Assembly: GCA_965645245.1 (NCBI GenBank)
Contig: OZ287078.1
Span: 186,001 to 250,000 of the forward strand
Origin: Massalongia carnosa
Lineage: Eukaryota
Reading direction: 5' to 3'
Length of the DNA stretch: 64,000 bases
Of the stretch, positions 1 through 64,000 are shown one piece after another. A program made the translations under genes and the position numbers. Below the pieces are notes generated by a model that worked only from the letters and a program-made list of their open reading frames with translations, made no database searches and was not told the origin of the DNA. Numbering within the stretch: the first letter of the stretch is position 1; each line of letters opens with the position of its first letter.

Positions 1-188
1 AGAAGGGGGAAAGGCAATGGGAGGAGATGGAACGGCAGATGGGACGGCAAAGGGAGGAGAACAAGGGGAAGGAGAAAAGGCAAAGGGAGGAGATGGAACG
101 GCAGATGGATGAGCTAAAGAAGGAAAAGGATGAGTTGAGAGAGCAAATCAAGGAGCTCATAGACATACTCAAACAAAAGAAGAGCTAG
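1..188 (+). CDS. 3' end (coiled-coil tail) of a paralog of the 2690-4690 gene; runs off the window start
   Basis: Frame 3 reads ...EEMERQMDELKKEKDELREQIKELIDILKQKKS* (TAG at 186-188), nearly identical to the minus-strand tail at 2690-2881. Confidence 0.75.
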   Translation, partial: KGERQWEEMERQMGRQREENKGKEKRQREEMERQMDELKKEKDELREQIKELIDILKQKKS

Positions 189-420
189 GTTTAGAATACT
201 GAGTGCTCATCCGGCCGAGCTGATAGTTACCTGGATTGATTCGTGAACCATAATTTTAGAATCTAGTGATGATTCTAGAATCCTGACATGATAAGTACGT
301 GCTTCTTAGTGAAAAACGAAATTCTTCCCTACGGCCTACGGGTTGTTCAGTCTCCGACGAGAGAGTTGAGAGATGCAGTTATAAGGAAGAAGGTGGAATA
401 GGAACAGGTATTTCAGATTG
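1..420 (+). repeat. Inverted duplication, copy 1 (partner ~2510-2880)
   Basis: 181-296 and 349-418 match the reverse complement of 2585-2700 and 2511-2581, with a ~50 bp indel. Confidence 0.85.
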
Positions 421-422
421 CC

Positions 423-1683
423 CATGGTTATCAATTCAGCTTTCCGTTTAGTCGAACAACACAGCATGTGGCATACGAGATTGATAAGGAAAGGGGGAGA
501 TTCGTGACTGTAGGAATTCCGCAGGACCCAGAACCCGAAGAAATGACAAAGCTTGCTGGAAGTCTAGCATCAAATTTGAATCTCATGGACGAATATGAGC
601 AATCGGTCTCTTTCAACGATGCCACAGAAATGACAATCTTCACACTACCTGGCCACAATTCAACTGATCCGGACGGTACACTCTCGCAGAAGATAATTGA
701 CTACACTATATCTGACTGCATCCTTGGTCACGTCAGAGTAGTAGAGAATTACCTCAAGACAACAGCCGAGCAGCATATATTCATACAGGCCATGGATGAG
801 AATGGAGACACGACTTTAAACTACGCCGCTGCAGAAAGATCACCAAGCATGGTGGCTCTTCTGTTGGATAATGGTGCCAAAGTCAATGGACGTAATAGGA
901 GAGGAAGGACTCTATTAATGGAAGCCGCTCTATGGGGTAGGGCTGAGAACGCCCAAGTTTTACTCAGACATGGTGCAGACAGGACTCTTAGCGATCACCA
1001 TGGATGCACAGCTTCCAACCTTGCTTCTCCCAGTGACAGAAATTCTGATGAAAGAGATAGAAGAGTTGGTGCAGTCTACAAGGAACATACCTACAACGCC
1101 GATAAGGAGCGCAAAGCAATTGTCCAGTTGCTGCAAAATCAATCCGCCCCGTCTCTGATCCCTCTTCGCACAGCAAATTCTATTGATCCGGATTATTCCC
1201 AATTTTCTTTCCATCAATCACCTCAAACCTCGTCAATAGAACTTTCTCCGCCAATCAAGAGCTTCACTATCTTTAGGCAATCCAAGACTATAGCCCGACT
1301 GGACAGAGGGCTTCCGTTCCCACCGGTCGACGCTATGAGCGGATGGGGCCACCATGAAGAGGATTGACCACGGTTAGCGGGGAGACTGGACTGAAGAGGT
1401 CTTCCGAATATGTCGGTTAGTTGAGCACCAACTACCAGCAAGTCCTGAAATCGATCAGAGGCGTCCGGGGAAGTTCTTTGCCTCTCACGCCGAGAAACAG
1501 TTGATAGCCTATCTTTTCAGCAAGCACGTCTTTCTCGATGACGAAGTCTTGGAAACGGCCCAATATGAGATTGACAGCAGAACGATTACAGCCTTTCTTC
1601 AGGGACTCTACCTTGCGCAGCCGCCTGTATCCCTGCATAAAGCAACGATATTAGTTAGCAGGAAAATGTGTATAATATCTTAG
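423..1683 (+). pseudogene. Ankyrin-repeat protein with a C-terminal SsdA/DYW-like deaminase domain; frameshifted and truncated at both ends
   Basis: Ankyrin motifs (GDTTLNYAA, GRTLLMEAALWG), then AMSGWG, frameshift near 1360-1380, GDWTEEVF...GKFFASHAEKQLIAY (HxE motif) and ...ILVSRKMC cut off at the expected CxxC; no ATG at the 5' end. Confidence 0.65.
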
Positions 1684-1684
1684 T

Positions 1685-2269
1685 CGAGCGGAAGAAGGAT
1701 CATCACGGAATGGTTATTGAACAGGTTCAGCTTGCCGATATTGAAGACGCTGCATATATACCTCCTGGAAGCGATGTCACCGGTAAACAGATGGGCAACT
1801 GAGTGTGGCGGAGCCCGGAAACACATGCTCAAGGCCGTGCCAAGTACTCCGATATATTCTCTTTCGGTGTTGTTGTAAGTCATCTACGATCCCTCGTATT
1901 TTAGAATGGCTGTTCACTAGTGTCGTCATGCAGTGCATTTACGCAGTGTGTAAGAGAGTCATCTTCGCCGTCGACGAAGAGGAGCTGGCTGACGGCGAGG
2001 AGCCATTAGCAGTCGTCCTCGAGCGTCAGATCTCTTGTTTTGCGGACGAGGACGGACTGAATGGGCTCTTGAAGCATCTTGGCGACAGTACTTGATGCGA
2101 AGTTCTTCAGGACGGCTTTAACACGGGTAACCCGCGTAAGCCGTTCTCTTTGTGGAAAGGCGTAGACACGGACTTCAAAGATCTTATTGGTGGTTTGATG
2201 AACTTTGATCCAGCGAAGAGGCTCACGGCGCACGAGGCATTGGCACATAGATGGTTTGGGGACGTTTGA
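1685..2269 (+). pseudogene. C-terminal fragment of a fungal Ser/Thr protein kinase
   Basis: VQLADIEDA...GN*VWRSPE...SDIFSFGVV, intron starting GTAAGT at ~1875, ...[21 protein letters not shown]; internal stops. Confidence 0.7.
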
Positions 2270-2689
2270 GTTAATAGCCGTAAGTCTTGGCGAAAACATG
2301 TCGCATACGTCACGTGATATGCTTATTGAATATATCGGTCAATGGGTTCACATGGGGATGGTTCATTGAACCTCAAGTATATAAAGTAGCTGAAGATCGC
2401 CATTATGAGACGTCCAGAATCAACTCATGTTAATACTCATAGCATACACTAGATAGTCCCTAGCTACTTCAGAGCAATACTAAGCTTGACAGGAATCAAA
2501 GTTCTAAGAGATCTGATAATACCTGTTCCTATCCCATCTTCTTCCCTGTAACTGCATCTCTCAACCCTCTCGTCGGAGACTACCTACCATGTCAGGATTC
2601 TAGGATCATTCCTAGATTCTAAAAATATGGTTCACGAAACAATCCACATAACTATCTGCCAGGCCGGATGAGCATCCAGTATTCTAAAT

Positions 2690-4690
2690 CTAGCTCTTCG
2701 TCTGTTTGAGTATGTTCATGAGTCCCTTGATTTGCTCCCTCAGCTCATTCTTTTCCTTCTTTAGCTCATCCATCTGCCGTTCCATCTCCTCCCTTTGCCT
2801 TTCCTCCTTCTCCTTGTTCTCTTTCCTCTGCTGCTCCATCTCCTCCCTTTGCCTTTCCATCTGCTGAAGGAGCTTGTCCATCTACTCCTTTTGCTCGTCG
2901 AACAGTTTTTGGGCGCTGGCAGGAAGAACGGGAGCCGCAAACCATTCGGTATTTCGACCCTGCGGGAGTTATTGGAAGCCTTGCTGCGAGTCGTCCTCCA
3001 AGCTCATCGTACCTGCAGAGAATGATAGCGTAGATGAGATCGGGAGAACTGCGATTGCTTTCTGAAGCCGTTTCAACAGTTTTGAAGCGTGTATCATTAG
3101 GATATTGCGAGCAAAATTGTGGAGGGCCAGCAGGTCCCTCTCCTCGTGTGCAATGTCGAAACGCCGAATATAATGGCTATAATACGTCCATTTTTCTTCT
3201 TCAACCAAGGCATAATGCCCGTAGAGGCGGGCATCTTTTTGATCGTGTGAGATAGAATAGACAACGATCTTGCCAAGCAAGCTCTCGAATTGCTTGTCCT
3301 CTCGGTACTGATCTGCTTTTTGCTCAAGCTTGAGAAGAGCCTTGACCGCCACACTGCAGCTGTGCATATTCTGCCGGTCAGCCCAGTCAAGCCCTTCGTT
3401 GCCGCAATGGACCTCGCACATTAAGAACGGGAAACACAACTCGGCGGTTGGTCGCGTTAAGTTTTCAAAGGATGTATAGTTGGTCAATTTTTCATTTTCT
3501 GCTATTGTAAAAGTAGAAGAGATAAAGCCAACGGCCAGGTCAGGTTTAGGCCGAGGCCCTGCGAGAACCCAACTCTCATGCCATTGCGTGCTAACCTCAT
3601 CAGTAAAATGCTCGAAGTGGTTTACTCCGTTCTTGAGATAGAGTGCTTTGATTGGCGGCACAATCAACGGCGTAACATCTCGGTTTACCATTGCTTCATT
3701 TCGGTTTCGGCAGAGTTTGACCACCTCTAGTGTTTCAATCTTGGAATAAACAGTAGGAGAGATGGCCATGTTTGTCAACTTTTGAAGATCGTTGCAAGTC
3801 ACTTTGCTGTCTAGAGAAACAAGTTTCTCGCCTTTGAATTCATTCATGTCCAGACCTTGTGTAAGAATGTAATTTTCGTACGATATAGTATATTGCTGCA
3901 GGGCATCTCCATCTTTACGGCTCTGAGAATAGCTCCGGGATTTTCCATCCTTGCCGCTTTGAGAACGATCCGACGTTCGCTGTCGTTTGTTGGTGCTATT
4001 CGAAGAAGACATTGCACGGAGCTCTGCAAAGTTGTCGGGCCAGGTATGGTTCGCGGTCCAATAGCTGATAGGGTCGTCTTTCTCTTCCTCTTCGCTTTCT
4101 GAGGCTTCGTGCCCTTCTTCAGGCCTCTCAAAATGGGACTGTATGTACTCGTACCTGATTGTTGTGGTATTTGCCGTAAGGCCTTGCGCCTTTTCGGAGA
4201 GCGATTATTGACTTCCCCCGAGCGCGATTCTGGGGAAACAGCTCTCCTCCTTTTCTTCTCAGATGATTGCTGGTGTGGGTTGCTTGTTGATGGTGATGGT
4301 AGCTGATGATGTTCTTCGTTCTCCCTTGTGAAAGTCTTTCTCTCTAGATCAAAGGGCTGACCCTTAGTTTGAGGGACTAGATCTTCAACTCCTTGTGATC
4401 GCTTTCGCTTTTGATCGAGTTTTTGGTCTAGGCCTGAAGGCTTCTCGCAAGTCGGTGAGTCCTGTGAACACTTTTTTTACGATTAATTTTCCACGGTAAC
4501 ATTAAAACGAATAGAGGATGTACCGAACTATGGGTATTGCTTGTTGAAAGAGAGGAAAATGAATGCTGCTGAATGGTTTGGTCTTAGAAGTTCGCTCGCT
4601 TCTTTTGAGGTTGATGCTTTGTGATATCTTGAGGGCGCTTTTCTGTTCAGAGGTGAGTAAGAGCGAAATGGACGAACTATAATGGAACAT
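2690..4690 (-). pseudogene. Fungal PD-(D/E)XK-like protein (DUF7924-like) with coiled-coil tail; premature stops
   Basis: PRPKPDLAVG...FPFLMCEV...ADRQNMHS...SISHD...RLYGHY motifs; ORFs 2969-4012 and 2690-2881 are in one frame, split by TAA (2969-2971) and TAG (2882-2884); 5' end approximate. Confidence 0.65.
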
Positions 4691-4800
4691 CTCACGATTC
4701 AAAGTTTGCCGCCCTGATTTCTGGGCGACAGGTTTTCGTTGATCAGCGGCCATGTCGATTGAATTCGAGAGGGATAGAAGATAATTTTTATGTTGGAGTA

Positions 4801-4965
4801 CTCTGTAATCGTCCTAGACCACTTTCGGAATGCAGAGAGCACCACATTTTACACCTCAACTTCAACACGTCAACAATCAACAACATAATGGTCAATTCAT
4901 ATTCAGCTATCGAGGATCGAATTGACAGTGCAATTGACGCGTTACACGATGGTTTGTATACTAGT
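4801..4965 (+). mobile_element. 5' fragment of a Fot1/pogo-like transposon
   Basis: MVNSYSAIEDRIDSAIDALHDG resembles the N-terminus MPNSYSNKEDQIVDAINA of the pogo transposase at 26417; preceded by TA. Confidence 0.45.
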
Positions 4966-5109
4966 CTAACAATTGGGAAGTAGGAATGGGGCCATACTGT
5001 GCTTGGTTTGGTCTCAAGATTTATTTCGTGGTTTTTATCAGATAACGCGTGGCTGGATAACCAGTGGCTTGTTCCAAATTGCGTGATGATAATTGGATAC
5101 TAGAGAATC

Positions 5110-6407
5110 ATGGCTGAGTTGACAGTTTCACATACTCCCTTCAGCATGTCGAAATCCGATCGAGAGAATTGTCCAGTATCTTCATGTTCTCGAACATATT
5201 CTGGTAGGCGATGCAAAGACTCTCTGAGAGAACATCTTCGCGAATTTGGTGCTAAGTGCGATATCCATAGAGCTTACAACTTCTCTTCGGCAGCGTTAGG
5301 AGCATCTTATTGTAGAGTCTGTGGGAAACGATTCCTTCGAAAGTCAACGTGGAAAAGGCATGAAGATTCGCGTACGTTCATCGAAAGAAATCTAATCATT
5401 ATTAGCCATGCTCATGGGGGTTTTTAAGATTCCGAGAAAGTCTTCCGTTGCCTACTATGTCCAAAGACTGTTAACCAAAGGCGTCTTTTGGACCAGTATG
5501 TCCGCAGAGCTCATAGGAGAAAGGCCAACATAGTCTCAATCCACTCAAAACAAGCTCTTTGCGAGCCCCAGGATGATATTATCCCACCATCAGAGCCTAA
5601 AACCTGTCCAACCCCATCATATGAAGAAGAGTCTACAGCGTATACGAGATGTCACGAAAGCTTTATGCCCGATATGTGGCTTCAGCCCAGCGAGCCGTAC
5701 GATACTGTGCCATTGAATAACCTTAGACACGTCTTCGGATCGTGGGGTTTAAGTGATTTATTAGACTCGAGCAGTAGTATGACACTATTTGGAAAGCAAT
5801 CCCTTCAACAACCTGACGACTCTTCTGTGTTTCTTACAGGTGGGGTCAGACGAGGCGTGACATGACCGATTCTTTATTCTGCAGATGGGATGCAGCTATC
5901 GATTAGAACGCGGTACCCCAGTTAGGGGCCAACTTGAACGATGGGAAGACATCCCGATTGTTTGAACAAACAGTTACTTTGGAGCCAATCATACGCGATG
6001 ATCAGTCGCAACTGAATCATTCGTTCTCTGATCAACAGCCACTTTATAGCTCAATGGCTTTTTCGAGTATAACTCATCCAGGAGTTTCGATAAACTCCCT
6101 CTTCTGTACATGGAAGGCAGGTATTGAAACGAATGTGCTGCCTCATTACACAAACACTGCGAATCAGGAGGAATATTCTGAACCCTCTTCCCTTCCACCG
6201 CCTTCTTCCGAGACTGCTACGGATTGTGCTCTATCAAATTATGTGGACTTCGAGGCGAGAATGCTCCTTGACTATTCCACGACACATGCAAAGCCTCATA
6301 TGAGTACGCTACAAGCGAATTATGGCTCAATAGCTTCCTTGTTCTGCACGTGCATCCTCATGCAGATACCCATATATCTTGTTGGCAAGGACCTCATAGC
6401 CCTGTGA
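5110..6407 (+). CDS. C2H2 zinc-finger protein, probably degenerate in its 3' part
   Basis: CPVSSC..H..H and CRVC..RFLRKSTWKRHEDSH across intron 5372-5428, then a degenerate CLLC finger; the downstream ORF 5934-6407 does not splice cleanly in frame. Confidence 0.5.
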
Positions 6408-6820
6408 TTTCAGTTTCAAAGCGAGTTGCCGTAGCCGTAATCTCTGACAAAAGCGCAAGCCATGAGGCGAAGATTTCTGATCTGGCGTGAATGGAACTCG
6501 AAAGGTGAGTGCAGTCGTGTCGATCTCTATATCCCATCTCCAGAGCCAACCAGTGGTTATAATGCCATTTAGGGAAATCGTAACTTTGAAGAATCGACAG
6601 TGTTTGATGAAAGTGAGTTCATTTTCTTTGACAGGAGGATCAAAACTGTCCAGTGAACAATTTCTCAGATATTTCAATATGTTACCAGAGAGCAACCTTT
6701 TATGCGAAATCTTGTACCTTTTTTAAAATATCTCATTACAAATACTATGACGACGCTGCCATTCCCTCTCGGTTTTCTAAAGGTACGCCAAGCAAAATCG
6801 AGTAGATTCACTGCGGAATA
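6330..6820 (-). pseudogene. Fragment resembling the C-terminal region of fungal HET-domain proteins
   Basis: LDSFDPPVKENELTFIKHCRF...GIITTGWLW recalled from HET-associated proteins; no start codon or HET core visible. Confidence 0.3.
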
Positions 6821-7339
6821 AGGATGTTGCAAATAGGCACGCAAATAAGCAAGAAGATGTCTATAATGAGGTGCGATAGGAGAGTCATCTACAATAGATG
6901 GAGCGTTAGTTGGATTTTTCTATCTTTTTGTAATAAATTCGCCTTTTCTCGTAGAAATCAATGTCTACTACCATGCTCCTCTGCCATTTTATCCGCATTC
7001 TTGGGCCTGTGCATTTATCCCCAATATATCTAAAGCTGTCGTAAAACAGAAATCTCAACCTTATCGACAATCAGATTTATCCCTAGATACATAAGTCTGT
7101 ATTAGGCCTCCTGGGAGAATGAGCTCGAGAGACACCTAAGAAATCAACAGCGAGCCTTGAGAAAGAGTAGCGGTTTCGGACCTCTCGTCGCGACGACTTA
7201 GATAATTCCTCGACATCTTGTGACACTTTTTAACACCATAACACCGTGATCCTCCTCTCTTTCTCAAATACTCACTCTACTACTACCTGATCATCTTAAC
7301 TCTCCTAGAAAGATTCTTATGAGGATTTCCTCCACTGCA

Positions 7340-7590
7340 GAGACTGTTGCTAAAGCGGCAGAGACAAGAAAGAGGATATTGAGGCCGGAGCATCCTTCCA
7401 CGCTGAGCAGCATGGCCAAACTGGCATGACCTACTGAAATCAGGGATGGTGAAAGGAGGCCGAGGAGCTAGAGATACAAATGATGAAGACGGGCTCGGGG
7501 ATACTGGAAGAGGAGCATCTAGACACACTAATTAGTATAGTCAACCTGGCATTGGCATACACGAATCAAGGACGGTGGAAGGAGGCCGGC
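7340..7590 (+). pseudogene. Degenerate TPR remnant of the NLR/kinesin-light-chain type
   Basis: HPSTLSSMAKLA* ... EEHLDTLISIVNLALAYTNQGRWKEA with stops and frameshifts. Confidence 0.6.
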
Positions 7591-9949
7591 TGCAAGCATT
7601 ATCAATGGTTTTCTCAAATCGATTTTCGGTTGAAATTTTATCCGAGTTAAACATGTTAACCTTCCGAGCTGTGCTTAGGTCCGTAGCTCAAATGAAATGA
7701 TGACATCCAAAGTCGAGCGAGCGAGGCGACAAGCACAATCAGATCGTGCTAAGAAGCGGCATAATCAGGAACTACTCAAGCAAGCACTGGTTAGCTGGAT
7801 CCTTCGACAGAACGCTGAAGCAAAAAGCCGACAAGAGGCTATGTCGTGGGAAAACATTGAATTGAAACATGCGCTTCTTGATGGAATTTCTAGGTTGTTA
7901 TTATGTATCACATCCTCTAGATTTATACCGTCTTTTCTTTTTAACCTAAAGGTTTCAGTCTCTTCATCATTCCTAGATAATAATCGAAGCTTGGCACTTA
8001 CCCAGTGATCGACACCTCCCCCGACCTGCCACCAGGAGTGGGCACGCTGACGCTACTCATTATCATTCTCGCTCCTACTTTTTCTAATGCTTTTCTGCTG
8101 CTTTTATAGACTCCGATTATGGGTCACGAGACTCCTGAACGGGAAAGACATCTTAGACGTAGTGCTGTGAGCGGATGAGATCAATGCAAGCCGATAAAAA
8201 ATGGCACTGCAGAGTGGCACAGAATCCTCAAAAGCTTCATAACTAATCCTCAAGCATTAGATCGATCCATCTCCACTAGCCTCCATAACCTCACCAAACC
8301 CTTCACCCTTTCCTCACATACTGCTCGCCTCCTTTCTCTCTAACCTCCCCATTCTCCCCTCTTTCCTATTCGTCCGATCCGTTCGCCTCATGATCTATAT
8401 CCTCCTCCCACATCTGTATCTGATCATCCCATGGATTCTGACGCGCCAAAATCTCTTCCCATTGTCAAGGCGTCCATAGCTGATCCAGTACCGCGCGTCG
8501 ATGCGGTGGAAAGGTCGCTTCACGCCATTCGAATAATCTGGCTCGAAAACGCGCCCCTTGTTCAGGAGCGATCAAATTGGCCCATTTTGTGTCTGCATAG
8601 GCCCATTGTCCTACTGCCACCTCCCATACAAGGGAGAACTGTTTCAACATGCCGGCTTTTTGTTGATGGACACTGGGCAAAATTGGCATTTGCGGAATTG
8701 GCCTCCCCATTATTTCCTGCCCTATTATGGGTAAGCATAACGAGTCATTTTTTGATGATATAAATTGCCACTACATCGAGCCTCGATCACGAAAAGCGCA
8801 ATCTCATTCACTACAAGATTCAAGCGCTTTGCAAAGCGTGCCTCCTGCGCAAATATGGGATTACCCATGATTCGCAGGGCTATTCTATTCTCAATAATAA
8901 CGATTCCGTTTTTGATCGCCCTATCATGTTAGTGTTACTTCGGTCAGGAAGGGTTGTCAAAAAAAAAGCAAAGATCTGCTTGAATTATTGACCAAAGACG
9001 GAGCTTACTCTTCTTGTATGATCAAATACTGTCCCAGTTCCTCCCATAATCGTAGCATGTCATTGATATTAGTTTGAGATGAATAATCAATTAAATAAAA
9101 AGAAGCCATGATTGATGATGATGAGGATTGATTCAGAAGATTATATTGTAGACCTTTCTGGTTGATATCAGAAAAATGTATTCTTGAAATCAACAAACTT
9201 TCTGCTGTAAATCACCCGGATTCGCTTTATTATCGCGAGAGATCTTGAGTGTTGAGACTGTGGTGAAAATATGATGGCGCAAGAAAGAAAGCCTTGTAAA
9301 TGGTTTCCCAATATATCTAGATGCTAGCAACAAAGGGGGAAGCAAGACGTCAACAGAAATAAACAGGAAAGCAATAACTCCGGGGCGTCGATGTGACACA
9401 AATTAATCGCAGTCCAATGTAGACCATATGCCGATATGTCCATTTATTTATGCGCAATTAGCTGAAATATTCAGTGACATCTGGAACAATGTCAAACATG
9501 GGACCATAGGACAGGTCACTATTCTGATTTGTATCTAAGCATAATGAGCATAACACATGAGCAATAGGCCGAATGATATTATAAATATAGAGATCTCGAG
9601 ATCGAGAATTACGTGTGCTACTATGTAGGCTGTCAAAGAAACGAGAAATTGACATATAAGATAAATAATCAAAATCAAGATAATTTCTCAGTTCTTACTT
9701 CGCAGTAAGAGATTGCATCGATTTATGTAACAGTATAGCGTAGCATCTACGAGATGTCTCTCACTACTCCGCAGAACTTGATCTCGCCATTGACCATTCT
9801 CCTCTGAATGGAGATGAAACGTCTCTAGTGATCTATTCATCCACAATAGTGCATCATACGATATCCCAACGCTCAAAGGATCAAGAAGGCAAAAAATACG
9901 AAAGCTCAAGCATTTGAGGATCATGTGTCCCTAGGGAATTTTGGGTCAG

Positions 9950-10320
9950 CTCTGGGTAATGCCCACATCCCTTCCGCAAAGAATTTGGTGTTCGGAAACC
10001 TTGAGCCACTCACTCACGGCAACTTTATCGACGTCAAAAATGGTCGGCGCTCGCAGATGGGATGATGTTGGATGGTGATTATGCGGCTGCTCCCATAGCA
10101 GTTTAACACGGAGTCTCTGACGGAAGACAACAACCTTTCGGCCACCTCCTAGGCCCAAGGTAGTGCAACGATCCTCATCCCTATCGCTAACCCTAAATGC
10201 CTGAATTGCTGCAAGGTCGATGAATCTTGTGGGAACTTTGATTCGAATTAGCCTTCGTGGCACAGTATGGGGGGATGACCACAGGACATGCATCTTCACA
10301 GAAGGCATCATAGTTCGCTA
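9950..10320 (+). pseudogene. Remnant of a fungal PD-(D/E)XK-like protein
   Basis: IPSAKNLVFGNLEPLTHGNFIDVK motif followed by many stops. Confidence 0.3.
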
Positions 10321-11739
10321 AAAGAGAGGAAGTGGATGTGTTTACTGAATGTGCTTGTCCTTAAACACGGATTGCTCGTAAGCGTGCGTCTTGATATCTT
10401 GAAGCCGCTTTCCTAATGATGGTCAACTCAAGCACACTGAACATGAACCACGGGTATGCCCACTTTTCCTAACGTCTAACTTTGCTTGACCGCGAGTCAT
10501 GTGGATTGGAAGAAGAGGATAAGAGATAGGTTTATGGAGCCGCTGGCTTGAAATAAGACAAATGGTTGTCAACAGAAGATTGTGTGGCCGAGGCGAGAAA
10601 GTGTTGGCAAGATGTGTGATGCTAAATTAGGGACCAGTTACGCGCCCCATGGCAGCTTATTGAGCATATTTTGTGATCATCACTTGTTGTCGACGATAGG
10701 GATTAGTCGACGATGCATGACTTGTACGCGCCAAAAATCAAGTCCTACCTCCTTCCAATATCCTGAATCCTTTCTAATTTATTCCGCTAATGGAATATCC
10801 AAACCTCATTTTCACGTTGAGGCTAATTACTTAACACGCGATCGAGCGGTGTCTCCAAAATCAGGAATGACAGGATGTCCGGGGGAGATATGATTCGAAA
10901 AAGGAGAAGTGTTCTATTCTTAAAAATACGCAGCCTCATTTCTAGCTCAACGCCATTCGACCTTTTCATCTGTAAGAGCCTTGACCATAGTTAGCTCTTC
11001 CTCCGTCGCTAGCTTCATGATAATCTGTCCAGTTTCTGTATGCTCCTTGCTGATGAATTCCCAGGCCACCTTGAAGAACTTCTCAATCTGCACAACTTGA
11101 AACTGCGTATTCTGTCTTGATATAAGGAACATCCACTCTCAGAAGCCAGTTTCGAGTTCGGTCTGCGGTCGTGATTCAGCGGTAGACTGTGATGATTTTG
11201 TATTAACGCTGTTCTTGCTTATCACAGCTTCGTGCGAGAACTTGCACTACTATCATTTAAAGCAAGGCAAAGCTATAGGAAGCACGAAAGATTATCACTA
11301 GAGGCAATGCTATGGTAAAGCTCTCTTCTAGTAGTGCAAGGCTCTTACGGGGTTAGTTAGTGTCTTTGCATTTCAGTGTGTGCTGTCAACAGAGAATTCT
11401 TATCTTTTTGACCAAATACGGTTTAGCTCGAATCAGCGGAGTATTCAAGGATTTGATTAATCTTTCTTCTTCATTTAGCATCAGCACTTGTTATTAATAG
11501 ACTTCATCATTTCATCCTCTGGTGACACAAAGTTCTTTTCCAACCCTCCTTCATGAGATCCTTTTTCGAAACCCCCCCCACTTCTTTAAAATCCTGAGCG
11601 TCGTAAATGAAACATTTCATAGACTCATCCTTGTTTTACGAAAAATTTTACACTCAGTATAACGGAGACAAGCGTCTCGCGAATGAAGCTTTTCATAAAA
11701 GTTAAAGTTAAATAATATCGCTAAAGGGGGTGATGACTA

Positions 11740-11994
11740 GTAGGGCTTTAAAAAGCGTAGGGGCTGAAAGATAGTAGGGACTGAAAGATTATAGACGTTG
11801 AAAGAGAGTGAAGACTGAAAGAGAGTAGAGACTGGAAGGGAGTAGGAATTCAAAAAGCATAGGAACTGGAAGAGAGTAGTGACTGAAAGGGAGTAGAAAG
11901 TGAAAGGGAGTAGGGACTGGAAGTGGGTAGGAATTAGACGAGAGTAGAGACTGAAAGGGAGTAGTGATTGAAAAGGAATATGGACTAAAAAGCC
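11740..11994. repeat. Degenerate tandem array, 17-bp unit, about 15 copies (consensus GTAGRGACTGAAAGGGA)
   Basis: Units read directly, e.g. gtagagactgaaaggga, gtagtgactgaaaggga, gtagggactggaagtgg. Confidence 0.85.
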
Positions 11995-12030
11995 CCAGTC
12001 ATTTCAAAGCCTTGGGCGTTTTGCTTGGCT
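11927..12030 (+). repeat. Direct repeat, copy 1 (copy 2 at ~16658-16758), flanking the NLR
   Basis: Both copies share ...agggagtagtgattgaaaagg...aagccccagtcatttYaaagccttgggc...tggct. Confidence 0.8.
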
Positions 12031-12037
12031 AGGGATT

Positions 12038-12140
12038 TTATTTCCCCAGAGCTTTATTTTCCCAGGGCTTTCGTTTCCCTACTCTTTTCGTTCCCCGAGG
12101 GAATGAAAGCCCTGGGAGAATAAAAGCCCTGGGGAAATAA
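12038..12140. repeat. Imperfect inverted repeat built from ~18-bp subunits
   Basis: ttatttccccagagctttattttcccagggctttc pairs with gaaagccctgggagaataaaagccctggggaaataa. Confidence 0.75.
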
Positions 12141-12657
12141 AGTCACTGAGGGGACAAAAGCCTTTGGGGAATAAAAGTCATAAGGAGACATAACTCGTGG
12201 GACCAAACTCGTAGAATGAAATTCTTAAAATACACACCAAAATTAAAGCAAAAATCTAGATTAATCTAATTGTACCCCACGCCTCTTTTCACTCGCTTTT
12301 TCCAAGTCGGTTCTTTTCTTCGCCAACCAGCCTACGGATGTCTTGATCAGAAAAGTCAACAGTGCTCTTGAAGCAGCTAAGACGTCAAATCCCATCTATG
12401 AAGTATTCCGGGGGACTTGTGTCGCGATCCGAATCTACGCCGACAAGACTGAATCCGCTTACATCACCAGCCTGGCCGAACATCGATACCGCGAGACAAC
12501 AGTGCGTGCGAAAGGAGACGAAAAGATGTATCTCGCTGAAGTCGGAAAGAGTAGGGTAATTATTAGTAGCAATAAAAACGTCATATGATTTAAACCGAAA
12601 AGAGTTTAATGTGCTGTTGGCAGTTGCATTACTAGCTTACTAACCCTAACCCTAAGC

Positions 12658-12716
12658 AGTAAAATGGCTGTTTACTAGCAAAGATTTACACAAGGACTGT
12701 CCCTAAGCATCTCGTT
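12658..12716 (+). mobile_element. Isolated terminus matching the end of the MULE at 58160-58234
   Basis: agtaaaatggctgtttactagYaaagatttacaca...ggactgtccctaagcatctcgtt occurs at both sites. Confidence 0.7.
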
Positions 12717-12880
12717 AAGCCGGGGCTTGACGTTTTCAGCCTTATAGTTATGGATATCATTCAGCCGCACAACAATAATAGCTTCACTGATGCTTTCTGT
12801 ACCACTCATTTCCAAAGTTAGCCTCTGCACATTCCTACCAGGCTAGTTGTATAACTAGAAGAAAGCTAGGACCTTCTATC

Positions 12881-15800
12881 ATGCCAGATAAAGATTTATG
12901 CTTATTATCTCTTGATGGCGGTGGAGTGCAAGGGCTATCGTCACTCGCAATCCTCAAGCGACTGATGGAGATCATCAATCCGGATGTGCCGCCGAAGCCA
13001 TGCGAGTATTTCGACATGATCGGAGGGACAAGTACCGGTGGATTGATTGCTATCATGCTAGGTCGTCTTGAGATGAATATCGATGAATGTATTGATGCCT
13101 ATGTCGCATTGTTCGATCAAGTGTTTAAAAAAAAGCGGCATCGTGTCACAATAAACGGACACTTGCAGGGGAGATTCGACACGGAAGAGCTGGAACGGTC
13201 GATTCGAGAAATCGTAAAGCGGAAGGAGAAGGCAGGGGAAAATGCTCTCCTCAAAGGATCAGAGAATCAGCAATGCAAGGTGTTAGTGCTTCGAAAGTTG
13301 CATTTACACGTATAATTCTAGTGATACTAATGAAAGCTAGATTTGTATGCGCTCTGAGCAAAGAGACTACCGACACAGTCCTTTTCACAACGTATCCTTC
13401 TCGAGGATCATCAGATATGTACCATAAAACACGAATTTGGGAGGCAGCTCGAGCCACATCTGCCGCATCATCCTTCTTTGATCCAGTTAAAATTGGCCAG
13501 TTTGAAGAAGAATTTGTCGATGGGGCTGTGGGAGCTAACAATCCTGTCGCACATCTTTGGAACGAGGCCAAAAGTGTGTGGTCAGATGAAGCGCTTGAGG
13601 GAAACATTAAATGCCTGATATCTATCGGTACCGGTGTTCCATCCTTGGATTCTTATGGCTCAAGCCTCTTCGAGATTGCAAAAACGTTGAAAGACATTGC
13701 AACAGAGACAGAAAAAACAGCGGAGTCTTTTCATCGAGCGCATTCAGATCTCGACAATGGGAATCGCTACTTTCGTTTCAATGTTTCTCATGGGCTTGAG
13801 AATATTGGACTCGAAGATGCAGCACAGAAGAACAAGATCATGGCCACCACAACCCGCTATGTGGCTTTGGAAAGTGTGATGAAACAAATGAAGCTGTGTG
13901 GAAATAATTTTTCAACACGAGAATGTGCGTCAATGTTGGCTTGATAATTCTTGAGTTACTAAATCCTTGAATAGACACTGGTTCATATAAAGTGCCATTC
14001 AGTTTGAAAGGCTTACCCCGTGTACCCAAATTCATAGCTCGTGATCAGGAGATGAATGACCTTAAGGGAAACCTTTTTCCCAAGCCAACTCGTGAGACTC
14101 GCCGGAAGGTGTTCGTTTTGCACGGACTGGGCGGCTCCGGCAAGACTCAGCTAGCAATCGAGTTCGCTCAAAGATCACAGAAGATTTTTAGTTCTATTTT
14201 TTGGCTAAACGGCGATAGCAAGGAAAGTGTACGTCAAAGTCTTGCACAGATTGCTTGGCAATTGCCCAAAGATCAGATTCCGGATTCATGTAGAAAATTC
14301 TCTAAAATATCCCCTGAAGAGCTAGATGGAATTATTCGCAATATTCTTATTTGGTTCAATCAACATGAAAACAATCAATGGCTTCTCATTTTCGATAATG
14401 TCGATCGTGATAATTCCCCTGAGGTAAATGATCCTCAATCATATGATGTGGAAGATTTTTTCCCGGGAGCCGATCATGGCTCTATTTTAATCACAAGCCG
14501 ATTACGACAGCTTCGACAACACGGGCAGGACCGGCAACTTGGAAGGATGAGCGATCTACAAGGAGCAGAAGTATTACGATGCAGGATAGGACGATCAGTT
14601 GAAGGTAATGAAATTTAAGCAACAGTCTTAATCCAATCTACTAAGCATTATATAGGCCTTGATAGGATCGTCGAGAAAGTGGGTGGTCTCCCACTTGCAC
14701 TTGCTCATGCAGGCTCCTATATCCACGGAACGACTACAAGTGTGAACGACTATATTCGATACTATGAAGAGACTTGGGAGAAGCTTCACAACAACAAAAC
14801 AACCCGATTAAAAGATTATCCTCGTAGCATTTTATCTACGTACACCATTTCCTATGAATATGTGCAACGCAATGACGCGAGCGCTGCAAAATTGCTTAAT
14901 CTGTTTGCATATCTCGATCATTCAGATTTATGGTATTCTTTATTCGTACCTGTACTTGACGAGAGCATTATCTCAAAAGAGACATTACCTATCTGGTTTT
15001 CATGTAGCATGAAGACGGAATTTGATTTTACACAGAAGATTCAAATACTGCTGGATTACTCCTTGATAGAAACACGATATGAGATCTCATCTTATGCGAT
15101 TCATCCAATTATACATGACTGGTGCTTTCACTTGAATCTAACCTCTAACGACGAGATAGCTTCTTTAGCAGTTTCTGTAATCGCTTCCGCATGTCATTCC
15201 ACTGACAGTTCAGCAAACTGGCTGCATCGAAAACGACTGGCTGGTCATTGTAGTTATGTTCACTTCTGGATTGGAAAAAAACCTCAAAACCTCGAAAGGA
15301 ATATGAGATGGGAACAGGTATTATATTTTTCATATCATGCTATTGGCTATTTTGCAAATGAACAAGGCAAGCTGAAAGAGGCCGAAGAGATGTATCTGCG
15401 GGCATTGACAGGATACGAAAAGGCCTGGGGTCCTGATCACACATCAACGCTCAACACAGTCAACAATCTAGGAAATTTGTATAGAAATCAAGGCAAGATG
15501 AATGAGGCCGAAGAGATGTATCTGCGGGCATTGACAGGAAAGGAAAAGGCCTGGGGTCCTGATCATACATCAACGCTCAACCCAGTAAACAATCTAGGAA
15601 ATCTGTATGCAGATCAAGGCAAGATGAATGAGGCCGAAGAGATGTATCTGCGGGCATTGACAGGATACAAAAAAGCCTGGGGTCCTGATCACACATCAAC
15701 GCTTGGCACAGTCAACAATCTAGGAAGTCTGTATGAAAGTCAAGGCAAGATGAACGAGGCCGAAGAGATGTATCTGCGGGCATTGACAGGAAAGGAAAAG

Positions 15801-16448
15801 GCCTGGGGTCCTAATCATACATCAACGCTCGACACAGTCAACAATCTAGGAAGTCTGTATGCAGATCAAGGCAAGATGAACGAGGCCGGAGAGATGTATC
15901 TGCGGGCATTGACAGGATACGAAAAGGCCTGGGGTCCTGATCACACATCAACGCTCGACACAGTCAACAATATAGGAAGTCTGTATGCAGATCAAGGCAA
16001 GATGAACGAGGCCGAAGAGATGTATCTGCGGGCATTGACAGGATACGAAAAGGCCAGAGGTCCTGATCACACATCAACGCTCGACACAGTCAACAATCTA
16101 GGGCTTTTGTATGCAGATCAAGGCAAGATGAACGAGGCCGAAGAGATGTATCTGCGGGCATTGACAGGATTCGAAAAGGCTTGGGGTCCTGATCACACAT
16201 CAACGCTCGCCACAGTCAACAATCTAGGAAAATTGTATGCAGATCAAGGCAAGATGAACGAGGCCAAAGAGATGTTTCTGCGGGCATTGACAGGATTCGA
16301 AAAGGCTTGGGGTCCTGATCACACATCAACGCTCGCCACAGTCAACAATCTAGGAAAATTGTATGCAGATCAAGGCAAGATGAACGAGGCCGAAGAGATG
16401 TATCTGCGGGGCTCAAGCGGCCTACCTGTGCTAGGTATGACATTCTAG
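12881..16448 (+). CDS. Fungal NLR: patatin-like phospholipase + NB-ARC + TPR array (~1135 aa, 4 exons)
   Basis: Exons 12881-13281, 13341-13924, 13975-14604, 14656-16448 splice in frame at GT-AG; patatin DGGGVQG, GTSTG, DGA; Walker A GLGGSGKT; Walker B WLLIFDNVD; ILITSR; GGLPLAL; 42-aa TPRs. Confidence 0.92.
15361..16410 (+). repeat. Highly conserved internal TPR repeats, 126-bp unit, about 8.3 copies
   Basis: Unit caaggcaagatgaaYgaggccgaagagatgtatctgcgggcattgacagga...; differences cluster in a few codons. Confidence 0.95.
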
Positions 16449-16657
16449 GCAGGACAAGGCCTGATGACATATTCAAACGTCAAAATGAAATCAAATCAAT
16501 ACCGTCTGAAAGCTAGTTGAATCTTGCTGGCAATGGTGGAATTGGAATTCTATCGTTCAGTTGAGAGGGAACTTGAAGGTAAGGGGCACAGGGGAGCAAG
16601 GCGTACGGGGAGTTTCAATTTCTTGGCATCTTGTCTCGCTGTGCCAAATCGGATCAA

Positions 16658-16758
16658 ATAGGAATTGAAAGAGAGTAGGGATTAAAAGGGAGTAGTGATT
16701 GAAAAGGGAGACTAACAAGCCCCAGTCATTTTAAAGCCTTGGGCATTTTTTCTGGCTG
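16658..16758 (+). repeat. Direct repeat, copy 2 (partner 11927-12030)
   Basis: About three 17-bp units plus ccccagtcattttaaagccttggg. Confidence 0.8.
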
Positions 16759-17459
16759 AAGATATCATGTTTCACAGGAGTTTAATATCGTTTTTTAATA
16801 TTGCTACTATTGTACATAACGGTCTAAATAGTGGCCTCAAGGATAAAAGGATTATCTCTGACTTCATGTGTGTTGCGCCGAGATGCTCTCCATCTATAAC
16901 GCGGTACATGTATGATTTAGGCAGCCATGTTAGATGAATGTTAGATGGAGGCAGCTATCTTTCGTAAGAATACAGTGATTGATAGATAAGGTCAGCATAC
17001 CCACGATTGCCCCCGAAGTGAGCGACCCAAGTCTGACCTGTCCATGGCCGATGATCTGGGCCGTGATGATGAGTCTTTAGACAGAAGGGACATTGTACGT
17101 ATACTCCTAGGCTATTCCATTCGGTCGCTGTTACAATGGTACGGTAGCTATGATTTTGAAGACGGGATGTTACGAGGGAGTAGAGGAGCTGAAATTGGGA
17201 GCTAGAGCGATACGAGAGTTGATGCTGATGATGACGCAGCAGTCATAGGCTACAAGGAACGAAGAACCCATAAGAACACGGGATGGTCATGAGACTTACC
17301 ATTCGACGCATCGAAAACAGCAGAAGGGTATGAAATTAGTCAAGCTCGATGCCGAACCGAAGCTTTTCTATGGGGAGGCAACTTATTATGGCCGCTCGTA
17401 AGGTGGTGACCTCAAAAGGAATTTATATAACCAATCTGCACGCAAAGGCCGAATGACAG

Positions 17460-19600
17460 TCAAGTGGGCGTCTTGTGAACCAACTCCGCATGGTTCTGCA
17501 AGTGCATTGTGCTTGTCAAAACATCTTGACACCTTGGATGAGGGCATGCGATCGGATGACCGTCTTGGTGATGACGAAGGTGTTTTACAATGGAAGTGCT
17601 TTTTCAAATCGTAGCGGCTGTGGAAAGACTTCAGACGTGTCTCGGTGGGTAGCGCTACACAGTCGAGGTAAAAAGATACATTGAGTGGGTTCGCATTCAA
17701 TCGGGATGGAGTCTGAAAGAGAGGCCGGATCGAGGACAGATGGTGGTGTCAGATGCCGTTCCTTGATGACCGACGCGGAAAGTTTTGGACGACGTGGACG
17801 CTTGCCTTCCTGCAAGCAACAAAGGGCTGTCAAAGCATTGATCGCTTCCACCCGCAGTTTGCACTCTTCCTCTGGGGATGACGTCGCGAAGGTGAGGAGG
17901 GTATCGATGACGCGGACACGCTCCTCGAAGACGTAATCCTCTGCCTTCGCCGTCTCCAATTCTTCCGACGGCAGTCCTTTCAGCTTTCGTTGAATGTCGA
18001 TCACCGGCTGCTCCCTCTTATACCTCGCTTTGACCTCTTGTAAAAGAGCCTCCTCTGCCGCTGTTTTATGTTGCGATGAGCTTGATACGCCTTTTGGTAC
18101 TTATTCTACACTGATGTCCCCTTCATGCTCGCGATGGGTCCATGTTTGTCTTTGATGAACTGGAGCATTTTCATTTGCCTCCGGCGAAGGAGTCTCACCT
18201 CTGGGTGACGATCGACCTGGGCTTTTTGGGCGTCATTGAGCTTCCGAGGCCGTCGTCGATCAATCGTACGACTCATTCCACTGGCGAGTCGCATCAACGC
18301 ACTTTACGGCTTCAAACCACGATAGGCGGCACCGGTATCACTTGTGATATACCTCGAGAGATAGCTTTTTAAGAACACGGTGGAGTTGTGATGTTGCAAA
18401 ATCAGATTCCGTTGCGATTCACTGATGAAGCCTGTGCAAGGGTCAGCGAAAAGCTCAAAAGAAGATTGACAGAGGTCGTGTTACAAACTTGCTGTTGTCG
18501 AGAGCTTCGCTATTGCCGCGTCGAAAGATGTATGAACTGGTGGGAAGCTTCATGCCGGTGACGCTTCCAAGGGTTATCATCCGTGAGCGAAGAGTACTGT
18601 CAGGCAGAGCTTTGTCATCCGAAATTCGAACCCCATTCACGGTGAATTAGGATCAGCGGAAGAGGAGAACGTGTAGCATCGTTTCCTTAAGGGGAAACGG
18701 CAACTTTTTCTGTCCCGGGGGGATCCGGATACGGAATAAGTGTTTGGCAGAAATCAATTCGGGAGCGGCGAAGGCCTGATCCATAAAGATCAAAGTGAGT
18801 AGGTTCAGATGAGGACAAAGCAGCAGGCATGGTTCGTCAGGCTCGTCAGGAATCCTGAACTCGTTTCTATGATACTTGTCAGTCGTTCAGCGAAACTGTC
18901 CGTCTCGACGAAGAAAGCACAAAAGGGCAACACGGACGTTTCTTTATCGCCTAGATAGCCTTTCGTATTCTTGAATGCGATTTCAATCAATCGTCGAGGA
19001 AGCTCCCCTCCTTTGAGATCCGGAAGCAAGGTGATCTTAACATCTTTGTAGCACACACCCAAGAGGACAGCAGGACGGTTGTCTGTTATTCCGGCTAGCT
19101 GCATGATCAAGGCTAGTTGTACACGGTGCCGCTCGTGATTAAAGACGATCTCGACGAACTCGTCCTCGGCCCGGATGATGAGCTTCTTCTTCTTCTTCTC
19201 AGTCCGTGCATCTGGCTTTTGATAAGCGGGTCGATCTCTAGACAGCCAGTCTCTTTCTTTCGCACTAGGCAAAAAACATTCCAGTATGTTTGCAGGGTAC
19301 TAGCCGCACTAAGCCGATCTTTTCGAATGAAGAGTAGAAGAAGACGTAGAGGATGTTGATAGAGATCTCCTTGAGAGTCATGACGGGGTTCTTCCCAGTG
19401 AATTCGCAATATCTGTCAGCCTCGATCAGACTTCGCCAGTCCACGATAGTAGTAGTAGCATCTCCTTACCGATACCAAAGGTTCTTAATCCAGCTCTGTA
19501 GATCCTCGCTGCTGTCCTTGTAAACTCGTTCAGGGAAAATTAGAGTCGACGAGCGTGGACGATAGGTGATCGACGTGAAGGAGGGACGGCGAAAATGAAA
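17460..19600 (-). pseudogene. DUF3435-type tyrosine recombinase (Starship captain-like) with C-terminal C2H2 finger; degenerate
   Basis: RHRVQLALIMQLAGITDNRP, FKNTKG, CLLLCP, SYIFRRG, QRNLILQHHNSTVFLKSYLSR, MSRTIDRRRPRKL, C-terminal CPHPRC..HLQNHAELVH; introns, frameshifts and a TAA at ~18304; start not identified. Confidence 0.85.
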
Positions 19601-21073
19601 GTGGGAGAATAAGAGGGTTGGAAAAGCGAAGATGAAGGGTAGATGGACACGAAGAGAAGGGTCGTCAGAGATGATGGGAACGGAGGGGAAGCTGAGCAGA
19701 ACAGCCGATTCTGGAGGTCGGGGGGCACGATAAAATAAATACCTGGTGTCGGACAAGGGCCATGAGAACCAGCTGAGTGATGATGCTTGAGGCATGAAAC
19801 GCTCGCCGTGGTGAGGTGGTGCGCAAGAGCGACCGGGGACGGGTAGGGCGGCGGGAAAAATCCAGCAATATAGAAGCTGAAACAAATAATATGAAGAGAG
19901 AAGCTGCAATTTATGATTTAAAAGTGGAGGACTGAGCGCCTTGAGGTCTACTTTCGCGTTAGCAAGTGCGTTCTAGACGTGCGAACTAGCTAACTTGCAC
20001 TCGATATGCGTTTGGGAAGAGAATTTTGATATGTGGCTTTTAGATGGCAGACAGTCTTTAATTATAAAATCTTACAAGTATTCCTCACAGTGATGAAGAT
20101 GAGAGATGGACCACTGCATTTCATTTCAGGCTTGTTTTCTCTGCCCACAAAAAGGTCAGTAATGTTTTGATCTCGAAAATATAGGCACACATTAACTCAC
20201 TTCTCAATGACTCATAGAGGCCATCTCTTCTATGTTTGCTAATAAAAAGCACACCAGGCTGTAATTAAATAACAAGGGTGTTTACATTGATATATGACCT
20301 CGGTATAATCACACATGTTAAGATGAAAGGCAGCAGAAACGAGATTAAAGAATCTAACAACCTGGCGAGAGATGGAAGTGCTTCTGAAGGAGAGTGAGGT
20401 TTAAATAGACTTTGCATATACGGCGAAGAAAGCCTCTTTCTATATGCTTCCCGATCTCGTTCTCCAGACAAAGTCATGATCCTGCGCCCCTAATCTCAAC
20501 AGAGCAGAATATATAGTCATCGCACATTCTTGTCCAGAACCCTCCAGCAATAGTGAGCTGCATACTTTATACTAGTCAGTAGATGTTTCATGACTAAAAT
20601 CATTGGCTGACGTAAAGAAGACCGAGCCCATAGGGATCATAATCCCATAAGCTGCCTTCACAGCGAATCAAAATATCATGTACGCCACAGATGTCTCCGT
20701 TGAGGACATACATGAAAACCGGGGAACCATACGGTCTTGGGTAGATTGGAGCTGAATTTCGGGTGAAACTGGCCTCAGGTGATAGAGCAGCAGTGACGCA
20801 CATATCCGCTTGAGAATCTATAAAGTCCTCAGTTTGAAACAAGATGTCAACCTTTCTGACCAAGCACATGGATTCAGGAAGGATGAAAAGACTGTATTCT
20901 GTATGTGGGAAATGCCCACATCTAGCTACCTAGAAAGGAAAAGGGGTCATGGCGGCAACGATATCAACCCCGGCAAATTGAGGGGTAAAGGTGGGAAAGA
21001 AATGGCGTAGTCTTAGCGGCATCTGCCGCGACAGGGGGTCGAGGATCGGCGATGAGAATCGACCGCATTCAGG

Positions 21074-21147
21074 TTTGACACAAGATCAACAATCTGGAAG
21101 ACTTTGTATATTTGACACAAGATCATCAATCTGGAAGACTTTGTATA
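21074..21147. repeat. Tandem duplication, 2 x 37 bp
   Basis: tttgacacaagatcaWcaatctggaagactttgtata twice. Confidence 0.85.
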
Positions 21148-21812
21148 CCCTAAACCTGCTAACAGCAGCGAAGGATGTCCTTCGATGTGCTGAACCTATT
21201 GAGGTTCGTGAATAGAGGAGAATTCTTGATAATATGAATCTCTAGAAGGAAAGCTCTATCTCAGTAGCTAATATTACATTATGTGCGGCGAGCTAGCCCA
21301 CACTAGTTAGGCCTAATAAGGCCATGCTATCCCTTAGGCCCCTGAGCCACCACCTAAGATCATCACTTAGGTTCACACGATGTCAGAAATTGGTCTATCT
21401 GATTGACGGATGAATTCTGCTTGCTCTGAGATTGAGTTGTCGAAGAGTGAGATAGCCGATGGAGAGGCTTAAAGTGTTTAGAATACTCGCTTAGCCCCAT
21501 TAGTTCTAGCTCAGCCCTGCTGGCTACCATGACTTTGTCGGACTAACGGCAGAGATTATGTAATAAGCGAGACAAGCTCATACAAAATTCTCTTCTTGTA
21601 AATTTAGGCTTAGAGGATTCATCATAAATCCATCAATAAATCAATCATCTATTTCACTATCAAGAGATATTCTTCTGACGTAAATATAAATCCATAGAGC
21701 TCATTGTTATCATACATTCAGCTCAACATCATTTAACAGGTTATGAGCCCGGTTAGCCTATGGTGCTGCCGAGTGATTTTCTTGTGTCGGTTTCGAGGTT
21801 ATACATAACGAG

Positions 21813-24490
21813 ATGGCGGACCAACGCGACTCCACAGACCCTAATACACCAGCAAGCATGACCAGCCCTTCCCCTCCTCCCTCTTCATCTTCTGGCCCCG
21901 ATGGGCGGTGTTCAAAAGCGGTAAGGAAAGGGGATTTAAGGGCAGAGCCCAAGCTAGGTGCCGATAATTATTTAACCTGGGCGGAAGAGATGTGGATTCA
22001 GCTCAAAACTATGAGAGTCCTCAAGTTAGTAGAAGGGAAAACCCCTCAACCAGATACAGTAGCCCGACCAAAAGACTTTGATGAATGGGACCACGATGAC
22101 ACCAACGCAGTGAAATGGATACGGGCCAACTGTGAGAAAAGCCAATTGACTCATCTTCGAAATAAAACAACATCCAAAGCCGCCTGGGACGCTCTAAAGA
22201 AGGTCCATGGAGTCCACGCCAGAGGAAGAATCAACTATTTATTGAAGGGATTCTGTACCTACAAGGCTGGATCTAGCGACTCTATCGATGATATAGCAGG
22301 GGCCCTTGAGACCTTACGAGTCCAGATTGCGGACATAAAATCGGAGTTTGAGCCTCACGATGCGTTGATGGCCATAGCCCTGATGAGTGCCGTGGACGAC
22401 TCTACATTTGATACAACAAAGCTTTTATTGGAACGGGAACCCGAGCTTACCTTGGAAGCAACTAAGGAGGCCTTGAAAGCGACGGAGCAGCGACTAAAAC
22501 TCGAAAAGGATGACTCTGTCGAAGATGCCCATCGAGCGGATGCAAAAAAGGGTAAAGGGCCACCAAAGAAGTGCGGCCATTGCGGGAAACTTGGACATAT
22601 CCGAATCTATTGCTGGAGCTGGCTCGATGACACCGACGAAGGCCAGGAATGGGAACGCACCCATCCTGAGCAACGGAGGAAACCGAAGTCCAAATCCGAA
22701 ACATCAAAACCTGAACCCAAATTGAAATCATGGAGTACCACTAGGCCTAACTCCACGAGAAATACCAGTTCTTCCAACTTCTGTGGCCGAAGCAAAGGCA
22801 CTGCCCGGCCGGCCAATGAAGAGGACTTTGACGATGGTGCCAGTGAGGATGAGGGGTGGATGGCCGTGGATGTAAAAGAGGAGGTTATTGATGAGAAAAT
22901 TGAAAAATTAGAAGAAATTTTTGAAGTCCGTGAAGGTGCAGAGGATAAAACTAGTGGCTGGATCCTAGACTCTGGTGCTTCACGTCATATGACCTATATG
23001 CGAAATATCTTCACGAAAATTCGAATACCACCGCACCCCAATTCGAATTGCTAATGGTCAGAGGCTTTGGAGTAAGGGTAAGGGTGATATTTCTGTGGAT
23101 ATCGATGGTGTTGCCATTCGCATGACCGACGTTTTTATACGTACCCCAACTGGATGCAAATCTACTGTCTATTTCGGCATTAAACAAAAAGGGGTTAAAT
23201 GGCTTGTTTCATGGAAAAGGTGTAGAGATCCTGCGGAAGGGTACCTCAGTGGCCAGCGGTTTTCTTAGAGGACGTACGTATTTCTTGCGGACTTCTCAGG
23301 TTGCCTTACAGGCATTCGCGGAAATCAGCGAAAATATCGAGGAAGCCAAACCCGAAGATCCTAAATCGTCGAACAAGCCTACAATAACAGCAAGCGATTG
23401 CACGCGAGGAAAATCGGTATCACCTGTAGGTCAAGAAAGGCCAGAAGAGCATAAATACAGGCTGTGGCACGCCCGAATGGGTCACCCAAGCCCAGAACGA
23501 CTCCAGGATTTACACCGCTATGCGTCTGGAATAACTTCTTTTTCACCAACTGTTACACAACTTTCATGTTCTATCTGCAACTTTACCAAGTTAACTCGAG
23601 TGGTCAGTCGTGAGCCGTTTTCGAAAACAGTCCGGCCATTGGCCAGGATTCACACGGATATCTGGGCCCTTATCGTACGCTAACCTCGGAGGCCATTCGT
23701 ACTTTATTTCATTGGCTGATGACTTTAAACGGAAGTCCTGGCTAATTCTCCTTAAAACCCGACGGACCATTTATGGAGCTATCAAAGAATGGATCGATGT
23801 CGTTGAAAGAGAAAAGAATCAGCAGGTAATCAAATTCTGATGCGATAATGCTAAGGAGTATAAATTCATGGAACTTATTCGACCCGATGGCATTCGCGCT
23901 GAACCCACTACACCGTATACTCCAGAACAGAATGGAGTTGCGGAACGATATAACCGAACAATCGTTCAAATGATTAGGTCCATGCTCGTATGGGCGAAAT
24001 TGCCTCATTCCTTCTGGGGAGAAGCAGCAATGACTGCTAACTATCTCAGAAACCTCCTTCCTACTGCCAAAGTTGACCAGTCACCCGAAGAAAAATGGGC
24101 GGAGCAAAAGCCGGACATCTGCCATCTACGCACCTTTGGCTGCTTGGTTCACGTTCATATCCCGAAGGAAAATCGATCCAAGCTGGATGAAGTATCCTGG
24201 CAAGGAATTTTCGTCGGATATCACTCTTCAAACCAATATCGCATTTATAATCCAAAAATGAGCAAGGTAGAATGGCATACTTCAATTAAGTTCCTAGAAA
24301 ATACACCCGGCCATCAAATGCATTGACTGGCGTAAATGGCTTATAGCAATAGACGAGGAGCTTTGTGCCCTCATTGCTAATGGCACATGGGAGTATTGTA
24401 AGCGGTCGCATGGCAGAAATATCGTGACGTCCAAGTGGGTATTCAAGATAAATATACGGTCAACAATTTCATAGACCGCTACAAGGCCCG
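21813..24490 (+). pseudogene. Copia gag, protease, integrase and start of RT (frameshifted)
   Basis: CCHC knuckle CGHCGKLGHIRIYC; WILDSGASRHMT; LWHARMGH..CSIC; IHTDIW; QNGVAERYNRT; KWVFKI. Confidence 0.9.
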
Positions 24491-24629
24491 TGTTGAATAT
24501 CCAACTCCTATCAGTACAATAAACATAGCATCTAGGAAACCGTAGAAGCCGCATTAGGCCTAGTCCCAAGATAAGATAAAGATCACCTCGCTTAACAGAA
24601 GGTGACCAGGTGACCAGTAATACACGTAC

Positions 24630-26984
24630 CAAAACACTAAACCCAACCGAGTCAGGGTCTAGTGCCCGACGGTCTACTGACGCATACAGTCTACTGACGC
24701 ACTTTTCCCATTTTCACTACCATTTCTGCTACAAATCGAGGACAACAACGGTTATGCAGAAACTGATTGATTATGACGCTGGTAAAATAGCTTCGCTTGT
24801 CTGGGCATCGATCTGGCGATTCTTTTATACCTTTTGTCCAGGGCAATCTGCTTCTTTTCAGCAGCTAGTGTGGCACGTTCATAGGCCCAGTCTGGTCTTT
24901 TCCACCTCGTTCTGACAACGTTTCGAGGTTTTGGCCCGTACATCTCCTACAGTTATGACCACTCCCTTCTAGGCGACCTTTCCGTCCAATTTTCTACGGG
25001 CCGCCTTCGCGATGGACTGTTGTTGACTGGCTCGAAGGTCCCGCTCAATAATCTGACATGCGCATTGGAAATAGAGCCCTTCACAAATCGATTCACATGA
25101 CAATCCCATTCATTGTCCAGCACGTTGTATTTCTTCAAACTCATTCGAAGGTGTAAGCCATATTCAACCACCTCTTTAGTCGTACGGGGCGTTCTGGCGA
25201 GCAGAGGGGCTGACAAAGGTGGGGGCGGGGTAGCAGGTCTCCGAGTTTGAATTGCCTCCAGCTTTCGAATTACCACATTGGGGTTATAATGCACCAGACC
25301 CGTGTTTCTGAATGACAATAATATGGTAGATGAGGTGAATGTTTGATTTCGCATGCGCTGAAAAATGGACAAAAAATCCAGTTTGTCGAAATCTGCCCCT
25401 CCGAGTCGCACCATTTCATCAATGCCTTCGGAATGATAATGTTTGAACGGCTGAAAACATCCTACATCCAATGCCTGAGTGAGATGTGTTGAATGAGGAG
25501 GCAAACGAAACAATTAAATGTGATTTCGTTTGGCATATGTAAAAAACTCATATGTCATATGAGATTCACACCCGTCCATGATCAACATACGCTAGGCCCC
25601 TACCTGACCCTTTCTGTGTTTATCGAAATGTTTCAACCAATCAATAGCCAAATCATCATTGGAATAGCCGGTAGGACTAGTAGTCAACAAAACATCGTCA
25701 TTCAGATCGTTTTGTTGTGGCCACTTTTCGAGAATCAAAACCCCCGCGATAATCACCATGGGGGGAATGTTTCGCCCCCCAGCACTAATACACTCACACG
25801 AAGTGACATATTCTCTATTATCTGGACCTGTCAATAGCAAGGGCTTTCTGGAGTGAGTTGATATAACCCAATGAGCCCTGCCACAGCCAATTCGAAAGCC
25901 CGTTTCATCCATGTTCCAAACGTCCTCGTCCGCTATTCCCCGCGTCTTTCGCGCAGTTCGATATGCTTCAAAATACTCGAGCATGTCCTATGCATTGCGC
26001 GTGTGTTTCGCTCAGCGGCCAGAGGTTTTTTTTTCACTTGAAAAATTGAGGATGGCGATTGAGGAAACGTTTGATCCAGGCCTCGCTGACGTGAGGGGGG
26101 GGGATGGAGGCGTCTACATGAGCTTCTCAAAGTAGATAATTAGCAGCCCCCGGAACCATTGAAAACCTGGCTGATTGTTCGGCTTGATCGAGCATCACAA
26201 TATATTCACAAAGGGCCAATTCTTGTTCATCAGATAAGGCCTTGTTGGGGCCAAATCGACCGATGCGCGAGCCCCCTCCAGCAAGTCGTCTTTGAAGCGT
26301 ACAAATGTCTACATCAAAATCAATGGCTACTGCGCGTATACTTCGAAATTCACCCGTGTTCTACGCGTTTATAGCATCGACAATTTGATCCTCCTTATTA
26401 GAATATGAGTTAGGCATAGTGGTGGTAGATGAACGACGTGGTGAAAATGGTTGTCATGAAATAAAGTTTGAGTTAAAACCTAATAATTACCGAACCGTCA
26501 AGCGGCGATCGAGGTAAAAGCCACCTGAAAGCCTATTCAGATTCATCCTCGGTATGAGTCTGAATAAACCCCTTACTCCACTCCACCAATCTCCTCACTC
26601 CACTATACCCTCTTATCGCTAGAACGATCACATCCACGGGCCCACTTATCGCTCTACCTTATCGCCGCCACCATCACCAAAATCTCTCATCTAGGGTGAA
26701 GGTAAAACATGAGAAAGAAGGGGCTGGCTCAGGTATAAAAAGAGGACATATCCTGTAGATAGTTGACTCCTCGTCCGACGTCTTGTATAGCAAACCACCT
26801 CCTAGCTATAGCCTCATTAATAAAGACATCTTGATCATCCAATCCAATTCCTAGGAACATTAGTTCAATTCCCAACCCAGTCCTTGACAATGGTAGTGAA
26901 AATGGGAAAAGTGCGTCAGTAGACTGTATGCATCAGTAGACCGTCGGGCACTAGACCCTGACTCGGTTGGGGTTTAGTGTTTTG
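24630..26984 (-). mobile_element. Fot1/pogo-like DNA transposon with ~93-bp TIRs; transposase pseudogene 26417 to ~24800
   Basis: TIR caaaacactaaaccc(c)aaccgagtcagggtctagtgcccgacggtctactga... at both ends; WNMDETGF and LPPHSTHLTQALDVGCFQPFK motifs; frameshifts. Confidence 0.9.
26452..26889 (+). mobile_element. Solo LTR (438 bp) inserted in the pogo 5' region
   Basis: TGTCA...TGACA ends; TSD ATGGT at 26447-26451 and 26890-26894; internal TATAAAA and AATAAA. Confidence 0.9.
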
Positions 26985-27294
26985 CGATTAAAGACTGCTG
27001 AACAGTACATACACTTATTAGGGGTTTTCACGGTTGAGTTTTTTTGGCCAGGTTTTCAGGTTTTCAGGGTTTCAGGTTTTTTATGTAAGCACATTAAACC
27101 TATTTAGGTATAAATTCTCAGCCCTACTTTTCGAAAATTAAACCTGAAATTCCGGACTCATGAGACCGGAATTTCAGGTTTTCAGGTTTTAATTTTCGAA
27201 AAGTAGAGCTGAGTCACGTTATTTAGGTTATCTTAGCTGGTTTATTTTAACTCAATTATTATCATCTCATCTTGATCATTCCTAATCATTAAAC

Positions 27295-27915
27295 ATGACG
27301 TCCATCACTCTTCCAACTCGATCTCGAGGTCCCAATATCCGTTGGAAAGATGAAGACACTCAACTAGTCATTCAATGCCTTTTTATCAGAGACGATCAGG
27401 GTATTTCCGTCAATCTCAATCTCTATCAAAAAGGAAACAAGGTAGAAGCTTGTAGAAGAATGCTGTTGGAGTCTGGACTGAGTGCTCAACGACCCGATGT
27501 ATCCAAGGAAAAAGCCAGAGATAAAGTCGCCCAAATGATTAAATCTTTCAAAGAAACCAGGGCCCTCGCGGATCAGACGGGATGGGGGGTAGATCCAACA
27601 AAACATGAGGTAGTGGCGGAAAACACGCGGGGAATAACCATCAAGGAGGTCTTGATTAAGAAATGCCCTTTCTACTACGAGTTGGAAGAGATTATGGGAG
27701 ATCTTCCCACTATCACTCTACCCTACATAATGGAGTCCGAAAGACCTGGTACCGCTGAAGGAAAAGAAGATGCGGAAGATACGGAAGTTGAAAACATCGA
27801 TGAGGAGGACTATGAAAAACGGGCTCGAGACGGTGATAGCGACATGAATAGGCAGTTATCTGATGCTGGTCATTGGCTAGAAGATGATATCTCAAAATCA
27901 AAGACTGATTTAGTT
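27295..27915 (+). pseudogene. Harbinger accessory Myb/SANT-like DNA-binding protein, C-terminally truncated
   Basis: IRWKDEDT...QTGWGV...KKCPFYYELEEIMG. Confidence 0.7.
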
Positions 27916-28570
27916 AAACGTGCCCCATCGCGTATCTCTTTTTTCTGTTGAAGAATAGCTCGCCTTCGTATTTACCACCTGGTTTTGTATGTAGAACAAC
28001 GTCGGTACCATCCACCTTGCCAACTACCCCGATAAATCCATCTTGTCTCTGATTATTGGTCAAACTTTCTCTTATCCTAGCTCTTTCACTGGGCCATTGA
28101 ACGAAGTCATTCTTTAGCCGACACAGTGCTTCTATCACCCGTTTGGTGCAGTTAAAAACATGCCCTTCTGATATCCCCCACATGGTAGCTGTAGGAAGGA
28201 ATCCACTGGCACTACCGTCATGTCCCATTCTAAAAAGAGCGTATTTTAGCTGCTGTTCCACGGAGGCTTGAGGGACACGAGATTTATTGAAAAAGATGGG
28301 ATCATTTCGAATTAAGCCGAGAACATGATCAAAGGAAAAGCGATTCATGCGTAGCAGACTTCGGAATCGATCATCCGAAAGGTTGGGAAGGACAGCTGAC
28401 GCCCAATTGGATTTGGGAACGAATAATCGGGGAGTTAAATAACGCTGTTCTTGAATTCCTTCTGCTAGAAGTAGGAAATTCAATGCTTCATCCGATTCAT
28501 CCGATGATGCTGCAGTAGCATCATGTAGAAAGTAAAGACAACGCAAATCTCTTTCCAACACGAGGCATAA
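27914..28570 (-). pseudogene. Harbinger (HARBI1-like) DDE transposase, truncated after the first catalytic Asp
   Basis: FRSLLRMNRFSF...GKVDGTDV...FFNRKKRYAM. Confidence 0.8.
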
Positions 28571-28814
28571 CTATTTAAAATGACAAGAATGTCCCCTCGA
28601 TCGAAGATGAGAAGTTAGAAAATAGGTTGGTAACATCTGATTGAATGACTAAGCATTAGAATTAAAATTTTCTAATAATTTCGGGGCACTCATGCCTAAA
28701 CGGCATAACCTGAAAAATAAAACCCTGAAAACCTGAAATTTGAAAATCAACCGTGAAAACCCCTATTATTACATAGTCACATAGCCATAGTCATATACCT
28801 ATTTCAACAGCCCG

Positions 28815-29604
28815 CCTAGTTGCACGAGGATATACACAAATATTCGGCCTAGATTACGAGGAGACCTTTCCACCCACACTCCGTCAGGAATCTTTGCGGA
28901 TGTTTTTGTCGTTCGCAGCATATTTCGGGTTTGAAATCGAGCAAATGGATGTTCCGAATGCCTATCTTAAAGCGGATTTAGAAGAAGAAATTTACATGGA
29001 GATGCCCGAAGGCCTCACGCCACCACCAGGCTATGAAGACTGCGTATTACGACTACGGAAGGGCCTTTACGGATTGAAGCAATCCGGACGAGAGTGGAAC
29101 AAAAGAATATCTAAACTCCTGCGTTCTATTGGCTATAAGACCCTCACAGGCGATAATTGCGTCTTTGTCGACCAAACTTCGCACATAACCATCGCGTTGT
29201 ACGTAGATGCTTTACTAATTTTCTCAAAAAGCAAGAAGCAACGATCAGTGGTTACGTCAACAATGGAGGTAGAATATTCATCCATGTGCCAAGCAGGCAA
29301 GGATATCGTATGGGTGACAAGGTGGATGAATGAACTGGGATTTGGCAAGCATATGAACTTCCCGATCAAGCTGAAAGATGATAATCAGGGAACCCTCGAC
29401 TTGATCAGAAACCCCGAGCATCATAGCCGATCAAAACACATCGACATCCAACTCCACTACCTTCGCGAAGTCATCAACGATGGCTATGCTTCAACTGGTC
29501 ACGTATCCACATACGAGATGATAGCTGATATATTCATCAAGCCCTTGGGAGCAACCATGTTCAAAGAACTACGAGCCAAGCTTGGTGTGCAAGAGGTGGA
29601 ATAA
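28815..29604 (+). pseudogene. Copia RT and RNase H with a large internal deletion
   Basis: QMDVPNAYL, LRKGLYGLKQSGREW; LYVDALLIFSK joined directly to SKKQRSVVTSTMEVEY; SKHIDIQLH; MIADIFIK. Confidence 0.9.
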
Positions 29605-30139
29605 GAAAAGGGGAACACAGGCTCGGTGGGAGCTAATGGACCAAATCAGATTGCACACAACAGGTCCAAACCAGATTCAAATTGCATACGGAAGAGGTGA
29701 ATTGACATAGATTGATAAACGGTTTAGGAGTTAGGGATACAGGTATTTTTTCTGTTAAGATTTCTCAGCTGACTTTGCAGTGGGAGTGTTGCGAATGCCA
29801 AACCAGCTGGATCATATCTGATGCAATATGCGAATGCCTTCGCGTATTTTACTGATACATTACCTAGCACTATCGATCATCTCAACCTCTGCATACTGAT
29901 AGCACGAGCTCCATCATTTATTAAGGTCATATCGCTCGCATAGTTCCATTGATCACGAAGACATTGATATTGTGATCCATATGCTAAACTCCTACGGTAA
30001 CAGGATTTTGCCCAGGATGACTTCGCTCGATAGTGGGCCATTTGCACCTGTTGAAGCCGTCATGCCCAATTTGGCAGGCATACGGTACAGACCGGGTCAC
30101 TTTACACCTCCTGCGAGCTGCTCTATTCCTACCGCCGAA

Positions 30140-31200
30140 ATCAAAACATAGTGGTCCAGAGGGCGGCGACTGCTGAGGTCAGTGTTCGGCAACAAGAAGG
30201 ATTCATCTTTCCTAGCCTTGCCTCTGGAACTAATTCTGCTCATCGCGTCCGAACTTCCAGACGCCTCCCGGGCTTCGCTCGCACTGACGTGCAAGGCCTT
30301 GTTTTCGACCAGTTCAGACTCCACACCGTTCAAAGGACTACAATTCCCCCCCGAACAGCCATTAGAATTTCGATTACCACGAATGAGCAAAGCCCACACC
30401 TATCAGCCTGCTCGGTGGGAGTTCATGCACTACTTGGAGAGATATTTGAACGGAAAATGGTATCTGTGCTCGGAATGTTTCACGCTCCATCCCTCGCGGA
30501 TGTTCGCCAAATACGAGAAATCGATCGTACCGTGGCTCAAGGATTACTACAAACTCAAAGGCTCTAAATTCAGGAGTTATCGGCATGGGAGAAAGAACTT
30601 ATGTGCAGAGAGAGTGATCGCTTACGCTCCTTCGGGAATCGTGGGCCTTTGCCCATGCATTAAGTTGACCATTGGGAAGAAGCGCCAAATTGAGGCCCGG
30701 CTTCGGGAAGATGTCAGAAAGATCTATGGAAACGATCGTCCAGCCGCGGACTTCTGGTGGCATAAGTGCCGACATGTCTATGGCGATATTGAAGTCGTAT
30801 TACAGATTGGGCTGTTCCTCTACGATGGGACGGAGCGTACAAGGTTTGGCATCAGATGCACTACCACGAACACGAACATCTTTATCATGCCTCCTAGGGC
30901 AGGCGATTTGGGCGTTCTCCGGGAATACCGCCATACTTACCCTGCGACATCGTGGAGGACGTCTCCCATGTCCACATCGAAAGCTGGATACCGCCATCCA
31001 GGACTGACTGCGATGTCGCGAAATGCATGTCATGCCAGGGACGGTTTGTGCGTGGTGCAAGAGTATACAATATTGCCAAGATTGCCGTACCAAGGTGCTG
31101 GATCTTAACCAAGCTAAGAATGCCTCTGCTGGCACCATATGCTGTTCATATCGAGTCGAGAGATGTCTTGACAACAATGTTTGGCCTATGAAACGGTCTT
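30140..31200 (+). pseudogene. F-box-like Cys-rich fungal protein, frameshift near 30965
   Basis: FLALPLELILLIASELPDASRASLALTCKAL; CSECFTLH; C-terminal CPHRKLD..CQDC in another frame. Confidence 0.6.
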
Positions 31201-32966
31201 CCTCTTTGCAAGGCGACAGGTTCCACTGCAAAGGTGCTCGCCTTTGCCGTTCTAGTGCGCGTGGGATTTGGGTACAGCATGCCTGGTGGGAGATCTTGTT
31301 GATGTGTTTCTCGGCCTCAATTGTAAAAAAAATGACCAAGAGATTTCCTTGCAAATGTAGGTGCCACTGATGCTTGCATACAATGATTAAGACATTATCT
31401 TGGAGTCTGAGCGGTCTCGTGGAGAACTACGAGGCGATAATGATTGCCGTTGACATGGAAAGTGAATCAAAGGACTGGCGCGATGTAGTTCTACACGGTA
31501 GATTTCAGACTGTACTTGCTCCTTCTTCATTATGGCTTGCAGAGATTTGACCACTTGCTACAAACTTGACGATCGTGACTGCCTATGCAGGTGAGATGCT
31601 AAGGGAGTATAGGGTCCTTCACGTTCATCTCCTTCGTCTTTTCCCTTCACGTCGTTATTATTGTTTAAGCTATTATAGTATCGTATTATCATATAATGCA
31701 AACACCTATGATTATTGCGCTGACCGCAGTCCTCGCGTCTTTCGTCACTTCGGTGATGACCCGCCCGTTCAGTTGGCTCTGGGATCGTATCTTGCCGACT
31801 AAGGTTAAGGACCCAGAGTGCCTCTCCAGACTGCTCGTCCTAGAGTAGCAATCCTACGAGCAAAAGGAGAAGCAGGATGTTCTGATCCCCAGCCTGCAGC
31901 AGCAGGCTGCTATGTCAAAGCGGCCGATTGGTATCCTGCGCTCAGGGGGTTCGATCGGGTTGGGCGCCGTCTCTCCTGGGAGGAGCTTACTTCTGGGTGA
32001 GCTAGCCGGCTAGTTTCTGGTTCACACCGCAAGCATAAGGCACCCATTCTGGATTTGCGGATATGATGAGCGAAGCATTCGGGAATATTCAGCCCATCTG
32101 AGGCAATTCATTCGGTCCAAGATCCTATCCGCAAGGAGTGTCTCTGTGGCCAATATTTCATACAATGTCTATCTTCAGTCGACTCGATCCCTCGACTCGG
32201 GCTTAACTTTCAGTTGCAGCTCAGTCCCAGAATTGGAAGACGGGCTGACAGCATTCATCAACGGAGACAGGAACATTCATGTGATCGCACAAAAGAAGGC
32301 TAGTGCTGTTGTGTTATGCTTCGACAATCAAGTATCGAGGTTCATTGAGCTGGATCAAAAGTTTTATGATGGTGTCAGCCTCCTGCGAACTTATCTAGAT
32401 CAATGCAGTTTTGTCCTCGACTTGATGGATCAAATTGAAATTGGCCGCCATCATGGACACATTTGTCATGCAAATTCGCACCGGCAACGTGCAATGCTTC
32501 CTACATTCAAGCCTCCGGAGTTGGATAACTACATTCTAGACATTTTCCGTTTCTTTCTCCATAGTATCGTAGTAGCTAGTAGTATGAGGGAAAGTGAAAT
32601 GAGGTTGGAGATGGCTTCATCGAGACCTCAAAATGAGACCATGTAGCTAGTCTGATTCGTGTGGCTTCTATCAGTTTAGGTTCTTTTTTCCTCTAAATAT
32701 TGTAATACACATGATTCGTACAATTACGATAAGATCTATTCTATTGATATCAATAATGGATCACGTTATGCCGATAAGCTATCGAACCACGTGACTCTAT
32801 TCTCTTTCATTAAGTCGTTCTCAATAGAGTACAATAGCATCTTACTATTGTTCCTCCTCGTCCTACTGCCTTCGCCCTACTGCATAGGAGCACCGACGGC
32901 TTCACCCACATCATCCCACTACGCATGATCCTTTCAATAGATAAAATTATCAAACCCGAACACTTC

Positions 32967-35900
32967 CTAAGCACCGCCAAAGACCAAAAGGCTTTGAATA
33001 TTGATTCTGCCAAACCCACGCCGGCGCAACAGTTCCCGGCCTCGATGAACCGGGAACTCGGCCACGGCCATGATGCTGACATCCTCGGCGCCGATGCCAG
33101 CTTCATCTAATAGCTGTAGCACCGCACAAAGAGTTTCCCCCGTGGAAAGCACATCGTCCACTACCACCACTGATGCGCCCCTAGGGAGCACATCCCGTTC
33201 CATCTCGATCCGCTTCTCTTTCGAATCGTTGGATGCCAAAGACGAGATATGCGACGGGGGCTTGATAACGGAAACGGTGGGTGGGGGGAGTTTGCCGGCT
33301 TCGCGAATCAGCACCAAGGGCACATCGACCCGCGAGGCCAACGCCGACCCATAGACAAAGCCGCCGGCCTCGCAACACGCCACCGCATCGACTTTGGCCC
33401 AGTCACCGGTGAAGTGGGTTTGCAGCAGAGACGTGCACAGGGCCAGCCCACCCGGCTGCTGGGAGATGCCAAGCACGTGGCGAAACTCGATGTCCGGGCG
33501 TGGGAAGTCGGGTACCGGGCGCACCATATTAGCCAGTCGCTGCAGGTCCTCATGGAAGAAGAGAAGCAGATAATGTTCGGCAAACCTTTTCACCGCCTCG
33601 TTTCCTGTCGTGTCATTGTCGAAGATGAGACTGGGGCGGTAGTCCAAGGCCGTCAAATTCGACCTGCAATTGTTGCTGTCCTTGTTGTCGTCACCGTCGT
33701 CGTTACCGCCGTGGCACCCTCGGCGAACCCGCCGCGTCTGTTCACTAGCTTGGACGTGAACCTCGAGTAGCCTACTGTCTGGCACCAAATGCGATAAGGC
33801 TGCGATCGGCGCCTCGTCTCTCATTCCGGTGATTAGCAGCACGTCCACATCTACGGCGCCGTACACCACATTCAGAAAATGCTCCTCTGGCAGCTGAGGT
33901 CGTTGCCGCACCTGTCCCTGGAAAAATGTCGTCAACGCTGGCCGGTGTTGCTCCTTGTAGGCACGGTTCCAAAGCAGGCGGCTCAGGTCGGCACCGGTAG
34001 CCGCTGCGTATTCTCGCTTGATCGCATCGCTAATGCTGACTGCACGTGCCGTGAGGCTTTTGTGGGTGCATCTGATGAGCACGGGCACCCAGACGTCGGC
34101 ACAATAGTCTTTGCCGACGCAGCTTTCGCCCGTGACAAGAATGATAAGCTTCTGTTCCATCGGCGCTTTCGGAAGTGGGCAGGCGTAAGCCAGCACATTA
34201 CGCGGGTCCAAGCTGTGTTTGAGACGGGCCAATCGCGACCGGTTCGGTCCAAAAGCCTTGGCCGCTAGCGCGGCGTCTCTGGGGTCCGGTCCAAGGTCGG
34301 CGCCGTAAGCTCCGCTACTCAACGACAACAAGTCCCCGGCGACGTTGTAAACCCACCGCACGGCAGATCGTGCGGCTTCGGTGCCATCTTGGTCGCAGGG
34401 CCAGACACCGGTTATCACGCAGGCAAAGTCCCAGTCTCGACAGCCGAAAGCAGTGGCATCGGCCGCAACGTCGCCGACTGCTCCGCCACCTTGCAGCAGA
34501 TGGAGATAGCAGAGTAGCGAGGGACGAGTCTCAACGGCCGCCACCAAGCGGTCGGCGACGTTCGATTCTCCGATGCGATTTAAGAATAAACATCGCTTAA
34601 ACGAGGAGGTCTTGCCGCCGCCGTGCCCGCTGTGCATCCCGGACATGTACATCTCGGTCTCGAACAAACCGACGCCGTCCACGGCCTTGAAATCGTCTTC
34701 CGGCCCCCAAATTGCACCTACTGGCGTGGGCGTGGGTAATGCAAAGGTGAGCCTAGTCGTGGAATATTCGAACATGGTCACGCCAAGATGCAGCTGGCCG
34801 GCGTTCCAGTACAGATACGCGTCTGCAGAACAGTTCCGGGGGAGCTTCCTGGCGACGAGTTTATCAAAGTCGCCGAGCCTGAGCCGCGCCTCGAGGTTGT
34901 CATTCAGTGGGACAACCCAGTTTCGAGTCAAGTAGGTCGGAGCCGCGTAAGCCTTGAAAGTCACGCTGACTACGATGCCAAAGTTGGTCCCGGCGCCTTT
35001 CATCGCCCATAACAGATCGGGTTCGTTATCTGGGCGAACGGCACCGGCTGGCCAGTGTTGGCTTGGTACACGGCCGACGCAGAGGACCTGGCTAGAGTCG
35101 ACGCTAACCACAACGGCACCGACAATGGCGTCGCACGCGAGCCCGTGCAACCTAGCTAGGTGCCCGATGCCGCCTTGTAGCCACAGCCCTGCACCTACGC
35201 TTGGGCGAGCCCCCAGGGGGACTGTCACGCCCGCCGCCATAGCCTTGCGGACGATATCCCCCGTCTTGCAGCCGGCCTCGGCGACGACCAAGGAACCGGA
35301 ATTGGAACCGGAATCTCCTCCATCCTCCCCCGCCGTGAGAATTTTTACCTGGTCAAAGGCGCCCATGTCGACCGACACAACGTTGGGCCAGAGACAGTGG
35401 CCACTGTGACCCCCGCCGACGACGGTCAGGCCGACCCCGTGCTTCAGAGCCCATCGAACGCACTGCTGGACGTGTCGGACCTCTGTCGGCCGAATAATCG
35501 AGGCCGGGTGGTGGACGCGAGCCTCCCGGTTTTTAACCGTCTTATCCCCTTTCACCGATGGCACCTGCGCCGTCAGCTCCGGCAACGTGGTCGCATGTTG
35601 GGTAAAGGCCGCCATGACGTCGGGCGAGCTGAACAAGAGATGGTCTGGGTAGGCTCCCTCGCGACGGCACAAGGCGCGGCACATCTTACGCCACTCGACT
35701 CGGATAGCCTTGTCCACATCCACATCCTGCATGACAAACCCCGCGACGAAAGGAGCAAAACAGTCCAGTACCTCGTCGTCATTTGCCACGTGAACGACTC
35801 CGGTAGGGAAAGAAGCCGTTCGATGGCACACCAAGCCGTCGAGGTGCAGGGCCCCGTCGCGATGGAAAACCGCCACCATTCCGCCTTGTGGTTGCTCAAC

Positions 35901-36446
35901 AAGCATTTCCAGCGCCCGTTCGATGAATTTATGTTTGGGCTTCATGCCGTACATGCTATGGCAGAATAGGATGATGTCATATTTTTCGTCGTCATCACTC
36001 GTACCGGTACCGCTCCCTATGTTGTCCCCCAGAACGAATGGAATTCGATGGATGTCGGACGGGTTTTCCAGACAGGGCAGCGGGGACTCCATCTCGAAGG
36101 TAGAGCAAAGCCATTCTTCCAACCTTGTAGCAAACAAGCCGTTAGGCTCGAATGCAGTGTATCTCCTGACCTTCCGTCTCAGAAGGCCGGGAAGATATCC
36201 AAGTAGGCTCTTCGGGCCTGGTCCGATTTCTAGTGCCGAGATATGGATGCGCGAGTTGAAGAGAGGGGCGAGCAACTGAGATAGTTGGGGGATAATGAAG
36301 TCTTGGTACGTCATCCATCCTGAGCTCCGCATCAAGATATCGAAGCCGGCGCTGTACTGTGTGTCGGATAACGGCTGCTTCGGGGACGACGCCATTGCCG
36401 TGGCTTTCTGCCTAAGGGCCCGCTTTAGGGAGTCGAGGGTGGCCAT
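32967..36446 (-). CDS. Intronless four-domain enzyme (1159 aa): SAM-methyltransferase-like + FAD-linked oxidase + phosphomevalonate-kinase-like P-loop + adenine-PRTase-like
   Basis: LEIGPG / YDIILFCHSMY; VGGGHSGH, GLWLQGGIG, KGAGTNFGIV, DPRNVL; TGESCVGKDY, KEQHRP, ITGMRD; CEAGGF, REAGKLP, VVVVDDVLSTGETL; first plausible ATG at 36446. Confidence 0.85.
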   Translation of the reverse strand: MATLDSLKRALRQKATAMASSPKQPLSDTQYSAGFDILMRSSGWMTYQDFIIPQLSQLLAPLFNSRIHISALEIGPGPKSLLGYLPGLLRRKVRRYTAFEPNGLFATRLEEWLCSTFEMESPLPCLENPSDIHRIPFVLGDNIGSGTGTSDDDEKYDIILFCHSMYGMKPKHKFIERALEMLVEQPQGGMVAVFHRDGALHLDGLVCHRTASFPTGVVHVANDDEVLDCFAPFVAGFVMQDVDVDKAIRVEWRKMCRALCRREGAYPDHLLFSSPDVMAAFTQHATTLPELTAQVPSVKGDKTVKNREARVHHPASIIRPTEVRHVQQCVRWALKHGVGLTVVGGGHSGHCLWPNVVSVDMGAFDQVKILTAGEDGGDSGSNSGSLVVAEAGCKTGDIVRKAMAAGVTVPLGARPSVGAGLWLQGGIGHLARLHGLACDAIVGAVVVSVDSSQVLCVGRVPSQHWPAGAVRPDNEPDLLWAMKGAGTNFGIVVSVTFKAYAAPTYLTRNWVVPLNDNLEARLRLGDFDKLVARKLPRNCSADAYLYWNAGQLHLGVTMFEYSTTRLTFALPTPTPVGAIWGPEDDFKAVDGVGLFETEMYMSGMHSGHGGGKTSSFKRCLFLNRIGESNVADRLVAAVETRPSLLCYLHLLQGGGAVGDVAADATAFGCRDWDFACVITGVWPCDQDGTEAARSAVRWVYNVAGDLLSLSSGAYGADLGPDPRDAALAAKAFGPNRSRLARLKHSLDPRNVLAYACPLPKAPMEQKLIILVTGESCVGKDYCADVWVPVLIRCTHKSLTARAVSISDAIKREYAAATGADLSRLLWNRAYKEQHRPALTTFFQGQVRQRPQLPEEHFLNVVYGAVDVDVLLITGMRDEAPIAALSHLVPDSRLLEVHVQASEQTRRVRRGCHGGNDDGDDNKDSNNCRSNLTALDYRPSLIFDNDTTGNEAVKRFAEHYLLLFFHEDLQRLANMVRPVPDFPRPDIEFRHVLGISQQPGGLALCTSLLQTHFTGDWAKVDAVACCEAGGFVYGSALASRVDVPLVLIREAGKLPPPTVSVIKPPSHISSLASNDSKEKRIEMERDVLPRGASVVVVDDVLSTGETLCAVLQLLDEAGIGAEDVSIMAVAEFPVHRGRELLRRRGFGRINIQSLLVFGGA

Positions 36447-36749
36447 TTTAGTTCGGTATGAGTGGGAGTATCTCGCACTAGGGATGGCGAATATAACTGT
36501 TGTGACCGAGACTAGGTAACAATACACCAGCCCACAAGCAATGTGGATGCTGTAAAGAGCCAGGTCATCGTATAGAAGCGTTTAATAGAGCAGAGAGAAA
36601 ATAGATCCTTAATTTTAAACCGATCTTTGACTACAGGAGGCGTAGTAGCAGACTGAAGGCTTTGAAAGGTGATTATATTGATGCTATCTAGAAGGAAGGA
36701 AGTTCGAAGGGGTCCTTCCGAGGACCTTATTGACCTTATTGTTTGCTAT

Positions 36750-38916
36750 CCCTCTCGCTGTCATTCTAGCACCCCCCTCCCAAGCTAATCTATATTGGAC
36801 TAGCTTCCGCACCGATGAGTCATCAGAACATTAGTTTTCTCTAGAGTGTTTGCGCGTTTGTTTACTTTTCAAAGAATACTATTCGGTCATTCAATCAAAA
36901 TAAATCACATAAATTACTATTCTTCTAGCTTCGGAATTGATATTATAAGTATGACGCTCAATGAAGAAGAAATCCCGAGTGTATCAGACAAATCTCCCAT
37001 TTCAGCGAAGCAACATAAAATAAATCGCAAAAGAAGTGTTCGGGATATTTTAATCGACCTTCCCCCTATTTCCTCAAAATATACCCCCATTCGGGTTGAA
37101 AACAGGCCTTTTGTTCCGCTCGTTGAAAACGATTCTCGAAATCCTTTGGAATTATTTCAGTTATTTATAACAAGGCAGCATTGTCGTATCATCGCAAATC
37201 ATACCAATATCAAGGCAAATAACTACATGGAAAAGGAGAAGGAGAACAATCATCGGGTTTGGACTGACACTACTGACTCGGAAATTGAGGTTTTTTTGGG
37301 CATATTAATTCTTATGGGACTCGATCATCTACCTGCTACAGAGGATTATTGGAATCAACGTCCTGACAAACCAGTTATCATGCCTATTCTGTCCGCGATG
37401 TCGCTTGGTCGATTTCAACAAATCAAACGATTTTTGAAAATCAATAATGGACAGATTGAGCCTATCGGACTTGGTCAAGGACCTGATTGGTGGAAGAAAC
37501 TGGAACCGTTGGCTACTGATTTCCGAAAGACTTCATTGAAACATTGCAGACCAGGAAGTATGATATCTATAGATGAACAGCTGGTGTTATTCAAGGGCCG
37601 TTCTCGACATACCTTGCAGATTACTACAAAAAGTGCCCATAAAGGATTTAAAATCTACAGTCTCTGTCAGGATAATTATCTGTTGTCATTTATGTTTGCC
37701 TCGAAGAGTAGCAGAATAAGTGAATTGAAAACAGTCAGACAATTGGGATTTTTGCCAAAAGATAAACTAACTCCTAGTGCTTTGCTAGTGATTCAGTTAT
37801 GTAAAGAACTTCCATCCTCACTGAATTATCATCTTTTCTGTGATAATTTCTTTACTAGTACGAAATTATTCAAGGCACTTCGATCAATCGGAATAGCTGC
37901 CAGTGGAACTGCTAAAAAGGGCTCGGGCTTTCCAGAAGAATTGTTGGCCATACGGGACGTCACTTCAAAAGGAAAAGACTGGGGTCTTCAGGCCCATATG
38001 GTGGTCGACGATAAGGTGCTTTGTATGGGCTGGGTGGATAATAATGGTGTGCAGTACATGACCACCGGTCATTCTCCTCAGGACTTGTACGAAATGCACT
38101 ATATAAATCCGCACAAGAGATATGGAATTCCCGAGACCTCTCTTCAACCTATTGTATCGTATTTCCCATCAACTCTGGCTCACTCCATTCCCTTGCTCAA
38201 TCAAGAGGTTCAACGGCCCTTAGGATTACCGATACCAGCCCCAATCAAAGAATATAATCTTCATATGGGGGGATCGGATGGAAACGCTCAGCAACGAGCG
38301 ATTTACTCATACAATCGTCGAACGGATCGTTACTGGTGGCCTTTGTTCATTTTTATTTTAGATGCAGCCGGATTGAATGCCTATAAACTTTACTCGCTGA
38401 ACTCTTTCGATTCCGAGGAGATAAAATTTACTCGTTCTGAATTTCTTCGTCGGATTGCTCTTGAACTGATATCAAATCAAGCGGGCATCAGGCCCGGCTC
38501 ATCAAAGATAAGCATCAATACCACGATTGATGCTTTAGTACCATCTCCCATTCATCATTACGTTCGTCTTGAAGGCAGAAAAAGATGTGTGCAATGTAAC
38601 GCCGAGAAAAAACGACCTTCAAAGCGGAAGGGAGAGCCACTGGCTGAAATAAGTGTCGATGGGCGTAAAAGAAGGCGAAGGGGTGCTCAGACTATATGGG
38701 CTTGTGGAGGATGTAATCCAATCAGGCCCTGCTGTAAGAAAGCCAGCTGTTGGGAAGCTATTCATATGATAGGGGACGAGTAAATAGGTATCTGATACTC
38801 CGTACAACTTCTTGTGAATAGGAATAACATTGATTGGTCAAAATTTTAAGGTTTAGCGCTTTCTAACCAACAATGGTTTAGCTTGGGGGGGGGGTGCTAG
38901 AATGACAGCGAGAGGG
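36750..38916 (+). mobile_element. piggyBac-like DNA transposon, apparently intact
   Basis: ~39-bp TIRs ccctctcgctgtcattctagcacccccc..aagctaa; flanks CTAT and ATAG. Confidence 0.9.
36951..38783 (+). CDS. piggyBac-family transposase (610 aa)
   Basis: SIDEQL, FCDNFF, YNLHMGGSD catalytic Asp motifs; RYWWPLF; C-terminal Cys-rich domain; uninterrupted ORF. Confidence 0.9.
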   Translation: MTLNEEEIPSVSDKSPISAKQHKINRKRSVRDILIDLPPISSKYTPIRVENRPFVPLVENDSRNPLELFQLFITRQHCRIIANHTNIKANNYMEKEKENNHRVWTDTTDSEIEVFLGILILMGLDHLPATEDYWNQRPDKPVIMPILSAMSLGRFQQIKRFLKINNGQIEPIGLGQGPDWWKKLEPLATDFRKTSLKHCRPGSMISIDEQLVLFKGRSRHTLQITTKSAHKGFKIYSLCQDNYLLSFMFASKSSRISELKTVRQLGFLPKDKLTPSALLVIQLCKELPSSLNYHLFCDNFFTSTKLFKALRSIGIAASGTAKKGSGFPEELLAIRDVTSKGKDWGLQAHMVVDDKVLCMGWVDNNGVQYMTTGHSPQDLYEMHYINPHKRYGIPETSLQPIVSYFPSTLAHSIPLLNQEVQRPLGLPIPAPIKEYNLHMGGSDGNAQQRAIYSYNRRTDRYWWPLFIFILDAAGLNAYKLYSLNSFDSEEIKFTRSEFLRRIALELISNQAGIRPGSSKISINTTIDALVPSPIHHYVRLEGRKRCVQCNAEKKRPSKRKGEPLAEISVDGRKRRRRGAQTIWACGGCNPIRPCCKKASCWEAIHMIGDE

Positions 38917-41222
38917 ATAGACGAGCTTGCTCGCACATCTCAATGGACATCCTTTTACACACCCTTATTATGATGATTACCTTTACAGAAAGAGTCATCT
39001 GCTAGTACTCGTAATTTTTGCAAGACTAGCAACTTCAGTTTACGAGAAGCATTACGAAACAGAATTGATCGATTGACATACGATTTATTCAGATACTTGT
39101 CTCTTTGCTCCGAAACCGCGGGTGGACGTCTCTCTTCTCATGAATCGTCGACACAACTTGGCTACAATAACCGTGAGAATCAGAACAGTCTGTCTATACT
39201 CACGAAGATTATTTTCATAGTCGCGTTTATTCAATGGAAAGTCGTAGCTGTATCCCAAATCATGAACTACTTACTGCGTTGGGCGAGGCCCTGTCTCTTT
39301 ATGTGTTTTAGCGGATTTTAAAAGCTAGATGGAGAGACGACATATCCAATAGCGTAGGTAGCGAAGCTACACTCTGACATCTTCAAAATGATCCTCACTA
39401 GACCCCCCTGATGTTCATCATCCCATTTCGATTTGTCGGACAAATTGTCGCAAACGAATCGCGCAATGCTTAAATCATTGCCTTAATGCTAATTACAATT
39501 AAGAGAACGAATGTAAGAGCTATCCCGTTCGCTTAAACTTGTGACTGCAACCGATGTCCTTTCAAATACGATCAAATCAAAAGCATGACATTGCCCGTGG
39601 CAGGATTTACTCTCCCTTCACCGACAGTCCGAGAAAATTGCGTCGACGGGACAGGAGATCTAACTTCAGGTAAGCATCAGCTGGGAGGGGCCCATTCGGG
39701 GCCCATTCGGGGAACCTCACATATCGACTTTTCCGACCCGAACAAGTGTCTGGAAAAGCTCCCCCATTGGGCGCCAAGTTAAATCCGCCGAGTCCATTCG
39801 CAAAGTCAGGACAATCTTCCATGGCTGCGCCTCATGGATACTTCGCTAGAGAGCCATCAACGTTGTATTGCTGTGATAAAACCTAGCCTTTGATGATTGT
39901 AGTTGGAGTGGTAGCATCGAAAAGCACGGACAACAGTCAGTGGACGCTTCGGCCCCAAATCTGCTCCAGAGGTGTACTAAACATTCCTGGTTACACAAGC
40001 AACATCCGCAAAAACTCCAGTATGGAGGTTACGCCGCCGCTGCGAGAGACCAGGAACCTTCCACACACCACCATTGCAGCATTCATGTAGACATTTCTCC
40101 ACATTGCTCCAGCCACGACCTGCGCTCGGATGAAGTGATGAAACATGTACAATTACGAAATTGGGGATGGGGATGATCGGTACTGCCCATCAAACCTTCA
40201 TTCATCGGAGCCGCCTAATGAACGGAGTACATGGATCCTCGTTGAGTCAACATCTACAAGATTTTCGCCTATTGGTCTTTCAGTACACCCCATATGAACA
40301 AATCAACAAATCTAGAATTCAACAACGGGTGCGCTGTTGATTAATCTGAAGAAAGACCTGCGACATGGGCAACAATGATCAATCTTGATGGATGGAATAA
40401 ATATCTGGTCATCGGCTACTGTTTGCTTCTGTCGCTTTCACACGATTCTAAGAATAGGCGACTCCTCCCAGGGTTCGACTACAAGACTGAACTGAATCGA
40501 GGGAAAACGCTCATCCTTTCCCCATTGACTCCAGCGAGCATGGGTTCTCGGGGCACTGTCAACAAACCGCAGTTCTCCAATGCTCGAGATTACCTGCATG
40601 AGCAATGATTGTCCTCCAATCGGGCCGAGTTCGATCATCACATACCCATCTTTGAGCGAAAGTTGAGGGCCTATCTTGACATATTTAGTTGCACAGCATC
40701 GATGATCACCAGGTAGACTTACATATACCGAGATTTACGCCACAACCGTGACCAAGTTCCGTCAATTTGATCCACCGCCAAGAAAAAGATGAAGATTGTG
40801 TGTGAACGTGCGCTCCTCCGCCAGCCTCTGGGTATTGACATAATCAAACCCATAGAACGGCCTAGATGTGCGTTCTCCCCCATCTGGGTCAGGATTTTAT
40901 ATGCATCAACCACATGTCTACCGAGATCCTCCTGGTTGATCATGCTGTCTCATCCTCCAAACGCTCATCAGCTGGCATCTGGGTTCTGTAAAAGTGATTC
41001 GCCCATGTGTCTCCTGTTAGACTAGACAGTCCCAAGTGATTCGTCAATCTATCGTACAAATAAACTCTAGGTTTGATCCTTGTCCGCTGTAGGTATTGAT
41101 ACACATACATCCAGTTATACGCTGTCCTAGTTACTGAGTCACCAGCTATCTTATCTCATATGGCTATCTATAGCATTAACCGTACGGTTTTACGGCATGA
41201 TTTTTAATTAGAGAATTACATA

Positions 41223-41364
41223 TCGTATTCACCCCCATTTCGCAACACGCTAATTAGTAATTATCCAAGAGTAGATAGAAGAGTCGTATTCTCAATCTTC
41301 CAATACTATTTGAGTCGTTTACCGTAGTAAATTCTAGCGTGTTGCAAATAGGGGTGAATACGAG
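41223..41364. mobile_element. MITE (Tc1/mariner-type, TA flanks), copy 1
   Basis: TIRs tcgtattcacccccatttcgcaacacgcta / tagcgtgttgcaaataggggtgaatacgag, flanked by TA. Confidence 0.85.
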
Positions 41365-41706
41365 TACATCATTAGCATGCATTCACGGAGATAAACAAAC
41401 ACATAGAACGGTCTAGACTTGCGCCGTCTATCATTGACTCGGAGACGGATATGCATCTATTCTGGAATTTACTGTCACTTCAGGTCCTCTCTTATAATCG
41501 ATAAGACTTAAAAACAGGGATATATTGAAAACGCCGAATGCGTTGATGTAAAGGCGGGGCTTTCGCATAAAAAAATCCTAATCCGACTCAAATCCGTTGA
41601 ATGGAGTAACCCGACGACTTTAATTTAAACCGTTGCGTGGCTTAAATATAATTTGCGTTAATATCTCAAAATCACAATTTTCAGGACATATAACGTAACC
41701 ACATTA

Positions 41707-43197
41707 TCATGCAGTAGCTGTAGCTAGATCTTCTAAATCAAAGAGAATATGACGAATAACTGGTCCACGTCTCGTGGATGCGTGTCCATCATCAAGAATC
41801 CGCAGGCAGCGGAGTGCGATATCAACATATCGCACCCCCATTGTAATTTTCAAACCGTCCGTCATGCTTTCAAGATTACTTTTGCGCTCAGGGGCTGAGA
41901 CATGTTCAAATAGATGGTTGTACGTGTGAAGTGGCTTCCAACGTCCGATCTCAACGAGAATGACACCAAGAGCATAGATATCGTGCTCAGGAACAAACTC
42001 TGCAGCTGCCTGCCCCTCGGAGTCTACGGGCGTACGGTCAGGGTGTTGGTATAATTGTCTGCGCCATCCGCCGCCCAATGCCTCATCACCAGTTGACCTT
42101 CCAGTTTCTCTGCGAGTGTAGTCAAATCCAGCTAGGAAGGCTGTACCCAAATTCTGAGGATACTTGAAGGTCGAGGACTGCCGGTTCGCCATCCAGATGT
42201 TCGAGGCTTGGATGCCTTTGTGGACCCATCCAATTGAATGGATGAAGAGTATGGCTGAGGCAATTTGTCGGGCGAGCTCGAATCGCTGATCGAGTGAATG
42301 CTTCAAGATACGATTTCCGCGATCATCAATCAAATTCAAGAGTTGGGACAGTTGCACCGGGGCATTAAACCGGGCAGGTAGCTCATATACGATACCAAAG
42401 GGAACCGTTGGCTCGGCTTGCGAGACAAAATACTTGATTGCGCGCATTGAGAACATCTTCGCGGCGTCGATGGCTGACAGGACCGAAACCAACTTCACGA
42501 TCTCTTGCTCAGCCTCGTGCCTCATCCTCTCATTACTGGCATCGCTTGCAGGCAGTCTCTTCCATTCCACGAGATATGTCTTCGAGCTCATTGCCGTCAG
42601 TTGCCCTCCTGACCAGGGTTCAAAGTCGTTGCCAAACCCGTTTTGAAGCCGCAATTCCTCAGTCAATTCTTCGCTTTCTGAATCGCCCAGCTTCTGAAAC
42701 TTTAGAATTGTTTCCTCCATTCGTTGATGAGCCATGGCCGTTCCCACCAACGATGAGGATTCTCCCACATACGTCAGGAGCCGGCCCTTAGTAGGATTTG
42801 GAAATAGAACAAGGCATTTCTGCAATCTATCGACCCACTCATATATCGCATGCTCGGCAGAGTTTAGATCTTCTCCAACGGCAATCCACTTCGTTTTATC
42901 CCATTTACCGCTCGATTTGTACTTCAGCAGCCGCGTCTGAGTCGACTGTAGGATTGGTAAAAGGTACGAAAAGACCCGTTGCAAGTGATTCACACTCTCA
43001 GCATCTAGGTTTTCAAGTACATCCTCCGTTAAGAACTTGTTCAGACAACCAAGAAGCGTGGTGTCGTTCTCAAAGCGCAAGAGAACCGCGGGGATTTCTG
43101 CTCTAGCGTCATGATATCGCTTGCAGAAGGAGACGATATCTTTTGCAAACCCCCACGAGGCTGAGATGGCCCCCAGAACAGCGAAACTAGAGACCAT
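41707..43197 (-). CDS. HeLo-like helical N-terminal domain + pseudokinase (MLKL-like architecture), 496 aa, intronless
   Basis: Hydrophobic first helix MVSSFAVLGAISASWGFAKDIVSF, helical bundle ending KTKW; kinase-like C-lobe RFELARQIA, WVHKGIQASNI, FLAGFDYTR, YQHPDR, HDIYALGVILVEIG. Confidence 0.8.
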   Translation of the reverse strand: MVSSFAVLGAISASWGFAKDIVSFCKRYHDARAEIPAVLLRFENDTTLLGCLNKFLTEDVLENLDAESVNHLQRVFSYLLPILQSTQTRLLKYKSSGKWDKTKWIAVGEDLNSAEHAIYEWVDRLQKCLVLFPNPTKGRLLTYVGESSSLVGTAMAHQRMEETILKFQKLGDSESEELTEELRLQNGFGNDFEPWSGGQLTAMSSKTYLVEWKRLPASDASNERMRHEAEQEIVKLVSVLSAIDAAKMFSMRAIKYFVSQAEPTVPFGIVYELPARFNAPVQLSQLLNLIDDRGNRILKHSLDQRFELARQIASAILFIHSIGWVHKGIQASNIWMANRQSSTFKYPQNLGTAFLAGFDYTRRETGRSTGDEALGGGWRRQLYQHPDRTPVDSEGQAAAEFVPEHDIYALGVILVEIGRWKPLHTYNHLFEHVSAPERKSNLESMTDGLKITMGVRYVDIALRCLRILDDGHASTRRGPVIRHILFDLEDLATATA

Positions 43198-43365
43198 CGT
43201 TCTGGTGAGGCACGCGTCGACTTCACAAATCACAACCGTAAGGCTAGCTTAAGTTCTATGATCCAATCCACATGTCACGTGTTGCTAGAGTGGAGGGAAG
43301 GTCATGGGACGAACGGTGCATATCTCAAACGGGGAGAATGACGTCGACGCGATGGGGGAACACTA

Positions 43366-43498
43366 CTCGTATTCACCCCCATTTGCAACACGCTAGAATT
43401 TACTACGGCAAACGACTCAAATAATATTTGAAGATTGGGAATACGACTCTTCGAATCTACTCTCGGGTAGTTAATTACTAATTAGCGTGTTACAAATG
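43366..43498. mobile_element. MITE copy 2, inverted relative to copy 1, one TIR truncated
   Basis: Internal sequence is the reverse complement of 41248-41340 with substitutions. Confidence 0.85.
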
Positions 43499-43839
43499 CA
43501 TGTTACGACGCGTGGCATGTAAGTCGTCAGGCAACAGCGCCAGGCAGCATTTCCACACCTACTTCTCATATTCGAAGATATTTCAAGCAATGCTCGAATC
43601 GTCTTTGCATCATCTATTCGTTTCATTTGATTCACATGATCCGCTAGGTTACTGAATGTGATGTGATGCCCGGTTCCGTCCCACGAACGAGAAGACCTTC
43701 GCTCGTTTCAGTGCTCTTCCGCTTGGCTGTTGGTGTTCTTGCATGTTCTGCATGCAGTGGCATAGCGAGCAAGTTTGCGACATACTGCAAATAACCCTCT
43801 CTTCTCAAGCCTTGTTTCGCGTGTAAATGTATATTCAGA

Positions 43840-46800
43840 ATGGCCGATGATTCCTTGCTTGATGATTTGAGCAGCGCGGTAGATGAAGGGTTGAAGAATC
43901 CTGCTCTCCGCTGGAATGCCGGCCTTCCAATAGCCTTGCCGTACGTGACAACTGTTGGTGTCATTCGTCGATCAAAGCATCTCCTCAACAGTGCGAAGGA
44001 TTCCATTGCCGACGATACGACAAAACATCTCGACTACGAAAGCTTCGTGCGATTCCTGGCCGACACACCCGTACCGACTGTACCGAAATTCGATAGAGAG
44101 CCAGTTTCCCTGGGCAGTGGCTGGACCATGAGCGTTTACCGAGGGCGAGCGAATCTGCATGATTCGTCACGTCTTGTTGCAGTCAAGTAAATGCTCTTTC
44201 GGTACTTGATGACGTTCCGACTAACAATGAAAGGGAGTTAAATATCGATCTGGCGCTTGGCATGTCGTCTGAAGAAGAACGAAATTCTGACTTCAGGGCA
44301 AAGCTGACCTCTGTCATCTTGGGTACGAACGCAGATGATGTCCCATCCGTCAAAGCTATTGATAATCTTTGCAGAGATCCGTCTGATGTCGCACGAGCTC
44401 CTCCGAAGCCATAACAACATTGTTCGTCTGCTAGGTATCAGTTGGACGTCTCGCAAGCTTAAGACCGGGGATGAGCCCTTACAGATCCCTGTTCTTTTGG
44501 TTGAACTGGCCTCATCGTTAAATGGACAACCTTTGACGCTCGAACTACTGATACAGTTGTCCATGGACGAGCCATTGAGCGTACAGACGAAGACGAAATT
44601 GTTGTCAGACGTTGCTACTGGTCTTACGGCCTTGCATGCACTTGGAGTTGTCCATGGTGATGTGAAGCCTTCAAACATGCTCATATTCGAAGATGAATTG
44701 GGCATGACTGCAAAGATATCGGACTTTGGATTTTGCCTTACGGGCGATCACGATTTGCAAGCTGCACGAGGTGGGACGCCCCTCTGGAATGCACCTGAGT
44801 GCTTGAAAAATGCTCCAGAAAGGTTACGAGCTCACAGATACGAGGTTACTAGGGATTATTACTCCTTTGGGCTATTGATATGGTAAGCTCAGTGTGCATG
44901 GCGAGAACTCGAAGTCTGAACTGCATCTTAGGTTTGTTCTTTTCGAAGGTATTCCTTTGATGGATCACCAAAATAACCTGGACTGTTTAAAATTGAAACC
45001 AAGTTTAAAAGATGAGATTGATGAGATTTTCGCTAAGCGCTACAGATTAAATGTTGATGTTTCTAGTAGCAAGAAGACTTCCTTTCAAGAGGAATTCAAC
45101 GTGCGCACTGGTAACTGGCAAGCCTCCGTGACGAACGAACAGCACATTCTACGCTTTCTCATGCAATGGTTACTAGTCGCCGCTCCTCAAGCAAGGCAGC
45201 ACGCACTTGACCTGTACGGACCGTTACTTCGGGATCGGTGTGTACCTATGCTTCTCCAATCTTCTCTTGAATTGTCATTGATATTGCATAGGTCTTGTTT
45301 GGAACTTGCGAAGCAGGCATTTGAATCATCTGGAACTTGGGATGATCAGTGGTCGAAATTTGGGCAGCCGGCGATACGGTTTTCCGTTAGAGTGGCATCA
45401 GAACACTGCGAGTAAGTAACGGAAGCCGGAAATTGACAATTGAAAGTTCATGGGTACAGAAATTCACGACGGACACTTTACTCTCTAGATACCTCCATGG
45501 AAATTAACGAGTGGGGACGGTTACGCCAATTTGAAAAATCATCAACAGGCCAGAAGGTGCACCAAATCTTTGCTCAAGGCGGACGTTAAGCTTACAATAA
45601 TGACAGATTGAGCAATTCGCTGCGAAAAACGTTCCGATTCAACTGCAGCGACAAATTTTTCAGAACTCTCTCCAACATGCTGCCAGCTCAGAGGAAGAAA
45701 ATCCATTGAGCCACCAGAAGATGGTTGGAGACTGTTACAGCATAGGCTTTGGCGTCGAGCGTAACATCTCCCATGCTCTTTCCTGGTACGAGAAGGCAGC
45801 ACAGGCCGGAAGCGTGGAAGCGGCCGAGGCTTTCCTCCGTGTAGCAGGGCCAGAGTTAGCCTTTGAGCATCTTGGGGCACTCGTCTACTGTCAATGGCTT
45901 TGTCGTGCCCTTCTCTCTGCCTTTGATCAAGAAATGGATGAATCCATGGGGAGACCAAGATATTCAAGGCAAATTTTGCGTCTTCAACACCTACTATGTA
46001 CGAACCCGGAACTTGCTCGTGTTGCACTGGAGCAAGCTTTCGAAAATTTCATCGTGATGAAGGATCTTACGCTCCGCCAGATTTCTAACGATACCACAGC
46101 CGGAATTGAAGCAAGCGCGGAGTGGGTGGAAGCGGTGAACGCGATACGGAGAGACGATCAGGAGGCACTTCGGCAGGCCATCTCTACATTGCCTTCAATT
46201 CTCCAAGGTCATCCAGAGTCTCGAACACTTGCGTACGTGGCTGCAGAAAGCGGTCGTGCTGGCCTCTTGCGGATGCTAATAGAAGAGTATGGCGTGGATT
46301 GTCAGCTCCCAAACAGTGACGGAGTTACTCCACTAGCATGTGCTACTCGCCTTGGTAATACCGCCGCCGTGAGAGTGCTCTTATTCTTTAACAAGAACGC
46401 TATGTTAGAGCGCGACATCACAGCAATGGACACCGGTGCAGAAGGTGATAGCGGTAAGACTCGTTATAAAGCTAGTCCCAGTACCATTCAGGAAGACTGA
46501 CCGTGTGACAGATTTGACGAAACTTCTCTTCGAGAAATTTGTTGGGCCAAAATCGTCAAACAGCAAGCCTAATGCGATCCTTGGTCCTTTTGGCCGTTGG
46601 TCATTGTTCTCACTGGCGTCAGCAATTCTCAACAATAATTGGACCGTTCTCTGCACACTTCTTGCTATAGGTGCTCATCCAGATACCATATCGTTACCTG
46701 AGATCTCAGGAGCAGAAACTTTTTTCGCTGCCACACTATTAGCAAGCACGTCGTACAACCCAATCATGCTGGCTGCACTGTTGGCTTTTGGTGCGTCCGT

Positions 46801-48322
46801 AAGTATGCGGGTGCCATCCCCCGATAATCGTACGGCACTTCATCTTGCCTGTGGAAAATACTTCAATACTAAATCTGGCTGGGAGGCGATTGAAGACAGG
46901 CCAGAATTCACCCAGCACTGGACCTTGAACCGCACTAATGTACCGCAAGGCACCCTTAAGCATCTGCAAAAATTCACAATTTGGATTCTGCTGAACTGCG
47001 ATGCTAGTGTGGAGTCACCAGACAACAATGGTTTGACACCTTTGGCGTATTCGCTCCAGAACAGCGCTGATTTAACTGCGGCTATGTATCTTCTTGAACA
47101 AAGAAGCCCCGCTGATATCGACGCTCCTGATTTTTCCGGCAATACACCTCTACACCGAGCTCTAGAGAACAATGACTTGGAACGCTTGGAGTTCGTCCTC
47201 AGACATAGAGCTAACGTTGACGCGCAAAACTTCATGGGAGAGACTCCGCTCTGCAAGGCGGTAAAGCATCGCGACGTTGCCATGTGCAAGCGGCTCTTGC
47301 GCGCCGGTGCAAACATTCGGGCCACCGATGCCAATGGCCAAAACTGTCTTCACCTTGCTTTGTGGCACTCTAAAATGGACATTCTTCAGCTCTTTGAGGG
47401 AGTTTTATTGGCTCATTCTCAAGGTGCGTATGAACAGACTCTGCGTGACCGTGACTGCCGGGGCTGGTCATCGCTACACACTTGTATCTTAAAGAGTGGC
47501 ACAGATCCTGCGTTTGTTTCTTTGTTCGAGAGATGGATCACCTCCATTAGAGACCTTGATTTGGATGCTCAGGATGGATTGGGTTGGACAATGCTCCATG
47601 TGGCGAGCTCATACAGCTATGATTGTGCATGTATTCTTCTAAAACAGGGGGCATCCGTGGATGTGAAGGACACTATTCTTGGATGGACTCCCCTGCATTA
47701 TGCCTGTAGTGAAGGAAATCAAGAGGTGTGGAACCTCCTTCTAGCTTATCAAGCCGACTTCTACCTCCGAGACGATTTGATGGGATGGACGCCAATGAAG
47801 ATTCTGGAGCAGGCGATGGACTATTTGCGCCTTGAGTCTGGAGAAACATGGGTTGACGAGGAAGGAAAACCGGCTGAGGATGAAGATGAGGAGTGGCAAG
47901 ATGAAGCCAACGAAAGTGAGGGGAAACAACATGAAACACAACCTCTCGACCCTGTTTCAAGAGAAGCACTTGCCAGGAGAAGAGCGAACTTGCGTTCTCG
48001 TGTCACTCATTTCTTCACCGAAGAGTCAATGCGAAGGATCATGCAACCTGTCAGACAAGCTGACATTGATCATGAGATCGATCTCGCACGCGCAAGCGCA
48101 TTCCCTGAGCATCGCTATCTGGAGGTGGCCTCTTCGGAGGTCGACGAGACACTCCGAATCTGGAACTCGAGGAATTTGCAGCGAGTCTGTTTTGTAGATC
48201 GTCAAGCGAAAGTTAGGCGAAGAGGCCCCATGTCCCCGGCAACTTTTAGCTCACTGCAGGCTTACAGAGTTTGGTTCATCGACATAGATGGTATTATTCA
48301 TGGTTTATCTGGTATGGAATAA
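43840..48322 (+). CDS. Protein kinase + Sel1-like repeat + ankyrin-repeat protein, multi-exon
   Basis: LGSG, VAVK, alphaC Glu (VILEIRLM), HGDVKPSN, SDFG, GTPLWNAPE; GDCYSIGFGVERNISHALSWYEKAA; many ankyrin motifs; in-frame introns 44187-44233, 44323-44374, 44883-44931, 45238-45291, 45412-45459 (uncertain), 45557-45606, 46454-46511. Confidence 0.85.
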
Positions 48323-48929
48323 TACTGTCATTCATGTTAAAAGTAATGCTCTAACTGAATACTCGCACATCATCGGTCCAAATCAACGAAATAGTTAAAG
48401 AAAGACAGCTAGATCAGAGATTACAAGATTATTTTATATGCATTCTCATTTCTTTTTTTTCGATGTTTGTTTTCTGTAGTTCTTGACGTTGTTTTTGTCC
48501 ATGAAGACCTTTGACCGGATGCCTTCAACCTTATAGAAATTGATCATACTATCCATTTCATTAGAGAATGACTCGACGTGTTAAAATGTCGAATTATTCC
48601 GCATGACGAGCGCTCTGCGAGTTGCATATTCTTGTTCTCAATCTACATCAAGCATCCTCGCAAATTTTCGACTTGGATTCTTCTTCAACTGTCTATCCTA
48701 CTCCCGATGGACTCGCTCCTGCCTACATACAACTTTCAAGCAAAGTGGGAGCTGTCATGAGATTCTGCTAAAAATCGCTCTTCAGCGCTATTTCCCTTTC
48801 ACGAATGATTTTCATGAGTTTTACAGCAGACAGTGTCTTCAATCCGGGAAAAATTTCCGTAACGAACAGCTAAACGCATGTCAAGTCGATGTGTTGATGA
48901 TGAGTGATTGAGGATATAGTCCGACAGTA

Positions 48930-50570
48930 CTAGTTGACAAATCTGGTCTTTACCTACAACTACACGTGATGAACGAATTCGTAAGAATACGACTTCTTTC
49001 GCGATTCTCACAGAAATGATGCTAACCCGCATCGTTGTAGTGCTGCGAAGGTCTCTTGTGTGCCTGTGATGGATAGATGGGAAATTTAAACCACCCCAAA
49101 CACGGACGATTGCTCGAACTGCTTGCTTGAAACTTATCACCTGAAGCTCAACTCTCTCTTTGAATATGATGCTGGTCTTGCCAAGAATTTTACTTCACTC
49201 GCATCATCGTGAGTATCTCGACACCTCCGTCGCGTATTCAATGATTGAAAAGACTCCGCTGCAGCTGCGGAAAGTCATATCCAACCATGTCACCAGCTCC
49301 GTACACGGTTTCTGCGATTAGCATAGCCACTATCATATCTCAACCTGTAGCAATGCTAACTTGTATGCCAGACTACACGATCGCAGCTGTAGATACATGC
49401 AACACGATAAGTCGGGCACATAATGCATCGATTTTCGACCTCCTGTACAACAACAGCCCGGAGAGCTACTGCACCAATTTTTCCTTTGCGGGACAAAATC
49501 TCTGTCTTTCTCATTCATGCAACAACTACACTGTCCAATCGAACGACCCCTACTATAGAATTGCATAGGCTCATCGGAATGCATTCGTTATTTCGCGAAT
49601 GGTCTCTTGGAACACCAATGTCAATCGTGATTGCTCAAACATGAATCGACTAGTTAGCTTCGTCAGACTCGACCTTAATCATCACAAGCAGTATACAAGG
49701 CTCTCACCTCGCCAAAGCTTGCGAACGATACAAACATCAACTGCGCACGATATTAGAATGTTTCAGCAGGCGAATACTGACCTTGATCAACTCAACGTGC
49801 GGCAACCTTGTTCTAAGCAAAAGCTATTGCGTGCAAGCCGTCGACGACATCGCCTCTTATCCTGACCACAGGTAAATCTCCCTTTTCCCCAGTCCCGTCC
49901 CTCTGAATCTAACTGCCACATGAAATGACCCCTCCTCCGGACCTCAAGACCCCTGCAGTGCCATTCCCGTCCCCGATAGCTGCTATGCGACCACTACCCA
50001 CCGCCGACTACTGGACCTGACTCGCCTATACCCTCACGTTCATATCATCTAGAACCTTCATCGCCTTCGCATTAACACAAAACATCACCTCCTTCAGCCT
50101 CGTCGGAACCTACGTCAGCGGTGTCCCTCCCCGCAGCAAACCCAGCCTAGGATCCCCTGCTAGCGTCAAAAATGAGTTGAGTAGTAGAATGACAAGTACT
50201 GCCACGACATGGTGGGCTCAGCCGGAATCTCTCTCGCGCAGCTGTACGCATTCAATCCCTTTCTAAAGAGCGACTGTTCAGGAGACTTCGCTGGCTACGC
50301 CTACTGCGTCGGTCCCCTGCCGTCGTCAACCACGACTGATTCCGCGGCGCTGAATCCTACATGTGCGGGAGGCACAACGCTGCCGAAACAGACGTAGGCC
50401 GGGATCAACTGCAAATGCAACAAGTGGATTGAGAAACGGAGCGGCAAGTACTGTCACAATATGGCGGATCAGGCTGGAATCAGTCTGCAGGCGCTCTATG
50501 CACTGAATCCGGCGTTGAAGGGGGAGTGTAGTGAGATGTTTGTGGGATACGCTCATTATGCACGAGCTGC
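48930..50570 (+). pseudogene. Degenerate multi-LysM domain protein
   Basis: DTCNTISRAHNAS, YTVQSND, VSWNTNVNRDCSN, ISLAQLYAFNPFLKSDCSG..GYAYCV; many stops and frameshifts. Confidence 0.7.
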
Positions 50571-50592
50571 GTATTAAAGGGGAGGAAGTGTA

Positions 50593-51912
50593 CAGTGGGT
50601 ATGATTAAGTGTTCGTCATTTTGCGTAATTTTCGCGAAAAATCGCGTCTCCCCCAAACTCATCCTTTTCAACCCACCATCACCATGCCCAAACGAAGCCC
50701 ATTGACCCCCATCTCTGCTAATAAGACCCCTCGAAGGGAGTTATCTACGTTTACAAAAGGTCAAATATCAGGCCTCGCCCGGGCGGGTTTAACACCCACT
50801 GAAATTCATCATCAATTGAACGTCTCCCGCACCACCATTCAGAGCTTTTTGCAGAGAGAACAAACAATTCCGTCTAGAGAAAACAGACCCCGATGCGGCC
50901 GGCCCCCTGTTGTTACCCCTCGAGCGGTCAGATCCGTGCTGCGGTATGTTCGAATCAACCCAAAAACAAGTTGGAATCAGGTCAAAACAGCCTTGGGGTT
51001 GAAGATCTGCAGGCAGACGTTCAACAAGGTGCTCAAGAATAATGGGATAGCTCATTGGATGGCCTTGAGGCGGCCTAAATTGACCCCAGCTCTGGCAAAA
51101 CTCCGACTGAATTAGGCACAAAAACACGAGGACTGGATGGTGGAACAGTGGAAAACTGTGATCTGGTCAGATGAGTCTTCTGTGCGAAGGGGTTCGGGCA
51201 AAGGCCGTGACTGGTCTTTGGAACTCCTGATCAGAAATGGGATCGTGATAAGCTTCAGGAAGGTCCCAAAGGCAAGGCCTTTAGTATAATGATATGGGGG
51301 GCATTTTGGGGATCGGGAAGGTCGGATCTTCATCTTTTGGAGCGGGATTGCGAGTTTAAAAAGCAAGGTTTTGGAGTCCAACTTGCTAGGAATATGGACG
51401 CCCGGTCTTGTTTTCATGCAGGATAATGGCCCTATTCATGGAGCGAATAAAACAAAGGCGTGGTTTAAGGAATTGGGGATAGAGGTAATGGACTGGCCAC
51501 CCTACAGCCTCGACTTAAATCCTATCGAAAATCTTTGGGCCCTTCTCAAGAAAGAGGCCTACAAAGTTTATCCCGACATCAATTCTCTAGAGGGCAAGGG
51601 CGACGAGGCAGAATCCAAGCTGTTTAGCATTCTGCAGGAGGCATGGGGGAACATTCGTGAGGAGGTAATAGATGGACTGATTGCAAGCATGCCCCTCAGG
51701 GTGGCAGCACTTATTGCTGCGGAGGGGTGGCATACAAAGTATCAGCACCACCAAATTCGGGTAGCAAATAGAGCACATATCAATCGATTATTAATGCAAT
51801 TTTGGAGGTTTCAAACGGTTGTTTGGGGGGTAGGGAATAGGTGGAACAAATGTGCTGTAAAAGGGAATTTTGGTTTTGGTGGGGTGTGCCGAAGACTTTT
51901 TCACAGCTAGTG
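50593..51912 (+). mobile_element. Tc1/mariner element with imperfect TIRs; transposase from 50684 is frameshifted and deleted
   Basis: TA flanks; HTH region with RPRCGRPP; VIWSDE, FMQDNG, WPPYSLDLNPIENLW. Confidence 0.85.
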
Positions 51913-52205
51913 TATGTGAAGAGGATTGAATTGTGAAACTGAAAGCTACTCAGGCAGTGTTGAAACGATAAGACAATACAGAGATAATAATCTTATCAAT
52001 CGAGTTGATAAGATCGATAAGATATGATTCAGTGTAGGGTTATTGACGGAATTAGGGTAAGTCTTCCTCGGAAGCGAGCATGCAAGTGATAACCGTAACA
52101 TAACAGCCTTCGATACGTAATACATAATACTGAGTACAATACGGAAGATGCAACAACATGAGACAAGCGATGCCGAGGCTGCTAGTTACTTCATGATGGT
52201 CTCGA

Positions 52206-53612
52206 CTAATCATCATCCTCGTCACTCCCATCTTCCCCATCTCCCCAGTCTTCCATATCTTCCCCATCCTCCCAATCTTTCTCATCATCTTCATCGACGT
52301 CTTTTCTCGCAAACACCTCATGAACCTGCACCGCAATCTTTCGCTCCTGTAGTGGTGAAAGCGGTTCCGGAAACACATCAGACTTAACGTCTCCGTCCAC
52401 AATCCTCTCCGCCTGCAAAATGTCGCCGATTTCGAGAGCTAATGCTTGGATCACGCCTGCGCGCATCCAGTTGCCGGGAGTCCCCCAGATCTTCCCCATT
52501 TGAATCTTTTCCTGATCCTTTTCGCATCCTGGGACCATGTAGCGATGACGACGAAAAAGCGTGGTGAGACAGTGAAAGTAGAGATATCTCTTCTTTGGTC
52601 GCGATTCGGTTTTGAATACTAGTCTCTCGTGATTCAATTCTCGATACCGTGGACCGCCCGGATAGGTTTCCTCGTTCAATAACGAGTCGTCGAGCACGAC
52701 AAGTTTCAGTTCCTTCCCGGATTCCTCATCCGGAACGATTACGATTCGAGCATCATCGAAATGCGCTTCGATCCTCGGATGAAGAATGAGTCCGTTGTCG
52801 AACCACCAAAGGGCCTCCCAGCCCTGATCTAGAGGAAGTCCGAAGATGTACGCGACGTTATATTCTCCAATGGCGTATGGCACAATGTGAGCCGTTTTCG
52901 TGTTGGATTGTTCATGCCAAGCACGCGTGACAGGACACCATAGCACCGGCAGCTCCGTCTTCGGACCATCGTATTCTGGCGATCCCTGCTTCGGTGAGTA
53001 CGCATTTCGTACTATGTTTCGAAATCTCTCCTGATCGTTTTTATTGCGAGTTCCGGTCTTTTTGATTTTGGCGCCGGCAGGTTCGGAAAGATTGCTCACC
53101 AATGCCATCAAGTATGCCTCTCCAATTCGTGCGTGAGTGGGGTGGGTTAGAATGCCGCATTCGAGTTTCAAATGATTGCGGGCCAACGCTGCGCGCTCTC
53201 GTAAGATGCCGATGTCATTCTCCTCCACGCCGGAAAGCAGTCTTTTGTAGGTGAGCTTGTCAAGAGTTTTCGTATCACGCTGCTCCCTCAACGCATTGCG
53301 ACATGCTCGATTATGAAATGCCATCGCTTCCAACAATGGCTCTCGATCTTTCACATACTGTTTGGCGCGGCTCGGGCTAAACGACTCAAGCAGCTCCTGA
53401 CTAGATGCGGACGCTGTTCTCACCCGTTCTTTGAGCTGTTCTCTCTGCTCGGCGAGTTCAAGGCTAACTTCGCGGAAATCAGGCTTCAAAGACTTCGAAA
53501 AAAGTACAAGCGGATCTTTGAGCGCTGAGGAGAGGCTTTCCCGCTGCTTGCGACGCTTCTCGTCGCGATTGGACTTTTTGGCAAAGCTTAATGGGGCGAT
53601 TGGTTGAGTCAT
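52206..53612 (-). CDS. Fungal HNH endonuclease-like protein with N-terminal coiled coil and acidic tail (468 aa)
   Basis: LWCPVT...TAHIVPY...DNGLILHPRIEAHFD; RPKKRYLYFH; intact single ORF. Confidence 0.8.
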   Translation of the reverse strand: MTQPIAPLSFAKKSNRDEKRRKQRESLSSALKDPLVLFSKSLKPDFREVSLELAEQREQLKERVRTASASSQELLESFSPSRAKQYVKDREPLLEAMAFHNRACRNALREQRDTKTLDKLTYKRLLSGVEENDIGILRERAALARNHLKLECGILTHPTHARIGEAYLMALVSNLSEPAGAKIKKTGTRNKNDQERFRNIVRNAYSPKQGSPEYDGPKTELPVLWCPVTRAWHEQSNTKTAHIVPYAIGEYNVAYIFGLPLDQGWEALWWFDNGLILHPRIEAHFDDARIVIVPDEESGKELKLVVLDDSLLNEETYPGGPRYRELNHERLVFKTESRPKKRYLYFHCLTTLFRRHRYMVPGCEKDQEKIQMGKIWGTPGNWMRAGVIQALALEIGDILQAERIVDGDVKSDVFPEPLSPLQERKIAVQVHEVFARKDVDEDDEKDWEDGEDMEDWGDGEDGSDEDDD

Positions 53613-54196
53613 CTGTGCTATGGGGAGGGGAAGTTATCGTGCGGGAGTGTCTTGGGAACGGGGAAAAATGTAATTGGGAAGTTCGATCGATGAGATTTCT
53701 GTATTTTAGATTGAAGGATCGAGAAGCTGGACTCTCTACCTACGAAAAAGTCGTTTTGTGGAAGGAAAGAGGAAAGGGAACCATGGCAACGCAGTCTTGA
53801 ATCATGACTAGTATGTCCAGTTGATCAATCGATTGCTTGTGATGCGCACCACAAATCCATTCCAATAAATCGTGGCACATGTTGTGCATGAACTTTCACA
53901 TGACAGTTTATCAAATAACGCTTACCTTGGGGCTGGCTCCGGAGTTCCAACTGCGCTCAAAGCAAGCATAGTACGCCCGCAGCTAGCCAGGAGCTGTTTG
54001 AAATTATAATTTCATATTCATTCGATTCAGCAACATTATCATGTCATGCGCAGATATAAATTAAATACCGTTATTAAGAAAGAGAAAGAAAAGGAAAAAT
54101 TACTATAATTGTCGGCCTCGCTTAGCTGCCTCCGTACGAGGTGTACCTTGTCACGCGCGTGACAGAAACAGGCGGACACCACCAAAGTAAGCCTTG

Positions 54197-54452
54197 TTGC
54201 CTCAGTACCTCAGACGTGCTGTGGCTCAGCCTTCGCCTTTATTAGCCTTTTCCGGTTAACTCGGCGCTAACTTGTTTAGCTTACAAGTCTAACTTTTTAT
54301 AGTTAGACTTTGCTTACGAAGCTCGCTGTGCAAGCACAGCGAACAGAGTCTTAACCCAAAACAGTTAAACTATTCACTAAACTAGCTTAGCTTTAGACTA
54401 ATAATATACTAATCTAAATAGATTTAACTATGGGTCTGAGGTACTGAGGCAA
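54197..54452. mobile_element. MITE-like element with 19-bp perfect TIR and TpA-rich interior
   Basis: ttgcctcagtacctcagac / gtctgaggtactgaggcaa; no clear TSD. Confidence 0.65.
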
Positions 54453-55179
54453 GAACTTGCTACCATCTATAAAATAATTACCATCTAGTCATCTTGCCAT
54501 TCATGTCTAAAACGTCATCTATTCTTTTAGGCATTGATTCGATCCATTCATTGATCGTTTCCTGAGAAAGACTGACCCAACCCGCCTTAATTGCAGCTAT
54601 TGTGGTGTCATAATCCCAATGAGGTTGACGACCTACCCGTTGTTTGGGCACCTGCCACCAATTTTCGATAGGAGAAAGATCAGGAGAACGAGGGCAGTTG
54701 AAGTAGTATTTTAGCCCATGCTCGTCCTTCCCCGATCCATGTCCTGAATCGCCATCTTCTTCCAACACGAAATTCGGGTCTGTTTCGAGCCATGTTTTTA
54801 CTACCGGTTCCAGAATGAAGTCAATATACACCTTCTGACTCATCTTTCCATTCGAATTGCTGGGAACCTCATAAAAAATCAGCTTTGATTTGAAGTTCCA
54901 CCCCACAGCAGCCCAACAATGATATCGTTTCTGTTTTTTGTCCTTCTCTTCAGGCTCATGTTGTTCCTGAATGCAATCCTGACACGTACGCTCGCCAGGT
55001 TTTCGAATGATGCGTAGTCTTCGTTGAGGTCCTCGTCCGAAATGAACTTCATCGGAAAAGCGAACTCTTTTCCAATCATTCAAAGAGTATGTGTTTCGTT
55101 TGTTCCAAGCCCAATCCTTTCGTGCAATCATCAAATCTTTCCGGACGTAGGTTTTTGTGCATGCGAGACATTTACGATA

Positions 55180-58100
55180 TTTTCGTTCCTCCGCAGGACA
55201 ATGAGTTATTTTCGTCTTGGGAGGAGGCAAAGACTATTCTTCAAAACTATGCCTTCACCCAAGGCTTCGCGTTGGTCACAGAAACTCACGATAAGAAAAA
55301 CCATTTAATCGTATTAGACTGCACACGCCACCACAAAAGAGCTAGAAACACTAGAAAAGTAGAGGGGGAAGACCGGGTGCGAGCCAATACCAAAGTTTCG
55401 TTCAATGAGTGCCCTTATCGCCTCCGTCTCAAAAAAAACAAAGACAATGCATGGAGACTAATAGTCACTTACTCCGAGCACAATCTTGAGATGGCCACTG
55501 ATCCCTTTGCATTCAGAGAACATCATAGTAGGGACCCTGATCGAATAGATGCCCTAGATCAAGGGAAGAGTCTCCGTGCATCGTCAACCCAATATGGCCA
55601 AGCAGCGAGAATATTAGGAATCCAAGGACTCCGTCTGTCGAGGAGCGATTATTATAATCTCGCTCATTCGGAGGGAGCTCACACGCCTGAAGAAGAGCTT
55701 CTTTTTGCCTTGGGCTCGTTGAAAGACAGGGGCTTTCATGTACGGTGTAAGGAAAAATATATTGTTAAGAATAATGTGCGTGAGAGACGGGTGATAGAAC
55801 AATTTTTTTTTTGCAATGCAGACCAAATTAGGCTGGCTCGACGTTTCGTGGGTGGGTTTTTATTAGAAACGGATGCAACGTTCAATACTAAATAAATTGA
55901 ACTTGCCTTTATCCGTTTTTGTTGGAATCACTAACACCGACCTTTCGTTTCCCGTCGCTTATTGCTATATAACTTCCGAATCGGCCGAATGTTTCTCTTT
56001 TATTTTCGAATGTATGAAAGAGTTGATTTTTCATGATGATTGCCCCGGGCCTGGGGTGATTCTCGGGGATTTTGCAGCTGGGTTGACTGTGGCCATGCAA
56101 AGAAAAGCTAAAGCTCCGGCAATTGATCTCGATGCTGCATTGACCATTGCAAGAGAGGTCGCCGAAAATCTAAACCAATCAACGATGAAAGCGGGCGAGG
56201 AGAGATGCGATTTGCAGCTGTGCACGTGGCATGCGGCCGAGGCAATATAAAAACGACTGATCAAGGCAGGGAAATATCCCCAAGAAGTGCGCAAAAAGCT
56301 GGAGACTCTGATTTGGGATTATATAAAATCCCTCACTATTGATGAGTTGAATGAGAGACGAAGAAAGTTGCTGAATGAACTTCATCCCGTAGAAAAGGTT
56401 AGTAGTGATATATCAAATTAAATTTCAAGCGAGTTAGGGCTACTGCTAACGCTACCTCTTTCGCAGGATTATCTCATGAATTTCTATCAACGTCAAGAAA
56501 TTCAGTTCGTGCATGCATATACTACTAAACTCCCTAATTTAGGCGCACACAGCACACAGCGTTCAGAAGGTCTACATTCATTGGTTAAAAATGTGACCAA
56601 TAGAAATACTCCTATAAGACAATCGGTGCAGAAAATATGTGATGAGGTGCGGAAAAAACAATTAGATCAGGAGATTTTGTGCAATCAACAGCGAATACGC
56701 AATCCTAGATTGATCGATAGAAATGCTTTTACGCTACTCATTGGGAAAATTACGCATCATGCCATTGGCCTCGTTTCAAGAGAACTCGATGCCGCCAAAT
56801 CATTAGCTGAAGGAATCCTTTCTATTGTCCCTGATGGTGGAAGCTGTGTTTATGATTGTGAGTTGCCTTTAAGGTACGGTCTCCCATGCAAATGCTGGTT
56901 GTATAAATGCATCATCGACTCGGTCCCTATTCCCGTTTCCCTCATCCACCCCCGCTGGTTTTTTTGATGGCCCACCTTATGCGGTCTCTTGGCAAATGAC
57001 CTTCGATTTCGTTCGCGGCTCGGAGCCCGAGGTCGAAAAGATCGTCGATGAGGTCGAAGGGACGGGAGAGATTGAGGCGGATAAGGATGAGGTCGAGCTC
57101 GAAGAAGGCGTGTTGAGTGTGGATATATTTCGCCGCGGGGGGCTTGATTTGCTACCTTCTGTGGCATATCAATCTATTGACCTGCATCAATCAATAGAAG
57201 ATTCTCATCGAAGGGAGGAGTACGCTCGCGAGCTCACATCGTTGAAAAGTTCAATAAGAAATGGCAAAAGAAGGAGCTGGTAAGACCTCTCATCCCCACC
57301 ACATTCCCCGACGAAATTCGGCCCAAAGAAAACCTCATGTATAAGAAAGGAGGGAGTCGTCGACGTGCCTACACTGGTCGCGAGGCAGCTGAGGCTAGAG
57401 AAACTGAACAGCGACGTACTAGGCGAAGGGACTCTATTGAACAAGGGAGGAGGCTTAGATATAATAGATTGCGTGCTGGGGGCGACGATGAGGTTGAAGG
57501 TGAAACAGAAGGTAAAATTCACGATGTTGCAAAGTTATTGCGCTCAGGTCGGCTAATATTGGGTACAATAGGTTTAGGAGAAAACTTAGTTATTGAGAGA
57601 ATCGAAAACGCGTCTATCGTCTCCGACGACGATGACGAGGTGCAGTATATAAGCACTCAGCCCATTCTCGTTCATTCTATGGATCCTATGCTTCCTTCGG
57701 ATGACGATAATGATGTTATTCTTACATCAGAAGCCTCGTCAGATTCGCTCGAAGATATTGACGATGTGCTTGCCAAGCATAGTCAAAAAGCTCTACCTCA
57801 GGCAGCGCCGCCTCCATCTCTTTATAGACTTAGCCAAAACGTGCGCGCCAGTCAAATCTCCCTACTTCCTCTGCAACAACGCGAAGGTCTCGGGGTGTGG
57901 CGAAGAAATCAAAGGCTCAGTTGGAGTTGGAATCTCAGCAAAGAGTCGAGAAATCAGTCAAACAGGCTAGGGCTCAAGCGAGAAAGGAAACGGCGATGAG
58001 AAAGGTGGCTAAAACCATGAAGCCTAGAAAAGATCATGTATCGCAATTGGCTGACGAGTTTTAATAGGTAGATTTGTAGATGTTGAATACACTTAGTCAG

Positions 58101-58234
58101 TAACAGCAACATTATTAATACGTAGTGTAACTGCTAGCTTGTACGCACCCTGGATGAGTAGTAAAATGGCTGTTTACTAGTAAAGATTTACACAGGGGGG
58201 ACGGTCGGGGGGGACTGTCCCTAAGCATCTCGTT
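55180..58234 (+). mobile_element. Mutator/MULE-like element, 5'-truncated; transposase pseudogene
   Basis: FAR1-like N-region, ETDATFNT, GDFAAGL, LQLCTWH, STQRSEGLH, SWIM-like YGLPCKCW; frameshift ~55890, stop at 56248, intron 56398-56466. Confidence 0.85.
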
Positions 58235-58625
58235 CCCTCCAAGCCCCAGGTTTGCAATATTTCATCCATACGATCTATCTGCTTCTTTGACAGTTTGCGA
58301 GGCTGACCACGAGTCTCCGATTTGTTTGTATGATCATGCCGTCGATTAGTTTCTTGATCGTTGAGTATTTCATAACCTCGAGTATGTCCCACGCCGAAAA
58401 ACTCGAAAACCTCTCGCTTTGAACGCAAAATCCCTTTCGCCTTGGTAGGAGTGGTATGCTCAGTATTTATAGTGATTCGTGACTCTAGAACAGGCTCCAT
58501 TGCTTATAAAGAATTGATAAAAGTGTGTACGTACATGTACGATGTAAAAATAAAAAAACTAAGGTGTGGGTGGTGCGGGGAAATTTTGGTGGCCGCCTAT
58601 TTCTGTCACGCGCGTGCTTGTACTA

Positions 58626-60240
58626 CAGTGCACCCTGGCTATAACGATTTTGATTTTCCATGAGGTCAAATCGTTATAAGGAGAATATCGTTATACCCAA
58701 AGAAAGCTTGAATTCCTCCCATTTACTATGTTAAATAGCTATCAATTGTGGTTTGTTTAAGCCCCTGCTTGGTCCTTTGCCTGATAACCCTTTCATGTCG
58801 ATTTATACGTGAAATGAGCTCACTATCACCTTCATCCTGCTGTTCTTCATACAAACGAAGAGTTTGTAGAGCCAAAATAGCCTCATTATGACGAATTCGA
58901 GGCATGATTACATCCTCCTCATTGGTCTCATAAGCTCTTTCCTCCCTGCTGTACGAATTGACGATGTCGTCGATCAAGACTTCCTCGGTGTCATAAACAT
59001 CCTCCTCTTGTGGATTTAAAAACTGAGTAATAGACATCGCATTTGCGATTCTATCCTGATGAACCAGATGATGTATTTGTTAAGCCATACTCGAAATGAC
59101 AGCGTCATATGAAGAATTATCCTCCTTCACCTTTTGATGCCAGCCCATATTCTCCGCCTCCTCTCTGTTCACTGGACCATATTTAGCACTCAACACCCGA
59201 GATTTCACCCAGCAATTATTGATTGTTGTCTCAGTAACGTCCTGCTCCCATGCGTCAATCCCCCAACGAATAGCTTGTAAAACATTCATTGTTTTAGTGG
59301 GATCAATGTCTTTTTCGTATTCAGAACAACTGTAACGCAGCTATCTTCTTCGATAATGAGCTTTCCAGGCATGAATAATACCTTGATCGAGAGGTTGACA
59401 TAGAGAGGTTGCATTCGCAGGAAGGAAAAGGATTTTCGTGTTTGTAAGGCCAGCGGAAATTCTTCATACAATAAATCGATGCCTGTTAACTCAGTGAGTG
59501 AATGAATTCATCAGATCGTGTTATAGTTGAATCACCTGCTTTATGAGCTGAAAATCCATCTATCAAAAGAATTACCTTGCGTCCAGTCATTCGATTATCA
59601 AACCAAAGCAAATATTCTTTGAAAATTCGTCCAGTCATCCAGGCCTTTTGATTGAAACGCCAGACCATTCGGAAATTGTGGATGTTAATGCCAGATCGTC
59701 CAAAACAGCGAGGATTTGCGGCTTTTCCAATGAACCATGGAGGAAGTTTGTCCGTGCCGGTCACATTTGTAGCGAAATTGACAGATATTCTGGCTTTTTC
59801 GTGTTTACCTCCCGGTGTTTGCTCAGTGGCAAGCGTACCATCCGGGCTCATCTTCCAAAAAAGACCTGTCTCATCCATATTGAAAATATCGCGATTATCA
59901 TATTCTTTGAGATGCTCACGTATATTCTTCAGCTCAGTCTCTACGACTACATTATCAACAGCACCGACCTCGCCATGTCTTCTATATTTTCTGATCTGAT
60001 GTCGATTTTTGAAGCAATCCAGCCAGCCAGTAGAGAATTTGGGCTGTTCTTCGTCAGCATATTGAGGAAGCTTACTCCAAAAGATAGCGGCTATCTCTTT
60101 AAGAATTTCTCCTGTTATTGTAGCTTCTTTTCGCATCATTGGTTGCTGCCGCTCGAATAAAGCGTCTTCGAGATCTGGCCATTGTGCTGCACGGTTTTTT
60201 CTGACCTCTAAACGCTGCACCTTATTGTCCAAGTGAGCGC
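58626..60240 (-). mobile_element. pogo/Tigger (CENP-B, DDE_1)-type element truncated by the DIRS-like element
   Basis: TA + cagtgcaccctggctataacga terminus; FSTGWL, IFNMDETGLFW, KAWMT, LLIDGFSAH; intron 59483-59535; frameshifts. Confidence 0.85.
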
Positions 60241-60423
60241 TAGTTCGTGTCAATCTCGTTATATTGCTACTAAGTATGTTTGGGCTATTGCTCACAGCCC
60301 CCGGCCTCGAGAGGGGGACTCGATAAGGGCCTTGCTGTCTACTAATGTAAGACCCTCTCGCAGGCCTTGGGCTGTGAACAGACTCCCAATCCCCAACATG
60401 GAACGACCCGCTTGCGGTGTTGT

Positions 60424-61478
60424 TCAGGACCTAGTGACTGGATTGTGAGGTTCCGTGGGTAATGTTTGAAGGCGTTTTGAGGCGTTAAGAAGGTAAGTGG
60501 GGTGGGTTTGTATGTAAAGCTTGTATGCGTCTGACTTCCATCTTCCTAGCATCTGAATCTCGTCTTCGGTGAGTCCTGCCCGTCGCGCTGTTGTTGCCGC
60601 ACCTCTTCTGAACGAGTGGCCAGAGAAATTTCCTATATAGCCCAAGTTCCTTAAGGTGGATTTCATCGCTGTTGTAATGTAGTCTCGAGTGAAGGACTGA
60701 CCGTTTTTAAAGAGTGGTGCGGCCGGAGAACTTGGGAATCGCCTATATAAATTTGTAAGAGAAGCTAGTGCACAAGCAACATCGTTGGTAGCCGCAATTG
60801 TCAGTGTTATGCCTCGGCGAAAGGGATCGGTTTTGGAGACTGGTAGAGAGAGCTGTAGGTGATCTGCTTCGAACCTAATAGATTTTCTGGTGAGGTGCCA
60901 TTGATCAAAGCTTGGGTCTAGTACATCTTGCGTTGTGTAAGTAAATTCTCCGGCTCGTAAGAAGCCTGCAAACGCTAAGCAGTACGCCGCATGTAAATTT
61001 GCGCCTTTCTCTTTCGTTTGATCAAGACGACTTAGCAATTTGATTAAGATCTCTCTAGTAATTGGTAACCTTTCACGTTTCTCGGCTTCACCGTTCTTTC
61101 GCTTTATGCCAGTAAGGATGCGATCTAACACCGGGTGATGAAATACGTCGAGATTACCGAGGCCCATATCTATCTGGCATGATCTTATGCCCGTCAAGTA
61201 GCTCTTAATAGTTTTTGGTTGCAGGCGTCGTTCACCCAACGCTGCGATCCACGAAGACAGCGTCCGGATGTTGGCTGGAAATGGTGGCGCGTTGAGGTTT
61301 ACCCTACAGTAAAGAACGTATCCCTTTCTTGCCGTTGTGTATAAAGATCTTGTCTTAGTGGCCAGGCCCCACCAGAGGTATCGTGCTGCGATTTCGTCTA
61401 GAGGTACCTCACTGTACCAAGATGGGGGTGGATCGCGTCCTATATTGCTGAGGGTAGAGCCTGAAACTGAGGGATTTT
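60424..61478 (-). CDS. Tyrosine recombinase (ORF3) of the DIRS-like element
   Basis: FAGFLRAGEF, SKTDPF, GHSFRRGAAT, GRWKSDAYKLY; frame open upstream to ~61478 with no early ATG. Confidence 0.9.
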
Positions 61479-63056
61479 GTCAGCCAGTTTCTTCAAAAGT
61501 CCTCTAGACAAGAGATCAGCAATATAATTTTCTTTGGATGATATCCATCGCGCTTCTATCTGGATATCATGTAATGCAGCTAGCATTGTAATTGCCCGCA
61601 GGGCATGCATTGCTTGGCCTCGTATAGAGGTTTTATTCACTCCTTTCGTGACAGCGTAGCTATCACAATAGAGGATTAAATGACTACCCTTGCATATAGG
61701 TAGCCACTTTTTCATAGCTTGAAGAATTGCTGTCATTTCTTTGACGTTGATATGCTTTGCCCTAAGGCGCGTAGTAAAGCGTGTGCTAAAAGCCTGCCGG
61801 GCTGCTTGTATATTATGCAAATTTTGATCCTCGCTGAGGATAAAGCCGCCCATACCATATGAGCCGGACGCATCTGTCCATATTCTCATAGTATGTCTAG
61901 TACGGTTGAGCAGATGTATGCCATTCCATTTAGGTAGGAAATGATGCCACTATAGAAGATCAGCCCTCATGTCCTTGTTAAGATGGATTAGTTTAGAGGT
62001 TACGCTTGCCGTAGCATTGAAAAGACGGCGTAGAAAGGCTCTTCCTGGTTTTACCACTCTGGCTGCAAAGCATAAGAATCCTAGAAGAGAGTCGAGTTCC
62101 TTCCTGGGTATGGCTTTTTTATTCAAAGCTGCCGATACTAGGGTCTTTGCTTTTAGTAACTTTTCGGAAGGCAAGCGTGCTTCCATGAGCGCGGTATCGA
62201 TTTCAATGCCGAGGAAATCGCAAGTCGTTCCAGTTCTGTTCTTTTCGAGCTTGATTTTCATGCCAAGATCTTTACAAATGTTGTGGAAAACTTGATCAAA
62301 CTTTTCAGCATCTGGTCCGGTGCTGACTATTATTAAAAAATCATCCAAGTAATGAATAGCGTCTTTCCAACCACAGTTGTACAATATCCAGTTGATACCC
62401 TTCGCGAACAGATCAAAAAGGAACGGCGACGTTCTCAGCCCAAAGGGTAAGTATTTATCCATCCAAAAGGAATCCTGCCACTTGAAACCTAGTAACCACC
62501 AATCGCTTTTTGCTACTGGTATGTGGCGAAAAGCGTCCGCAAAGTCTCTTTTAATAAGAATACACCCTGGCCCGCGTTGCTCAATCAACCTAATGGCTTC
62601 GTCGAAGCTGGTATATTCCAGGGAGCCCCAGTCTTCCGGTATGTGGTCGTTGACTGAGCTACTCTCCGGATACGATAGATGATGGATTCGCCGCCAACCA
62701 CCGTTAGCCTTTGGTACAAGGCCTAATGGGGAACATATAAAGCAAGAAGGAATGTTGTTGACTTTCTCCAACCGATTACTAGCTATTTGTTCTTCGAGGT
62801 CATTGGTAAGAACTTCCGGTGCCTCATTTGCAGAGGCAAGATTATCGCTAATAATGAGTTGATGTGGTCCTGTATAACCAACTTTGGCACCGTAGGTGAT
62901 GATATCGATAATTGTTTGTGTGTAAGTGCGATCCGGGTGATTGGCCAAATGTTTCTCCCAGCCTTCTTTCTTCAATGGGCCCGGTGGGATCTTTGTTAGA
63001 TTGTCCGTCAAGGTGTATGGAAAGGACTCCGCGATGGATAAGAATGGGGCGGTTAG
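61440..63056 (-). pseudogene. RT + RNase H (ORF2) with one premature stop
   Basis: SPLGLVPK, WRRIHHLS, LPFGLRTSP, HYLDDF, IWTDAS, HINVKE; TAG at 61950-61952 within DLL*W, likely TGG to TAG. Confidence 0.9.
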
Positions 63057-64000
63057 TCATTGCCTTGATGGGAGAGGCATCGAATTTGGGTTAGAGGGTT
63101 GATTTTTTCCATTTGTACAGTCCATCGCCCGATGTTGCTTTCCACATTTCTCACACACATGTTGGAATCTACAATATACGGGACAGTCTTTGCCATAGTT
63201 GTATTTCTTACAGATAATCTTTTCGCCTGAGGTTTTGAAAGCCGTAGAATTATCGTCCGGTTTTGCAAAGTAAGCGGACGGTTTCCGCACAAGATGCCTT
63301 TCCAAGGAATGGTCCATTTCTTTCCATCCATCCGGGTTGTCAATCCCGCGAAAGGCTCGAGATTTGTGGAAATTCAAATGAAAGATGCGAACCGAGTCCC
63401 AGGTGTAGAAGGCGTATAATGATAGAAGATGGTCCTGATAAGCCATGAAGGCTCTCATCAGGTTTATCTGGAGACCGGGGTGTGCAAAGTGTAGTAGTAT
63501 CATCCAATATACCCCGAGACATCGTATCAAATGAACTATCCCTTTGATATCTTTTAAGGAGCCATCTTCTTCTCTCGTGGCGATTTCCAGACCTTCTCCG
63601 AGTTTGACGTATCTAGAGTTGGTTTGAACTCCGTCGATGTCGGTACATAGCTTGGTAATGTTGATTGGGTCAAACGTATTCTCGGAGATTTGCTTTATCC
63701 ATATGGGCTTGATAGTGGGATATTCGTTCATAAGAGAAACAAAACGAGGATCCATACCTTCTGTATACAATGAGTTTGGTCGATGCGGTGGAAATGATGT
63801 CGGAAATAATAGGGAAGGCTGTTGAGCTGAGGCTACTGGCCCAGGGACCACGTCTCGGGCACGTGCTTGTTGGGTTTCGATATCCCGCCTAAGACTTACT
63901 CTTTCTCTTTCCTCGGCTTCCCTGCGGGACATTTCGCGTTGTGCTCTAAGTTCAATAATGTCATCAGGGGTGCGAGAACGGGTTTCCGGTATAACAGGCC
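63057..64000 (-). CDS. gag-like ORF1 with C-terminal Cys/His zinc-finger region, 5' partial
   Basis: ICKKYNYGKDCPVYCRFQHVCEKCGKQH; position upstream of pol. Confidence 0.8.
   Translation of the reverse strand, partial: PVIPETRSRTPDDIIELRAQREMSRREAEERERVSLRRDIETQQARARDVVPGPVASAQQPSLLFPTSFPPHRPNSLYTEGMDPRFVSLMNEYPTIKPIWIKQISENTFDPINITKLCTDIDGVQTNSRYVKLGEGLEIATREEDGSLKDIKGIVHLIRCLGVYWMILLHFAHPGLQINLMRAFMAYQDHLLSLYAFYTWDSVRIFHLNFHKSRAFRGIDNPDGWKEMDHSLERHLVRKPSAYFAKPDDNSTAFKTSGEKIICKKYNYGKDCPVYCRFQHVCEKCGKQHRAMDCTNGKNQPSNPNSMPLPSRQ

Follow-up and report, generated by a model that had tools for sequence, protein, structure and literature searches.

In a 64-kb window of Massalongia carnosa DNA (the whole 64,000-nucleotide stretch analysed here, positions 186,001 to 250,000 of contig OZ287078.1 in assembly GCA_965645245.1), a gene for a kinase-like protein without catalytic motifs lies head to head with a gene for a canonical kinase carrying Sel1 and ankyrin repeats. 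The question raised by this locus is whether the two proteins work together as an executioner and its regulator, and the conserved linkage of their genes suggests a possible kinase-controlled death or immunity switch. The sequence-only reading had described two apparently intact genes diverging from about 640 bp. This description holds, with gene 1 being a single open reading frame, gene 2 being intact after removal of its introns, and 642 bp (43198-43839) separating the start codons of the divergent pair. The features of gene 1 are as follows, in window coordinates.

41707..43197, minus strand: gene 1, one exon, uninterrupted open reading frame of 496 amino acids plus stop, encoding a predicted HeLo-like four-helix bundle, brace helices and a pseudokinase
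43126..43197, minus strand: first helix, hydrophobic and rich in small residues, residues 1-24 (hydropathy and model)
42808..43197, minus strand: four-helix bundle, residues 1-130, distant relative of PF17111 (HeLo-like) by model, profiles and fold comparison
42652..42792, minus strand: brace-like helices linking the bundle and the kinase fold, residues 136-182 (model)
41710..42615, minus strand: pseudokinase domain with a TKL-like kinase fold, residues about 195-496
42214..42222, minus strand: HKG replacing HRD, residues 326-328
42121..42129, minus strand: GFD replacing DFG, residues 357-359
42088..42099, minus strand: activation-loop RSTG, residues 367-370, inferred candidate phospho-acceptor

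The start codon of gene 1 agrees with that of its homologues. The AlphaFold2 model of the protein (pLDDT 83.4, pTM 0.87) contains four long helices (residues 3-31, 34-55, 66-94 and 101-130), followed by helices 136-144, 149-170 and 175-182 and then by the kinase fold; the bundle modelled alone gave a pLDDT of 83.7. Among the 478 windows of 18 residues, residues 1-18 rank first in hydrophobicity, with a Kyte-Doolittle mean of 1.47. Both the hydrophobic first helix and the helical bundle that had been read from the letters are therefore present in the predicted protein.

With residues 1-200 as query, Pfam returned no family at a threshold as loose as E ≤ 10, and the bundle profile retrieved nothing meaningful from the sequences of solved structures (best E 0.91). 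However, a search of 1.84 billion proteins with this profile identified 64 representatives at E ≤ 0.001. In a Pfam scan of 61 of them, a kinase-like C-terminal domain was found in 24, and three passed the cut-off for PF17111, a family named PigL_N in the Pfam library and called HeLo-like in PMC9815663. These were P0067 (bundle-profile E 5.7e-6, PF17111 41.0 bits), P0083 (E 5.8e-4, 32.0 bits) and P0085 (E 6.1e-4, 33.6 bits). The gene 1 relative P0022 reaches just 13.6 bits with PF17111 (cut-off 27.2), and in P0024 a Pfam HeLo domain (43.5 bits) is joined to the same WVHK-type kinase-like domain. Comparison of the bundle with the small PF17111-passing proteins by hhalign, a set chosen among the bundle profile's own matches, gave 99.1% probability (E 1.1e-18) over 127 columns. 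A language-model look-up also indicated HeLo clusters (0.92).

Structural comparison of the bundle model with 48161 chains revealed similarity to the plant domains Rx-CC (Z 11.5), MLA13 CC (9.4), NRG1 CC-R (8.9) and AtMLKL3 (7.5), to mouse MLKL (4btf, Z 8.8, rmsd 2.5 Å over 100 residues), to the human MLKL N-terminal domain (Z 8.7) and to HET-S (Z 8.0), although Z scores of 8-11.5 for a helical bundle are within reach of unrelated helical models. Foldseek with the bundle alone returned zero matches at E ≤ 0.001, the best being IncA (0.032). As judged by profile comparison, the gene 1 bundle has a remote yet significant relationship to PF17111, the HeLo-like domain of fungi, and the predicted fold, which resembles MLKL, HET-S and plant CC domains, agrees with the HeLo or MLKL-type bundle expected from the first inspection.

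The second half of the protein is a kinase fold from which both catalytic aspartates have disappeared. The replacements of HRD by HKG and of DFG by GFD, already noticed in the translation, are typical of the family, since all 16 gene 1 relatives retain the HKx and GF[DE] motifs. H326 and K327 do not vary among the 16 aligned sequences, none of which has Asp at the third place; G357 and F358, as well as T369 and G370 of the activation loop, are likewise identical in all 16. In a wider set, the HRD aspartate is lost in 32 of 35 relatives. By sequence, the pseudokinase matched GCN2 and LIMK1 best (E about 8e-4), ahead of MLKL (0.021), and the best fold matches of the whole model (Foldseek, VIA-align) were IRAK4, BRAF and IRAK1, with MLKL not among the best 50 listed. 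In these comparisons, the gene 1 pseudokinase appears no closer to that of MLKL than to other TKL-type kinases.

Several gene 1 relatives belong to, or border on, the Pfam family DUF7580 (PF24476; cut-off 27 bits). Six of the seven relatives scanned matched it at E ≤ 0.1 and two passed the cut-off (P0022, 35.6 bits; P0023, 28.3 bits), whereas the window protein gave no match at E ≤ 0.01, and it is therefore regarded as a sub-threshold DUF7580 relative. A full-text search found no publication on a fungal pseudokinase family around DUF7580, for which the present gene pair offers a functional lead.

Gene 2 (43840-48322, plus strand) is split into several open reading frames by introns only. Removing six GT-AG introns, each 47-58 nt long, restores one continuous reading frame, giving a predicted protein of about 1392 amino acids with the following exons.

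43840..44186, plus strand: exon 1, N-terminal region, glycine-rich loop and beginning of VAVK
44234..44322, plus strand: exon 2 (tblastx conservation 61% in locus L001 and 77% in locus L003)
44375..44882, plus strand: exon 3, kinase core with HGD (44653-44661), DFG (44722-44730) and APE (44791-44799)
44932..45411, plus strand: exon 4, end of the kinase domain and family-specific helical region
45460..45556, plus strand: exon 5
45607..46453, plus strand: exon 6, Sel1 repeat (about 45733-45813) and first ankyrin repeats
46512..48322, plus strand: exon 7, six Ank_2 stretches of ankyrin repeats, then an acidic C-terminal tail and the stop codon

An initial intron model with a non-GT donor was replaced by this seven-exon model, which is supported by homologues, and exon 4 may contain a further in-frame intron (45214-45291). 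Two annotated proteins, of 1336 and 1375 amino acids, align with the predicted protein over the full length (44.0% and 40.6% identity, respectively). Exon 3 alone matches the Pkinase family (PF00069) with 64.6 bits (cut-off 31.7), and the Sel1 and Ank_2 scores are 33.7 bits (cut-off 30.7) and 143.7 bits, respectively. VAVK, HGD, DFG and APE are all found, as the initial description of a canonical kinase with Sel1 and many ankyrin repeats had stated, and across 12 gene 2 relatives HGD, K, N, DFG and PE show little or no variation. An NCBIfam search produced generic kinase and ankyrin likenesses only, far under the cut-offs. Among solved structures, the kinase core is nearest in sequence to CaMKK, DCLK and PAK, with matches also to IKK, IRAK4 and BRAF. 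RIPK is absent from the best 60 of the 907 matches, and within this set the gene 2 kinase appears to have no particular likeness to RIPK3. On inspection, no RHIM-like motif came to notice.

From the observed domain make-up of the two proteins, the dead motifs of one and the live motifs of the other, their conservation and the linkage of the genes, we infer a mechanism in which the repeats act as sensor, the kinase binds and phosphorylates its partner, and cell death follows from membrane attack. In the resting state, the gene 1 bundle with its hydrophobic first helix would target membranes but be restrained through the brace helices by the catalytically dead kinase domain. Gene 2 would encode an active Ser/Thr kinase, with the Sel1 and ankyrin repeats serving as protein-binding surfaces for a trigger or a guarded target. 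Once the repeats are engaged, this kinase would act on the gene 1 pseudokinase, most simply by phosphorylating S368/T369 of the activation loop, and the bundle thereby freed could oligomerise and permeabilise membranes, with an immune-type response or a regulated death of the cell as the result. We give about even chances to the reading that the two genes are a conserved module in which gene 1 is a membrane-attacking executioner of MLKL layout and gene 2 is the cognate kinase regulator that activates it by phosphorylation. That the pair constitutes a fungal necroptosis-like axis, with a repeat-bearing sensor kinase phosphorylating a HeLo-pseudokinase executioner and with the divergent arrangement predating the split of Lecanoromycetes and Eurotiomycetes, is a tentative proposal.

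A different use of the same pathway would leave gene 1 unphosphorylated. Here the active kinase would use the pseudokinase as its scaffold or allosteric partner in a kinase-pseudokinase heterodimer, and the bundle would place this complex at a membrane or oligomerise it, with an outcome in signalling and not in death. Pseudokinases often act as allosteric partners and hubs (PMC13519141), and any physical partnership would fit the conserved linkage. Nevertheless, this explanation seems rather unlikely in view of the first helix being the top hydrophobic stretch of the protein, the kinship of the bundle to HeLo-like domains, whose studied members target membranes (PMC12881547), and the invariance of T369 in the activation loop.

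Phosphorylation of an executioner by its partner kinase invites comparison with animal necroptosis. Gene 1 has the bundle, brace helices and pseudokinase in the same order as animal MLKL and has likewise lost the HRD and DFG aspartates. Human MLKL carries HGK and GFE at these positions. The presence of a separate active kinase as presumed regulator is a further likeness to the MLKL/RIPK3 system. In contrast, there is no detectable orthology between gene 1 and MLKL, and the gene 2 kinase bears Sel1 and ankyrin repeats. The genes for MLKL and RIPK3 are not known to be neighbours, unlike gene 1 and gene 2. The interpretation offered by the sequence-only reading, in which an ankyrin kinase phosphorylates an adjacent MLKL-like executioner, is partly supported. 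It withstands both of its computable refuting conditions, through the HeLo-like four-helix bundle and the linkage in eight further lineages, but specific resemblances were not seen, with no RIPK among the best 60 of 907 matches of the gene 2 kinase and with MLKL behind other kinases among the sequence matches of the pseudokinase. If the tentative necroptosis-like axis is true, the pair would be the first example outside animals of a cognate kinase and executioner of the RIPK3-MLKL type.

In plants, MLKL proteins (AtMLKL1-3 and wheat Pm13) combine a HeLo-type bundle with a kinase-like domain and have a role in immunity (bioRxiv 10.1101/681015; PMC10951266). The gene 1 bundle aligns with that of AtMLKL3 (Z 7.5), but the plant proteins belong to another kingdom and no sequence relation to gene 1 was detected. 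To our knowledge, plant MLKLs have no neighbouring cognate kinase, and their activating kinase is still missing. Gene 2 is a candidate activating kinase of this sort.

Among fungal systems, the link of HeLo and HELL domains to MLKL and their clustering with NLRs have already been published (PMC12881547; PMC9815663). Gene 1 resembles HET-S and HELLP in its bundle distantly related to PF17111, its hydrophobic first helix and the position of the executioner gene next to a gene for a repeat-bearing regulator. It differs from them in having a pseudokinase in place of the C-terminal amyloid motif and a kinase-ankyrin protein instead of an NLR as neighbour, and the window protein is under the Pfam thresholds for PF17111 and HeLo. 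Any signal to gene 1 would accordingly pass through phosphorylation or binding and not through amyloid templating. Fungal gasdermin genes adjoin those of activating proteases, many of which also carry WD40, TPR or ankyrin repeats (PMC12881547). There too a pore-forming executioner is encoded beside its activating enzyme, but activation is proteolytic, whereas here the neighbour is a protein kinase and the putative executioner has a four-helix bundle. With both the het-S/nwd2 and the gasdermin/protease pairs, the present locus shares the arrangement of executioner and repeat-bearing regulator as conserved neighbours, in this case in eight further lineages. So far, fungal death proteins are known to be switched on by NLRs through amyloid templating or by proteases through cleavage. 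Kinase activation of gene 1, if true, would add a third switch for fungal pore-forming death proteins.

A 2025 review mentions that a HELL domain is in some cases combined with a kinase or pseudokinase domain in one protein (PMC12881547), which is the architecture of gene 1; its passage on these fungal proteins gives no partner gene, linkage or experiment. The earlier claim that no such clustered pair had been characterised has to be trimmed on this account, because the architecture itself was already in that review, but a clustered kinase partner of a HeLo-pseudokinase was not found described in print in our full-text literature search. The gene pair is a new variant among fungal executioner-plus-activator pairs, the added element being the conserved kinase-Sel1-ankyrin neighbour. 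The same review leaves the likeness of fungal HeLo-type death to animal necroptosis to future work (PMC12881547), and the pair provides a concrete two-protein system for asking whether phosphorylation controls a four-helix-bundle executioner outside animals.

The partnership of gene 1 and gene 2 could also have the opposite sign, with the kinase restraining the executioner by inhibitory phosphorylation or binding and its loss or disturbance releasing it, as in a guard or addiction-type pair. A toxin inherited with its keeper would show such tight and ancient co-inheritance, and divergent transcription from one interval would couple the dose of both genes. No observation on the pair separates restraint from activation. 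The known neighbours of fungal executioners, such as NLRs and proteases, are activators (PMC12881547), and we consider a restraining kinase improbable.

The pair is also kept in distantly related lichen formers. Homologues of the two genes are co-located on one contig in eight further lineages, with gene 1 identity down to 32%, and the linked pairs include fungi of two classes, Lecanoromycetes and Eurotiomycetes. The identities to the window proteins (gene 1/gene 2, in %) fall together: 85/91, 64/73, 50/60, 50/57, 49/60, 46/53, 46/52 and 32/47. For six of the eight pairs, the shared contig was deduced from equal contig sizes or consecutive accessions. In Trapelia coarctata, both homologues are on one 79684-bp contig under consecutive accessions, and in five more pairs the contigs of the two homologues are equal in size to the base (7489, 10757, 7143, 9013 and 6080), the 6080-bp contig carrying a gene 1 relative just 32% identical. 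The count excludes 15 of 23 gene 1 homologue clusters, whose neighbourhood was not judgeable.

Orientation was checked in metagenome loci, and both of those with enough upstream DNA, from seven fetched, have the genes head to head: L001 (gene 1 identity 49%, gap 338 bp) and L003 (64%, 616 bp). Three others (L002, L004 and L005) were left out of the pair count with upstream DNA that was too short. L006 matches the kinase part only (30% identity) and lies outside the family, the bundle being missing (hhalign probability 0.3%); it was not counted as a pair because the upstream gene is an ordinary kinase gene without a tblastn match to gene 2. L007, with 26% identity, is also outside the gene 1 family. 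The two genes are the sole content common to the 21.5-kb L001 locus and the 64-kb window, and in L001 they are flanked by unrelated ordinary genes. By gene order and protein comparison, gene 1 and gene 2 appear as a real, conserved two-gene module, and the conserved linkage, whose absence would have counted against the earlier interpretation, is seen at the level of a shared contig in eight further lineages and of head-to-head order in the two checkable contigs.

The interval between the genes has two features.

43198..43839, no strand: divergent intergenic interval of 642 bp, presumed shared promoter region
43364..43497, no strand: MITE-like short dispersed repeat within the interval

The inverted arms of the repeat are at 43365-43395 and 43483-43513, and comparison of the homologous intervals of the window, L001 and L003 revealed no conserved block. 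It is quite unlikely that the adjacency is without functional meaning, left by shared ancestry or a bidirectional promoter between genes that work independently: a shared promoter alone might hold two genes together, all linked cases are from related ascomycetes with two classes named, the orientation is confirmed in two contigs only and the intergenic DNA is not conserved, but the adjacency persists at 32-50% protein identity while the rest of the 21.5-kb L001 locus is unlike the window, and the pairing of a dead with a live kinase is a non-random combination.

The surroundings of the pair in the window had been called mostly broken, which is a fair description, with remnants of copia, piggyBac-like, Tc1/mariner-like and LINE elements all round; yet the same 64 kb also contain one apparently whole NLR-type gene (Patatin-NB-ARC-TPR). 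An NLR-type gene among many transposon remnants is typical of fungal immune-type loci.

The linkage of gene 1, which encodes a HeLo-like bundle, brace helices and a pseudokinase, to its divergent neighbour gene 2 (kinase-Sel1-ankyrin) is the main new result. Their start codons are separated by 642 bp, and the two genes are arranged as follows:

41707-43197, minus strand: gene 1, a single uninterrupted reading frame of 496 aa
43840-44186, 44234-44322, 44375-44882 and 44932-45411, plus strand: gene 2, exons 1-4 of the spliced model
45460-45556, 45607-46453 and 46512-48322, plus strand: gene 2, exons 5-7 of the spliced model

The initiator methionine of gene 1 occupies the same position as in its homologues, with which the protein aligns end to end without breaks, indicating a whole single-exon gene. 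Gene 2 appears fragmented in a plain ORF list only because of its introns. The predicted seven-exon model has six introns of 47-58 nt, all with GT-AG borders, and yields a frame of 1392 aa with one stop, at the terminus. Thus, the two intact diverging genes described in the sequence-only reading were recovered, gene 2 reading through once these introns are removed. Its product aligns over the full length with the 1336-aa protein ‘Ankyrin-2’ from Trapelia coarctata (identical at 44.0% of 1303 aligned positions) and with a 1375-aa protein from Endocarpon pusillum (40.6% of 1306 positions), and the small exon 2 is kept in two metagenome loci. An 18-residue stretch around 45214-45291 is missing from the relatives and could be an additional in-frame intron.

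The intergenic interval also contains a MITE-like repeat (43364-43497), roughly 130 bp long and bounded by inverted ends. It has a second copy of 90% identity, oppositely oriented, at 41244-41366, located 340 bp past the gene 1 stop on its 3' side. Across this repeat, contig depth exceeds the flanking level 10-40-fold, so copies are scattered over the genome, and assemblies are interrupted at them.

Scanning metagenome contigs revealed seven loci. In only two of them (L001 and L003) is there enough sequence on the upstream side of the gene 1 homologue, and in each a head-to-head gene 2 homologue is present. In L001, gene 1 shows 49% identity and is separated by 338 bp from gene 2, which is matched over residues 1-1338, while L003 has 64% identity, a gap of 616 bp and a gene 2 homologue continuing to the contig end. 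The resemblance of L001 (21.5 kb) to the 64-kb window is limited to these two genes, and GH76 and an MFS transporter are among the ordinary genes on its flanks; therefore, the pair stayed together while its surroundings differ. Six further linked cases came from database look-ups. The Trapelia coarctata (Lecanoromycetes) homologues have consecutive accessions on one 79684-bp contig. For five protein-cluster pairs, both homologues originate from contigs of equal size (7489, 10757, 7143, 9013 and 6080 bp), and each pair was accordingly taken as one shared contig. The 9013-bp pair falls in the 90% cluster of a protein from Endocarpon pusillum (Eurotiomycetes), and the 6080-bp pair shows only 32% identity for the gene 1 relative and 47% for the kinase core. 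Over all pairs, identity to the window drops in parallel for both genes, as expected for joint inheritance. Linkage was judged in 8 of 23 gene 1 homologue clusters, the remaining 15 not being counted as counter-examples. Conserved linkage to a kinase-repeat gene is thus borne out by eight cases, with head-to-head orientation in L001 and L003.

At another metagenome locus, L006, a distant kinase-like protein (5402-7387, minus strand), 30% identical to the kinase portion of gene 1, diverges from an ordinary protein kinase gene (8942-10636, plus strand) and is surrounded by housekeeping genes. It carries no HeLo-like bundle; the divergent arrangement is probably a coincidence, and the locus was excluded from the count.

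The AlphaFold2 model of gene 1, based on a 16-sequence alignment, is confident (pLDDT 83.4, pTM 0.87) and contains long helices at residues 3-31, 34-55, 66-94 and 101-130, followed by three shorter ones within 136-182 and by a kinase fold. Hydrophobicity along the protein peaks in residues 1-18, which fits a HeLo-like kinship; this peak and the modelled helices agree with the hydrophobic first helix and helical bundle noticed earlier. Residues 1-200 matched no Pfam family even at E ≤ 10, and residues 1-175 folded on their own (pLDDT 83.7) produced no Foldseek match at E ≤ 0.001. An exhaustive structural aligner run against 48161 chains matched the bundle to the plant CC folds of potato Rx (Z 11.5) and barley MLA13 (Z 9.4), Arabidopsis NRG1.1 CC-R (Z 8.9), mouse MLKL (Z 8.8, rmsd 2.5 Å, 100 residues), the N-terminal domains of human MLKL (Z 8.7) and HET-S (Z 8.0), and AtMLKL3 (Z 7.5), in a range (Z under about 13) commonplace for helical bundles and with unrelated helical proteins reaching equal scores. 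By fold alone, kinship to cell-death bundles is suggestive only.

Sequence comparisons give firmer evidence than the fold for a HeLo-like kinship. A bundle profile search of 1.84 billion representatives identified 64 proteins at E ≤ 0.001, of which 61 were covered by a Pfam scan. A kinase-like C-terminal part is present in 24 of these, and 29 have no Pfam family. Three small proteins (P0067, P0083 and P0085) exceed the gathering score of PF17111, named as the HeLo-like domain in PMC9815663; one (P0080) has a sub-cut-off PF17111 match, one weakly matches HeLo, and three show only low-complexity or sub-threshold likeness to unrelated families. Profile-profile comparison of the bundle with the three small proteins, targets preselected from the profile's own matches, gave 99.1% probability (E 1.1e-18, 127 columns). 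A language-model look-up pointed to HeLo clusters (0.92), and the distant relative P0024 has a true Pfam HeLo domain joined to a gene-1-like WVHK-type kinase-like domain. We conclude that the gene 1 N-terminal domain belongs to the HeLo/HeLo-like superfamily as a divergent member that itself stays under Pfam thresholds.

The C-terminal half of gene 1 has only weak kinase matches in Pfam (PK_Tyr_Ser-Thr, 20.4 bits, under cut-off). A database search at E ≤ 0.001 returned 24 proteins, the query among them, and 16 full-length proteins were aligned. All 16 have H-K-x without aspartate at the HRD site and G-F-D or G-F-E at the DFG site, so the loss of catalytic residues is an old, maintained state rather than decay, and the kinase fold without catalytic motifs seen in the window extends to the relatives. 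The β3 lysine K213, N333 (at least 90%) and the activation-loop T369/G370 are conserved, with T369 invariant. Among 35 proteins of a broader set, all with both the gene 1 N-terminal domain and a kinase-like domain, the HRD aspartate is missing in 32, and the DFG position is occupied by aspartate in P0074 alone. The top Foldseek match of the whole model was IRAK4 (E 2.6e-7), and an independent fold search gave BRAF, CRAF, IRAK1, TAK1 and RIPK3 at Z 18.6-20.4, with MLKL absent among the matches listed; the modelled kinase fold is TKL-type. P0042, an 802-aa bundle-profile match, combines a gene-1-type bundle with a kinase passing Pfam Pkinase at 76.3 bits (catalytic loop HHDLKPSN). Thus, the bundle-kinase fusion exists in live-kinase and dead-kinase versions.

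Gene 2 proved to be the canonical kinase with Sel1 and ankyrin repeats that had been proposed. All catalytic motifs of its kinase core are present and kept in 12 relatives, and Pfam detected Pkinase, one Sel1 repeat barely over cut-off, and ankyrin repeats, with one Ank_2 stretch encoded by exon 6 and six by exon 7. By sequence, the kinase appears generic. Its top solved-structure matches are CaMKK, DCLK, PAK, IKK-beta and IRAK4, with no RIP kinase among the best 60 of 907.

Gene 1 has the same part order as MLKL. The relatives of its bundle that have been studied act by attacking membranes, according to section 18 of the review PMC12881547, which also calls for a broader study of fungal HeLo/4HB proteins. 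The review further mentions that certain fungal HELL domains are fused to a kinase or a pseudokinase. Based on this layout, the membrane-attacking relatives, the dead but conserved kinase with its invariant threonine, and the live-kinase neighbour, the simplest reading is that gene 2 would be a sensor kinase carrying protein-binding repeats, which would phosphorylate gene 1 and switch the executioner on. Such switching would parallel RIPK3/MLKL, and the gene arrangement parallels the habit of encoding fungal executioners beside their activators. From the necroptosis-like module suggested previously, the conserved pair, its architecture and its linkage stand, whereas we infer binding, sensing, phosphorylation and death. 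An allosteric partnership of the two proteins without phosphorylation seems unlikely, a role of the gene 2 kinase as an inhibitory keeper of gene 1 is more doubtful still, and synteny without meaning is about as improbable as the latter. The pair is a conserved module, a variation on the fungal executioner-activator theme, and merits experiment. In the main text of openly accessible articles, we found no description of a kinase gene clustered with HELL-(pseudo)kinase proteins and no paper on DUF7580.

The gene pair is located in a repeat-rich compartment with the following features:

13129-16448, plus strand: Patatin-NB-ARC-TPR gene, three adjoining ORFs with many TPR repeats, about 25 kb from the pair
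21777-23054, 28777-29604, 36819-38783, 51293-51910, 54478-55233, 59486-60430 and 61950-63056: transposon remnants of several kinds

The remnants include copia gag and reverse transcriptase, DDE_3 and DDE_1 transposases, a LINE-type reverse transcriptase, and a piggyBac-like DDE_Tnp_1_7 transposase (654-aa open frame). The domain architecture at 13129-16448 is that of fungal NLR-type receptors whose effector domain is a phospholipase. At the left window end (402-1367, plus strand) there is an additional ankyrin-repeat open frame. A 1204-aa open frame at 32970-36581 (minus strand) contains FAD_binding_4, phosphomevalonate kinase and phosphoribosyltransferase domains, an unusual fusion with a foreign-looking composition (60% G+C versus 43-51% in the remaining window).
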